Assembly (NCBI GenBank): GCA_015680685.1
Contig: MNCI01001745.1
Span: forward strand, 179,564-243,563
Origin: Gnetum montanum
Lineage: Eukaryota > Plantae > Gnetophyta
Direction of reading: 5' to 3'
DNA: 64,000 nt
The first letter of the stretch is position 1. Every line of letters begins with the position of its first letter. The notes beneath the pieces were generated by a model. The model worked only from the letters and a program-made list of their open reading frames with translations, was not told the origin of the DNA and ran no database searches. Below, one piece after another: positions 1-64,000 of the stretch. A program made the position numbers and the translations under genes.

Positions 1-830
1 AAACAAAAAAACACTACACTGAGCTTGTACGACCTAATAATGATGTTCTTCCTGCACCACAAGGATCTAATCCACATGTTGACAGCAATTCTGGTCAACG
101 AAGACATGCCAGTGGAAGAGGAAGTGATCCACTTGGTCATGCTTCCCTCTACACCCATAGAGCTAGAACCGCCTCAACTAACTTTCTATGATGATGCCAT
201 TAGGGAAGATCCCAAATAGGTCAGGTGACTATAACACCCCTATTCATCATAATTTAGGTTGATCAACACTGGATCCGAAGGGTACACGTTGATGATGGAG
301 CTACCACAAATGTCATCCCCTTCTCTATTATGGATAAATTGGGCTTGGTCGACCAGATCAAACCCACAAGGACATCATGCCTGAGGTCGTTCAATGGGGC
401 ACGCATCTTGGTGAAGGGCACAGTCGACATAGACTTCGTGGCAGGGGACCAGTACCCCAAAAATGAGATGTTCAACATGGTTGAGGAAATAACTGGGTTT
501 AACCTGATCTTGTGGAGATCATGGTTATCACAACCTAGGGTTATCTCTTCGTCCATTCAGTAGGAAATCCACCTACCATATGCAAGCAGGGAGGTGGTGA
601 TCCATGATGATGAAGTAGTAGCATAAGCGATCAATAACATAGACATGGAGCAAGGTTTAGAGGTCGTAACCTCTGAGAATGAAGCGCTTGCTTATGCACA
701 CATTAACCATCCAACGGGAGAATCAGCTCAACAGATCGGTCTCCAAAATGAAAGCGCGTGGGTTGAGTTGCCCTTCCAAGTGGGGGACAACGATGCAAAT
801 GAAGGCCTTGGAAAAGCACCTTAGCCTTAA
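1..830 (+). pseudogene. Gag C-terminus plus retropepsin-type aspartic protease, disrupted by stops
   Basis: ORFs 25-219 and 330-563 in series; RVHVDDGATTNVIPFSIMDKLGL catalytic region at ~278-348 and FNLILWRSWL (ILGRxWL) C-terminal motif. Confidence 0.85.
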
Positions 831-1014
831 CTCCGCTCAATCCATGATGGGTCAAGAAGCAACTATGCATAGCGTAGCAACCCCACTGCTTCCTACCCAA
901 TTGCCATCCTTTGCACATTACCATCTTTTGTTGTTTACAATCCATCTATCTACATAAGTTACCAGTTAGCCATTGTTCAAGTTGTTAATGTATCACCTCT
1001 TTGGCATGCTACGC

Positions 1015-1121
1015 TATGGCCTGCAATGGCCTAAAACTAGCAATGGCCTGAAATGGCCTAAAACTAGCAATGGCCTAAAATGACCTAAAACTAGCAGAGG
1101 CCAAAAAGGCATAAAACTAGC
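1015..1121 (+). repeat. Short tandem array of AATGGCCTAAAACTAGC-like units downstream of protease
   Basis: Directly visible repeated ggcctaaaactagc units; same array type at 7886-8192, 33929-34230 and 46545-46700. Confidence 0.85.
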
Positions 1122-1290
1122 ACATGAAAGCATGAAAATTTTACACAAAACGTAACATGTAGACAATGCACAAGTTAACGCAGAATCAATTTCTTTTCTT
1201 CTCTTCTTTATTCAAAACTTTTTCCTTTTGGACAATGTTTGCAAACATTTTACAAAAAATTCAAAATTTCAAAAAAAAATTCCGATGCTA

Positions 1291-4200
1291 TCATGGGTTG
1301 TCCTTGTTCGCATCATCTTTGCCATTTGTTTTTGTATCATTTTCTTTTGCATCGCCTTCCCCTACGTTTTCCTCTACTGATTCTTCATTCCTTTCCTCTA
1401 TGAGCCCTGCACCCTCATTTGGAGCCTACATTGTAGGAATGAAGAGGTCAACTAAAGAAATGTATGCAAGCTATAACAGAGCATAAGAATTAATACAGTA
1501 GAAAGAAAGTAACCTGAGAAGGGCTTGCATCTGTCTCAAAGGGTATCTGATCTAAACTGAGCCTGAGGTGGCGCCAGTCCTCCTCTATCATGGTGGACTC
1601 CTTTGCCGTGATGTCCACCCAACACCTATTTCATGGTTCAGCATCTGCAATAGCTCTCTCCCTTTTGGTGGTTGTTCACCTTGGTGGTCCTAGAGAAAAG
1701 GAGATGGTTGCGGTCTCTCCTATAGGAAGGTTCATTTTCCAGTTAGGAAATTCCGTAACCTTTACCTACTCTTTGAACTTGGCATAAGCCTCAGAAGCAT
1801 CAGTGACATTTACGAATTCTTTATACGTAAACGCCGCCACAGTAGTGTCCCTATACAATTTATGATGGGTGGAATTTTCTAGTTTATACATGTGTTTGTG
1901 ATTTTTCTAGGACTACCCCCATTCGTAAACCTTGGCGTTGAAATCTTTCAAATCCTGACACTTCTGGGCTAAAAAGTCCATTTAAATCTGTTGTTCTATT
2001 ATTTCGTGGATGGATTCGACGTTCTAACGTGCGACTATTCAAAATCTAGTGTAATCTATCATAGCCATGTGCTAGTCCTCATTATTAGTGTCATAGGCTA
2101 TCAGGAATTCATTCCTCGACCTGAGATCCTCCACCTCAATGCTCTGGTCGACCTCCTTTTGCTCAACTTTTTGGACCCATTTCCACAGGTCCTCGTTGAT
2201 GTGCTTATACTCCCACAAGGACCATGTCAAGTGCAAAGCACATTTTCAAGCCTCGTCGTATGCGCAACGAGACACCTCAGTCGCTTCGGATGGGAATGTA
2301 GGCACGACACTGACTTTCAAACACCATGCCAGGTCCCATTTGAGTTGAGAGGCTGCTATGACACAAAGAGTGTAGCAATCACATTAGTGTATCAAAGTTA
2401 ACAAAGTCTAAAACTCTAGTGTAGCAACATGAGAGCACCTAACACTACTACTTACCCACATCAAGGTCCACCTGCTGAAGGCAGCTGACCATGTCATTGG
2501 CGATTCCCTGCATGAATGTAAACTTATCAGAGATCTGAGCCCATGATTCCACACAAGTCGGAGGAGGTCTTGCAACATCAACAGTGGTGCCTATCACATA
2601 ACTAAATGTGTCAGCAATGGCTGAAATGGGCTATGATAAGGTAGACATATTGTCAAACTCACTAGCATTTAATTACGGTCCACGTTCCTGCTAATGCAAA
2701 ACGAGGAAGACATCCTTGGCATAAGTCCTTGCTAAGCCTATACAGACCTCTTCTTCATGTGCTGGTGCCTTTCCTTTTAGGAGGTTAGCATCTTTTTTAT
2801 GCAAGGGAGACTCCTCTTCATTAGTAGGAGGATTCTCCCTAATAATAAGAGCCCTCACCTTAGTGAAAGGAGCTCCCTTCCTTGTGACTGGGGCCCTTTC
2901 TTCTAAGACTGGGGCCTCCAAGTTTTTATTCGTCACACCTATCTTAGGGGTTGACACCTCTTCATTACCTTCTTCTTCTTCTTCTTCTTCTTCTCCCTCT
3001 TCCAGTCAAGAAACATGTTTGCATTAGTTTGAAACAAGTTAGCCTAAAGCAGGTGCTACGCTACACTACGTCGCTTAGCATACCATAGCGAGGCAGATAA
3101 TAACAAGGTAGGTATTAAATAAAAGCATTTACCAATGGCTGGTTGTGTCCTCTACAGCTTAAGCCATAGCCACCACCCCTCCTCTTCTTCCGTGTGAAGG
3201 GTTTCCTTAGTTGGAGGAGGCCTCTTCCGTTGCAACTTTTTGGCCGTAGTCTCAGCTATGAGACATTCCCCCCACGAAACGCTATTGGCTACAACAAGGG
3301 GCATCTCTCCTACGCTGTGTTGGCCATGAAAGTTGCGGGCCACCCGATCCTTAGTCATCACAGAGAATGACTTTCCAATTATTTCTAGGGGATCTTGGGC
3401 TCGGAGGGTTTGAAGAATTTGGTGAATCCATAGTCTTGAAATCTAGTTGCGATTTCAAATGACCCATGCTCCATTCTCGTGAACCACCAGAAACTCTGTG
3501 AAACGATTCAAACAGGCTATGTAAAAGGCATAATTTATATTGGAACGGGACTTCGATCTCTTATGCAACCCCAAGATTTCAGTCTGCAAGCCTTTACATA
3601 GAAACCTGGCCCAATTGTAGTGGGCTCCCTCCTCCATGACCTCATGCATTATGCAAGCCTACTCAATCCCCAGGACCTTCCCTTGGGAAAGTAGTTGGGG
3701 GAATGCGTGAGCATGGAAGATAAGGTAAATCTCAATGGCTGGTCTTTCTTTGAGCTTCTCCATGGGGAGCCCCTTTCACTCCTTGGCAATCCCTAACCAC
3801 TCCTGAATGTCCTTTTCTGAAGGGTTAGCTCCTTCTTGCTCTTCGACCCTATAAGAATGCCATTGGCAGGAACACCAAACAGGTATGCAAACAGCTGGTC
3901 ATTGATTTCAATGACCACCCATATGCCCTGTATGCACATGTGGAAGTGGCTTACCTTGTCGAAAAAGGAGTTGATTAGGGAGAGCATCTTGGCGGTAGGA
4001 ACACTTGAATTTGGGGCCAGGAATAGATCCATAAGCCCAGCCTTTTGGATATTCTAGACCAAGGAGTCCAAAGCTACACCGTTTATCCAGCGTTGGCTCA
4101 TATCTACTTCTCCTTACTTGAAGTAGATGTTTGCCGCCTGTGTCTTGGCGATTACCACCATCACCTCTTGGGGATTTTTCACCCTTATAACAATTTTCAC

Positions 4201-4655
4201 AAGAAATGTTTAGCATAAAAACATTGAAAATCCAAAGATTGCAAAGACATTTAAGCATGCAACACTTACTGTTTGGCCTACTAGGTCTGTACGGTAATGG
4301 AAATGATGAAAAACTAACTAGAACTTGTTCAACGGTGATTGGTTTGAAGGGTTCTATTCAACCCTCATCTAGCCAACTAGACTCCTTGAATTGACCATAA
4401 GGAATGGGGTATAGGTATGCATAGGTGTGGTATTCACCCTCACATTGAACAATCACACCCATGTGCAAGTTCTCAGCAGAAGAGAACTCCTGCAGGGCTA
4501 TCCGTGCTATAGCTAGCAGACCCGTTCGGTCATGGAGTCCTTCCTTGTTGATGTAGAACCTAGTAACAAAAAAAAATATTGTTAGCAATTGGCCAATATG
4601 GAAAGCATTGCACAACATAGCGGAAAAATGTTGCAAAACTCACCCGCCAGCACAG
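1291..4655 (-). pseudogene. Antisense multi-exon accessory gene, copy A (5'-truncated, decayed)
   Basis: ORF pieces 3793-4032, 3455-3649, 3152-3361 and 2691-2957 are homologous to copies B and C; GT-AG introns at 4560-4643, 4184-4269, donor 3132, ~2691-2747, 2356-2455 and 1426-1513; TGA stop at 1291-1293. Confidence 0.8.
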
Positions 4656-7600
4656 TACATAGTTCTTGGTGGGTTTTGGAAGCGTTACTCTAGGGATTTT
4701 GAGAGTTGCCAAAGGCTTGGGTGGCTGCATGAGGACTGGACCTTGGATCCACCCCTCACCGTCAAGGACGTGCAGAGGGAAATACCACCATTTCCATTGC
4801 CATTTGGCCCCATTAATGCTGTGGTGTAGTTGGTCACTGCGTAATGTAATTGTAAATTATGGACATTGCGTAATAGAGCTTTGATTAATTTGTGCTTCAT
4901 GTTGTGCAGTTAGGGAATCTCGGGAGATTACCCTTACGATTTCCAGCCGCGAGGCGAGTGCTATCCTCTTCCGCTACGGCAACATCAAGGATGCACAGTG
5001 CTGGCTTAGCCACTTGGTGGTCCCAGCTGCGGTGACCTCCAAGATCCGAGCAGCAGGGCTAATGCACCTATTTTTGGCTCCGACTCCTAATGTCCCCACC
5101 AGTGAGATGCTAACCCTAGTCAACTCCTTCAACGAAAAGGTCAAGCATTTTTGGACACGCGTACATAACGTGTGCGTAAGCTTTAACATCGACGCTCAGC
5201 TCTTCGCGGACCTCTTTGGCGTCCCCTCAGATAGCCCTCCTGTAAGTGAGAAGGTAAAGAGGAGCGAAGCTTTCCAAAATTGGCTGAAGGAGTGGGTAAG
5301 GGTCCCGAAGGAGACTAAAGGATTTCCCTACGAAAAATTCGAGATGGGCACCGCCAAGACACTTTATCCGCTTTTTTGGGCCCGGACCTTCCCCAAAACA
5401 CTCTCGCAGACGAAGTTCTTTTCCATAGAACAGACCCGTATCATGGGAGAGGTTCTGGAGGAGGGGACTCAGTTCAATTGGGCAAGCTATTTTGCCAAAG
5501 GACTGCGTAATGAGATGATAAAGCTTCGCAAGAAGCTTGAGTCCTATTTCAACGTACATTACGCGTTCTTCATAGCTTGCCTCTGGCGATTTGCTAAGTT
5601 TCTGGTCATCCGGAGGAATGGGGTCTAGGTGCAGCAAGACTGAGACCAGCTATCCAGACCTTGGATTGCCCACATCCTCAGCACTACCCGTGGGCAGGAT
5701 CCGCCGGAAGGGATCGGGGAGTCGTTGTCTATAATGACTAAGGGTCTGGCGGCGCCCTAAGTGCGAGGTCTCGATAGCGTAGGCAGGATAATGCCTACCT
5801 ACACTGGCGACGCCTCGTGAGGGAAGCATGTGGCGGAAGAAATTGTAGAACCTGCAGCTCGGCGTAAAAGGCTCCGCCTAGCCGAGGCCCCTGAGGGTGA
5901 CGCAGGCCGGACTGTGGTGCTCACAGTTCAACGGAGTAAGCCTCCGCCTGGTAAGCGTGAAAGAATTATATTACGCAATGTTTGTTTAAATGTTTTGTAC
6001 TAATATACTAAGGTGCTATGACATGACCAGTAAAAGTTATGGAAGAACTGACCCCTGAGACTGGGGCAGTAACACTAAGTCGTAGGGAGGGGGCCTAAAT
6101 TTTGGAAGAAGAGGCCCCAACTGTTAGCGTGAGCCACGTACATGCTCGGGTGCATGAGAAGGGCCCAGCTACTGGAATGAGCGACGCACAGACTCAAGTG
6201 CGTGAAAGGGAAAGGGATGCGAAAGATGTCGGCGAAGTTGCCATTGTCACTGGTATAGGTAATGGATTTGTTAGTGTGTTTGCAAGATTTCTGTAAATAA
6301 GTGAGGTTTCTAACTGGATTACGCTACAGGCGAAGAGGACGCGCCCACATCTGTCACTGTGAGCAGAGCATGGAGAGACTTCCCTGATAAATTTGCCTTC
6401 ATGGAAGGCACCGTTAGCGACATGATCGAGCGCCTGGAACGCGTCGAACCTGGAGCGGGTACGTTATGGTTGTAGTCAATTTGTGATGTTACATAAGGGT
6501 AATGTGTCATCGACGCTGATGATTGTTTCTGTTAGGAGCTCACCTCCGATGGGATCCCACTGAGCCAATTGATTTGGACACAGTGGAGCCACCATCCAAT
6601 GAAGCAGCCATGCCACGTCACATTTATGAGGAAATGCGTAAATGTGCATTACGCTCGACACTCTCCTTATGGGAGAGTAAGGGCGTTAATGAGAATCTGT
6701 GGAAAAGGTTGCAGAGGTCGGAGCAGAAGGTTGAATCTCTGACCAAAGAGGTCGGAGACTTAAAATCGCGGTGCAACTTCCTACAGGTGCAAGCGTTAGG
6801 CAATGAAGACTGGCGTACTGCTGTTGTCGATTACTCCCAGTATTGGACAGCCATCAAACACAGTGTACAGACCAGTCGCACGTTAGTCGAGCAGCGAATG
6901 CAGATAGAACTCCTAGCCCAGAAAAGCTAGGACTGGAGGGATTATTGTACAAGTGTGCAAGAATGGGGGCAGAAGGAGAAGGACCACAAGCACTTTTACA
7001 AGCGGGAAAGCATTGTTTATCGGAGACTCTACCGAGATCTTGCCATCAGGGCCCGATCCTTAGAAGTATTTTAGGACATCATCGGCGCTTCCGATGCCTT
7101 CAAGAAGTTCGAGGAGCAGGTGACCGTCAGTGCGTCCCCCGAAAGGGTGATGACTTTCCCTGGGGGTCAGGCTTCAATCCCTACTTTCTTCCTGGACCCA
7201 CCCCGCTGGAGCAGCATGGAGAAAGGGAAAGTGAAGGCTGGGGATGCCTTGAAAGAGGACGTATGGCTAGATCTAATGGAGGAAGAGATTATGAAGCACC
7301 TGTGGGCTGGTCTGGACAAGCTCCCCTTTGCTGCGGAAGCAGGGCCATCACAAGTAAGTTTACGTGCGACTTAGTTTGCATTTCTGACTGTGATGTTAAG
7401 CCTTACGTAACTAATGTGCTTACTGTGTTCAGATACCAGCCGAGGATAGGGAAGATGAACAAGCGGAGGAGTTAGCAGAAGGAGCGGCGGAAGCAGAAGA
7501 AGAAGCAGAAGAACACAACAATGAGGAGTGTCCTTCCGTGGAGCTAGCGCCGGAACAGGGACCTCGCAAGGAGGACATTCTTCGTGAAAGAGTCATTCCT

Positions 7601-7690
7601 AGAAACGATGGCACATTGGAGGACGATCCATTAGCGTTGGATCCAGACTTAAGGGATACCGGTGATAATGGCAGTAGGGAAAATGCGTAA
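4656..7690 (+). pseudogene. Antisense multi-exon accessory gene, copy B (plant-transposon accessory domain, coiled coil, acidic tail)
   Basis: ORFs 4608-4829, 5014-5628, 6102-6296, 6523-6930 and 7120-7374 joined by AT-richer GT-AG introns at ~4823-4909, 5951-6030, ~6259-6329, 6459-6535 and 7354-7432; TAA at 7688-7690; a few in-frame TAG/TAA/TGA. Confidence 0.82.
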
Positions 7691-7885
7691 TTATGATTTA
7701 CGCATAGTTTTATTAATGTTGAGTGCAATATCATTTTACAAATGACTAGAAAGATGTGTTATAAAACCTGGTGGATGCGTTAAATGTCAGTTACATATTT
7801 TTTATTCGTTTTTTGCGTTTTGCCGATAGAGTGCGAGCGTAATTGTTGAAAAGTTCACCTAAGTGATAAGGATAGAGCGTAATTC

Positions 7886-8192
7886 CTAGTTTAAGGCCGT
7901 TGCGGGCCATTGCGTAATACGCGTGAATGGTAGCAGTGTATAATTTTGTGTCACTAGTTTAAAGCCGGGCCATCACACAATTCTACGTAATCTAATAACT
8001 AGTTTAGGGCCGTTGCGGGCCATCACATGATTCTGCGTAATCTAATAACTAGTTTAAGGCCGTTGCGGGCCATCACATGATTCTACGTAATCTAGTAACT
8101 AGTTTAAGGCTGTTGCGGGCCTGTGCGTAAGCAAGCGCAAAAAGTGATAGTATACAATTCTGTGTAACTAGTTTAAGGCCATTGCGGGCCAT
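7886..8192. repeat. Tandem array with a 50-bp core unit CTAGTTTAAGGCCGTTGCGGGCCATCACATGATTCTACGTAATCTAATAA
   Basis: Units start at 7999, 8049 and 8099 with partial flanking copies. Confidence 0.9.
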
Positions 8193-8408
8193 TTTAAGCA
8201 TAAATGGTAATAGAATATAATGGTGCGTAAATGCATAAAATGGTGTGATAACAGGAATAACACGGGTACGATAAAAATGTAAGACATGACAAGTGTAAAA
8301 GCAGAAGGTGAATGTAGCATAAAAAGGAATCTGTTGCAACAAAAGAAACTGTTAAGTACGAACCACAATAACTGGCAAAGACATGATGTCGTACGCAAAG
8401 ACCATTGC

Positions 8409-11400
8409 TCAACCATTGATACGTAATTGTCTCTTAATGGCCTTTACATTGGTTGCTGCATAAGGGCGAAGAGACTTATGATTTTCCTCCTCTATGCTGC
8501 CGTCCGGAAACGGCAGGTCGGCCCAAACTAAACCATCATCTTCGCTGTTGGTTTGTTGAGGGGTTTGGAGATGGGTCTGATCGTCATTTGTCTCTACCTC
8601 CGAACCCTGTTCCTCTTCAATGTTATTGATGGTCCTGGGGGTGAGTTCATCACCGCGTATCACAACCTCCCCTCCGGCATAGGGAAGGTGTATCTCCTAG
8701 TGTATCAGTGATGAAACTGCCCTCAGTTGAGCTAACCACGGCCTCCCCAAGATCAGGTTGAACCCTAGCATCTCCTCGACGACTAGGAAGGTGGCCTCCA
8801 TTGGGAACTGGTCACCCACCACAAACTCGATGCGCACCGTCCCCTTGACTTGAACCCGTGCCCCGTTGAACGATTTTACGCAGGCCGTTGTCGTGGGAGT
8901 GATCTAGTCGACCAGTCCCAACCTATCCATAATGGAATAGGGAATGATGTTGGTAGCTATGCCATCATCCACGTGCACTCTCCGGATTCGGTATTGACCG
9001 ACCCGGATAGTGATAAACATGGGTTCAGTTGTCACCCGACCTTTCTCAGGATCATCTTTGATAGATCGATCATGGAAGGTCAGCGAGGAAGGCGTAGGTT
9101 GCTCAGCTTCGGGAGGAAACATGACAGCATGTATCGCTTCCTCCTCTGCTGGCAAGCTTTCATCCACTAATATGAATGTCAGCATGCGAACCATAGCCTC
9201 ACGATGTTCGCGAGATGTCATAAGCAAGTCGTATAGGCTCAGCATAGTGTTCTTTTGTTTGAGAGCCTGTCTAACTTGCGTAAATGCGTCGAGGAGATCC
9301 TTCTCTCGGCTAGGTTGTTTGCATCCCTTGTCCTCTTCCATTTGTCCCAAGAGACGGATCCCTCGAGGTGGGACAGCGTTGGCTGGAGGGCTACACTTTT
9401 CCTTGCCAAGAGGAGGCGACTGCGTTTCCGCACCTTTATCTTGCTTCTGAGGCATAGACAAGGGTACAGAGGCCAGGGGCCTAGGCTTAGGGAAGCCAAG
9501 CGTAAAGTGGTCTTTTGTTACGTTAACTGAGGTGTCCTCTCCCTTTCACATGGGAGGTGATGATTGGTTATTCTGGCTAGAGGTCTACCCCTGCGCGAAA
9601 GGAGCAACATGTGGTTTTGGCGCCCTGATAATGAAGGGTGCTCTTGGCATGGGCGCGGACGAAGCCGCGGCTTGGGAGTTGTTGCGTGACTGAGGGTTTA
9701 TGTGAGAAGGTGCCCGTATAATGAAGGGCGGCCTCGAGACGCCACTGGCTGCTGATGAAATGATTGGGCCCCTGGGTGAGTTGGCAGGTACGCGCAAGAC
9801 AAAAGGCTGTTTTGGTGATCCCTTACGCTCATCATCCGTACTCACCACAGTGATTGTATAAGGATCGTTTTTTGCGTTCAACGGGTCCTTATATACATGC
9901 AGTGTTTGGTTTTCCGGACGTGTCGGATTACTGCTGTCTAATTTTAGATGACCTTCATCGATCATGCATTGAATATCGTCCTTTAATGCCCAGCAGTAAT
10001 CCATGTCGTGATCACACATCTGGTGGTAGTCACATAAACGGTCGAGCTTGAAGATCTCGGAACTGCTGGTTCATTAAGTAAGGCTAAAAAAGGGTCTTTT
10101 AGCAATTCACAGTGATGTCTGTGACGCTTCAGAGCTTCCTCGGACACCTTCTTAGGTTGAATGTGCCCTGCCGCTAACAGTTGTTTCAGCAATTCGGAAT
10201 GCTTCACAGGTAAAGCCGCATATTTTGAACGATCTTTACGTTCAAAATTTTGCTTTGGCTGGGGGGCCTTTTCAGGGGTCACTGTGATTTGGTTGGTGCC
10301 AACACTAGCCGTGGCCTCAGACGCTGTTGTGGGCGCCTTCTTGTTCTTGTTCTTTGGGCTTTCAGTCAGCGCGGCTACTGTCGTTGTTGCCGCCTTACCC
10401 TTCTCTTTGGCCTTGTTGTGTGCGTTCCTGTAGGCGACATACACTGGGTCTTTGCTAGCCTCCGCAGCATCTTGGATGCTTCTAACTTGCACGAAGGCCT
10501 GGTGTAAATTACTTGGGGAAAGGTAGTACAACTTTGACTTAATGAAGTCGTTGACCGCTCCTTTGAACATAGCCAACATATGTGAGTCCACGATCGGCTT
10601 GCAAATCTCGTTCAAGGTAGCATTCCAGCGCTATATAAACTTTTGGACGGGCTCGAGCGGGTCTTGTTTCACCCCCATGAGTTGATCTAGTGTGACTTCT
10701 GGTTTCAGGTTGTATTTGAAGCGGGTGATAAATTGGGTCAGCAGCTCTTCCAAGGTTGAGATGGAAGAGCGTGGGAGGGCTCGGTACCAGTCCAAAGCTT
10801 TCCCTGTTAATGACATTGCAAAGACTCTAATAATCATATTTGGCCACTGTTGAAGCAACAAGGATTCAGATCGAAAGGTGACTAAGTGAGTGTTGGGATC
10901 CCCTCCCCATTGTATTTGGTGAAATGAGGCAGAGACATCCCTGGTGGCAGTGACAGCATTGGCACTGCTGGACTAATCGGATCATCCTGATAAAAGTCCA
11001 TGATCTGAATAGCATCAGATCCAGTGGCTTTGAGGTGTCGAACCTCCTCAGTAAGAGTCTGTATCAGCTGGAAAGCTTGGCCCAGGCCTGTTGATGGAGG
11101 TGCCTGTGCAGAAGGCATTGGAGGTTGGACCGGGAGGGCAGCGCAAGGGAACAAAAATGACGGGATGGGTTGACTGGTTGGTTGTGGGGAAGGGATCCCA
11201 GCAGGAAAGGGAGCCTGCGAAGACCACCACCCGCTGGCTTAGGCAGAGGGTTTAACTGCTGCCTGCTACACAATATAGGGATGGGTATACTACGGCATCC
11301 TCTATGGAGCTTGCGTTATAGGTGCAACCGGGGGCTGCACGCCGTATACCACAGGCTGAGCATGTTGCGCCCCGGATTGGCCCACTGACCTGCAGCATGC

Positions 11401-12239
11401 TGTTAGATGTATGTTTGTGGCTGAGTGACTACAGCGATCTGTTGAGTTTGCGGATGCGGAAGCGACAAGGCTTGGGCCGGGCGCGTTACAGATACGGTAT
11501 GGGGTTGTATCTGAGGGATGAAATGGGGCACGGTGGTCGCCGGGATCACCACTGGGATGCTAAGTACCCATTGTGACGGAACCACCCCTGTGTTATTGTG
11601 CGGTATTTGTGCTTGCAACCCAAACGACTGTGCATTGGCATGCGGCATGGCAGGGAAATACGTCTGCGCGGTCATGGCTGGGTCAAGAGGTGCGGCTTCT
11701 CCATTGAAAGGAAACGAGGGATTTATATACGTTTGGGGGCTCAGAGTATGGAACGAAGGTTCCAGAGTATGGAATGAATGCTCCGACTGGGCCACAAATT
11801 CGTCCTCTTCCTCCTCCCCATGTTGGGGCTCCTGCATAGCTTGTGAAGCCTAGCCTTTGGCCATGACCAACTATGTGATAAGTTCATGTTGGTGTTCGGT
11901 TAAGGGAATTATGTCGTAAGCTATTGGCTTAAAATCATAGCCCCCTCGGTGGAGCACCTCAAAGTTTCGCTTCGCTTCGAGTTCGGCTCAACTGAGAGCC
12001 AGCTTCGCCTGGATCTTAACGCATATGAAGTTGTATTCTTCAGGGGTTATAACCGTGAAGATAAGCTCTTTTCCCTGGAGCCTCAATGAATGGTGCAATG
12101 GTCCCTGAGATCTCGTTGCGCCAGGAGCTGGTCCTGTGACCGCCATAGGATTCACAGGTGCGGCACCCAGATCGGTAGGGNAAACTGCCATGGTCCCTAC
12201 CGATCTGGGTGCCGCACCTGTGAATCCTATGGCGGTCAC
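8409..12239 (-). pseudogene. gag: gag-protease of element B (frameshifted)
   Basis: Capsid-like SLTGKALDWYRALPRSSISTLEELLTQF (10631-10861), Tat/Ogre-type knuckle CDYHQMCDHDMDYC (~9993-10035), protease RVHVDDGIATNIIP (~8940-8980); ends with a stop, no RT follows. Confidence 0.88.
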
Positions 12240-12516
12240 AGGACCAGCTCCTGGCGCAACGAGATCTCAGGGACCATTGCACCATTCATTGAGGCTCCAG
12301 GGAAAAGAGCTTATCTTCACGGTTATAACCCCTGAAGAATACAACTTCATATGCGTTAAGATCCAGGCGAAGCTGGCTCTCAGTTGAGCCGAACTCGAAG
12401 CGAAGCGAAACTTTGAGGTGCTCCACCGAGGGGGCTATGATTTTAAGCCAATAGCTTACGACATAATTCCCTTAACCGAACACCAACATGAACTTATCAC
12501 ATAGTTGGTCATGGCC
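11859..12516. other. Perfect 322-bp inverted duplication of gag 5' sequence; probable assembly artefact
   Basis: Arms 11859-12180 and 12195-12516 are exact reverse complements and the second lies in a segment bounded by single Ns at 12181 and 12517. Confidence 0.8.
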
Positions 12517-12517
12517 N

Positions 12518-13915
12518 GCCACAGATCCAAGCGAGGGCTATGCTGGAAAAAATGAATCTGCGGCACCTTGAACGGTCTTGTCGATCATACAGGGACTTAC
12601 TAATCAGTAAACTGATGAATATTTCATGAAAACGATATGATTTGAGGAATTGTAAAACGAGGGGAAAACGATATAGATGGATTGCAACGGTGATAATGCT
12701 AAAAACGATAAAACGAGGTTGACATAAGAGAAGCATGTAGTTTCAAGATCTGCGCGTTGATTTGAAAAATGTATATTCTGTATGAGAAAATTACACTGGG
12801 GAATCCCCGATTACTGGATGTCAATCAAGCACAAAATAACAAGAAAAACAGTCCAAACAGAAGTCCGATCTACCTCGTGGGCTAAAGCCAGGATGCAAGG
12901 AAGGTCAAGCTCTGACGTCTACCAATCAATTGTTTCTGACCGATAGAGTCTTCCCAGCAGAACGATTACTCCTGTCGCTGATGCTCAAAGCGAACTGTGC
13001 TCTGTTTCTGCTGTAAGGTGATGTTGTCAACAATTGCCAAGGCGCTGCTCTCTATATCTCTGCTCCAAAAGTGATAAGTGCTCTGGTGCTCAGAAAAATG
13101 CCTTTGCTTCTCTAATTTTCCAACCTCTATATCTTTGTCAACTAGGGTATTTATAAGCTGCAACGCTCCGTGGAAAAGGCACAACCCTGATGACGTGTGT
13201 CCCGCATGTTTCGGGTACTGTTGACTTGATTAATTTTGCCTCAAACTTCCTGATTACGCACAACACGCTTGTTCGTGTATTGTGCGTGTGAAGAAGAGAC
13301 GCGCGTTGGGCATGTTTCAACTGTCTTGGGTTACATTACACTCATTCACGCTATGTTGCGTGTATGAGCGTAACGTAACATGGGAACAATGGAATTAAAG
13401 CCATTTTACGCTCGCTTACGCAGCCGCGCGTAATGAAGCGTAAACAATGTCTAGTTTGGCGACGCAATACACTGCGATATGCTCCATTGCGTGATGAGCG
13501 TATGATTGAGTAGTCGCATTGTCTTAGACTTTGCCTTTGACTATTCTGGAGCTTATTACGCTGCCGTGCGTAATAGAGCGTAAACCTGTCTTTGAACTAA
13601 AGACTTAGCAAAATACACAAGAAATCACATATCACGCTGCTTAAGCTTCTCCCGATGTTGAAGCAACTATCCTTCTGATGCCGGACTATGTTGAAACACC
13701 ATCACGCTAAACGCCATTACGCTTCGTTGTGTGATATAGCGTAAACAGAAAAAGCATAGAAAGATTAGGCATCTACATAAGAAGTCGAGGACTCGATGCT
13801 GTGCGCCTCTTGGTGTTGCTCTGTCTTATTCCCCCCCTGGAATGTTGAGATGCGCCCTTGCCTGAATTGCGAATCTTTGCCTTAGGCCAACTCGCGATTT
13901 TTTTATGATGTTTCA
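12518..13915 (-). repeat. 5' LTR of element B (inner end and PBS lost at the N join)
   Basis: Starts TGAAACA at 13915; TATAAATA at 13148-13155; U5-side TAAGTCCC..ATGATCGACAAGA (~12575-12600) matches LTR of D at ~54413-54435. Confidence 0.75.
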
Positions 13916-14927
13916 CCAAGGTGGTAGAAAGGGAGACAGAAAAAAATGCCAGCTAAATATGCTAACTATTTGTAGTGTCAAATGGAAATCTTACAATGCT
14001 CAATGCTCGATGTTATGATGCTTACTTTTTTGAACCTCTAGAGATATTCCAACCCTTTGAGCACTACTCATCAGGGTATTTATAGAGCTAAAGGGCACGT
14101 GAAAGAGGTGGTTTGGATGCCATGTGCCCTAGGCCCACGTTGACTTGCTAGCACCACATGTACCATGTATGACCATTGGACCTACAAGACCGTTGTAATG
14201 TGAGCCTGTTATGCCATAACTATGAGCCTGCCACGCTGTAATTGTGTCATCAGCATCTGGAGACGTGTGCCAACGGTCCAATTAGGTGAAGTGCATTGAT
14301 GTCACACAATCGCCCACATGCCATGCTGTGCTTTGTAGCATAGCATGCTTAGCATAACGTAGCATCTTGTCGTGCGTTCCACTACATGTGTGTTGCATGG
14401 TTGCTATGCTACGCTATGCTACGTAGCGTAGTGTAGCATAGCAACTGGCCTTAGTCTTGAAAGCTTTGCCGATTTGCAAATTTTACTTCCTACGATACAA
14501 GACTCGCAAACTTTGCTATTTCTGCCCTTTGAGCTTCCTTCTATCTCTTCCATAGGATTGCTACGCCTCGCTATGCCATGTAGCTCAGCATAGCGTAGCA
14601 GCAAACATGGTTCACTGCTTCCTGATGGAAAGGAACATTGTTGAAGGACCTGAAATTGGGCATGGGGATTGGCTGTGAAGCTGTTGCCATGATACGCTAC
14701 GTCACGTGGCATAGCGTAGCATAGCACTCCATTCTGCAATCGTCTTTTGAAGCTTGCTATGCTACATAGTGAAGCGTAGCATAGCGTAGTAGAGTTCGTG
14801 ACTTAGAAAACTTGTCAAACTACTTCGTGTATCCTGAATGCTGCTGCCAACTCCCTACACCATTTCTGAGTAGGTTGTTGATTGGGTAAGCTACTTGGGT
14901 GGACTTTGAATTTTTTAGGGTGTTTCA
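13916..14927 (-). repeat. 3' LTR of element C (U3/R part, interrupted by B)
   Basis: Begins TGAAACACC at 14927; TATAAATA at 14077-14084 in the same context as LTR B; many ATGCTACGCTATG units at 14330-14790. Confidence 0.78.
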
Positions 14928-14942
14928 TTGTTTCCTCTTTGT
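14928..14942 (-). other. Polypurine tract of element C
   Basis: ACAAAGAGGAAACAA immediately before the LTR; the same CAAAGAGGA and upstream sequence precede the D 3' LTR at ~52900-52965. Confidence 0.65.
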
Positions 14943-16155
14943 CGATGTTTGGAGAATGGGCTCGATAGACGTTGACAAAGAATACAAAACACCGCAGTAG
15001 GCACAATGCTGAGGTTATCACTTGGTGAGTGTCGAGACGTCGCTTGGCCACACTTGAGAGTGTTGCATTGGTTTTGCAGAGGTTAAGGCAGAGAGCAAAG
15101 ATGATGTTTAGCAGAGTCCCTCATCTGAATGCTCGTGAGGGACTCATTCACGTTTTCATATTTGGCTGGAATTGTTCTTCAACCCCTTGTAGGATAGGTG
15201 TTTCCTTCATAGGATGAGTTGCGTTACATCCGTGAAGGGTTTTGACCTACCTACAAATGCTTTCCATATGACGAGTTGTCTTATGCACGTCATGGAATTT
15301 TCACTCTATAGTAGCTAAGCTAGTCAAGGCACTCACTTCGCGACGCTGTAGCATTTGCTACTGTCGCAAGCTATGCCCATAGGGACAAAGTTCTTGCTAG
15401 CTACTAGCGTTATTGAAGCTATTGGGTATCGTTGCCAGTGTGTGATGTCCAAAGTAGGAAGGCCAGTAGCAGCCTTGGCAGCACCGGTGTGGAGGAGCTA
15501 GCCTTGAAGGTGTCGAGAGGTGCTGTGAGTGCGGATGCCTTGGAACCCATGCTGAGGGCACACATTCTCAGTTCAGCTAAGGGATCAGCTACTACATAGC
15601 TAAACATCATGCAAGCTGAGGCGTTGGCAAGGGGCTAGAGAGTAACAATATTGTGGCTGGGCCACAATACTACTGGAACTCTAGTTGGGGGAACTAGCCT
15701 AGGAACTACCATCAGGGTAATGGGCTGTGACGACAGTAGGCTTGGAGGGCCAGTATAATGTCATACGGCATCTTCAAAGGGTCAGCATGATGCCAAGGGT
15801 GGCGGAATTATGTGTGTCCTAGACCACATTCTCATTGCATCATGAACTGCGTTCTGGAGCTACGAAGTGCCACTCATATGTTAGCATCATGCATGCTTGT
15901 CTGATGCGTACTCGGCATAGGTGCACGCTGGGGATGTGACGTAAACCTAGTTTAAGGTCTTGGTAGATCATGTGCTGGTTTAAGGTTCCAACAGACTGTA
16001 CCTGCGAGTTTAACATCATAGCGAATGATTATCGCCAGTTTAACGTTGTAGCAGATGCTGCTCGATGCCACTAGTTTATCGTCATTGCGGATGCTACTTG
16101 GTGCCGTTGCTAGTTTGTCATCATAGTAGATAGTGCTTGTTGTTGCCGTTGTGCT

Positions 16156-19100
16156 TCAAATGTAGTACAGCTTGAGATACAAGTGATTCACCGGGTTGAC
16201 GAACTTGTTGCCTTCCATGTCCACTAGCTTAAAGGCTTAATTCCCGAAGGCTTTAGTGACCACGTAAGGACCTTCCCAGTTGGCTGAGAATTTGCTCACA
16301 TGCTCACAAAAGGCCTTGAGGATGAGGTCTCCCTTTTGTACTAGCTGTCGATGTAGGTCTGCACATTGCTTCTACTACTATTTTCTTTGGTAGTGCTCAA
16401 TGTGTCTCAGCGTCTGCGCGCACTCCTCCTCCACTGAGTCGAGGTCGATGGTTCATGACTCATTGTTCTGGGCTTCGCTCATGACATCTGCGAGGATCAT
16501 CCAGAGTAATGGTACCTGCAACTCAAGAGGAAATATAGCTTCAAATCCGTAAACAAGAATGCAAGGGATCTTACTTGTTGTGGTCTAGCATGTTGTTCGG
16601 TAGGCCCACAACACGTAGAGGATTTGCTCGTGCCACCACCTCTTGCTATTGCTAAGAATCCGCTTCAGTAAGTTGATGATGGACTTATTTGTAGCCTCCG
16701 CCTACCCGTTCACCTATGGATAATAAGGGGAAGAAAATGATTATTTAATGCCTAGATTGCTATAGAAGGTTTGGGTTTCCATATTGCTGAACTGTGACCC
16801 ATTGTCGGTCACAATAGTCATTGGAAGCCCAAACCTTGTTACAATATTTTCAAAGATGAAATGGCAGATTTGCTAAGACGTCATCTTCCTCATGGAAATA
16901 GCTTCCACCTACTTGGTAAAATACTTAGTGACGATGATAATGAAGCTATGCCCTGCAGAGGACTTAGGCGTGATAGGCCCTATGAGGTCTAATCCCCATC
17001 ATTGGAAGGGCCACATGATTTGCGTTGGGTGTAGGTCTATAGGCGAGACGTGTATGAGATTTCCGTATCTCTGGCACATGTCGCATGTCTTGACTTTTGA
17101 CAGGCAGTCATGTTCCATGTGGGGCCAGTAGTATCCTAGGAATTTGATTTTGGTAGTCATAGGCTTGGGTGTTATGTTTCCACTGCACATCCCCTCATGT
17201 ACTTCATTAACTACCTTCTGTGCTTGCTCGCCACCCACGCATGCTAGCAATATCCCATCGTAGGAATGTCAGCATAGGGCATTATTTCCCATGAGCATGT
17301 ATTGCCAGGCATGCTTCTGGATTGCATCTCTTTGGGTAGATGTCAATCCACCTGGGGGTTCACCATGCTATAGATAAGTTTTAATGTTGGCATACCACTC
17401 TAGGGTATCCGCAGCACTGACAGAAGCCACGTGTTCCACCTCAGTGATAGGCTCTACACATTCTATAATCATAGTTGGTAGGTTTTCCAAGGAATGTGAT
17501 AGAATTTTTAACGCAAGTGTAGCTAAGGCATCTACCATGGTGTTCTCATTGTGTGGCACGTGTTGCACATCTATGGTTGCAAATTGCTTAAGTAGGATTT
17601 TTGCTAGATCGCAGTACGGTTGCAGGTGTGTAGCTTTGTAGGCATAGACCTCAATGATTTGATTCATGACTAGTTATGAATCTCCTCAGATTGCTAGGTG
17701 TTGTATGCACAGTGCTCAGGTAGTTAAGAGGCCTCTGAGTAGCCCCTCATACTCTTCCATGCTATTGGTGCAAGGGAATGTAAATCGATAAGCAGATGGA
17801 TGCATTTCCCAGAGGGGAACGTGATTATGGCAGTGGTGCTACCTCCTCGCACGGTTGAGGCATCATTGAATTGTAAGGTGATTTTGAAAAGTAATGGGAC
17901 GATGTGGACATTGCTAACATATTCATCTGGGAATTTGGGGTCTATGGTTGCCTAGTCATTGACTGGTGAGGCTGTGAGTTGGGTCGCTATGGCTTGACCC
18001 TTTTTCGATGATTGACTTACATGGCGTAAATCAAACTCTGCGGTTATTGCCTTCAATCGGGCTATCCTGCTACTTTCATATAAGTTGTTAGTAATAGCTT
18101 GGAGTATATTACTTTTTCAAATGATGTTGGTTGTACTATGGAACAGGTAGTGCCACCACTTTTTTTAGTGCAAACACTAAGGCCAGGCAGTTCCTCTCCA
18201 CTTCATTGTATTTCTCCTCGTGCACTATTAGCGCATGACTCAGATAATACACTGGTATCTCAAAACTATTGCTTCATTTCTGACATAGTAGTGCCACAAC
18301 AGATGTGTCAAAGGTGGCGAGGTACATAAAGAAGGGTTTATCCCTTTGTGGCAGATGCACAGTTGGGAGGTGTGAGAGTTCCTTCTTTAGGTCGTCGAAG
18401 GCTTGTTGACACTAGGTTATCCATTCGAAGTTAACCCCCTTCTCTAGAAGATGTTGCATGGGGTGTAACTTGTTGTTCAACCTTGCTATAAAACTTCGAA
18501 TGAATTACACTCTACCTTGCAAACCACATAATTCCTTAAGGTTTTTGGGAGGCATTAGGCCTTGACTTTGTCAAGGTCCACTTGTATTCTAGCCTCCAAT
18601 ACTATGAACCCTAACATGCATCTAGTTTTCACCTCGAAGACTCACTTCTTAGGATTGATGCGTAAGTAATGCATCTGGCAACATTTGAGGACTACCTCTA
18701 GATCATGTGGGTGATCAGCTACCTCCTCGGATTTGACTGCTATATCATCCATGTATTCGTTTAATGTTTCTAGGATGTAGTCACTGAAAATGTAAGTCAT
18801 GGCTTGCTGGTAGGTTGCTCCATCATTCTTGAGCTTGAAGGACATCATGGTATAGCAGAAGGTCCCCCATGGGGTCATGAAGGTTGTTGATAGCTAGTGC
18901 CCTAGGTTAATGCAGATTTGGTTGTATCTAGAGAAATCATCCATGAAGGATAGCAGAGCATGGCCAGCCATGGTGTCGATGAGCTGATCAATGCTTGGAA
19001 GTAGAAAGTTATGCTTGATCGTTGCCTTGTTCAAGTCCCAAAAGTCTATACAGATCCGTATTCCTATCATTTTCTTTGAAACCATAATGACGTTGGACAC

Positions 19101-19664
19101 CCACTCTGAATAGTCAACTACATGGATGAAACATACTTGGTATAGCTTGGTGATTTCATCCTTCATGGCTAGTGCGATTTCTGGCTTAACTTTGTTAGCC
19201 TTCTGCTTAACTGCCTTCATGTGTGGGTCTAGGACGATGTTGTGCTGATTCAGCCATGGATCTAGACCCAGCATGTCATTGTACAACCATGCGAAGACAT
19301 CGATTTTGTCTTGCAGAATCTTGGCTATGCTTTTGTGTGTTTGTGTGTCTAGGAGGGAGTTGAGTCTTAACGTTTTCACCTCCCCCTTTGACGTGGTGAT
19401 GGGCATCTTGGTGAGAGGGTCCTTGGTTACATCCATGACCTCTAAGTCTAGGGCTTGGACCAGATTCTTGGGCCAGTCTGGGAATGCTTCTAAGGCTACT
19501 ATAGTACTAGTTGTGGTCAACCCCCAGTTGATCATGTCGAGGTTCAACTATCTCACGAGCTTGCCCTGTGGCCCTGCTAATGTTAAAGGTGTAGAAAGGT
19601 CACAATGGATTCCCATCTCTTGCTTGACCTACCATCATAAGATGAAAGCCTAGTTAAGAGGCAT
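16156..19664 (-). pseudogene. pol: pol: reverse transcriptase, RNase H, additional archaeal-type RNase H, integrase (Tat order), decayed
   Basis: RT: IRICIDFWDLNKA, SFMDDFSRYNQI, TPWGTFCY, YMDD (18642-19300); aRH: QFND, TNSMEEYEGL, HVPHNENTMVDALA (17500-17880); INT: HEGMCSG, CDMCQ, WPF, GPY-like (16156-17250). Confidence 0.92.
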
Positions 19665-19749
19665 CTTTTGGTAGAGATTGTGTGTAATGAAAATTTGCAA
19701 AGTAGCAATGAGATGCAACTTGCGAAGTGTGATGATGTAAAGATTGCAA

Positions 19750-20180
19750 GTTTGCTAGTTTAGGGACCGCCAAGGCACAAGAGTGTAGAACTGCTAAAGG
19801 TGTAAAACTGCTGATGTAAAGCATGAAGTTGTGTGATTGTCAATATGAAAATTCCCAAATTGCTAGTTTAATGTCATTTCAGACTGCAAAATTGTAACAT
19901 GCAAAAAAAGAATAATAGTATGCGAAATGGGAAATTGCAAGTATGAGAAGTGTCAAATCGTCAATGAGAAAGTATGAACTACTGACATGAAAACACAAAA
20001 TTGCTAGAAATTGTGAAACTACCCATGTGGAAGAAGATGCAAAAACCACTAATGTAAGCATGTGATGTTGTTAATTTAATGTCATTGCGGACCGCTAGGG
20101 GTGCAACTATGCTAGGATTGCTTAGTTTGATGTCTTTTCGGACTGGTCGTATTGTGATTGTCAAGATTACTAGTTTAAGG
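19750..20180. repeat. Degenerate (T)GCTAGTTTA repeats upstream of pol; a similar array lies downstream of INT at 15947-16140
   Basis: Recurrent ctagttta core, the reverse complement of the aaactag core of the post-protease arrays. Confidence 0.6.
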
Positions 20181-20329
20181 TATTTTTAGACCTTTAATCA
20201 AAAACAAATATTTTTTTTTGTTTTCGGGAAGGCAAGTAGCTGGCTTGAAGCATGCCAAGGCTTTAATGCTAATAGTGCTACGATGTCATGACAAGCATGC
20301 TACGCTATATGGCGCGCTCTGCATTAATC

Positions 20330-20395
20330 GGAGAGAGAGAGAGGCAAGGTTCCCCATTTTGTCATTACGGCCATAAATAGGGGTTAAACCCTAGA
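20330..20395 (+). promoter_or_regulatory. Putative promoter of the antisense gene (GA repeat, TATA-like box, telo-box-like AAACCCTAG)
   Basis: (GA)n at 20330-20344, CATAAATA at 20372-20379, AAACCCTAG at 20386-20394, upstream of the first recognisable exons. Confidence 0.5.
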
Positions 20396-21164
20396 AATTT
20401 TACCATTTTTATCGTAAGAGCATAGAGCCCACATCGGAGCACAAGGCAATTTTGGAGCATGAAGAAATTGTGTTAATCGACTAGTAAGCCAAGTTTTTAT
20501 AGCGAAAGGTGTAAATCTGCAAGCGGGACAATGGCTCCTATGACTCATTTGGTGCTTGCAAGGGTTGAGGAGGTGAAGAAGACCCAGGGACATGCACCAT
20601 AAGCACACGTTATGGCACAAAAGAGCACACTATTGACCCAGTAGGTTACTATGTCTCCTTCACTTTTTCATTTTGTGCTTTCTATTGTTCTCTGCTCTTG
20701 TTTTGCATCCATTCTTGGCTACCTGTGTTTTCTGTGGTCGCATCATTTTAGCCTTTGCATCGCTGCTATCACCATTTTGGTTGTGGCATATGCATAAACG
20801 TTACGTCGTGGTTGCATGCAAGGCCGCTGAAACCGCCACCACCTTTTTTTGTCATAACCGCGGGGGCTGGGGCAGTTTAAGTTGCTTGACCTTAGCATGC
20901 TGTAACGTAAAACCCTTGGGAGGGCCAGGCCATGTGTGATGCGGCAACGTGACATGTGTTTTATTAGAGCATGTTGTCAATTTTTTTGTTGATACACTAG
21001 GCTTATTCACATGTTCTTGCTATGCTAGGCTTTCACGCCCTTGCTACGCTATGTACAGGCAGAGGGTTATGCTACGCTATATATATGGATTGCTTAGATG
21101 TTGCTACGTTTCACGTGTATTACCTTTAAGTATGATGCTAACATTCACTGATTAAGTTGTGTAG

Positions 21165-21831
21165 GGTAGGGCCAAGCCCCAGGCTAATCATTTTGAAAAT
21201 TAGAGGGATCCTGTGCCATGTGAGCAGACCTGTGGCCAACGCCCCTCCTCCCCAGATACATATGGGAGAACGAGGGATCTGGTTCAGAGAAGGGGCATGG
21301 GACTTCTTGCAATTCCTTCTCAACCACTTTAGTGTGATCGCTTGGTCTTCCCTAGAGGAGGAGGAGGCATCTAGCATAATAGAATCCATGTTGCCTAGGG
21401 AAAGTTGGGGCATTCTGACATTTTTTACTAACCGGAAAATCATGAAAAGGTAAGGAGAGGGATCCAACCAATGCTCAATAGGGTTAAGGCATTTAGCCTA
21501 GATCTAGGACATGCCTAAATACAACTGTTATCACCATTACAACACATTGTTCCTCGCATGTTACATGGTAACATGCTTTCAGAACCCATAGGGGACTATC
21601 TATTGTGCTGGTGGGTGATTTTTGCAGTCTTGCTTCACTATGTTGTGCAATGTGGACCATATTGGCCAAATGCTAACAGTATGTGTTTGTTATTAGGTTC
21701 TTTATCAATGATGATGGGGTTTACAATTGATTGGGTCTGCTGGCTATAACACAACCTGCCCTACAGGAGTTCTCTTTTGCTAAGAACCTATGGGTGGGTG
21801 TGATTGGTCCGTGCGGGGGAGAATACCATAC
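21165..21831 (+). pseudogene. Antisense gene copy C, 5' exons: FCP1/NIF (HAD-fold CTD-phosphatase-like) domain
   Basis: RLIILKIRGILCH...WFREGAWDFLQFLLNHFSVIAWSS...YNTLFL...FQNP resembles the NIF pattern LLVLDLNGLL..RP..EFL....F.V..WSS..NTLL.D..NP; acceptor at 21164 with CTAAC branch site; intron 21615-21696. Confidence 0.65.
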
Positions 21832-22650
21832 TAATGAGTGGCGAGGTACCCCTACACTCAACCATATGAAACGAGCGTTGCACGCGCGATCCGGTCGAAC
21901 TCTGCAGATGGACCAGTTGTGGCATCTAGATTAGTTAGCCTTAGGTCGCATTTCGCTGTCTTCCCATCTAGACTAGTTTTGCATATGTCACGTATGGTTT
22001 AGTCTAGATGAGGTGTATGATGTGTTCCTAATTNNNNNNNNNNNNNNNNNNNNNNNNNNNNNNNNNNNNNNNNNNNNNNNNNNNNNNNNNNNNNNNNNNN
22101 NNNNNNNNNNNNNNNNNNNNNNNNNNNNNNNNNNNNNNNNNNNNNNNNNNNNNNNNNNNNNNNNNNNNNNNNNNNNNNNNNNNNNNNNNNNNNNNNNNNN
22201 NNNNNNNNNNNNNNNNNNNNNNNNNNNNNNNNNNNNNNNNNNNNNNNNNNNNNNNNNNNNNNNNNNNNNNNNNNNNNNNNNNNNNNNNNNNNNNNNNNNN
22301 NNNNNNNNNNNNNNNNNNNNNNNNNNNNNNNNNNNNNNNNNNNNNNNNNNNNNNNNNNNNNNNNNNNNNNNNNNNNNNNNNNNNNNNNNNNNNNNNNNNN
22401 NNNNNNNNNNNNATCACATTCACCACACTGCGGGCAGACACGGGAAAATTCTAACTCTGGAGGGATCAAACTGCCAGAGCTTTGCTACACTAAAACTGGG
22501 ATGTGAAATAAGGGAGAGCCGCCTCTTATTTATAGAAATGACGGCTGACTGCGATATCGCGTACGCGATATCGTAGGGAAGGATGTGATATCGCGTACGC
22601 GATATCGCGGGGGATGTGATATTACGGCCGATGCAGACCACGTCTCATCA
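21832..22650 (-). repeat. 3' LTR of element F (contains N gap 22034-22412)
   Basis: Both flanks of the gap match 29645-29846 and 30388-30642. Confidence 0.92.
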
Positions 22651-25608
22651 TAGCCCCACGACTGAATAAAAACTCGTCCTCGAGTTACAAGGAAAACAAG
22701 CTTCAGTGATTACACAGTGGATAGGTATGGGATTATTAACTAGAAAAAAGAATGGACTAATGTCGCAGTGTGGGAAGACACAACATAGAGAAAAACTGCT
22801 ACAACTGCAAAAATGGGGAACCCATGTAGTTCCTGGTGGTGGTGGCTCCTCCATGGGTGCTTTCCCTTTGTCACGTGCTCCAAGTTTTGAAGATTGATGA
22901 CGTTGAAGAATAGCCTGGAGTTTCTCCTCTTCGGTCCGAGGGTCTTGTGCCGTCCATGCTGATGCTCCGATGGTTGATGGAGTCGGCACTTCCCACGGAC
23001 AGGGTATTTGCGGGAACATCTGATTAGCTTTGACGTACCACGCCGCAAACACCTGTCGTTCCTCTTCAAAGGCTTTGTCTTTGTCTTTGTATTCATGAAG
23101 TTCTATTAGCCATCGAGCTAAGTCGGTTGCCACATCGTTCTGTCCTTGGTAGCTCTCTTTAACCACCATGAGTTCAGAATTTGCAACATCTAATTTTTCA
23201 GCCAACTTCTTTCGTTCTGCAAACTCTGCCTCATATTTGATGTAGGTGGAAGCTACCTGCTGATCGAGCTCTAACCTCAGGTGTCCTGCTGTTAACATGG
23301 CCAGGTTGGCATATTGAAGGTTGGCCAACTCCATGTATTCAGTTAAGTCTTGGATCTGCAGGTCCCAGTTCTTAATTTCCGCCTGGTGGGCATAGGCATA
23401 TGTGTCCAATATGGCCCCCCAATCAGTGTGCTGGGCACTGATATTGTTGATTTGGGCTTTTTCCATATGGATCTCCTTCTCTAGGATCTGTTTGTACATC
23501 CCCACCTGGTCACGGAAGTGCTCCTTCAGCTTCTCGTGTCGTTTAGCCTCATTCTGCCACACACTAATCTCGATGGCTGATTTCTGTCGAATAGCACGCA
23601 CCTCCTCCATTGAGAGTGTTCGATTTTCTCTAGCTAAATGGCTTACGTCTTGGTTGAATCGAATGAATTATTCTTGCAGCCAATGAAAGTGCTCATCGAG
23701 AACATTCTTTTATTTTTCCACAGAAGTCAACCGAAGGTTGTCGGCAACCAACTGCTTGTTTTCTTCTTGTAAGGCCTTGAGTGCCTTAAGATGCGCATGA
23801 GTTTGCGCCTTTGCTGTGGAGGAATCCCAAGTGGCCGTCTCCTTCTCTTCTGCCACCTTCTTATTTTCTGCAATTAATTTGGTTAATTGCTCAGTTTTAA
23901 AATTGTCTAACTAGTCTGTGGGAACCAATCGCAAGGGATCCCGCTGTGCTTCTTGTAAGGCAATGAGCTGCTCTTGTAATTTCTGCACTTTAGCCTCAGC
24001 ATGCTCAACACTTACTTGGGATATGACTAGTTTCCCCTTGGTTGAAATGAGGTCTGACTGCATTGCGGTTACATCCTGAGGGAAGTCAAACAAGGACGTT
24101 AAAACTTGTCCTGTTTGAAGCAATCTATCCAATGCATCCTCATGTTCTGCAGGAGTCATTGAGGTTCTGGCAATGATTTGAGCATCCCGTGCTCCTGAAA
24201 GATCTGCTAGTGGCACAACAGGTACATGAAAAGATTCCTTTATGTGGTCAGCTACCACATCAGCTACTCCAGCGGCATCCTGGTGTTGCATGACCACTAT
24301 TGTGGCCCCTTCACCAGTCTCTAATTGTACTTGAAAAGATGCCGCATGTCTAGAAATCTGTTGTGACCATCTACTTTTCCCTCCTCCTGTTTGCATTGAC
24401 AACTCACCCCTTGTGCAATCTATTGAAATTGTAGGCTGCCTGGCATCATCGATGACATGGAAGAGACTGGTGTCATCACGACTTCCCCAACTGACCATCT
24501 CAGCAATGGCCCTTAAATGGCTCATTGACGGTCTATAGTCTTGCGGCGGCAGCTGATCCTGACCTGTACCGGGTTCTGCCTCTTGTTGTTGGCTAGGACC
24601 TGTGGTTGGAGGTTGACTGGGTCCTGCAAGCTGAGTTGCAGGGGTTTCAGTCACTTGTTCTTTATTTCCCTCATCTGGTCCCAACTCTTCGCCAGTACTC
24701 TTTCTTGGAGCTGGCGCCTTTAGTAATTTGGCGTAAGAAGCATTTTGGGCCTTTCGGAGGACGTCATTTGTATATCCCCGAATACCTGCCCGACGGCACA
24801 GTTTTCTGATAAGACAGGGAAAAGGGAGTGCCATTTTTCCTGTCTTCCGTTCTTCGAATCGCCTTAGGATCTCTGTCAAATATAGATGAGGAAGGTTAGC
24901 GTTAACCTTTCCCATCAACACTGCACATCCTCTTGCCGCATACATTGATATTCTCTTTAAGCCTTTTGTGGGGAAGAGGTGATAGGTCCCGATTTTGAAA
25001 TAGACTCGTTCTTCCGTGGTCAGCTCATCAAAAGTCTTATCTCTGCCATAGGCCTTTTCTAGCCAATCCTTTCGCACATCAGGGTCGGATCGGGTGGATA
25101 ACCGAGCAACATGGGGGCCTGAATTCGGAAGATATAACACTTCCGAAATCGCCTGTGCAGAAAAATCTACTGACACACCACCAATGTTTACTGTGGTGCC
25201 TTGCTCTTTATTGTGCCAAAACAGGTACGTTTCTCCTAAGTACCAGGCACTTTGTTCAGAGAGGACAGGCCATAAGGGAGACCCTTTAAGGTGATCCCTA
25301 ATAGCCTCAGGAGCGAACTCTGCAAAAGATTCGAAGTTGAGTTCCACAATCACTGAAGCAATTGTGGACTTCGTGTTGATGGCCTGAACACATTCCGGGG
25401 GCAACGTGAGTTGTTGTCCCAGTTTAGGCACAGCAGCTCCTCCTTCTACTTGCCCGGACCGTCTGGTAGGAGGCTCATTTTGATGGATACTGAATGAATG
25501 CACCTCCTGTTCATTATGTTGTCCTGCAGGGACTTGTCTTCGACCTCTCCTAGGTTGCTTTGCTCCACCTTGGGTCGGACTCTTCTGCTGGGTGCGTTTC
25601 GGGGCCAT
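22648..25608 (-). pseudogene. Athila env-like/ORF2 accessory protein, ancestrally one ORF of roughly 900-990 aa with a long C-terminal coiled coil
   Basis: ORFs 23911-25614 and 22648-23610 share a frame and are separated only by one TAG and two TAA codons; motifs VNIGGVSVDFSAQAISEVLYLP and LPFPCLIRKLC are typical of the Athila ORF/plant transposon accessory domain. Confidence 0.8.
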
Positions 25609-26074
25609 CTGCAATCACACGGGCCAACATTAGTAAGGTTGTTTAGGAAATCAAGTTATACCTTACTATTTGCCTTAATTAAAGATCATATGTTATTGTG
25701 TGATCGTGCCCGAAAATTAGGAGAGTGGGTCCTATGACTTAGGCGAATTTCGGTTTAATCTCCCGGTATACTTAAGGTCATATGATTTATGGTGCAATTT
25801 CCTAAGTGTTAGTATTAATTACCCTAATTGATGTCCTTTGGGCGATGAAGAATTTCAAAAAAGTTAGGCACTTTTCGGCAAGTGTCTCTCCCCCACGACT
25901 AAACTGAACACTCCGGGTTCAAGCAGGTTCAAACGGAATTAAAATCGGAGTACCAGTGCGCGAGATAGAGTGGAAAAAGCAAGGGTCACTCAAGCGCAAG
26001 TCGCATAGAAAAAATTTCAAAAACTTCCCCCCGCGTAAATGCCAAATGATGCAAAGTGTTGCAGTGGGGGTTCC

Positions 26075-26162
26075 TATTTATAGGAAAGGGGGGACGCGAT
26101 ATCGCGTACGGTACATCGCATACGCGATATCTTGTGGGACACGATATCGCGTACGCGATATC
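26075..26162 (-). promoter_or_regulatory. Internal LTR-like promoter upstream of the env-like ORF
   Basis: TATAAATA at 26075-26082 preceded by GCGATATCGCGTACGCGATATC palindromes, mirroring LTR U3 at 30502-30618. Confidence 0.7.
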
Positions 26163-27544
26163 TTGGCCCAACCAAAGTGAGACAACTAACAAAGACCAAA
26201 TTTTAAATGATTTTTCTTGCAATTAATGTGTAAAACTAGGACATTAACAAGAAGTAATGGACTCAAGGGTAATTACAAGAATTCGAAAGGCACCTTGAAT
26301 GAGATAGGTGTGAATTTAACAATTAAAACTTTTGGTGGTTATGAAGAAAAGGGAATATAATAGTACATTAGAACGTTAAAAATTGGAGGGTTAATAAATG
26401 GGAAAGAAAATTATGAAAAAATAAGATGAGGGTCAAAAATTGTGTGTTCTAGCTGGACAATTAATGAAGATTACAACAAAATTACACAAGTGGGTCCTCC
26501 CCAAAGTAGGTTTCAACCTATTATGCCCTTGTGTAATCACACTTAAAGTGTCTGTGGGCACTAGAAGGGTTAGAGGTAATTTGCACTAACTCCACAAAAC
26601 ACACACATGTAAACATCACCGGAATGAGATGAAAATTTTATGTTACACGGGACACGAGCTACAATTACACGAACAATGAGATGAGACGAAGTGTAGAAAG
26701 GGATCGTAGAGATCGGGACATGAGGTATCTAACTCAGGGTACAATGAATCCTGTGTGTAAAGCATGGTTAATGTGTCATTAACCCATCGTTCCAAGATCA
26801 GGACCAAGTCCATCCTTCTAAACAGTGACATCGCATTGTTTCATCTCGTGATGAACAACTATGAGAGTACCATAACAACAAGGCGTACGATCACTTGGCG
26901 TTTAGTACAAGGGAGGAGTGATTTTTGTTTTATGGCACTTTTCTTTTTCTTTTTTTTTCTTTTTCACTTTACTGAATCCAGAGAAGCTGCCAACCTTCAG
27001 GCATGGGTGCATGTCTTTCCATTGGGACCCCCTAGAACAGATTTTGAATTTTGAGTGCCCTTTTGATTCCTCTTACTCCCATTTTCATTAGATCTACAAG
27101 GATCTTAGTACAACCAGGTTGCATGATAACACCCACGAATGTCACCAAAGAGAATCCACAAGTCCCCTTGATGTCACATCCTAATCATTCCCTCTTGGTC
27201 CATCCTTCTTCATTCTGTATACAATGAACACAAAATTAATTTTAAGTTTTTAGAAATCTCAATAATATCACTGTACCCACAAACAGAACCTCTTTATTTA
27301 TAGAGTGGATGAATGGATGTAGTGGGCTCATTGTTTCAAATAACTGATCACTCATGACTTAATAACATAAAACACATCTCAACCAATGATCCACATGAGT
27401 GTTTTATTCATAAATGAGATTACTTACAAAAAAAAAAAAAGACAAACACACAAAAAGATAAAAAAAAAAGTTGAAAAATGAAAAACTGGAAAACATAAAG
27501 TTATAAAATTAAAGAAAATTAAAAACATTTATTAATCCTTCTTG

Positions 27545-29524
27545 TTACTGAAATGGGGGATATCCCCCATAACTAAACGGTTGAGTATGGTAAGGATTAA
27601 TAAATGAAGAATGAGGATCCATGCATATTGGAATTATTGACACCGGTCCAAACTTATCCCCTTGGATTTTACGCACTTTGTAATAAACACAGTGGGGCAC
27701 TTCATACGATGTAGTTCCCGGATAACAAGTTGAACCACTATGATGGTTAGGATCGTTAGGTGGTATGCAAGGATTGGACTGATGCCTCCCATGGTTGTGT
27801 TCATTGGGCCTTGTGGTTGTTGGAGTGTTAGTTGGTGGCCCTGATGAAGGTACATGAGGCGTTGGGTTCGAAGGTAAGGATGCACCACATTGTTGGACTT
27901 GTGCTGGGTTGGAAGATGCAGTGGCCTCAGAATTATGTTGTCCCTTCCTACGGCCGTGTTTAAAGAAAGGATGTCTTTGATGTTGAGGAGGCTCTTCACT
28001 GCTGTAAGTAGCAGCAGCACAAATGTTGTTTATGGGTTGCGGTGGTACAAACACCTGAGGAACAGTTGGTGGCATTGTGGAAGGAGGGAAAGGATAAGAA
28101 TGTTGAAAGTTAGGAGGAGGATAAGGTGCACAAGGTGGTGGTTGTGTTGGAGGTATGGGTTGATGGTATTGTGAAGAATGGTATTGTGGTGAGATAGAGT
28201 ATGGTGGCCCAGTTGAAGAAACAGGATGTTGAATGTTATAAACATTTGGATTCAGAAAATGTGAAGGGTGCCTCCAATCTAAGGGTGGATTCCCCCACGA
28301 CTGGGATGGTTGCCACTGTGGTCTAAAACAGTATCTCTGTATGAACTCTGGATGTAACGTGTTTCCCCAATGCTCATGTAGATGTAACAGTATTGGGCAT
28401 TGGCCTTTGGGGTGATCGTACAGGCATATGTTGCATTCATATGTATGATTGACAGTTGAGCACTTATTCCCTTCATTCCTTCTTTCCGAATGTTTACTAT
28501 TTTGTCCTACTTCTTGGGTTGTGAAAACTCTATCTCCAATGTTGTTGGTATATTCTCCACACTTTTGATTCATCCATTCCAACATCTTATAGAACTTTGC
28601 CTCGACTTCTTCTAATAATTGTTTTATTGGCAAAGATGATGTTTCCACCTTTAGATTTGTTGATTTCTCCTTGTTATGCTTATGGACCTTTGTTGAGTTG
28701 AAATTTTGGTCCAGTTGATGTTTTTCAACACTCTCCCATGTAGTTATTTCTCCTTCTTCTTTTGCTACTAGCTTAATAAGCTCTTGGAATTGATGGGTTC
28801 GTAGTTGGTATAATTGACCTCGGGCATACGTTCCTAAGGTCTCTCTGGTTTCATTACGTAGCCCATCAATAATATGGTACATTAGCCTTTCCTCGGAAAA
28901 CCCATGGCTTGGACAGTTGTTTAACAGTGAATAATATCTTTCTAAGGCCATGTCCAAGGGTTCATGTTTTTCTTGGTTCCATCCTTGGATTTGTTTCCTC
29001 AAGGCTGACACTCTTGCGTAGGTTTGATATTTTTCATTAAAGACCTCTACCATTGTTGACCAGCATCGTATTGAATTTGGTTTTAACGATCTATACCATA
29101 CTTTAGCTTGGTCAACGAGTGTCATAGGAAAGAGCTTTAGTTTTTGCCAACTGTTATCAATGTTATTCCATGTGTAGGCATCGTAGAAGGCTAGTAAATG
29201 CTGACGTGGATCTAAGTCATAGCCTCCTGAAAATTTGGGAAAGTTGTTTAAATCGAGCCTGGGTAGTTGGCTCTCTTTACGATGCCTACGTGAGATTCGA
29301 ACGGCCTCTTGTATTTGTGTTAAGCTTGTAGTGGCCAGTGGGGATTCATCGTCATCGGGTAAGTTATGTCTTCTTGTGTTATGATGACGTTGTTTTTGTT
29401 CATGCTTATAAGAAACTCCCACTTCAGGTTGTATACTCCAATCTTCATCGTCATATAGTTCGTTGGTTCTCCAATGAATATCCTCACTAAGTGTGGTGTT
29501 ATTATCATCTTGTCGGAGAGACAT
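27545..29524 (-). CDS. gag: Athila-type Gag (659 aa, intact ORF)
   Basis: PKFSG..DPRQHL, KLKLFPMTLVDQAKVWYRSLKPNSIRCW, CNICLYDHPKGQC zinc knuckle, Pro-rich tail; starts ~100 bp after the PBS. Confidence 0.9.
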   Translation of the reverse strand: MSLRQDDNNTTLSEDIHWRTNELYDDEDWSIQPEVGVSYKHEQKQRHHNTRRHNLPDDDESPLATTSLTQIQEAVRISRRHRKESQLPRLDLNNFPKFSGGYDLDPRQHLLAFYDAYTWNNIDNSWQKLKLFPMTLVDQAKVWYRSLKPNSIRCWSTMVEVFNEKYQTYARVSALRKQIQGWNQEKHEPLDMALERYYSLLNNCPSHGFSEERLMYHIIDGLRNETRETLGTYARGQLYQLRTHQFQELIKLVAKEEGEITTWESVEKHQLDQNFNSTKVHKHNKEKSTNLKVETSSLPIKQLLEEVEAKFYKMLEWMNQKCGEYTNNIGDRVFTTQEVGQNSKHSERRNEGNKCSTVNHTYECNICLYDHPKGQCPILLHLHEHWGNTLHPEFIQRYCFRPQWQPSQSWGNPPLDWRHPSHFLNPNVYNIQHPVSSTGPPYSISPQYHSSQYHQPIPPTQPPPCAPYPPPNFQHSYPFPPSTMPPTVPQVFVPPQPINNICAAATYSSEEPPQHQRHPFFKHGRRKGQHNSEATASSNPAQVQQCGASLPSNPTPHVPSSGPPTNTPTTTRPNEHNHGRHQSNPCIPPNDPNHHSGSTCYPGTTSYEVPHCVYYKVRKIQGDKFGPVSIIPICMDPHSSFINPYHTQPFSYGGYPPFQ

Positions 29525-29625
29525 TGTTGTGTGACTTTTTAATAATTATTATTTTCTGAAAGATATATCGTTAAGTTCTTTACAGCGACCTTGTATGATA
29601 TAACTAATCTAGATACCTAGCACCA

Positions 29626-29643
29626 TCCCCGGCAACGGCGCCA
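29626..29643 (-). other. Primer-binding site, tRNA-Asp type (Athila)
   Basis: TGGCGCCGTTGCCGGGGA one base inside the 5' LTR end. Confidence 0.9.
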
Positions 29644-29644
29644 A

Positions 29645-30642
29645 TGATGAGTGGCGAGGTACCCCTACACTCAACCATACGAAACGAGCGTCGCACGCGC
29701 GATCCGGTCAAACTCCGCAGATGGACTAGTTGTGGCATCTAGCTTAGTTAGCCTTAGGTCGCAATTCGCTGTCTTCCCATCTAGACTAGTTTTGCATATG
29801 TCACGTATGGTTTAGTCTAGATGAGGTGTATGATGTGTTCCTAATTCTATGCTACTCCTGAAGGCAATGGAAAATAATATTAACTGATCTAAGCTAAGAG
29901 GAAAAGGGTAAGAAAATCTAATCTAGCCTTAAGTGCGACGAGCAACCGATTCCTTGATTAACCGTACACATCTTGGACTTCGTGCACGACTGCCACTAGG
30001 ACTACCAAGCATAGGCCTAGGTATGCCACTGGGATTACCAAGAGCAGACCCCGAATACGCCATTGGGTTACCAAGCGTAGATTCCCCTAGCTACACCATT
30101 GGGCTACCAAGCAGTCACACTTAAATGCTCGTAACCAAGTCGTACTCATTCCACTTCTAAGGTGAGGAACTAATCGCAATGAGTAACCGATTCCTTAACT
30201 AGCCGTACACACCCGTAGATGCTCGTAGTTAAGTCGTGCTCACACTGCGCTATGAAAGTAATAAATAACATGAAATAAATAACAATAAATAAACTAAGTG
30301 AATGCTGCAATGATGAATTAATATTGATCTTTATTGTTGGTCATGTGCATGTCCAAGTACGGCACACTCAAATAAAGACACCATACAATCACATTCACCA
30401 CACTGCGGGCAGAGACGGGAAAATTCTAACTTTGGAGGGATCAAACTGCCAGAGCTTCGCTACACTAAAACTGGGATGTGAAAGAAGGGAGAGCCGCCTC
30501 TTATTTATAGAAATGACGGCTGACTGCGATATTGTGTACGCGATATCGTATGGAAGGACGCGATATCGCGTACGCGATATCGCGGGGGATGCGATAGCGC
30601 GTCGGACGCGATATCGCGGCCGACGCAGACCGCGTCTCATCA
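29645..30642 (-). repeat. 5' LTR of element F (998 bp)
   Basis: TGATGAG...CTCATCA inverted termini; TATA at 30502-30509; GCGATATCGC repeats; ~30-bp CCACTGGGATTACCAAGC-like tandem units at 29993-30112. Confidence 0.93.
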
Positions 30643-30647
30643 CATAC

Positions 30648-33600
30648 CTACCCAAGCACGTTTCATGTTTCCTACAATCAGTGTAAGGAGAAGTGTTGGT
30701 TGGATAAGAAGTGGGTAGAACCCTTCAAGCTGGTCATAGTTGAAGAAGCTATGGTTGAACTCTTGCTGTTCCCGTTACCATATAGACCTGATGGGTCAAA
30801 TAGTAAGTGTCGCATGCTTAAGTTTTTTTGAAATCCTTGTATTTCTTACATCGTCATGCTAAGTGTGTTTTGTGAAAATTGTTGCAAGGGCAAAGAGGCC
30901 CCAGGAGGTAAAGGTGGTAACCGCTGAGACACAGGGGGCAAACATCTACTTCAAATATGGTGAAGTAGAAGTGAGCCAGCGCTGGTTAGACTAGGGGGTG
31001 TTAGAATCCTTGGCCAAGAACGTCCAAAAGGTGAGCCTCATGGATCTTTTCATGGCCCTGAATCCAAGCGTTCTTGCTGCTGAGATGCTTTCCCTGGTCA
31101 ACTCCTTCTCTAAGAGGGTAGGTCATTTTTGCACGCACGTACGGGGTGTGTGGGTGGTCATTGAAATCAATGACCAGCTGTTTACAGACCTATTTGGTGT
31201 TCCTGCCGATGGTGTCCTCATAGGATCGAAGTGCAAGAAGGAGTTGACCCTTCAGAAGAAGGATATCTAGGAGTGTTTGGGGCTTGTTAAGAAGCAAAAA
31301 GGGCTCCCCATGGATAAACTTAAGGATGGCTCCACCATGGAGATTTACCCTGTCTTCTGTGCCCGTGCATTCTGCCAACTACTTACCCAAGGAAAGGTCC
31401 TGAGGCTCGAGAAAGCCTGGATAATGTGGGAGGTTATGGAAGAAGGGGCCTATTACAATTGGGCCAGCTTCCTATGTAAGGGCTTGCAGGCTGAGATTTT
31501 GGGACTCTGTGAAAAAATGGAGTCCCGCTCCAACATACACTATGCCTTCTACATAGGCTGTTTGAAGTGCTTCATGGAGTTTCTAGTGGTTCAAGAGAAT
31601 GGAGTCTAGACCATGCGTTGCAACTAGATTTCCAAGCCATGGATTTGATAGATCCTTTGGACTAGACAAGCCCAAGATCCCCTAGAAATAATTGGGGAGT
31701 CGTTGTCTATAACAATCAAAGATCGAGTGGCTCTCAGTGTTTGTGGCCAAGACAGCATGGGAGAGATGCCCCCTACTATAGCTGGTAGCATGATGTGGGG
31801 GTAGCGTCTCATAGTCAAGACTATGTCCAAGGAGTTGCAAAGGAAGAGACCTCCCCCAGCCAAGGAAACCCTTCACATGAAGGAAGAGAAGGGATGAAGG
31901 CTACGAATTAAGCTATAGAGCACACAACCCCCCATTGGTAAATTCTTTCGTGTAATGCTTACTTTGCTATTGTTTGCTACGCTATGTTGTGCTAGGCGGT
32001 GTAGTGTAGTATAGCATTTTCTTTGAGCTAATTTATTTTGGACCAATGAAAACATGATTCTTTGCTAGCAAAGGAAGAAGAAGAAGATGATGATGATGAT
32101 GAAGAAGTGTTAGCCCTTAAGACGAGGACAAAAAATCATGATACGGAGGCCCCAGTTTCAGAGGAAAGGGCCTCGGTCAAAAATAAGGGAGCTCCTGTTT
32201 CTAGGGTAGGGGCTCTTGTCATTAGGGAGCCTCCTATCAACGAAGAGGCACCTTCCTTGAATAAAAAAGATTGCGGTCTCCTGAAAGGAAAGGCACCAGT
32301 GCATGAGAAAGGGGTTCGTATGAAGTTGGTAGGGCCCTCCACCAAGGCTACTACCATCTTCTTGCATTAGCAAGAAGAAAGATCACAGCCGGATGATGGT
32401 GAGTTTGGTGATACATCTGCCTTATTGTAGTCCATTTTGGCCATTGCTGATATGCTTATTCATGTGTTGCTACTACTAATGCTGTAGGAACCCCTCCGAT
32501 CCGTGCGGAGTCATGGGCCAAGATCTTTGACAAGTTTGCATTCGTGTAGGGACTTGTCGATGACATGATCAAACATCTTTAGTAGGCAGACCTTGACATG
32601 GGTAAGTATTAGTATTAAATGCTCCTATGTTATTAGACTAAAAAATTTTGAGTTCATTGATTTTGCTATGCTAACATGATTGCTACACTCTTTGTATCGA
32701 GGTAGCCTCTCGGCTCAAATGGAACTCGGCACGACCTATGAAAGTTGGCACCATGCCTACACTCTTACCTGACGTGACTGAGATGCCTCATCGCACATTA
32801 AATGAGGCTTACGAGTGCGTCTTGCACTCAGCACGCTCTCTATGGGAGTATAAGTGCATCAACGAGGACCTCTGGAAATGGGTCCAAAGGGTTCAGCAAA
32901 GAGATGCTGACCTAGTTGCTTTAGTGGAGGGTCTCAAGTTGAGGAACGAGTTCCTCGTAAACCATAACCCTGATACTGAGGATTGGTGCAAGGCTGTAGA
33001 TGACTACGTCATATTTTGGACTGTTGTGCATCAGAACGTTGAATCTACTCACAAGATAATCGAATAGCAAATGCAGATGGACTTGCTAGCCTAGAAGTGT
33101 CAAGACATGAAAGATATCAGCGCCAAGGTTTTTAAATGGGGGCAAACCTAGAGAAACCACAAACACGTGTACAAGCTAGAGAATGATACCCATCGAAAAC
33201 TGTACAAAGGCACTACTATGGAGGCATTCATGTATGAAGCATTTGTGAATGCCATCGATGCTTCTGAGGCCTACGCTAAGTTCAAATAGCAGGTAAAGGT
33301 TACAGAATATCCTGACTTGAAAGTGGACCTTCCTACAAGAGAGACTGAAACTACCTCCCTTTCCCAGAGACCTCTAAGATGGACGACCGTGAAAAGGGAG
33401 AGATCCACTACTGCAAATACTAAACCTAGCAATAGGCATTGGATGAACATCACGATAGAGGAGGTCTGGCATCGCCTCAGGCTTAGTCTAGACCGGATAC
33501 CCTTTGAGACTGACGTAAGCCCCTCTTAGGTTAGTCGCTTTACTATGTAGATGTTCATGCTTTGTTATAGTTTGCGTTTGTTGCCCTAACTAACTACTTC

Positions 33601-33750
33601 ATTCCTACGATGCAGGCTCCAAATGAGGGTGCAAGGCCCGTAGAGGGAGGGAATGAAGAACCAGAAGAAGACAACGCAGGGAAGGATGACGTACAAGCAG
33701 ATGAAGCAGAGGCGAGCGGCGAGAATGATGCAAATAGAGACAACCCATGA
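30648..33750 (+). pseudogene. Antisense gene copy C, 3' exons
   Basis: ORFs 30998-31270, 31277-31609, 32062-32370, 32738-33067 and 33317-33529 are homologous to A and B; introns 30803-30888, 31938-32068, ~32314-32370, 32602-~32701 and 33530-33615; TGA at 33748-33750. Confidence 0.82.
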
Positions 33751-33928
33751 CAGCATGGGATTTTCTTTTTGAAACTTTTGAATTTTTGAAATTTCAAAAT
33801 GTTGAAATTTTGTAAAAGTTTTGCAAACATTTCCAACAGGTGAAAGTTTTGAATAAAATGAAAAACCTTAGAAAATAAATCAATTTTGTGTTAACTTGTG
33901 TATCATGTAAAGTTTTCATGCTTTCATA

Positions 33929-34230
33929 TGCTAGTTTTAGGCCATTTCAGGCCATTGCTAGTTTTAGGCTGTCTCGGGCCATTGCTAGTTTTAGGCCATT
34001 TTGGGCCATTGTGTAACATGCTAGAAAGATTATATGTTAACAAAGAAAAAAGCAACAATGCTAGTTTTAGGCCATTTCGGGCCATTGCCAAAAGAGATAG
34101 TACATTAACAAAGAAAAAAGTGATGATGCTAGTTTTAGGCCATTCCGGGCTGTAGCATAGCATGCTAGAAGGATGGCATGTTAACAAAGCAGAAAGAAAC
34201 GATGCTAGTTTTAGGCCATTTTAGGACATA
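33929..34230. repeat. Tandem GCTAGTTTTAGGCCATT array between protease and the antisense gene end
   Basis: Repeated units directly visible; reverse complement of the 1015-1121 array. Confidence 0.85.
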
Positions 34231-34359
34231 GCGTAGCATGCCAAAAGGATGGCATGTTAACAAAGAAAAGAAGCCATGAATGTACAAGGGATGGTGATTG
34301 GGCAGGAAGTAGTAGGGTTGCTACGCTATGCGTAGCTACCTCTTGACCTATTGTGGATT

Positions 34360-36338
34360 GATCGCAATGTGAGGCTGAGATGTTTCGCTAGGGCCCTTGT
34401 TCACATCATCGTCCTCTGCTTGGAAGGGCAACTTAACCCATGCGTTTTCAATTTGGAAGTCAGCTCGCTGGGCTGATCCTTCCGTTGGATGGTTAATACA
34501 TGCATGAGTAGGTGCCTCACTCTTAGACGTTATGACCTCTGAGCCCTACTCCATGTCTACATTACTGATTGCTTACATTGCTACTTCATCACCATGGATC
34601 ACCACCTTCCTGCCTGCATATGGTAAGTGTATTTCCTGGTGTATAGGCGAGGAGACAACCCTAAGTTGCACTAACCATGATCTTCCCAAGATCAGGTTAA
34701 ACCCAGGAATTTTCTTGACCACGATGAATGTTGCATCTATGGGGAACTGGTCCTTTGCTAAAAAGTCTACATGAACTGTGCCTTTCACCAAGATGCATGC
34801 CCCACTGAAGAACCTCAGACACGATGTCGTTGTGGATTTGATTTGGTCAACCAATCCCAACTTGTCCATTCGGATCCGATGTTGGCCAACCCGAATTGTG
34901 ATGAAGAGAGGTGTTGTAGTCACCTGACCTCCTTTGGGATCTTCCCTAATGGGATCATCATTGAAATTCAATTGAGGTGTCAAAGACTCCACGGGTATAG
35001 AGGGAAGCATGACCGAATGGATCACTTCCTCTTTTGCTGGCATGTGCTCATCAATCGGAACCACTATTAACATGCATATTAGAGCCTCGCGGTGGGGTAC
35101 AGATGTCATGATTAGGTCGTACAAGCTTAGTGTAGCATTTTTCTACTTTAGAGCTTGCTTGACTTGGGTGAGGGCATCTAGAAGGTCTTGGCCACTCCCT
35201 TGTTTTCCACTTTCCTCCTCTTTGATTCTTCCCAGAAGATGAATCTCCCGATGAGAGGTGACTTCAGATCTGGGTTCAGATCCTTGTCGGTAAGGTGATG
35301 TAGGCTACGTAGTCATGTTGACCTTCATCTTTGGGGGTGAAGATGTAGATGTAAGGAGCGAAGACATGGGCTTGGGGATACCCTTGATGGTACCTCCCTT
35401 CAACATCTCGCCCACCAAGTGGACTTCTCACCTTGCAGGGTGAGGATACTGTTTAGTTTTGTTGCGCAAGGTAGGGGTGTCGAAGGCATCGGCCCCCTAA
35501 TGATGAATGGAGCTAAAGGTGTTAACTGATGGGACTGCATGACTCTGCTAATAGGTAGTGCAAAGGTGGATGCCCATGGTGGGACTTTCTGGATGAACGG
35601 CTGCTGCAAGCTTGGACCAACCGTTGCTGGTGCTGGTGCACTATGCTGAGGCACACGGACCATGAATGGCTACCGAGGTGGCCTAGGATCACTATCAATG
35701 CCGATAGTGTTGATGAAGTAACAGAAAATTTTTGCATTGAGGGGATCCGTGTAGACATACATAGAATGGTTTTTAGGGACTATTGGGTTGCTTTCATCTA
35801 GCACCAGTTTTCCCTTGTTGATTAATCTTTGGATGTCATCCTGCAATGCTAGACAATAATCCATGTTATGACCACACTGTTGGTGGTAGTCACAAAACCT
35901 GTCTAGCCTAAAACCCCTAGGAACTGGAGGCTCATTGGGCAAGGCCAAAGAGGGATTCCTAAGGAGCTCACAGTAGCATTGATGTCTCGTGTTTGCCTCT
36001 TTTGACATCTGCTTATGTTGGATGTATTCCACTGCTAGTAGTTGCGTCAGAAGCTCTAAAGGCTTTAGAGGTAGCGGGGTGTACTTTGAGTGGTATTTTC
36101 ACTTAAAGTTGGGTTTGGGTTGTGCAGATGTCTCAGGCGTAGGTGTAGTAGGTTTGGGCATATGCCCTTATCCTTGTCTTTTTTGTGAAGGCATTTTTCT
36201 AAGCGATGTAGGCCGAGTCTTTGCTTGCCTTGGCCACATCCTGTATGCTCTTAGTCTGAGTGAAACCCTGACTAAAAGAGTAAGGAGCGAGGTAGTATAG
36301 TTTGGACTTGATGAAGTCGTTCACTGCACCCTTAAAAT
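34360..36338 (-). pseudogene. gag: gag (3' part) and protease of element C
   Basis: FKGAVNDFIKSKLYY, CDYHQQCGHNMDYC knuckle, FNLILGRSWL; the catalytic VDDG segment is deleted (HRIR|MDKLGL at ~34870). Confidence 0.85.
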
Positions 36339-39300
36339 TAGCTTTTTCATGATAACATTCACATAGATACAAGTTCATAGAACTGAAAAATGGCTCTACA
36401 AAATACTTTAGCACATCAGCCTTTCCTTTTAAAAAACAAGCTCATCAAACCAAAATTTTGCCTCACAAGTAAGTTTGTTTTTGATTCTACCACATCACCT
36501 CATAAAAGAGGTTTGTAGCACTAAAAAATGATTTATAAACAAGCTCCATCATGTTAGCTCATAGGGAAAGCTCTTCTACTATTCACATAGCTATAGGTCC
36601 CTAGAACTAAAAAATGACTCTACAATGTGGTTCTACCATGTCAACTTTCATGAAGCTAAAAAATGATTCTATAAGTTTTCTTTGCCATGTAAGCTTGAGA
36701 GTTAGCGTATATTCATAATGAAAAAATTTGGTTCTACAGAGAAGTTCTAAGTGCCTTGTAGCATACCACCACATTAGCTTGTAGTTGGAGTTTATAAAAC
36801 CAAATTTCCATTCTATGAATGAGCTCTACCACATCAACATCCTTCACACTAGCTCATAAAACCAGTTCGTAAGGTTGAAATTTAGCTCTACAAAGAAAAT
36901 TAGAATAATTTGTATCATGTTAGCCCATAAAGCTAGTTTGTGAAGGTACAATTCAACTCTACAAACAAGCTTATTTTTTTCTATCATGTCAACTTCTAAT
37001 ACGTTAGATGGTAGAACTAATTCAAGAAATTCAAATTTGGCTCTATAAATAAGCTCAACTTTTGTTCTACCATGTTAGCTCATGAAAAAGGTTCTAAAAG
37101 CACACTTTGCCATGTCAACATCTACCACATCAGCACCTACCACATCAGCATATAAAGGAATATTCTCAAGCCTGAGATAAACAAAAACTTTATTTGCCAC
37201 ATCAACACATGCTATGTTAGCAAATAGATGAAGCTCATTTTCTCATTTGGAGTAGATATACTTCATTTGCCACATCAACCTTTGCCATATTAGCATCTAT
37301 ATGAAGATCATATTTTCATATAAATCAAATATGCTTCATTTACCACATGAGCATCTATTGCATTAGGAAATAGATGAAGCATATTTTCTCATCTATAGCA
37401 AACATGCTTCATCTACCATGCTATTAAATAGATGAATATTTTTTTCTCATCTACATCAAATATGTTTTATCTAACATGTTAGCAAATAGATGAAGCTCAT
37501 TTTCTCATCTATAGAAAATACATTTCATCTCCATGTTAGCATTTGCCACATTAGTTCACTTGTAGAGCCAAAATATGACCCTATAATGAAAGTGTAAAAT
37601 TAAGCTTGCCACTTTAGCTTCTTCATTAAGTGATTACCTAGAAGTTAATTTTAGCTTTATGAAGAAGCTTAAATTAGGCCTATAAGCTACATCATCAAAC
37701 AAAAGCTCTAAATTTAGTTTTATAAGTAAGTGTGAAAATAGCTTTGCATATCAGTTCCATGAACTTGCTTCAACATGCCAACTTCTAAGTAGAATGAGCT
37801 TATAAAGTAAGAAAATAGTTCTATGAAATTTTAGAGATTCAAAAAATTTTAGAGATTCAAGAAAATAGTCACATTAGCTTGGTGGTTCTACAAGAAATTT
37901 TAGAGATTCAAAAAAGGCTCTACAACTGACGACAGCATGAGGGCAATGCAAAGACAGAAGCTACAAACAAAGTCTAAAATTGAAAAAGAGCTAAAGATAG
38001 CATAGAGCCTTCATCAAAGCATGAAGCAATCTTTGAAGCATAGAGATTCCATAGAAAAAATAATAATTATTTGCATAAATGAAACATAAAACCATGGCAG
38101 TTATTTGATTTAGTTAGAAGATAGTCATTACTCCATCAAAAATAAGGTTATTTGAATATGCTGATGGTAGTTACTAGTATTACGACTGAAATCACTAGGA
38201 GAAAGCTTAAATTGAGAAAGCCTAGATTCAAACTAGTATGAAATTTTCTTTAATAGAAATTATGAATTCTATAACTAAATCAATTATAGAAAAAAAGAAT
38301 AATAAAATAAGCCCCAGATAATATTGATGACTCTAAACTAAATATAATGAATTTGGCTAATAAAAGCTCTTCTAACTCATGACAGTTACTAGTTGAGGAG
38401 TTACAAATTTGAAGAATGAGAAAGATTTATTAATAGAATGGTTATCCAACACCTTCCTATTATATGAATAGGATGTGAGGCAACTATACCTTTTAATTTT
38501 TATTATGGTTGTAACTACTAGAGACTACTATATAAAGCCTAGAGTAGATTTGTTAAAGGCATTCAACATAGTAGGGGAGTACTAGCAAAGTTAGGAGAAA
38601 TTTATTGTATGATGACATTCTAACTTTAGATTTGATTCAACTAACTTACTTCTATATTGTGAGTTAATTCATATTTTCTTTCTCTATCATAGTTTCTTAG
38701 CTAGTGATGAATATTTTATTGAGCTTCGCATAGTATTCTTGGAATTGTTTAAATTGGTTGAATAGCTCTATGTTTGGTAATGTTTGACATTTATTAATTG
38801 GTTCAAAATAGCTTTAGTATTTCAAAGTATTTGATCATGTCGATAGTAGCCTTATTTCAATTTTTTTTTCACTCATAGGTTTAACAATTTTTGGTATTGT
38901 TGACTAATTTGAAATAGCTTTAGTTTTCAAGGTATTTACTCATGTCAATAGTATCTCATTTCAGTGTTTAAGATTATATGAAATTCTATTGTTTTACTTT
39001 CCAAAATCTATTGAATCTTACTTTCTTTCTAGTTTTCTTGTGGGTTTTTCTCTCTAGGGAAGATTTGAAATAGATTTTGTGGAATTGCAATTAAGAATTA
39101 GATGAAAGGCTAGATTACACATGTACCTTATAATTTGGACAATAGAGACTAGGTAACTTTGTTATAGCAAGAAGCTTATTTGCTTACAGAATAGAGTAAA
39201 TATGGCTGAATCTTTTTATAAAAGTTCTTTTATCTATTTAAATTTCAGTATGAAATATTATGATGTTTATACTGAATGATAGCTCAAAACATAGTTTCTT

Positions 39301-39516
39301 AATAACCACTGAGTTTATTTGGAGGTATTTGCTCCTTGATGCTTCTAGAGCTTAACAAATATCTAAATTTTTTTTTTTAAAAGAACCCTCATCTTTGTGC
39401 ATTTCATCATGAAGAAGAGGACAAGAGTGGTGCTAAATAAACATTTTACCCACTATCAGTTTCTTGAAGTTAATGAAAGATTAACAAAGAAGTGTGATCC
39501 AAAGTAGATACCGATA
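36331..39516 (+). repeat. 5' LTR of element E (outer ~0.95 kb missing)
   Basis: Colinear with 59707-62887; TATATAAAGCC at ~38528; followed by a degenerate PBS-like TTCATGCTAGAAGGA at ~39523. Confidence 0.75.
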
Positions 39517-39789
39517 GTTTTTTTCATGCTAGAAGGATGACAAGAAATTAGTTACTAATCTATTCACAAGCAAACAACCTAATAAATCTAAGTAATTTGG
39601 AAGTCCAAACAACTACTTAGATTATAAGACAAATCACTCATTAGAGGAAGAACAATTTTTTTCAAACTAAGAACAATTAGTGGAATAAAAACTAGAATGA
39701 CTAGAAAATAACCTCTTCTATCTAAGTTATCACAATAAAAGATAAGATAAGAAAATTCTAGGCATTCAACAATTAGAAGAAATTTAAAC

Positions 39790-41852
39790 ATGGAAAATCC
39801 ACCATCAATAAATCCTTGGCAAGAAGACACACAACTGAGATTCCCAAACCACTATGTTATCCCTGAAGCAATTTATAAATATTTACCTAAGCCTTATATT
39901 CCTAGAAAATCTTATCTAACTAAATAATATGTTCATTTTTTGAGTTAGATTTAGCACATGCTAATGTCCAACATCAAGACCAAGCTTGTATGCTACCTAT
40001 AGCAAACTTAAAAGATATGGCTTAAATTTGGTATTATAACTTACCAAAAAATAGTATCACTAGCTAGGATGACATGAAAAATTTATTCTTAGCTAAATTT
40101 GGTAATTAAATTAACCAATGACAACTATATTATGGATTAGTTCAAGCTAAGGAGTCTAAAGAATTAGTTATGGAATTTAAGATTAAGTTCCAATGAATTT
40201 GTGGATTATTTTAAAGGCAATATAAACCTTCAAATGAAGTGCTTAGAGATACTTACATAAATGCTATCAATCCAAGAATTTCAATTAGGCTAAGAAGAAA
40301 ACCAAATTTGGAAACCTTGAATGATTTTTTTAATGAGGCTATCCAATTAGAAAAAAAATTAAATGTATTTAGTGAAGACTTCATTTGAGTACCAAAAACT
40401 AAAAAAAAGGACTTAATCTTAGTTTAAGGCATTGCCTCTTATGATGAAGAAGGATCAAAATCAAGAAAATGAAAATTGTAAAGATATTTGAAGAAAGAAA
40501 AGCTAATGAACAAAATTTTCAACAAGGTAATAAATTTAGAAAAGCACTTGCTAAAGTTAAGATAAAAGAAGAAAAGAAGCACAGGAAACACAGACAACAA
40601 GACATCAAAATTTGTGAATTATGATAATAAAAGAAATTTAATCATTTCTAATTTTCTAGACATTTGACTCTAATAATGAGTTATCTGGTATTTATTATGT
40701 TAGCAAATCATCTAAAAATGAATCAAGTGACACTTGTTTGTCATGTTCAGAAGAAGGTTCATCTTCAAACGAGGAATACAATAATGATGATGGATCTAGA
40801 TACAACATAAGATCAAAAGAAAAATTAATGACCTCTAGGCCTCTGAATATCATTTCCAATCATTCCATTAAAGGAAATACTTTCAAATTGAATGAGAAAG
40901 AAAATAGATATGAAAAGATCACATAAACTGACCAGAATTTCCAAAATTAGTCACCTAATAAATGATTTAGAAAATGAAGCTTTTGGAATGATGGAGAGTA
41001 TGATGTAATAAAGGATCTATAAAATGAAAGAAAAATGTTAGTTTATATTAGTTACTATAAATGGAAAGTTAGGAAAAGAAAGTTGCAGAGTTGGTCAAGG
41101 CAAAGAGAGAGGTTCAAGAATCTAAACTAAGTTTTGTTTGTAATGAAGATAAAATTTTAAAAACTCAATATCCTTGTGCTCTATACAAAAAAGATCCTCC
41201 ATTTCTTCTTACAATGAATTTAAAGGATAAATATCTACATATTTATTTAGCTGATTTAAGAGCAACTTCAACTATTATGCCATTATCCATCTATAAGTAA
41301 TTAGGATTATCACTTGAATAGTCCAATAAGAAGATTGTCAAAGTAGATAAGAATAGAGTAAAAATCATAGAAAAATTATCTAATGCCTTACTTCAAATTG
41401 CTTTAGAAACTAATATTAAAAGTAGAATAACAATCCAAGTAGCTGATATTCCAAATTCATATAGTCTCTTGCTAAGTTGAAGTAGGAGCAAAAATGTTTT
41501 TGGATACATATCAATGGATTATTTGCACATGTGGCTATCATGGAAGGAAGAGTCTAATCAGATATATATATAGTGAGATCTTAATGTTCAAGAACATTAC
41601 TTCAGATGGAAAGAACAAAGTCATAAAGACCAAAGATATTGATATATGAGTATGTTTGCTCAAAGAAGTTCAAGTTCTAGAAAAAGGAGAAATTCAAAGC
41701 AAGGAAAAATGAAATTTATATTTTAATGAAACTTGTAATTCAAAAGGGGCTAAAGATGGAATAGTTTTAGTAAAGAATAAATCTCTAAAAACTTTCAAAT
41801 CTATATATTTATCCTTTCCCTATACCAAGAATAAAGTTAAGTATGAAGCTTT
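39790..41852 (+). pseudogene. Element E gag, protease and N-terminal half of extra RNase H (heavily decayed)
   Basis: WYYNLPKNSITS*DDMK (~40030), YLADLRATSTIMPL (~41245), *NLYFNETCNSKGAKDGIVLV and KYEA (41710-41852). Confidence 0.7.
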
Positions 41853-42755
41853 TGAAACATCATCAAAAATTCATGTTGTAACCTTCATTTCCCAACTTGA
41901 GATAAGGATTCATTGTATGAGATATGTAGTCCATGAGCTACATTCTTGCATACTTCAACTTTCTAAGGAACAAAATGCTTCAAAAGTTGTTATTGCCTCA
42001 CTTACCAAGTAGAAAAAGGTACCTCATGTCTATATCTAGGCTTGGAAAGGTTGAAAATGTCTTGAGAATGGCTAAAATTAGCATTTCCATGGATTTTTGT
42101 AGGGGTATAGTGCCAACAACGTCGAAGCCATTTTCACTAGACATAGTAGCTATAGGATTCATAGTAGCCATAGTAGCCAGTGTAGTCACTACCAAGACCT
42201 AGTAGAAGTGCAACATTTGAATTTTTGGAATTTCCATTTTTCCAACAACAACTAGCATAGTCATCACAAGTTAGCAATAGACAATGTAGACAACATTCTC
42301 TACCAAGCACAACACTTTCTAATGGATTCTATATTTTTTGCAGTTTCTAACTATTTCCACATTTTCTACCACTTTTGACATTTTCCAAAAACCTCAGTGT
42401 AGTCCACCAATGCTATTGTAGTAACAATTGTACTAGTATAGTCGCAAAATTCTATTTACTATTTATAGTAAATGGATGGGCTTTGTGGCTGTAGTCCATT
42501 CTAGGCTTAAAATAGTAACTACGTGGGGAGAAGATGGCCATTACAACTGGCACATTAACATGAGTCTGTCAGCAATCATAGTAGTGATGCATAGGTCCAA
42601 AAATAGAAAACTTGCCATATAAAAACCCAATGTCAACACCATTTTCCAGTTGCCAACCTTTTTCATGTTCGAAATTTGGCATTTTTCACACTCTTGACAA
42701 TTCCAATTTTTGGCATGTTATAGCACTTTGGCACCTTGCAACCTTTCATAGCAAC
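41853..42755 (+). repeat. 5' LTR of D (U3 part; remainder deleted)
   Basis: Aligns with 52966-53875 and then diverges abruptly. Confidence 0.8.
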
Positions 42756-43039
42756 ACTCATCTATTGCAACACCCATTCTATTCAATGCCATTCTATCCA
42801 ACGCCATTTTGTTCAACACCATTCTTACTGTGACATCCATTTCCATCCAATAGGTAAACCACTTTTCCTTTTCTCCATTTTCACTAATTAGCAACCATTT
42901 TTCACTACCTTTATATTTTTGATTTACTACATTAGTATATTTTCCTACTTATTATATTTTTACTAAAAATAGTAAAAAAGCTAAAACTACATTTTCATTA
43001 GACCTTTCAGTCGATCAACCATTTTTCTTCTTAACCTAA

Positions 43040-46000
43040 CAAATATGAAATTCCAACAAGATGTAGCTCATGTTTATGACCCAAAAGATCCAATATCCAT
43101 AGAATGAAGGCAATCACTTAGAAAAAGGGGAAAAATCCTATATTTCATGATTATTAATGAGGAGTTCCAAAACTTTCTTTGTGTCAAGATACAAGATGGA
43201 CTTTTAATACCATCGGGATGGAAATGAATACATTCCATTCCCTTATGACCAAATCCCCTTCACAAACGTTTATGCACAAATGCTCATACAACTTATATAG
43301 ATTGATGAGTTTAGTGAGGAAATTAATTTAGAGGATCATCAAGGAGAGGAAGATGAGTTTGAGGCTGAACAAAAGTCAAACACCTTTATTGGAAGTCTTG
43401 TCCAATGTTTGGCTTCCCAAACAACTAAACCCAACTCCACATCTCTTACTTCATCAATAGGATAAGTCCCTTGGTCTAACTCTCATCCTATCTATTCTAC
43501 CATGTTTGGGTCCACGCCCATCATTGCCACACACTAGACACAACCTATCCCTTAGTCTACTTTCTTATTCTTATCAATGCCCTTTACAATGTAACCTTAC
43601 TCCATTTAACCTTCCTTGATGATGTCTACTTCACCATCTCCCTTTTCCATGCTAGTGGGATCCTCATTGGGACCCTAAGTAACACAAGCCTCTCATACTC
43701 CTTTCATCCCCTTTACACCACAAAATCCAACTCAAACATCTTTTTCACTATTTAGCCCATCCATGACCATTGTAACCTAGCCTCTCCCTTTGATACCATA
43801 GCCTATCACAAGGCTACCAAACTTACAACTTCTTCCTCAATTATCAAACAAGCACTGAAGCCCATGGGGATGCCCCAAGGCTTGTATCAAGCTTTTCAAA
43901 TGATTCAAGACCTTAACAAAGATTTGCAAAAACATAAAGCCAACACAACTCAAATAGTTAAGGTTCTAGATTTCTACTAGGATTATGTTATAAGTCCTAC
44001 ACTACCTCAACTAACCTTGCCTATTCTAAACTTCAAAAAATATAATGATGAAGGGGGATCCCAATGCACATCTACTAACCTTTTGGTCTAAGTGACTCTT
44101 TTTACAAGCTTGGCCACATACGATATTGAGGGGTTTTTACATATCCCTCAAGGGTAAAGCTCTAAATTAGTACTAAACCTTGCCAAGGGGTTCCATCTCT
44201 TTCCGTGAAAACTTACTAGACCAATATTTCTACCACTTTAGATACAACTTGAAGTGGAATTCCACATTGGATCAATTGATGAAGGTAAAGTAGGGGCCAC
44301 TTGAACTAGTCAAAAGATTCATTCAAAGATGGAACTCAATAATTAATGAGATTCTAGAACCTGTTACTAAAACTCACCTCTTAGCCATCTACAAGGGAGC
44401 AATAAATGACTTTATCAAATCAAAGTTGTACTACCTAGAGCCTTGGTCACTAAGCCATGCCTTATTGAAAACTAAGAACATTGAGAAGGAAACTAAGGCT
44501 AGCAATGACCCAACCTATGTGGTCTATAAAAACCAACATGCAAGGGATAGGGATAAAACAATGCATGAACATGCAATTATGGCCATAGTAGCAAAAGACT
44601 CAAAACAAGGAAAGAGGCAAGGATCCCCATCATGTAGCACATCTTTCAACTCATCCCAACCATCCACTTCCTATGCTCCAAGTTAACCAAGACCAAAATT
44701 TGGATGTAAGGATAGGTCTAAGTATGCAAGGTTGCCTTTAAAGCCCTTTGAACTCTTAGAAGAGGCTTGAAAGAGGCATGATCATCTTTGTGACATAGCT
44801 AGAAACTTAATGATAGCTACCAAATATGATCCAAAGCTACCAAACAACTTCAAACTAGATAGGTATTACCATTATCATCAAATGGCTAGTCATAACATCA
44901 ATTTTCTCCTAGCATTAAAGGCTGACCTCTAGAAGATGATAGACCATGTGGATTTGGTGTTGAATTAGCTCAACTATGCAAGCACCAACAACAACTCCTA
45001 TACCATAGCATCATTCATGGAAATAAAATGGTTTAATCCCCCTAGAAAACCATTTATCATCGAAGTACCATCATAATCCCAAAACACAAAGTCTAGAGAG
45101 CCATATGTCATATGGGTACCACCTCCTCCAACCCTTAATAAGCCTTTCTTCATACATGTCCCACCTTCAATGGCATCAACATCACAACCAAGACCACAAG
45201 TTACCAACCTTCCAAAGCCTAGGGAACCATTTATTATCTAGGTTCCTCCACCTTTAACAAGTAAGCCTACAATAATCCATGACCAAAGCCCACCTATAGT
45301 GGCCCACAACTTACAGGTTAGCAAGAAACCACCATTATAATGATGATGAAAGAAGCTTATCTCCAAACCAACAAATAATCCCACTGAAGAGAACCAACTA
45401 AAACCTACACCAATATCAACCACATCCATGGACAAGAGGCCAAAGGCACATGCACCAAAACATAAGCTATGAACCCTAGGAAGGATGGAGGAGGTTAGAA
45501 CTACTAAGGCCAAAACATCACAAGCTAAGGGAAAGAGATTCCTCACAAGCATGGAATAAGCCAAGTAGTCCCTTAAGCAAAAGAACACATCACCAAACTT
45601 ATATGACTTGGCCATGACCTCTTCTATTCATAGAGATGAAATAGTTGAAGTGTTAACCTCTATCCCTATGAGCAGACATGCCCATCAACAAAGAGTTGAT
45701 TCACTCCATCATTGAGCAAGCTTCACTTAGGAAAAATAGACATCAACCCATGCTCAACATCCATCACAGTGAAGTGAAAATTGACTTTTAAAATGGGGAG
45801 GTGCTATCAACTCCCATTCTTACCACCATATGTGTTGGCAAACATAAAGTTTATTGTGTTCATGTAGATGATGTGATGTCCACAAATGTGATACCATATT
45901 TTATTGTTCATAATTAAGGATTAACCAAGAACATCCAAGGAACCACAACCTCTACACTTAAATCATTCAATGGGTCATGAGTAGTGGTGTGAGGTTATAT

Positions 46001-46390
46001 CTCCTTAGACTTTGTAGTTGGTGAGCAATTCCCCACATTTGCTAAATTCCTAGTAGTTGAAAAGATACCTAGGTTTAACTTGATGATAGGGAGACCATGA
46101 TTAGCTAAGCTTTGTATAGTCTCATCTCCTATACATAAAGAGATTCACTTGCCCTATGAGGGAGGGAAAATTGTCATTTGTGGGGACAATGTGTTACTAC
46201 CTTTGGTTAACTATGTTAACATCAACTAAGGTTTAGAGGTGGAGTTTCAAGAGGGAACTCCCAACACTCAGAATGGGGACAACAATAATGAAAACAACAA
46301 CAATGTGAATAACAACACCTCTACAACATGAGGCAATCAACAAAGATTCCTACAACTTGCCATGTTAAAGAAGAGAAATGGTGACCACAA
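43040..46390 (+). pseudogene. gag: gag-protease remnant of D
   Basis: YKGAINDFIKSKLYYLEP (~44390), VHVDDVMSTNVIP (~45860), FNLMIGRP*L (~46075); colinear with B gag-PR. Confidence 0.8.
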
Positions 46391-47899
46391 GATCATGACA
46401 AAGGGGCTCCTTAATCTATCAAAGGTCTTACCCTTCTTTTTTTAATGGTCATTTGTTTACTTTCACAACATTGTATCATGCTTCATGGTTCATTTTATCC
46501 TTATATGGTCTTTCAAGAGCATACCATACTTACTAGGAAAGTATGGATCATGGCTTGCTAAGGCCTAAAAGTGGTAACACAATAGCCCATCAAGGCCTAA
46601 AAATAGAAACCTCGTGGCCTACTAAGGCCTAAAACTAGCAACCCTATTGCTCACTAAGACCTAAAACTGGTAACCATATGGCCCACTAAGGCCTAAAATT
46701 GGAAAAAATATTTATCCTCTTTACAACATAGTTTGCAACCTTATAGCCTGTATAATAATAGTTTATAGCCAAAATTATGAAAATGACCATTTATAATAGA
46801 AAATAGGAAAGTAACACTTTATAGCAAATATAGAAAAATGACAGAGTAGAACCAAAAATATGAAAATAATAGTGTGAAACTAAAATTTCATTTTTCATTA
46901 CATACTTAGAATAATTTCAAAATACAATCCAAGTTCACAACCAAAAATTCCATAAGGTGGAATAACAACATTGAAACCAGAAGAAACAACCATGGGAAAT
47001 TGCTTATAAAAAAGTCAAAAAATTTTAATTTGATCCAAAACACTTCTAAACCATTTCTAATATCTCAAACTATTTCTAGGATCATGGGAGATTGATCAGA
47101 AAAATTTCCCAAGGTCTCAATGTGGCTCATCTTTATAGGAGTAAATGCGTAACAACCTTAAAACCTCAATTTCATTCAACTTTATAGAAAAGTCCATAAA
47201 AAATTAACCCCTTAACAAAATTCAATGATTCCATAGCTATTGGAATCATAAACCATAAACTATAACCTCATAAAAAGAAAAAATAAAATATATTAAAAAA
47301 ATTTCTAAAAAAATTACAAAAGTGACCATAGTTGTCATACGCAAAACTCCATTTCATGTGAGTTGATGAAAACACTCTCTAAGAACAAAGCATTCAATGG
47401 TTTCATAGTTGTTAGAATCCTTGAATGATGAATCAAAAACTCATAATAATGAAAATTGAATATTCATAATCATTTACTATAGAAAAAATACCAAATTTAC
47501 CCCTAAAAAGAACCAAGAACTAAAAACCCACTTGACACAGCCTGATGGAAACACCGATAAGAAATGAATGGTAAGGTAAAATCAAGTTGTTCAAAAGTTA
47601 AATTGATCCAAAAACATTAATAAATAATCATATAATACCAAAAACTAAAAATATATAAACATTTCATATAAAAGAAATTCAAGATTGGCATTACTTCTTG
47701 GGGATTTTGAACTTCTAGGCTTGACTATGCTGTGCTTTTGATACATAGGAGCCTTGGAATACATAAAATACTTTCATCCATCTTCCAAAGAAAAACCAAA
47801 TCCCCAACAATGATAAGACCTTCCAACTAAGCCTAGTAAGCAAGTATTGATGCACATGGAATTACAAGAAGCTTAAGAATTCACATGAAAATTTGATTC

Positions 47900-50810
47900 A
47901 ACATAGGACTACGGTGGCCTAGCATAGTCCAATCAGACATCTTGATTCCCTTTGATCTCAAGCAATCCATCCATTTCATCTAGCCTCTAGTTGATCCCAA
48001 ATAACCTTCCCATCTCTCTAAACCCTAGTTTCAGCTCCTAGTAGGCTTGAAACATGGCCAAATGTAGTAAATGATGCCACTTTTTTCCTCTTCCCCATGG
48101 CTATGTTGTGGAAACCTAGGGATTACACTGGCCTAGAGTAGTCATAGGGTTTAAGGACCAAATGGACCATGCAAACCATCACACACCTATAACACCATAT
48201 CTTGGAGCCTCCACACCTCTCTAGGATCCCTAAGGACCTTAAAATACTAGTTGATTGACCAAAAACTCAAAGAAACTCCATAAATCTAAGTTCTCACATG
48301 GGACTATACTAGAGACTAAAGGGACTATGCTAGGCTAGTGTAGTCCCAGTAGGTGCCAAGTGTAGTCCACTCAAAATCCATAAATTCATTAGTCATAAAC
48401 CCCAATCCATCCTTAGAGACCTCAGAACCATGCTAGACTAGGAATGGAAGTAAGATTTTAACTTTTTTCAACCCAAATACCACTTTCCAAGAGTGCCTAT
48501 GCTAGGAAATATTAGTCACTAGATGTGGCCAATGTAGTCCATCTAGAAAGCCTCAAAAAACTTATTTTCTAGTCCAACTCACCTTCGAAGAAACCTAAAA
48601 TCCAACAAAGCTAAAGATTGAGATGAACCTTGCCATTCTTTCCCACTTTTTCCCAACCTTAACTATGCTGATGGAAGACTTGGATTATGTTGGGCCAATG
48701 TAGTTCCTACCTAAGCCTAGTGTAGTCCATCCCAAGTTATGAAAATCCACTAAGAAACCATGAAAATTGACCTCCGATAAATCCTAGAACATTATTTAAT
48801 GCTTTTCAGTAACAAATCCTATAATGTTTTATCATTTTTGACCATGATAACCTTGACTACATTGAGGAGGATTGGGACTAGACTTGACCAACGCAATTCC
48901 TACTAAAGCCTAGCATAGTCCACCAAAAACTAGTTAAAATTGGTCAAAAATGACTTAAATCTACTATCAACAAGCCCCAAAACCCTATCTAAGCCTATTT
49001 GACCACCAAAACCTCCATTTTTACTATTTTGACCACACCACCTTGATTACATTTGGGAAAGGTGGGACTACACTAGGCTAGTTTAGTCCCTATCCAAGCC
49101 CATTGTAGTCCATAAAACATTCATGAAAATGGCCATGATAATCTAAATCTATTTCTGGTAAACCGTAGAGTCCTATCAAAGTGAGTTCTAATGATAAAAA
49201 TTCACATTTCCTATCCCAAGGTGTGGCTATGCTAAAGACAGAGAAGACTAAGCTAGGCCAATGTAGCTCTAGTAGGAGGCCAGCGTACTCCACATTCTAG
49301 GGCTTAAAATAGGTTCAACTCAACCAATAGAATGCCATTTTTGACTATAGAGACTTTCTAGCACATATTAGGACCATAATACCTGGGATTTGAGCCAAAT
49401 TTCATCATTTTTGAACTACCACAATCCAACTATGCGAAGGATGACTAGAAGTATGTTGGGCTAGTGTAGTCCCTCTCAAGCCCCAATGTAGTCCACTTTA
49501 GATGGCCCAAAATTAAAAAATAAATGACAAGTCCACTTCCAACAAATCCTAGAACCTTACCAGAGGTTTTCTAGCCATGAAACCCACTTTCTCTCACCAT
49601 TTTTAATAGTTTAAACTTCAACTACATTGAAGGATGATGGGACTATGTTGGGCCAGCATAGTCCTTTCCCAAGCCTAGTGTAGTCCACCTAAATTTTCCA
49701 AAACATTGATAAAAATAGTGCAAAATTCACTTTTAGGAGTCCTAGGGCCCACTAGAGTCAATTTTGGAAGTAAAACTCAATTTTTTCAATTTTTCTAGCC
49801 TTACTAAGCTAAGGAGAAAGTAGGAATACACTAGGCCAATGTAGTTCCTACACAAGCCAAATGTAGTCCACCTCAATTTTCCCAAAAAATTATCAAAAAA
49901 AACTCAAAGTCTATTTTTGGAAGTTTTGGGACACTAGTAGAGTTAATTTTTAGTAAAAAAACTTAATGTTTCTCATTTTTCAAGCTTAACTATGTTGGAA
50001 TATGAGAGGACTACATTGGTCCAACGTACTCATTGCTAGGGCCCAACATAGTCCACTTGAAACTAATTAAAATGCCTTAAAATTGCCCAAATCAACTCCT
50101 AGAAAAACCAAAAACCCTGTTGTAGCATGCACAAACCCTAGAACCTTTGGAAGCAAGCCAATATTTATTATTTTTTAGCTTTTTCCTATCTATAACCCTT
50201 TACTATGCTAGGAACTACATGGTTAGCATAGTCCTAGGATGTTGGACAATCCAAGATCCAAATAGGCATGAAAACTTGTAATTTGCACACCAAAACCCTA
50301 GGCAGCAACACTAGTGACCTTAGAAGCCCATTAGGATAGTCAATTAAGCTCCAAAACTCATAGAAATCAATTTTCTACTCATGACTACACTAAGAAAACT
50401 AGTAACTACATTGGGTCAATGTAGTCACAGTGGGAAGGGAAAATGTGGCAACAAAAATCAATAGTAAATAGCTCAAAATGGCCTAAAATTGACCCAATAT
50501 GACTAGAATCATGCTCCCATGTCTCCCAACTCTAATTTCACCTCATTTCATTTATATAAACCTAATAAACGTTTTCATTTCTTGTGACTATGCTGGGGCT
50601 TGCTAGCCTAGCATAGTCACCTTTGGACACAAGTGATTCCACCCTCTAAAAGATCAAAATAGTGCCAACACTTGCAAATCTCTAATACCCACCCCCTATG
50701 CTGGCTGCCTAGATCATTGGATGCCTAAAAGTGATCATACTAAGCTTGGGAGACTATCCTTGAATGTTGACTACACTAGAGAATGCATGACTACATTAGG
50801 CTTGTGTAGT
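47900..50810. repeat. Degenerate array built on short hairpins GGACTA(C/T)(G/A)C...GTGTAGTCC
   Basis: Recurrent ggactatgc/ggactacac and gtagtcc/catagtcc units every ~120-190 bp. Confidence 0.65.
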
Positions 50811-52965
50811 CACAAGAAAAAGTGTTATTTTTTCTTTAAAACAGCCTTGGAATGACCTCATGTGCCCAAAATCTCTTGACAACCCTGTAACCTCATACCA
50901 TGATTTACTAAGGCCTAAATCTAGTACAATCTAACCCTATTTGACTAGTATTATTCAAGTTTTACTGCATGTATTCTATTTTGATGGATTTGGCCTTGTT
51001 TCATGGAGTTTTGACTTATTTTGACCTTATTTTTGCATTGTTGGCCCTTATTACCATCAGTTGACCTCATTGAGCCTTCATTATCATCACATTTATCTTT
51101 GTTTTCACTATTATAGCCTCTATTGCCTTCTTTCTAGCCTGTGATTAGTGTTAAGTGATGGGGTTTGATTATCTTTAACCATCATTTAACACCATGTAAC
51201 CATGATCTACCAAGGCCTTAAAATGCCAACATGGCTTGCCAAGGTCTTAGACTAGCAACATGTCCCACTAAGCTCTAAAATTGGAAAAAGTGTATTCATA
51301 AATAATTATGTTTGACCTTATGCTACCCCTAGTGACCTTCGTTGATCATGTTTTGTCCTATTTTGGCATCAATTTAATTTGTATTAATCCATTTGCATTA
51401 TTTTAAAATATTTTTTTACATTATTTTATAATTTTATTACACAGATGCCACTTGATGGGCTTATGTTGTCATGCAATATTGAGTTATGAGGATATGAGAG
51501 AAAATTGGACTAGCCTAAAAGCCTAAATGGACTCCTCTCATGATGATGTTAGGCCATAATAACCTAAGCCTTTAAAACCATTTTACTATAGAGCATTGAC
51601 ATCCTAAAGTAGCCTCATGATCATTAACCTTAATGCTAGAAACATCATAGAGGGTTCCTTACCATGATGGTAAGAAGAAAACATATAGGACCAAGTTCCT
51701 CATCAAAAATTAAGCCTACTCATGATCTTATCAAGCCATTGCAATGCAATATTAAATCCATTACACAGCCTTGATTACATGTAACACTCACATGTTTGCT
51801 TGTAGTGTTGGTTACTATTGTTGACAGGTTACAATGGGTGATTAATGTTAATGATTTCAATGGCCAATAACAAGCAAGCCTCCATGATATATTTTGAATG
51901 ATAGAGGAACATCTTTCTATGGCTTTCCAAGACCTTAAAATGGCAACATAATCCACTAAGACTTTAAACTGGCACCATGGCTTACCAAGGCTTGAAATTA
52001 TCAATGCATGTGACCTTTGGTAACCAGGTTTTCTGATTTTTCTACATGCCCTTATGTATTTCATTGTAAAAACATGGTTTTCCTCATCTAGTATTCTTGT
52101 CCTTATAGTTGTGTTTACAAGATGAAGCCTGGAGTCATTGTGGAGGTGTAACCCATCACAAAGACAAGCCACCATGGGACATCAATGTGCAAGATTTGAT
52201 GAGTTTTTCCTATCATTCCAAGATTGCTTATTTCATATCATTTCTATTAGCATTCCCTTGAGTCCAACCCCTTAGCCTAATTATAACCTTTTCTACCTTA
52301 GATGGTAATGTTGACTGATGTTTGATCTTCATGTACTTTGTTCATACGAAATCCCTTCATCATGTTCAACCTTCAAGTCCATTGAATATAGCACACCTCA
52401 TTCAATGGAAAATCATCTATTCAATTAAGTGTAACACACTCACTCAATGGTAAGACCAAGTTAAACCGATCTTGGCAAGAGAAACCCAATGAAGTTTTCA
52501 TCCAAAAAAAAAACACAAAAAAGAAGTAAGTTACCAAGAAGTTGAATATCCAATGAAGCCCAAAAAATAAATCAAAGGCTCTAAACATACAAAGGGAGGA
52601 TCCTAATGATAAAACTAACCTCAAAGTGAGGTGTTGGTTACTCAAACACATTTTCCAAGTGAACCACACATCAAAGCATGAAGTATGAAGCTCAAATGGA
52701 TTGACCAACATGTATGTGTCATACTATAGCCATGTTTTTAATGCTTGAAATGCATTATTAGCCTTCATAACTATTTCCATATCACCTTGTTATCTATTAC
52801 CCTATCATATCCTCATCCCATCATCATGAGCACTCTTGGGCATGGTTTGATGCTACTGAATCAAGCACAGAGAGGGAATGTTGGTGGTGGATACACAGTG
52901 GTGTTTTGTATTCTTTGTCAATGTCTCTCAAGTCAATCCTCTAGACATCAACAAAGAGGATCTGA

Positions 52966-54556
52966 TAAAACACCACCAAAAATTCATGTTGTAACCTTCA
53001 TTTTCCAAATTGAGATAAGGATTCATTATAAATGTAAGATATGTAGTCCATGTCATATAATCTTGTGTACTTCAAATTTTTGAGGCCTAAAAATGCTTCA
53101 AAATTTATAATTGCCTTACTTTCCAAGTAGAAAAAGGTACCTTGTATCTATATTTGGGCTTGAGAAGGCTAAACTCACCTTGGTAATGCATAAAATTGTC
53201 ATTTCAATGGGTTTTTGTAGGGGTATAGCCCCAACTACGCTGGAGCCATTTTCAGTAGACACAGTAGCTATAGTAGTCATAGTAGCCATAGTAGCTAGCA
53301 TAGTGACTATCAAGACCTAGTAGAAGTGCAACATTGGACTTGTTGGAATTTTCATTTTTCCAACAATAGCCAACATAGTCATCCCAAGTCAATAGTAGCT
53401 AACATAGACATCATTCTCCACCAAGCATAACACTTTTTAACGAATTCCACCATTTCTAAAATTTTTAACATTTTTCACATTTTCCATCACTTTTGACATT
53501 TTCCAACAACGTTAGCATTGTCCACTAATGCCAATGTAGTAAGAATGGTTCCAACATAGTCACAAAACTCCATTTACTATCTATATTAAATAAATTGGTT
53601 TTGTGGCTGTAGTCCATTCCAGACTTACCACAAATAGTAACTACACTGGGAGAAGATGATCGTTACAACCTACACATTGACACCAATCTATCAGCAATCA
53701 TGGTAGTGGTGCACAAGTCCAAAAATAGCAACCCTACCATATAAAAGTCCAATATCAATACTATTTTTAGGTCTCCAACTTTTTTCATGTTCAAACATTG
53801 GCATTTTTTACACTCTTGGTAGATCCAATTTTCGGCATGTTACAACACTTTGACACTTTACAACCTTTCATAGCAATTCCATTTCCACAATCACCAAAGC
53901 CCATTGCAACCTCACCTTGTAGCACTATTTGGTAGCAAAAACTAGTACTACATTAGGCACAGAGACTTTCATGTAGCTTCCATTGCTCCAAAATTGCAAT
54001 ACCAATTCCATTTTCATGTTGCAAACCCTATTGGAAATTGATGGAAAGTTACTAAAAATTAGAGCTGGGAAGAAACCAGATCATAGAGTTGTAGTAGGGT
54101 GTAGCCTACCTTATCCAATGGAATTCGAGCTTCTGCAAGCAACTTCTTATGCTTTTGGCACAAAACTTGTACTTTGTGAATCTTTATTCTTTCTTTTTTA
54201 TAAAGTCTATTATTCATGTTGTGCAAGTTTTAGTTTACGCTTATTTTTCTACACTTGTTTCATTTTAGATTTTCAATTATGATACCATCCATTTCCATTT
54301 CTAAATCCATTTATGTTTCCATTTGGCTATTTCTATTTATGTTTACATTTTCACTTTCTATTTCATCTACAATTATGTTTATGTTTTTACAACCATTTCT
54401 ATTTACATTCTATAAGTCCCTAGATGATCGACAAGATTATCTAGGGAATCCTGAGTCTCATTTTCTAGAGGCCCTTGGGATTCTAGGTTAAAGTTGTTTA
54501 AATGTTATGATCTTTTAGTTTTCTAATTCCAACAATCAAAATTTCTAGCACCAAAA
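52966..54556 (+). repeat. 3' LTR of D (~1.6 kb)
   Basis: Preceded by CAACAAAGAGGA PPT; matches the 5' LTR; ends at the TSD. Confidence 0.8.
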
Positions 54557-54561
54557 ACTTT

Positions 54562-57500
54562 GTGTATTAGAATTAAAATAACATTGGAAAAAAGGATTAA
54601 AGAAATTATAATAAAAGGAGGTTCAAGTATTACTTGTGAACAGATTAAGGATGAATGTGTAGGAAAAATTTTGTTCTTGATGCCATATAAACAATTTATC
54701 TATAACTTGTTAAACCAATTTGAGGAGTATGAAATAAAGCATATATGTAGAGATGAAAACCAATTAGTAAATGATCTAGCTATAGTGGCCTTAGAAGTCA
54801 ATTTGAAAAAGATTAAAAAAATATAAAAGTGTTGTAATTAAAGCCAAGCATTAGCCTTCAATATCAAATAATATAGAAAACTTCTAGGTGTTTGAAGATG
54901 ATGAGTAATTACTTAGGTTTCTATAAAATCAAGGAGAATTTGAAAATATGTCTAAAAAAGAAGTTACATTACAATTTAGACCAAATTTTATTTCCAAAAA
55001 GGTAGTTATTCATAAGCATAAATTTAAGAAGAGGTTACTTAAAGGAACAAATGTCCAAGATCTAGAGGATCAAATGTATGAGATGGTAAATCTAGGATCT
55101 AAAGAAAATCCAAAAAATATTAAATATCACCAAGGAAATGATCTAATTTTTAGATAGAAATTGTTATCTTTGTTAAAAGATAATCTAGACAATTTTTTAG
55201 GGACTTATGATGACCTTAAAATATTTAGATATGATGTGATGATTTAGAAGATTCCATTGGTCAAAGATTGTAAAGTAGTTAGGCAAAATCAGAGGAAGTT
55301 TAATTCGTCATTTGAGCTAGTCATTGAAGCTAAAAAAAAGCTACTATAAGATAGAATTATATCTCCTATTCAATATTTAGTCTAGGTAGCTAGTCTAGTA
55401 CCTTTGAGGGAAAAAATGGTGAGATTAGGCTATGCATTGATTTCAAAAATTTGAATCAAGATTTAGAAAAAGATAGATATTTGATACCCAGGATAGATGA
55501 AATGCTAATCAAAGTATCAAGATGTCAAGTATACTCTTTTCTAGATAATTTTTCAAGATATAATTAGATCATGATTTAGAAAAATGATAGATATAAGACA
55601 ACGTTCATCACTAAATGGGGAACTTTTGATTACAGAAAAATGCCATTTGCACTATCAAATGTTGGAGCCACTTTCTAGAGAAAAATGGATATCACATATT
55701 AAGGTTTACTAGGAAAATTTATAGTAATTTATCTAAATGATATTACTATTTACTCAAAGAGGAAGGAACATCACATCACTCACCTTAAGTAGATTTTTAG
55801 TAGATGTTAAAAGTATCATATTTCTTTGAATTTGAAGAAAAGTATTTTTGGGGTAAAGTATAAACATTTATTAGAACATATAATTTGCTAAAAGTATAGT
55901 AATAGATAATACTATAATCAAAGATGTTTAAAACATTGAACATCCAACCAAAAAAGATCCCTTAGATTTTTCTTTGGAAAAATAAATTTCATCAAAAATT
56001 TTATACCAAGATTTACTAGGATTACCAAGCCTTTGATGTACATGCTTAAAAATGATGTGTAGATTAAGAAGACACTAGAATCAGAGAAAGCATTAGCTAA
56101 AATTTTAAAATTCTATTGAGGATGTCCTATGTTTACTTAAATCAAAATTAAAAGAGGATTGCTTCTAGTGATTTGATTGTTGTTGTTTTAACTTAGAAAA
56201 AAGATAGGATGAACCAATAGAATTATTTGCTTACTAGCTTAAAGGTTTTGAATTAAACTAAGTAGATTTAGAAAAACAAGAATTCATCCTGATTAAAGCA
56301 TTGATGCATTTTAAGTATTATTTAGAGATCACTTTAATCCATGCTATGATAATGGAGCCTACTATTAAACAATTCTTGGCTTAGAATGAGATTGGCTTAA
56401 AAATAGGAAATTGGATCACTAAACTCTAAATATTTAAATTTTCCTTAGAATTATGAAAAACTATTAAAGGAATGGGATTAGCCAAATTAATGTCTAAAGA
56501 AGGTGAAACTTGTGTATTAAATCCCTATAGTAAAAATTGATATGATAAAGTTCTTGAATTTTACACTTCAAGGAAAGTCCTAGATAATTTGACTATAGAG
56601 ATTTTCTCAAAAAGACAAATAATTTTTTGGTAAAAGATAGAATCTTATATAGAAAGGATTTTAGAGTCCTATTAGAATGTGTTAGGAATGATTAGATTGA
56701 GCTTGTATTGGACCAATTTCAAGATCATACAAATTTGTGTTATGATTCCCCTAAATCTACTATGCAACACATATTGTGCTATGGATTTTATTAGCCTAAC
56801 AAGTATCAATATATAAGTTCAAAGGTCCAATGTTGTTAAAAATGTTAAATTCATGGGCCAAAAATCAAGAAAGCTAAAGCTTCACTAAAATCAGTAATTG
56901 AAGAGAGGTCATTTCAAAAATGGGGTTTAGATTTTATTGACATGATTACTCCTTTAAAAGTTGGGCATAAATTTATACTTACAACTATTGACTATTTTAC
57001 CAAGTGAAAAGAAGCAAAAAGTTTGAATAAGAGTTCAATATCAAATGTAATAAGGTTTCCTAAAGATCATATCTTAAGTTGTTTTGGTATTCTTGAAGTA
57101 TTAGTATTAGATAATGACCCTGCATTTTAGTCTAAGAAATTCATATGATGGGCTTCTAAGAAATCTATATTTGTATTCTTCTCATCGAATTACTATTCTC
57201 AAGGGACTGTATTAGCCAAGTCTACCAATACAAAGCTTATCTCTTACATTAAAAGATCAATGGAAGGGAATTCTAGTAACTGGAATAATCACTTACAATC
57301 TACCTTATTGAAGGACTACATTAGAATAAAAAATATATTGGAACCTTGCCCTATAACATAGTTTATGATATAGTGATGAGAATTAATAATAAAATTATAA
57401 TACTAGTATCAAAGTTTGTGCAAACATATAGTGAAAAATGGATAAAGACAGAAGCTTGATGTCTCTACTTATCAAAAGGAAAGTTGAAATTGATAAAGCC

Positions 57501-57761
57501 AAAGATAATCTATTAGTAAATGCATCAAAGACCAAAAGATGGTTTGATAGAAAGGCTTTAAAAAGGGCACTCAGAGTGGGAGATTTAGTGTTACTTTGGA
57601 ACATAAGAAGGAGTAATCATAACACATTTTCTACCAAATGGATAGGCCCATTTGTTAGCAGGAAACAAGTGTTAGATAACACATACATGCTATTCATGAT
57701 GGATGGAGCAAAAAAAAAATTTCCATTTAATGCCATCCATATTAAGCACTATTTTGGATAA
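54562..57761 (+). pseudogene. pol: Element E pol remainder: rest of aRH, RT, RNase H, integrase
   Basis: HICRDENQLVNDLA (aRH), IRLCIDFKNLN, TKWGTFDYRKMPF, YLND (~55730), KWGLDFID, DYFTK, VGDLVLLWN...KWIGPF. Confidence 0.85.
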
Positions 57762-58740
57762 CTACCCAATACCTGATAGAGCTAAGGAGAAACAGAAATT
57801 GTAAAAATACAAATAGTTGTTTGCTTTTAGGTTCATAAATAGATTTACTAGGAGTTAATAAGCATCTAAGATAGTTTTTATAATGAAGAGAAATTTGCAA
57901 GAACTTGGGCTATATAACAAGGTATGGATGATACTCCATTAGCTAAAAAATATTGCGTTAAGAGAAATTTTAGAAATATAACAAAAATAAGACCTTTCAT
58001 CCCTTATTTGGATGTTATCTCAAACACATCATGAGAGCATACTATAAAGCTTCAAGCTATGGAGCTTCATATAGTGGTCCCTATATAACATGGTTAGTAG
58101 ATGAATTTTCTTTCATGACGAATGATTTTTCCATTCATGCACATGTTTGGGGAGATTCCTACCAATATTCAAAAATTACAAGGCTAGATAGAAATGATGA
58201 GAATCTGAATGATTTAGATTCATTGGACGAAGTCTGTATCTTATATGTTACCAACCTATCAAGCCAACAAAAGAGTTAATGACTCATATCTCACTTATTT
58301 CATTTTGATGGAAGGAAGATGAACATCTTCTTAGGTCAACCTAAAGATGCATTAACTAGTGAAAGCAGAAGATTGGCTATAGCTAGGGAAAAGACTTCAA
58401 ATCAAGAAAATAAAAAGGCTTAAAATCAAGAAGAGGATAGAAGAACCCAAATTTTAATTAAAATCGAGTATGAAAGAGCTTATGAAAGGAAGGTTCCAAA
58501 TAAGGTCTTGATGACCATTTTTCTTTTTCCATATAACTAGTTATAGTATCAGTATTTAGGCTACATATGTATATCTCTTGCATAGCATTTAGAAAGCATG
58601 GGGTTTTTATACTTTTGATCCTTAAGATTAATTATACATTTCCACAAAAAATATATTTTTTTAAGCTTAGTATCATTGTATATCATTTCATCAAAATAAA
58701 TGGATATTTTCTCATTCCAAGAATTCAACATTGATCATCA

Positions 58741-58760
58741 AAGAGAAAGAGGGAATGAAA
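58741..58760 (+). other. Polypurine tract of element E
   Basis: AAGAGAAAGAGGGAATGAAA directly followed by TGTTG. Confidence 0.6.
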
Positions 58761-61700
58761 TGTTGTTACATTTTGAACATTAATGAAGCAAAGATTAAGT
58801 CTTGAAAATAATTTTAAGGACTATAGATGATTCTTGATAACTCGATAAGATGAGACTTTGTATTCTAGAGCTTATAATTAAATGAATGGAAAGCTTATAC
58901 TTGTGATTTCAAGTATGAAAAGTTTAAAACCAAGTTTGATAGGAGCTATAGTATGAATGAAGCTTCATAAATTATTCTCAAAAGTAAAGTCAAGATCCCA
59001 TGGATTTAAAGAATATGTATAAGCATAGAAAAAATTTTAAATTTTTGTAGTGTAGCCAAGCTTACAAAATATCATTAGGCTCAAATTTTTAGAATCATTT
59101 CTCTATACAATATACTTATGATATGGCCTTGAACTGAGATTTATTGCACACGATATAGCCCTAAATAGAGCCAGTTCACGAAGCTAGGTTTTCAGTTAAA
59201 CTTAAATCATATAGAAAAACTAATAAGATGGAGCTTCTATAAGTTTAATTTAACTCCAGTGAGCACACTTGCTATTTTCTAGAGACCATTAAAAAATTGA
59301 TTTGCAAAAATTTGAGATAAATTTTATCTAAAAAAGAGGCTAGCATTAGAGGAAACAATTGAGCATAAAAAGAAATTTTCATTTTAATAAAAAAGGCTCA
59401 TCTAAAAGGGTTTCATTAAATAAATTTACCAAATCAGCTTATTAAAGAAGTTTTTACAACTAGAAACTAGTTCTACAAGATGTTTCTACTTGATTTAGCC
59501 TCACAAGATCAGAGCAAAAGGAAAGATCAATATCAACTTTTGTGAAATGTGATTTTGTAGAGCTGAGAATTCATTATACAAAAAAGCTCAAAAATAGTTC
59601 TACTAGGCTAAATTTCTTTTAAAATAAAAAAATTAGTAAACAAACATAATTTTGGCTCTATAAAGAAGGACCTCTCATAGAGCTAAAATTCCATTCCATA
59701 AAGAGGCTTAAAATTAAATTTTCCATGTTAGCATTTGTGTATTTACAAGTTTGTAGAATAGAAAAATGGCTCTATCATGTCAACCTTTTCTTTTAGAGAA
59801 CAAGGTCATAAAACCAAAATTTAATCTCATAAGTTCATTTTTTGTTCTCCCACATTAGCTTGTAAAAGAGGTTTGTACAAATAAGCTCCATCACATCAAC
59901 TCGTAGGGAAATCTCTTCTACCATTCATGTAGCTACAAGTTTCTAGAACTGAAAAATAAGTTCTACCATGTTAGCTTTCATGAAGCTTAAAATAGGTTCT
60001 GCAAAGTTACTCTACCACATAAGCTTTAGTGTTAGAATATATTCATAAAGGAAAAATCCAATTCTATGGAGAAGCTCTAAGTGCCACATAGCATACCACC
60101 AAGTCAGCTTGTAGATGGAGTTTGTAGAACCAAATTTCCAATCTACAAATGAGCTCTACCAAGTTAGCAACCTTTAAGCTAGCTCATAGAACCAGTTCAT
60201 GAGGTTTAAATTTAGCTCTAAAAAATAAATCAAAATAAGTTCTATCACATTATCGCATTAAGCTAGTTTGTGAAGCTACAATTCAACTCGACAAATAGGC
60301 TCATTTTTTGCTCTGGCATGCTAGCTCATAACACATTAGCTTGTAGAACTAGTCCATAAAGTTAAAATTTGTCTCTACAAACAAGCTCATCTTCCATTCT
60401 ACCACGTAAGCTCATGAAAGAGTTTCTATGAGCACACTCTACCACATTAGCATGTGCCATGTTAGCATCTACCACATCAACACATGCCATGTCAAAAAAT
60501 AGATGAAGCTCATTTCCTCATCCAGAGTAGATATACTTCATTTTCCATGTTATCCTTTACCACGTTAGCATCTATATGAAGCTTATATTTTCATCTAAAG
60601 AAAACATGCTTCATCTACTACATCAACAAAGAGATGAAGCTTGTTTTCTCATCTATTGCAAATATGTTTTATCTACCATGTTAGCATTTTCCACATCAAC
60701 AAATAGATGGAGCTTCTTTTCTCATCTATAGCAAATATGTTTCATCTACCATGTCAACATTCATCATGTTATTTTACTCCTAGAGCTAAAATTTAATCTT
60801 GTAAAGGAGTTGTACAAATGAGCTTACCATGTCAAATTGTTCTTAGAGTGCTTACATAGAATCCCATGTTGGCTCTATGAAGAAGCTTAAATTAGGCTTA
60901 TAAGCCACATCATCAAAGAAAAGCTCATAATTTAGTTTAACAAGTGCATGCGAAAAGAGCTTTGTCACATTAATTCCGTAAACCTACCTCAACATCTTAG
61001 CTTCTAAGTAGAACAAGCTTGTAGAGCAAGAAAAGAGTTCTATGAAATGGTTTTATAAGACACATCATCTTGGTGGTTCTACAGGACACATTTGAACTCA
61101 TCCTAGGCACACAAAGGGTTACATTTCACACATATGCACATTTTGTTTTAATCTAGCTCACCAAAGGTTAGGACACAAAACATAGAACTACATATTAGCT
61201 CTATGAAGAAGCCCTATAATTATGCTTCCATGTCAAATCTTCAATATATCAAATTAAAATAGCTTTATGGAAAGATTCAAAAAAATCTTTATAGTTGACA
61301 ACAATGTGAAGGATATGCAAAGACAGAAGCTACAAATAGAGTTCAAAATCAAAATAGAGCTAAAGATAGCACATAGTCACCATTGAAATGTGAAGTCATC
61401 ATTCAAGCCTAGAACTTTCATAAAAAAAAAAAAGCTATATTTACATACATATATAGAATGGCATGGAAGTTAATTGATTTAGCTATAATATAGTTGTTAC
61501 TCCATGAAAAAAAAGGTTATTTGAACATGCTAATGGTAGTTACTAGTATTACAAATGAAATTGCTAAAATAAAGCTTGAATTCAAAAAGTCTGGATTTAA
61601 AATAGCATGGGAATTGCTTCAACAAAAATAATGAATTCCACAACTAAACTGATTACAAGAGAAAATAGCACTGAAATAATCCTTAAAGAAGCTTAATGAC

Positions 61701-62887
61701 TCTAAACCAAATGGAATGAATCAGACTAATAAGAGCTCTCTTAACTCATGATAGATTCTAGTTGAGGGGCTACAAATTCAAAGAATGAGAAAAAATTATT
61801 AACAAAACAATTATTCAACTCCTTGTAGTTATATGAACAAGATGTGAGGTGATTTTAGCTTTTAATTTTTGTAATGGTTGTAACTACTAGAGGCTGCTAT
61901 ATAAAGCCTAGAGTAGAGTTGTTAAAGGCATTCAGCCCAATGAGAGAATACAAGAAAAACTAGGAGCGATTTCCTATATGATGGCATTCTAACTTTAAAT
62001 TTGATTAAGCTAATTTACTTCTATCTTATGAATTAATTCACATTTCCTTGCTCTATAATAGTTTCTTTACTACTAGTGAAGATTGTATTGAGCCTTACAT
62101 TTTGTTCTTAGAATTGTTTAAATTGCTTAAGTAGCTCTGTGTTTAGCAATGTTTGGTATTTATTGACTAGTTCAAAACATCTTTAGTTTTTAAAAGTATT
62201 TTATCATGTTAGTAGTAGCCTTATTTCAAATTACCTGTTTGAGATAAATGGTTTAACAATTTTTGGTATTGTTGACTAATTTGAAACATCTTTAGTTCTT
62301 CAGTGCTTACTCATGTCAGTAATACCTCATTTCAATGTTTAAGATTCTATGTAATTCTACTATTTTACTTTTCAAAATCTATTGAATCTTAATCTTTTTC
62401 TAGTTTTCTTATGGAAGTTTCTCTATAGGGAATATTGGCAGAAATTTTGTGGACTTGCACTTAAGCATTAGATAAAAGACTAGATTGCATAGGTAGCATA
62501 TAATCTGGACTATACAGATGAGGTAGCTTTGATATAGCAGAAATTTTATTTTCATATAGAATAGAGTAAATATCGTTAAATCTTTTTATAAAAGTGATTT
62601 TATTTGTCTAACTCTTAGTAGATTATATTATGAAGTTTATACTAAATGATAGATCAAAACACATAGTTTTCCTATAATGACTAAGTTTATTTGGAGGTAT
62701 CTAGGCCTTTGTGTTTGCAAAGACCAATAAAAAACTAAACTTGAGTTTTGAAAGAATTCTCATATTTGAGATTTTTATCATGAAGGAGAAGAGAACATTG
62801 GAGCTAAATAGAGCTTTTACCCACTATTAGTTTCTTGTGGTTAAGGAAAGATTAAGAAAGCAGTGTGGTCCAAAGTAGGCATTAACA
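58761..62887 (+). repeat. 3' LTR of element E (~4.1 kb)
   Basis: TG start after PPT, AACA end where similarity to the 5' LTR stops; many CCACATCAGC/CCATGTTAGC units. Confidence 0.72.
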
Positions 62888-64000
62888 ATTTTCTTGTTTC
62901 TTTCTTAGTTTTAGTTCAAAAATCTAATATGAGGTTTTATATCAAAATATGATTCCTAAGATTAATGCTTGCAAAATGAAGAATAAATTAAACAATTATT
63001 AATATTTATTAGAATAGAATAAAAATTGCTACAACAATAAATTCAATAGGTAGAAACTTATATCAAGCATTAGATTTAGTAAGAAATAATGTTAAAGTAA
63101 TTAATTAGTAAGTCATCATCAAAATTCATTCCAAATACTCACATGCTAGAGATTCTCCTATTAACACTAAGATCATAGTTGGAAAATGTGCTAGTTACAA
63201 AATGGTTTTAAAACATAGAGAATTAAAGTTGTGAAAACTCAATGGTACTCATGTAGATTTCAGAAAGATTACATAAGGCTTACTAGGGCTTCTTCGTATA
63301 GTTTAATAGATTCATCTTTAGCTTTCTCAACTAGATGATGGCCAAGCAAATAAATGGTTTCTATTTAAAGAAAAACCATGTATTTATAATGGTAGGACTA
63401 AATGAGGATTTTCTTAACTATAAGAAATTACCTCTTTTGATGTGCCATCATTCCCACCTCTTAAAGAAAATCATGTTTCTTATACATATATATGGTGCTA
63501 TTCTATTCCACCATATAAGGCCTTGCCTCTAATAAATATTAGAGGTTTGATAAAGATCATACCCCATCTAACATATCAAATTGAAACTCAAATTTTCTAC
63601 TTATACCTACTAAGATCCCTTGGATCTATTGGACTAATTCTAGAGCTTCTTTTATAATTTTTTTTTATTTATAAATCAATAATACCAAATAAAATTGAAC
63701 ATATGACCTAGGATTACAAAGCCAAGGCTATTACCACTAAGCTAATACCTTATTTTATAAGAACTCTAAAACTAGTTATGCCTCATAAAAAGTAGAATGT
63801 AATAAAATATACATGAGACATTACATCTCTTCATATTATAAGAGATGCAATTTGTTACACCAGTTATAAAATATATATGATACTACTCCTTACTTCACTA
63901 ATAATATATATGTGACATGAATAAATCATGCAGAAAAGATGTATAAGAGAATTAATTTTACTCATGTCTCTAATAATATAAATTAAAAAAATAAGGCTAT

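Follow-up and report, generated by a model that had tools for sequence, protein, structure and literature searches.

We find that three retroelement copies (A, B and C) in the window, the 64-kb stretch of DNA that was analysed, carry an intron-bearing protein gene on the strand opposite to gag-pol. Plant retroelements lie nested in the window, and with good confidence we place the gene in a Tat/Ogre-like Gypsy family, where it lies beside gag-pro in three copies and between protease (PR) and reverse transcriptase (RT) in the fuller copy. As part of the same reading, the gene likely has its own promoter and its introns are likely kept because the reverse-transcribed RNA shows them as CT...AC; more tentatively, its product may be a nuclear helper.

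Copy B (4692..7690, + strand) is missing the 5' end of the gene and comprises the exons 4692-4824, 4910-5950, 6031-6258, 6330-6458, 6536-7353 and 7433-7690, which together give 869 codons with seven stops and no frameshift. Copy A (1291..4688, − strand) was scored over 924 codons, which contain 20 stops and a single frameshift. Copy C is severed by an insertion, E, into a 5' part (20531..21831, +) and a 3' part (30648..33750, +), the latter scored over 871 codons, where 18 stops but no frameshifts occur. Once the five introns common to all copies are removed, about 870 codons lie in a single frame in B and C, and in A with its one frameshift. A and B meet head to head at about 4689, where both are cut and their RT sides are missing; since the junction lies there, position 4656, from which an earlier sequence-only reading of this DNA started its region, is in A-derived DNA. 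In a self-comparison of the window, A (1041-4377) and C (30695-34011) are 73% alike in opposite orientation and their adjoining gag-pro regions 73.5%, whereas copy B was detected mainly at the protein level. Among the 45 stops in A, B and C, 35 are private to one copy, and each of the 17 reads that related copies supply over one stop of B has a sense codon there. All three copies are what decay has left of a gene that was once intact.

To set intron boundaries, all three frames were read in each copy, and a switch of the homologous frame marked an intron. The resulting introns of B are 4825..4909 (85 nt, phase 1, with a donor that is non-canonical in this copy), 5951..6030, 6259..6329 and 6459..6535 (80, 71 and 77 nt, all phase 1 and GT-AG) and 7354..7432 (79 nt, phase 0, GT-AG). 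Those of A lie on the − strand at 4269-4185, 3132-3002, 2662-2570, 2455-2356 and 1513-1426, and those in the 3' part of C on the + strand at 30803-30887, 31938-32068, 32399-32487, 32602-32702 and 33530-33615. Intron 1 measures 85 nt in all three copies; four reads of a related copy with differing intron letters (run X14) retain its acceptor in B. The sequence-only reading had claimed five GT-AG introns at equivalent places in A, B and C. The places and phases do agree: in the protein alignment of the three copies the introns fall at columns 97-98, 449-451, 557-562, 600-601 and 882, with phases 1, 1, 1, 1 and 0 in each copy. The splice-site part of the claim fits only 9 of the 15 introns, with a GT donor in 14 and an AG acceptor in 10; the five other ends read TAA, TGG, CAA, CAA and AGG.

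Eight of the 15 intervals first proposed are exact at both ends, namely introns 2 to 5 of B, 4 and 5 of A, and 2 and 5 of C, and the others were shifted or wrong. The donor of A at 3132 had been placed correctly, and the frame now sets its end at 3002, which gives 131 nt, as in C. For intron 1 of A and of C and intron 4 of C, the AG chosen earlier is one base away from the position that keeps the frame, and intron 1 of B begins 2 nt later than proposed, at 4825. The 57-nt intervals taken for intron 3 in A (2691-2747) and C (32314-32370) are in-frame coding sequence with a stop codon at the end; the homologue of B's intron 3 lies about 85 nt downstream in both copies and begins GTGAGT. A sixth intron, described as common to A and C, is indeed present (A 4643-4560, C 21615-21696), in phase 2 in both.

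The splice signals stand well above background. Scored against the donor consensus GTRAGT, 12 of the 14 GT donors match at five or more of six letters, compared with 11.8% of GT sites overall in those regions. The branch-site motif CTRAY stands near the acceptor in 11 of 15 introns but in 11% of shuffled ones. Boundaries were picked by frame plus consensus, so that the binomial figure of 5e-10 overstates the signal enrichment. Fourteen of the 15 introns have lengths that are not multiples of three, and GC content is 27-40% in introns against 46-53% in exons.

The protein sequences have diverged to 59% identity between A and C, 37% between A and B, and 35% between B and C. The Nei-Gojobori method, with two codons of C masked in the alignment, gives a dN/dS of 0.36 (A-C) and 0.21 (B-C). 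In comparisons of B with A/C, synonymous sites are saturated or close to it, and for A-B they are saturated. Bootstrapping gave a pN/pS of 0.41-0.53 for A-C. On the gene strand pN/pS is about 0.47 and 0.56, and it rises to 0.70 and 0.93 when the same codons are read on the opposite strand; identity between B and C by codon position is 0.55, 0.61 and 0.39, third positions being the least conserved. The antisense gene was under purifying selection, in line with the long-term selection suggested from the letters alone. Post-insertion decay inflates dN/dS, and selection in active lineages was therefore likely stronger than the measured ratios. Introns of A and C are 68-74% alike; those of B compared with A/C score 0.43-0.59, against 0.40-0.56 for shuffles, and their positions and phases are unchanged, which bears out the earlier remark that B differs strongly in DNA and keeps its splice places. 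Because the interiors of B and A/C are at shuffle level and the positions are kept, splice positions outlasted complete turnover of the intron interiors.

The position of the gene within the element was derived from its neighbours. In all three copies it stands tail to tail with gag-pro, whose ORF ends on the opposite strand 400-700 nt from the gene's stop codon, with a tandem array between. The gag-pro of B (8410..11900, −) contains a Retrotrans_gag domain and a protease region that matches the Ogre-like relative P0021; between its end and the gene's stop lies an array at 7880..8190 (+) with a 50-nt unit and the motif CTAGTTTWARG. This array motif was counted 17 times, against an expected 0.21. 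The end of A's gag-pro (1..870, +) is followed by a 27-nt tandem array at 1016-1122. In C, gag-pro (34350..36350, −) has its 5' end cut by another element, and the arrays are at 33929-34272. A fourth, more distant gag-pro, F (43879-46700, +), is followed by a CTAGTTTTAGG array as in A, B and C; the spacer motif is present in F, and the antisense gene was not detected there.

The pol of copy C (16170..19575, −) encodes RT, RNase H, an additional RNase H (RVT_3), an integrase zinc finger and the integrase core, in this order. The profile search returned RVT_1, RT_RNaseH, Integrase_H2C2 and rve, with RVT_3 (E 4.8e-12) between RNase H and integrase, and detected no protease domain in this pol. The element thus has the Ty3/Gypsy set of gag, PR and RT-RH-INT, where PR was recognised by the match to P0008/P0021 and not by Pfam, and it has in pol the additional RNase H (aRH) of the Tat clade (OTA). 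The best relatives of C's RT are plant proteins at 37-49% identity, and the top matches carry the same domain set; P0008 and P0021, which were found with the RT of C, also match protease regions of C, or of A, B and C. Insertion E, an Athila-like element without pol (21832..30642, −), splits the gene in C and is flanked by the duplication CATAC (21827-21831 and 30643-30647). Since the homology of A with C extends to either side of E and the 5-bp duplication is present, copy C continues upstream from 21831; and because pol lies directly beyond the 5' part of C, the element strand reads gag-pro, array, antisense gene, spacer, RT-RH-aRH-INT. The gene lies between protease and RT, as seen in the single copy C joined across insertion E, and the PR-RT spacer is about 6 kb without E. 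The sequence-only reading had recognised the gene itself and overlooked both this placement and the upstream exons.

The arrays or the CTAGTTTWARG motif on either side of the gene, the lack of a detectable gene beside F, and a sub-cut-off Pfam NIF match (see below), which suggests a captured cellular-type domain, would suit a DNA transposon or host gene that was inserted once between PR and RT and then passively carried, its introns merely inherited. Passive carriage, however, predicts a dN/dS near 1 and splice sites that erode like the interiors, whereas the observed ratios are 0.21-0.36, the sites are kept and the interiors randomised. The motif is moreover in direct orientation and also occurs after the integrase (15947) and in F, so that it does not mark the ends of a cassette, and no transposase family was matched. 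We regard passive carriage as unlikely, and an origin of the antisense gene by capture as quite plausible.

Gene and element also share their divergence. The identity ranking of the copies is alike in the gene and in the protease region (A-C 69%, A-B 64%, B-C 62%). Stops per 100 codons are 0.8 in the gene of B against 0.4-0.7 in its gag-pro, and 2.1 in the gene of C against 1.8 in its pol; gag-pro of C, in a single-frame reading, has 3.9 and is above the gene of C. Within the 64-kb window, neither an intact LTR pair nor a target-site duplication was found for A, B or C. In an LTR-like stretch at 11960-13836 (−), the segment 11975-13826 is flanked by a PPT-like word on the upstream side and a PBS-like one downstream, and no second copy of this stretch occurs in the window. 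The 5' LTR region of B directly follows the 3' region of C, and B apparently lies within the 3' LTR of element C or has it in common. This same LTR region of B contains a 658-nt mirror duplication (11859-12516) around an N at 12181 that is 98.5% self-complementary and likely an assembly artefact.

The head-to-head fusion and truncation of A and B and the position of B's 5' LTR region on C's 3' region indicate that DNA rearrangement acted here, and together with the LTR pairs and target-site duplications that the window did not yield they could point to copies spread at the DNA level, by recombination, segmental duplication or a Helitron-like carrier, in which case orientation would be irrelevant. 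Yet every copy holds the same place beside gag-pro, and synonymous sites between B and A/C are near saturation. Related DNA is also abundant over the whole pol-spacer-gene stretch in two organisms. These three points suit ordinary retrotransposition. We consider DNA-level spread very improbable. In related DNA contigs of the two organisms, all 30 bins from integrase to the 5' exons had a summed depth of at least 2,559, against 4.6-11.3 for single contigs; this sum, hundreds to thousands of times that of a single contig, is no copy number. Single contigs of other copies bridge the start of pol and two upstream intron-exon boundaries; among the contigs listed none spans the whole spacer, which is tiled with gaps.

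The orientation of the gene bears on how its introns outlast retrotransposition. Read on the gag-pol strand, the 15 intervals have no GT start and no AG end; 10 begin with CT and 14 end with AC. Under the known rules of the spliceosome, the introns would then pass into each new copy, since none has GT/AG ends on the strand that is reverse-transcribed. In the mechanism that we propose, the spliceosome would be unable to remove the antisense introns from genomic RNA, and new copies would inherit them; the introns would be removed only from the gene's own antisense mRNA, such that splice sites would be selected and interiors would drift. The sequence-only reading had offered this same account of intron survival, and it fits the anatomy of the element. 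Survival by antisense orientation is, though, expected as a deduction from spliceosome rules, with precedent in HTLV-1 HBZ, and adds no new principle.

Expression of pol across the cassette could then involve Ogre-like splicing or a separate promoter. Site 19575 (−), pyrimidine-rich, AG-ending and just before the RT ORF, is a candidate acceptor for an Ogre-like splice from gag-pro, and when the gag-pro ends were aligned, no sense-strand donor stood out as convincingly conserved. A more elaborate reading, which we consider possible but doubtful, is that in a plant Tat lineage the Ogre PR-RT intron has grown into a 6-kb cassette with a nine-exon antisense gene. The cassette would be sense-spliced for Gag-Pol, eight antisense introns would be spliced to yield a phosphatase-like protein of a new family that modulates chromatin or Pol II, and only unspliced RNA would be copied. 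If true, the same DNA would undergo splicing on both strands, differently on each.

Upstream of the parts common to all copies, C contains a candidate first exon (20531-20644, +), a candidate intron (20645-21164), a NIF-like exon (21165-21449), a second candidate intron (21450-21582) and a mini-exon (21583-21614) that precedes the sixth intron; the frames of the first two upstream junctions do not close in copy C. A likely promoter of the antisense gene, near 20375 (20256..20453, +), coincides with a local peak of related DNA contigs and contains TATA-like and AAACCCTA words, which we take to be promoter motifs. The NIF-like exon scored 19.4 bits (E 8.7e-4) against Pfam NIF, below the cut-off of 21.8. 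The catalytic motif of NIF/FCP1-like HAD phosphatases is DxDx(T/V); the catalytic aspartates are missing in the single copy C, at a score short of the Pfam gathering threshold.

The product would comprise about 1,000 residues: a NIF/HAD-like part, a helical domain, a basic NLS-like stretch, an acidic linker, a coiled-coil-like part and an acidic tail, of which the basic stretch, the coiled-coil-like region and the tail were read by eye. The main domain had no match in Pfam, including PMD, Transposase_28, Transposase_32 and the transposase families, and may bear a likeness to PMD at the level of motifs. No homologue of it was found among 196 candidates of near length or 7,991 longer proteins scored. 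The three matches among 1.84 billion representatives were all tandem-repeat proteins aligned via repeated stretches and were discarded. Kinship with Transposase_32 gained no support: hhalign against the ORF of E gave 0.1-0.4% probability, matched by 12 of 500 shuffles, in a comparison that had three decayed copies only. PDB sequences gave no match for the main domain and one chance match (E 1.6) for the NIF-like exon. Two AlphaFold models were unusable (pLDDT 34.7 and 39.4), and Foldseek with the second returned nothing at E ≤0.001. By analogy with the nuclear role proposed for antisense ORFs in other Tat elements that combine PMD or Tr28 with a coiled coil, the product may be a trans-acting nuclear helper that favours transcription of the element or shields it from silencing; we put this assignment forward tentatively.

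RNA reads were profiled in four runs over 1000-12000 and two over 15900-21833, at low depth and with nearly all reads from related copies (in run X10, 896 of 1,180 reads are less than 90% alike to the window). Junction reads had been suggested as a check on splicing, and no intron junction appeared among the six joints listed for 1000-12000 or among the 15 of 311 joints listed for 15900-21833, at a depth too low to exclude splicing. Loose read ends at two acceptors of B are unspliced reads with differing intron letters (nine reads in X11, four in X14). Reads of X10, a run that looks stranded, have a single polarity per element in 7 of 7 bins of the B gene, 10 of 10 of B gag-pro, 7 of 9 of the A gene and 15 of 17 of pol, and also in all 12 bins of the spacer plus 5' gene; intron bins are covered. 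This pattern would match unspliced genomic-strand RNA if the first mate is sense; antisense read-through could give the same pattern.

The gene might instead have mattered chiefly as an antisense RNA that regulates gag-pol, with the protein secondary. Such a role has been raised for antisense ORFs by Vicient and Casacuberta (in sections of PMC7264820); here the gene converges on gag-pro, and the X10 reads would be antisense over gag and pol too if the library is a standard stranded one. Codon-level purifying selection and introns that restore the frame show, however, that the protein sequence was selected, and we hold a primarily regulatory RNA to be most improbable. A protein-coding antisense gene is the reading that we retain.

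Antisense ORFs of Tat-clade Gypsy elements include maize Grande gene23, rice RIRE2, the Retand Tr28 ORFs and the PMD ORF of gymnosperm lineage III; for Grande an own promoter has been demonstrated, and PMD plus a coiled coil occurs in some Tat lineages (sections of PMC7264820, PMC4408406 and PMC11963269). These ORFs and the gene described here are alike in being antisense to gag-pol, in multiple copies and near tandem arrays. The Tat ORFs are placed after pol, before the 3' LTR, or else precede gag, whereas the present gene lies between PR and RT; it shares with aORF-3R the antisense orientation and conservation among copies but not the location 3' of pol. Unlike the Tat ORFs it has 6-8 introns and no Pfam PMD or Tr28 match. 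The word "intron" is absent from the main-text portions consulted of PMC7264820 and PMC11963269, the former of which, a review, only urges a search for spliced antisense transcripts.

Ogre has the same split gag-pro/pol layout as the present element, and the aRH position is also that of Retand. With a mean length of 274 bp, the PR-RT spacer of Ogre is an intron that some of its transcripts lose by splicing (sections of PMC6317226), whereas the spacer here measures about 6 kb and holds a whole antisense gene, and the RT is only 37-49% identical to the 23 angiosperm and other relatives matched. The HTLV-1 genome, which is likewise reverse-transcribed, contains hbz, an antisense gene that is spliced and codes for a protein (PMC1459196). 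HTLV-1 is a retrovirus and hbz transcripts start in the 3' LTR; the likeness is one of retention logic, with no sequence relation implied. The Boty-like Gypsy elements of Botrytis also have an additional antisense gene, brtn (as cited in parts of PMC4227169 and PMC8365987), which differs in protein and host.

Our literature search turned up no case of an antisense gene with introns between PR and RT, though a prior report is possible. The searchable 17,418 characters of the PMC6317226 supplements do not mention NIF, and the portions consulted of PMC12477816, PMC6431247, PMC4093653 and PMC5408684 hold no closer case. The PR-RT position, the six to eight introns and a protein domain without a credible relative look new. 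Additional antisense ORFs are common in plant Tat elements and intron survival per se is unsurprising; what surprises is where the gene lies, how many introns it has and what protein it encodes. The antisense gene supplies a selected protein family without detectable relatives and a natural test of strand-dependent intron retention, and it raises the question of how RT is expressed with 6 kb and a converging gene between gag-pro and RT. Annotation pipelines would miss or fragment a many-exon gene amid gag-pol, and gene finders could call it a host gene.

Other elements in the window were annotated alongside. Element E has LTRs that are 95-96% identical, a gag and long sense ORFs, one with a Transposase_32 match (23914-25614) and a second at 22651-23667; a possible splice acceptor stands immediately 5' of the first ORF's ATG. 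Beyond gag-pro F, 46700-51200 holds other AT-rich repeats. Two related fragments at 14800-15100 and 52860-52990 have no Pfam match and look like pieces of a LINE endonuclease. AT-rich two-copy repeats, 70-80% alike, pair 36331-39507 with 59707-62878 and 41855-42754 with 52968-53876. A second Gypsy pol, AT-rich and strongly decayed (54500-57760, +), has an RNase H-like stretch upstream of RT, which is the aRH position described for TatI and TatII.
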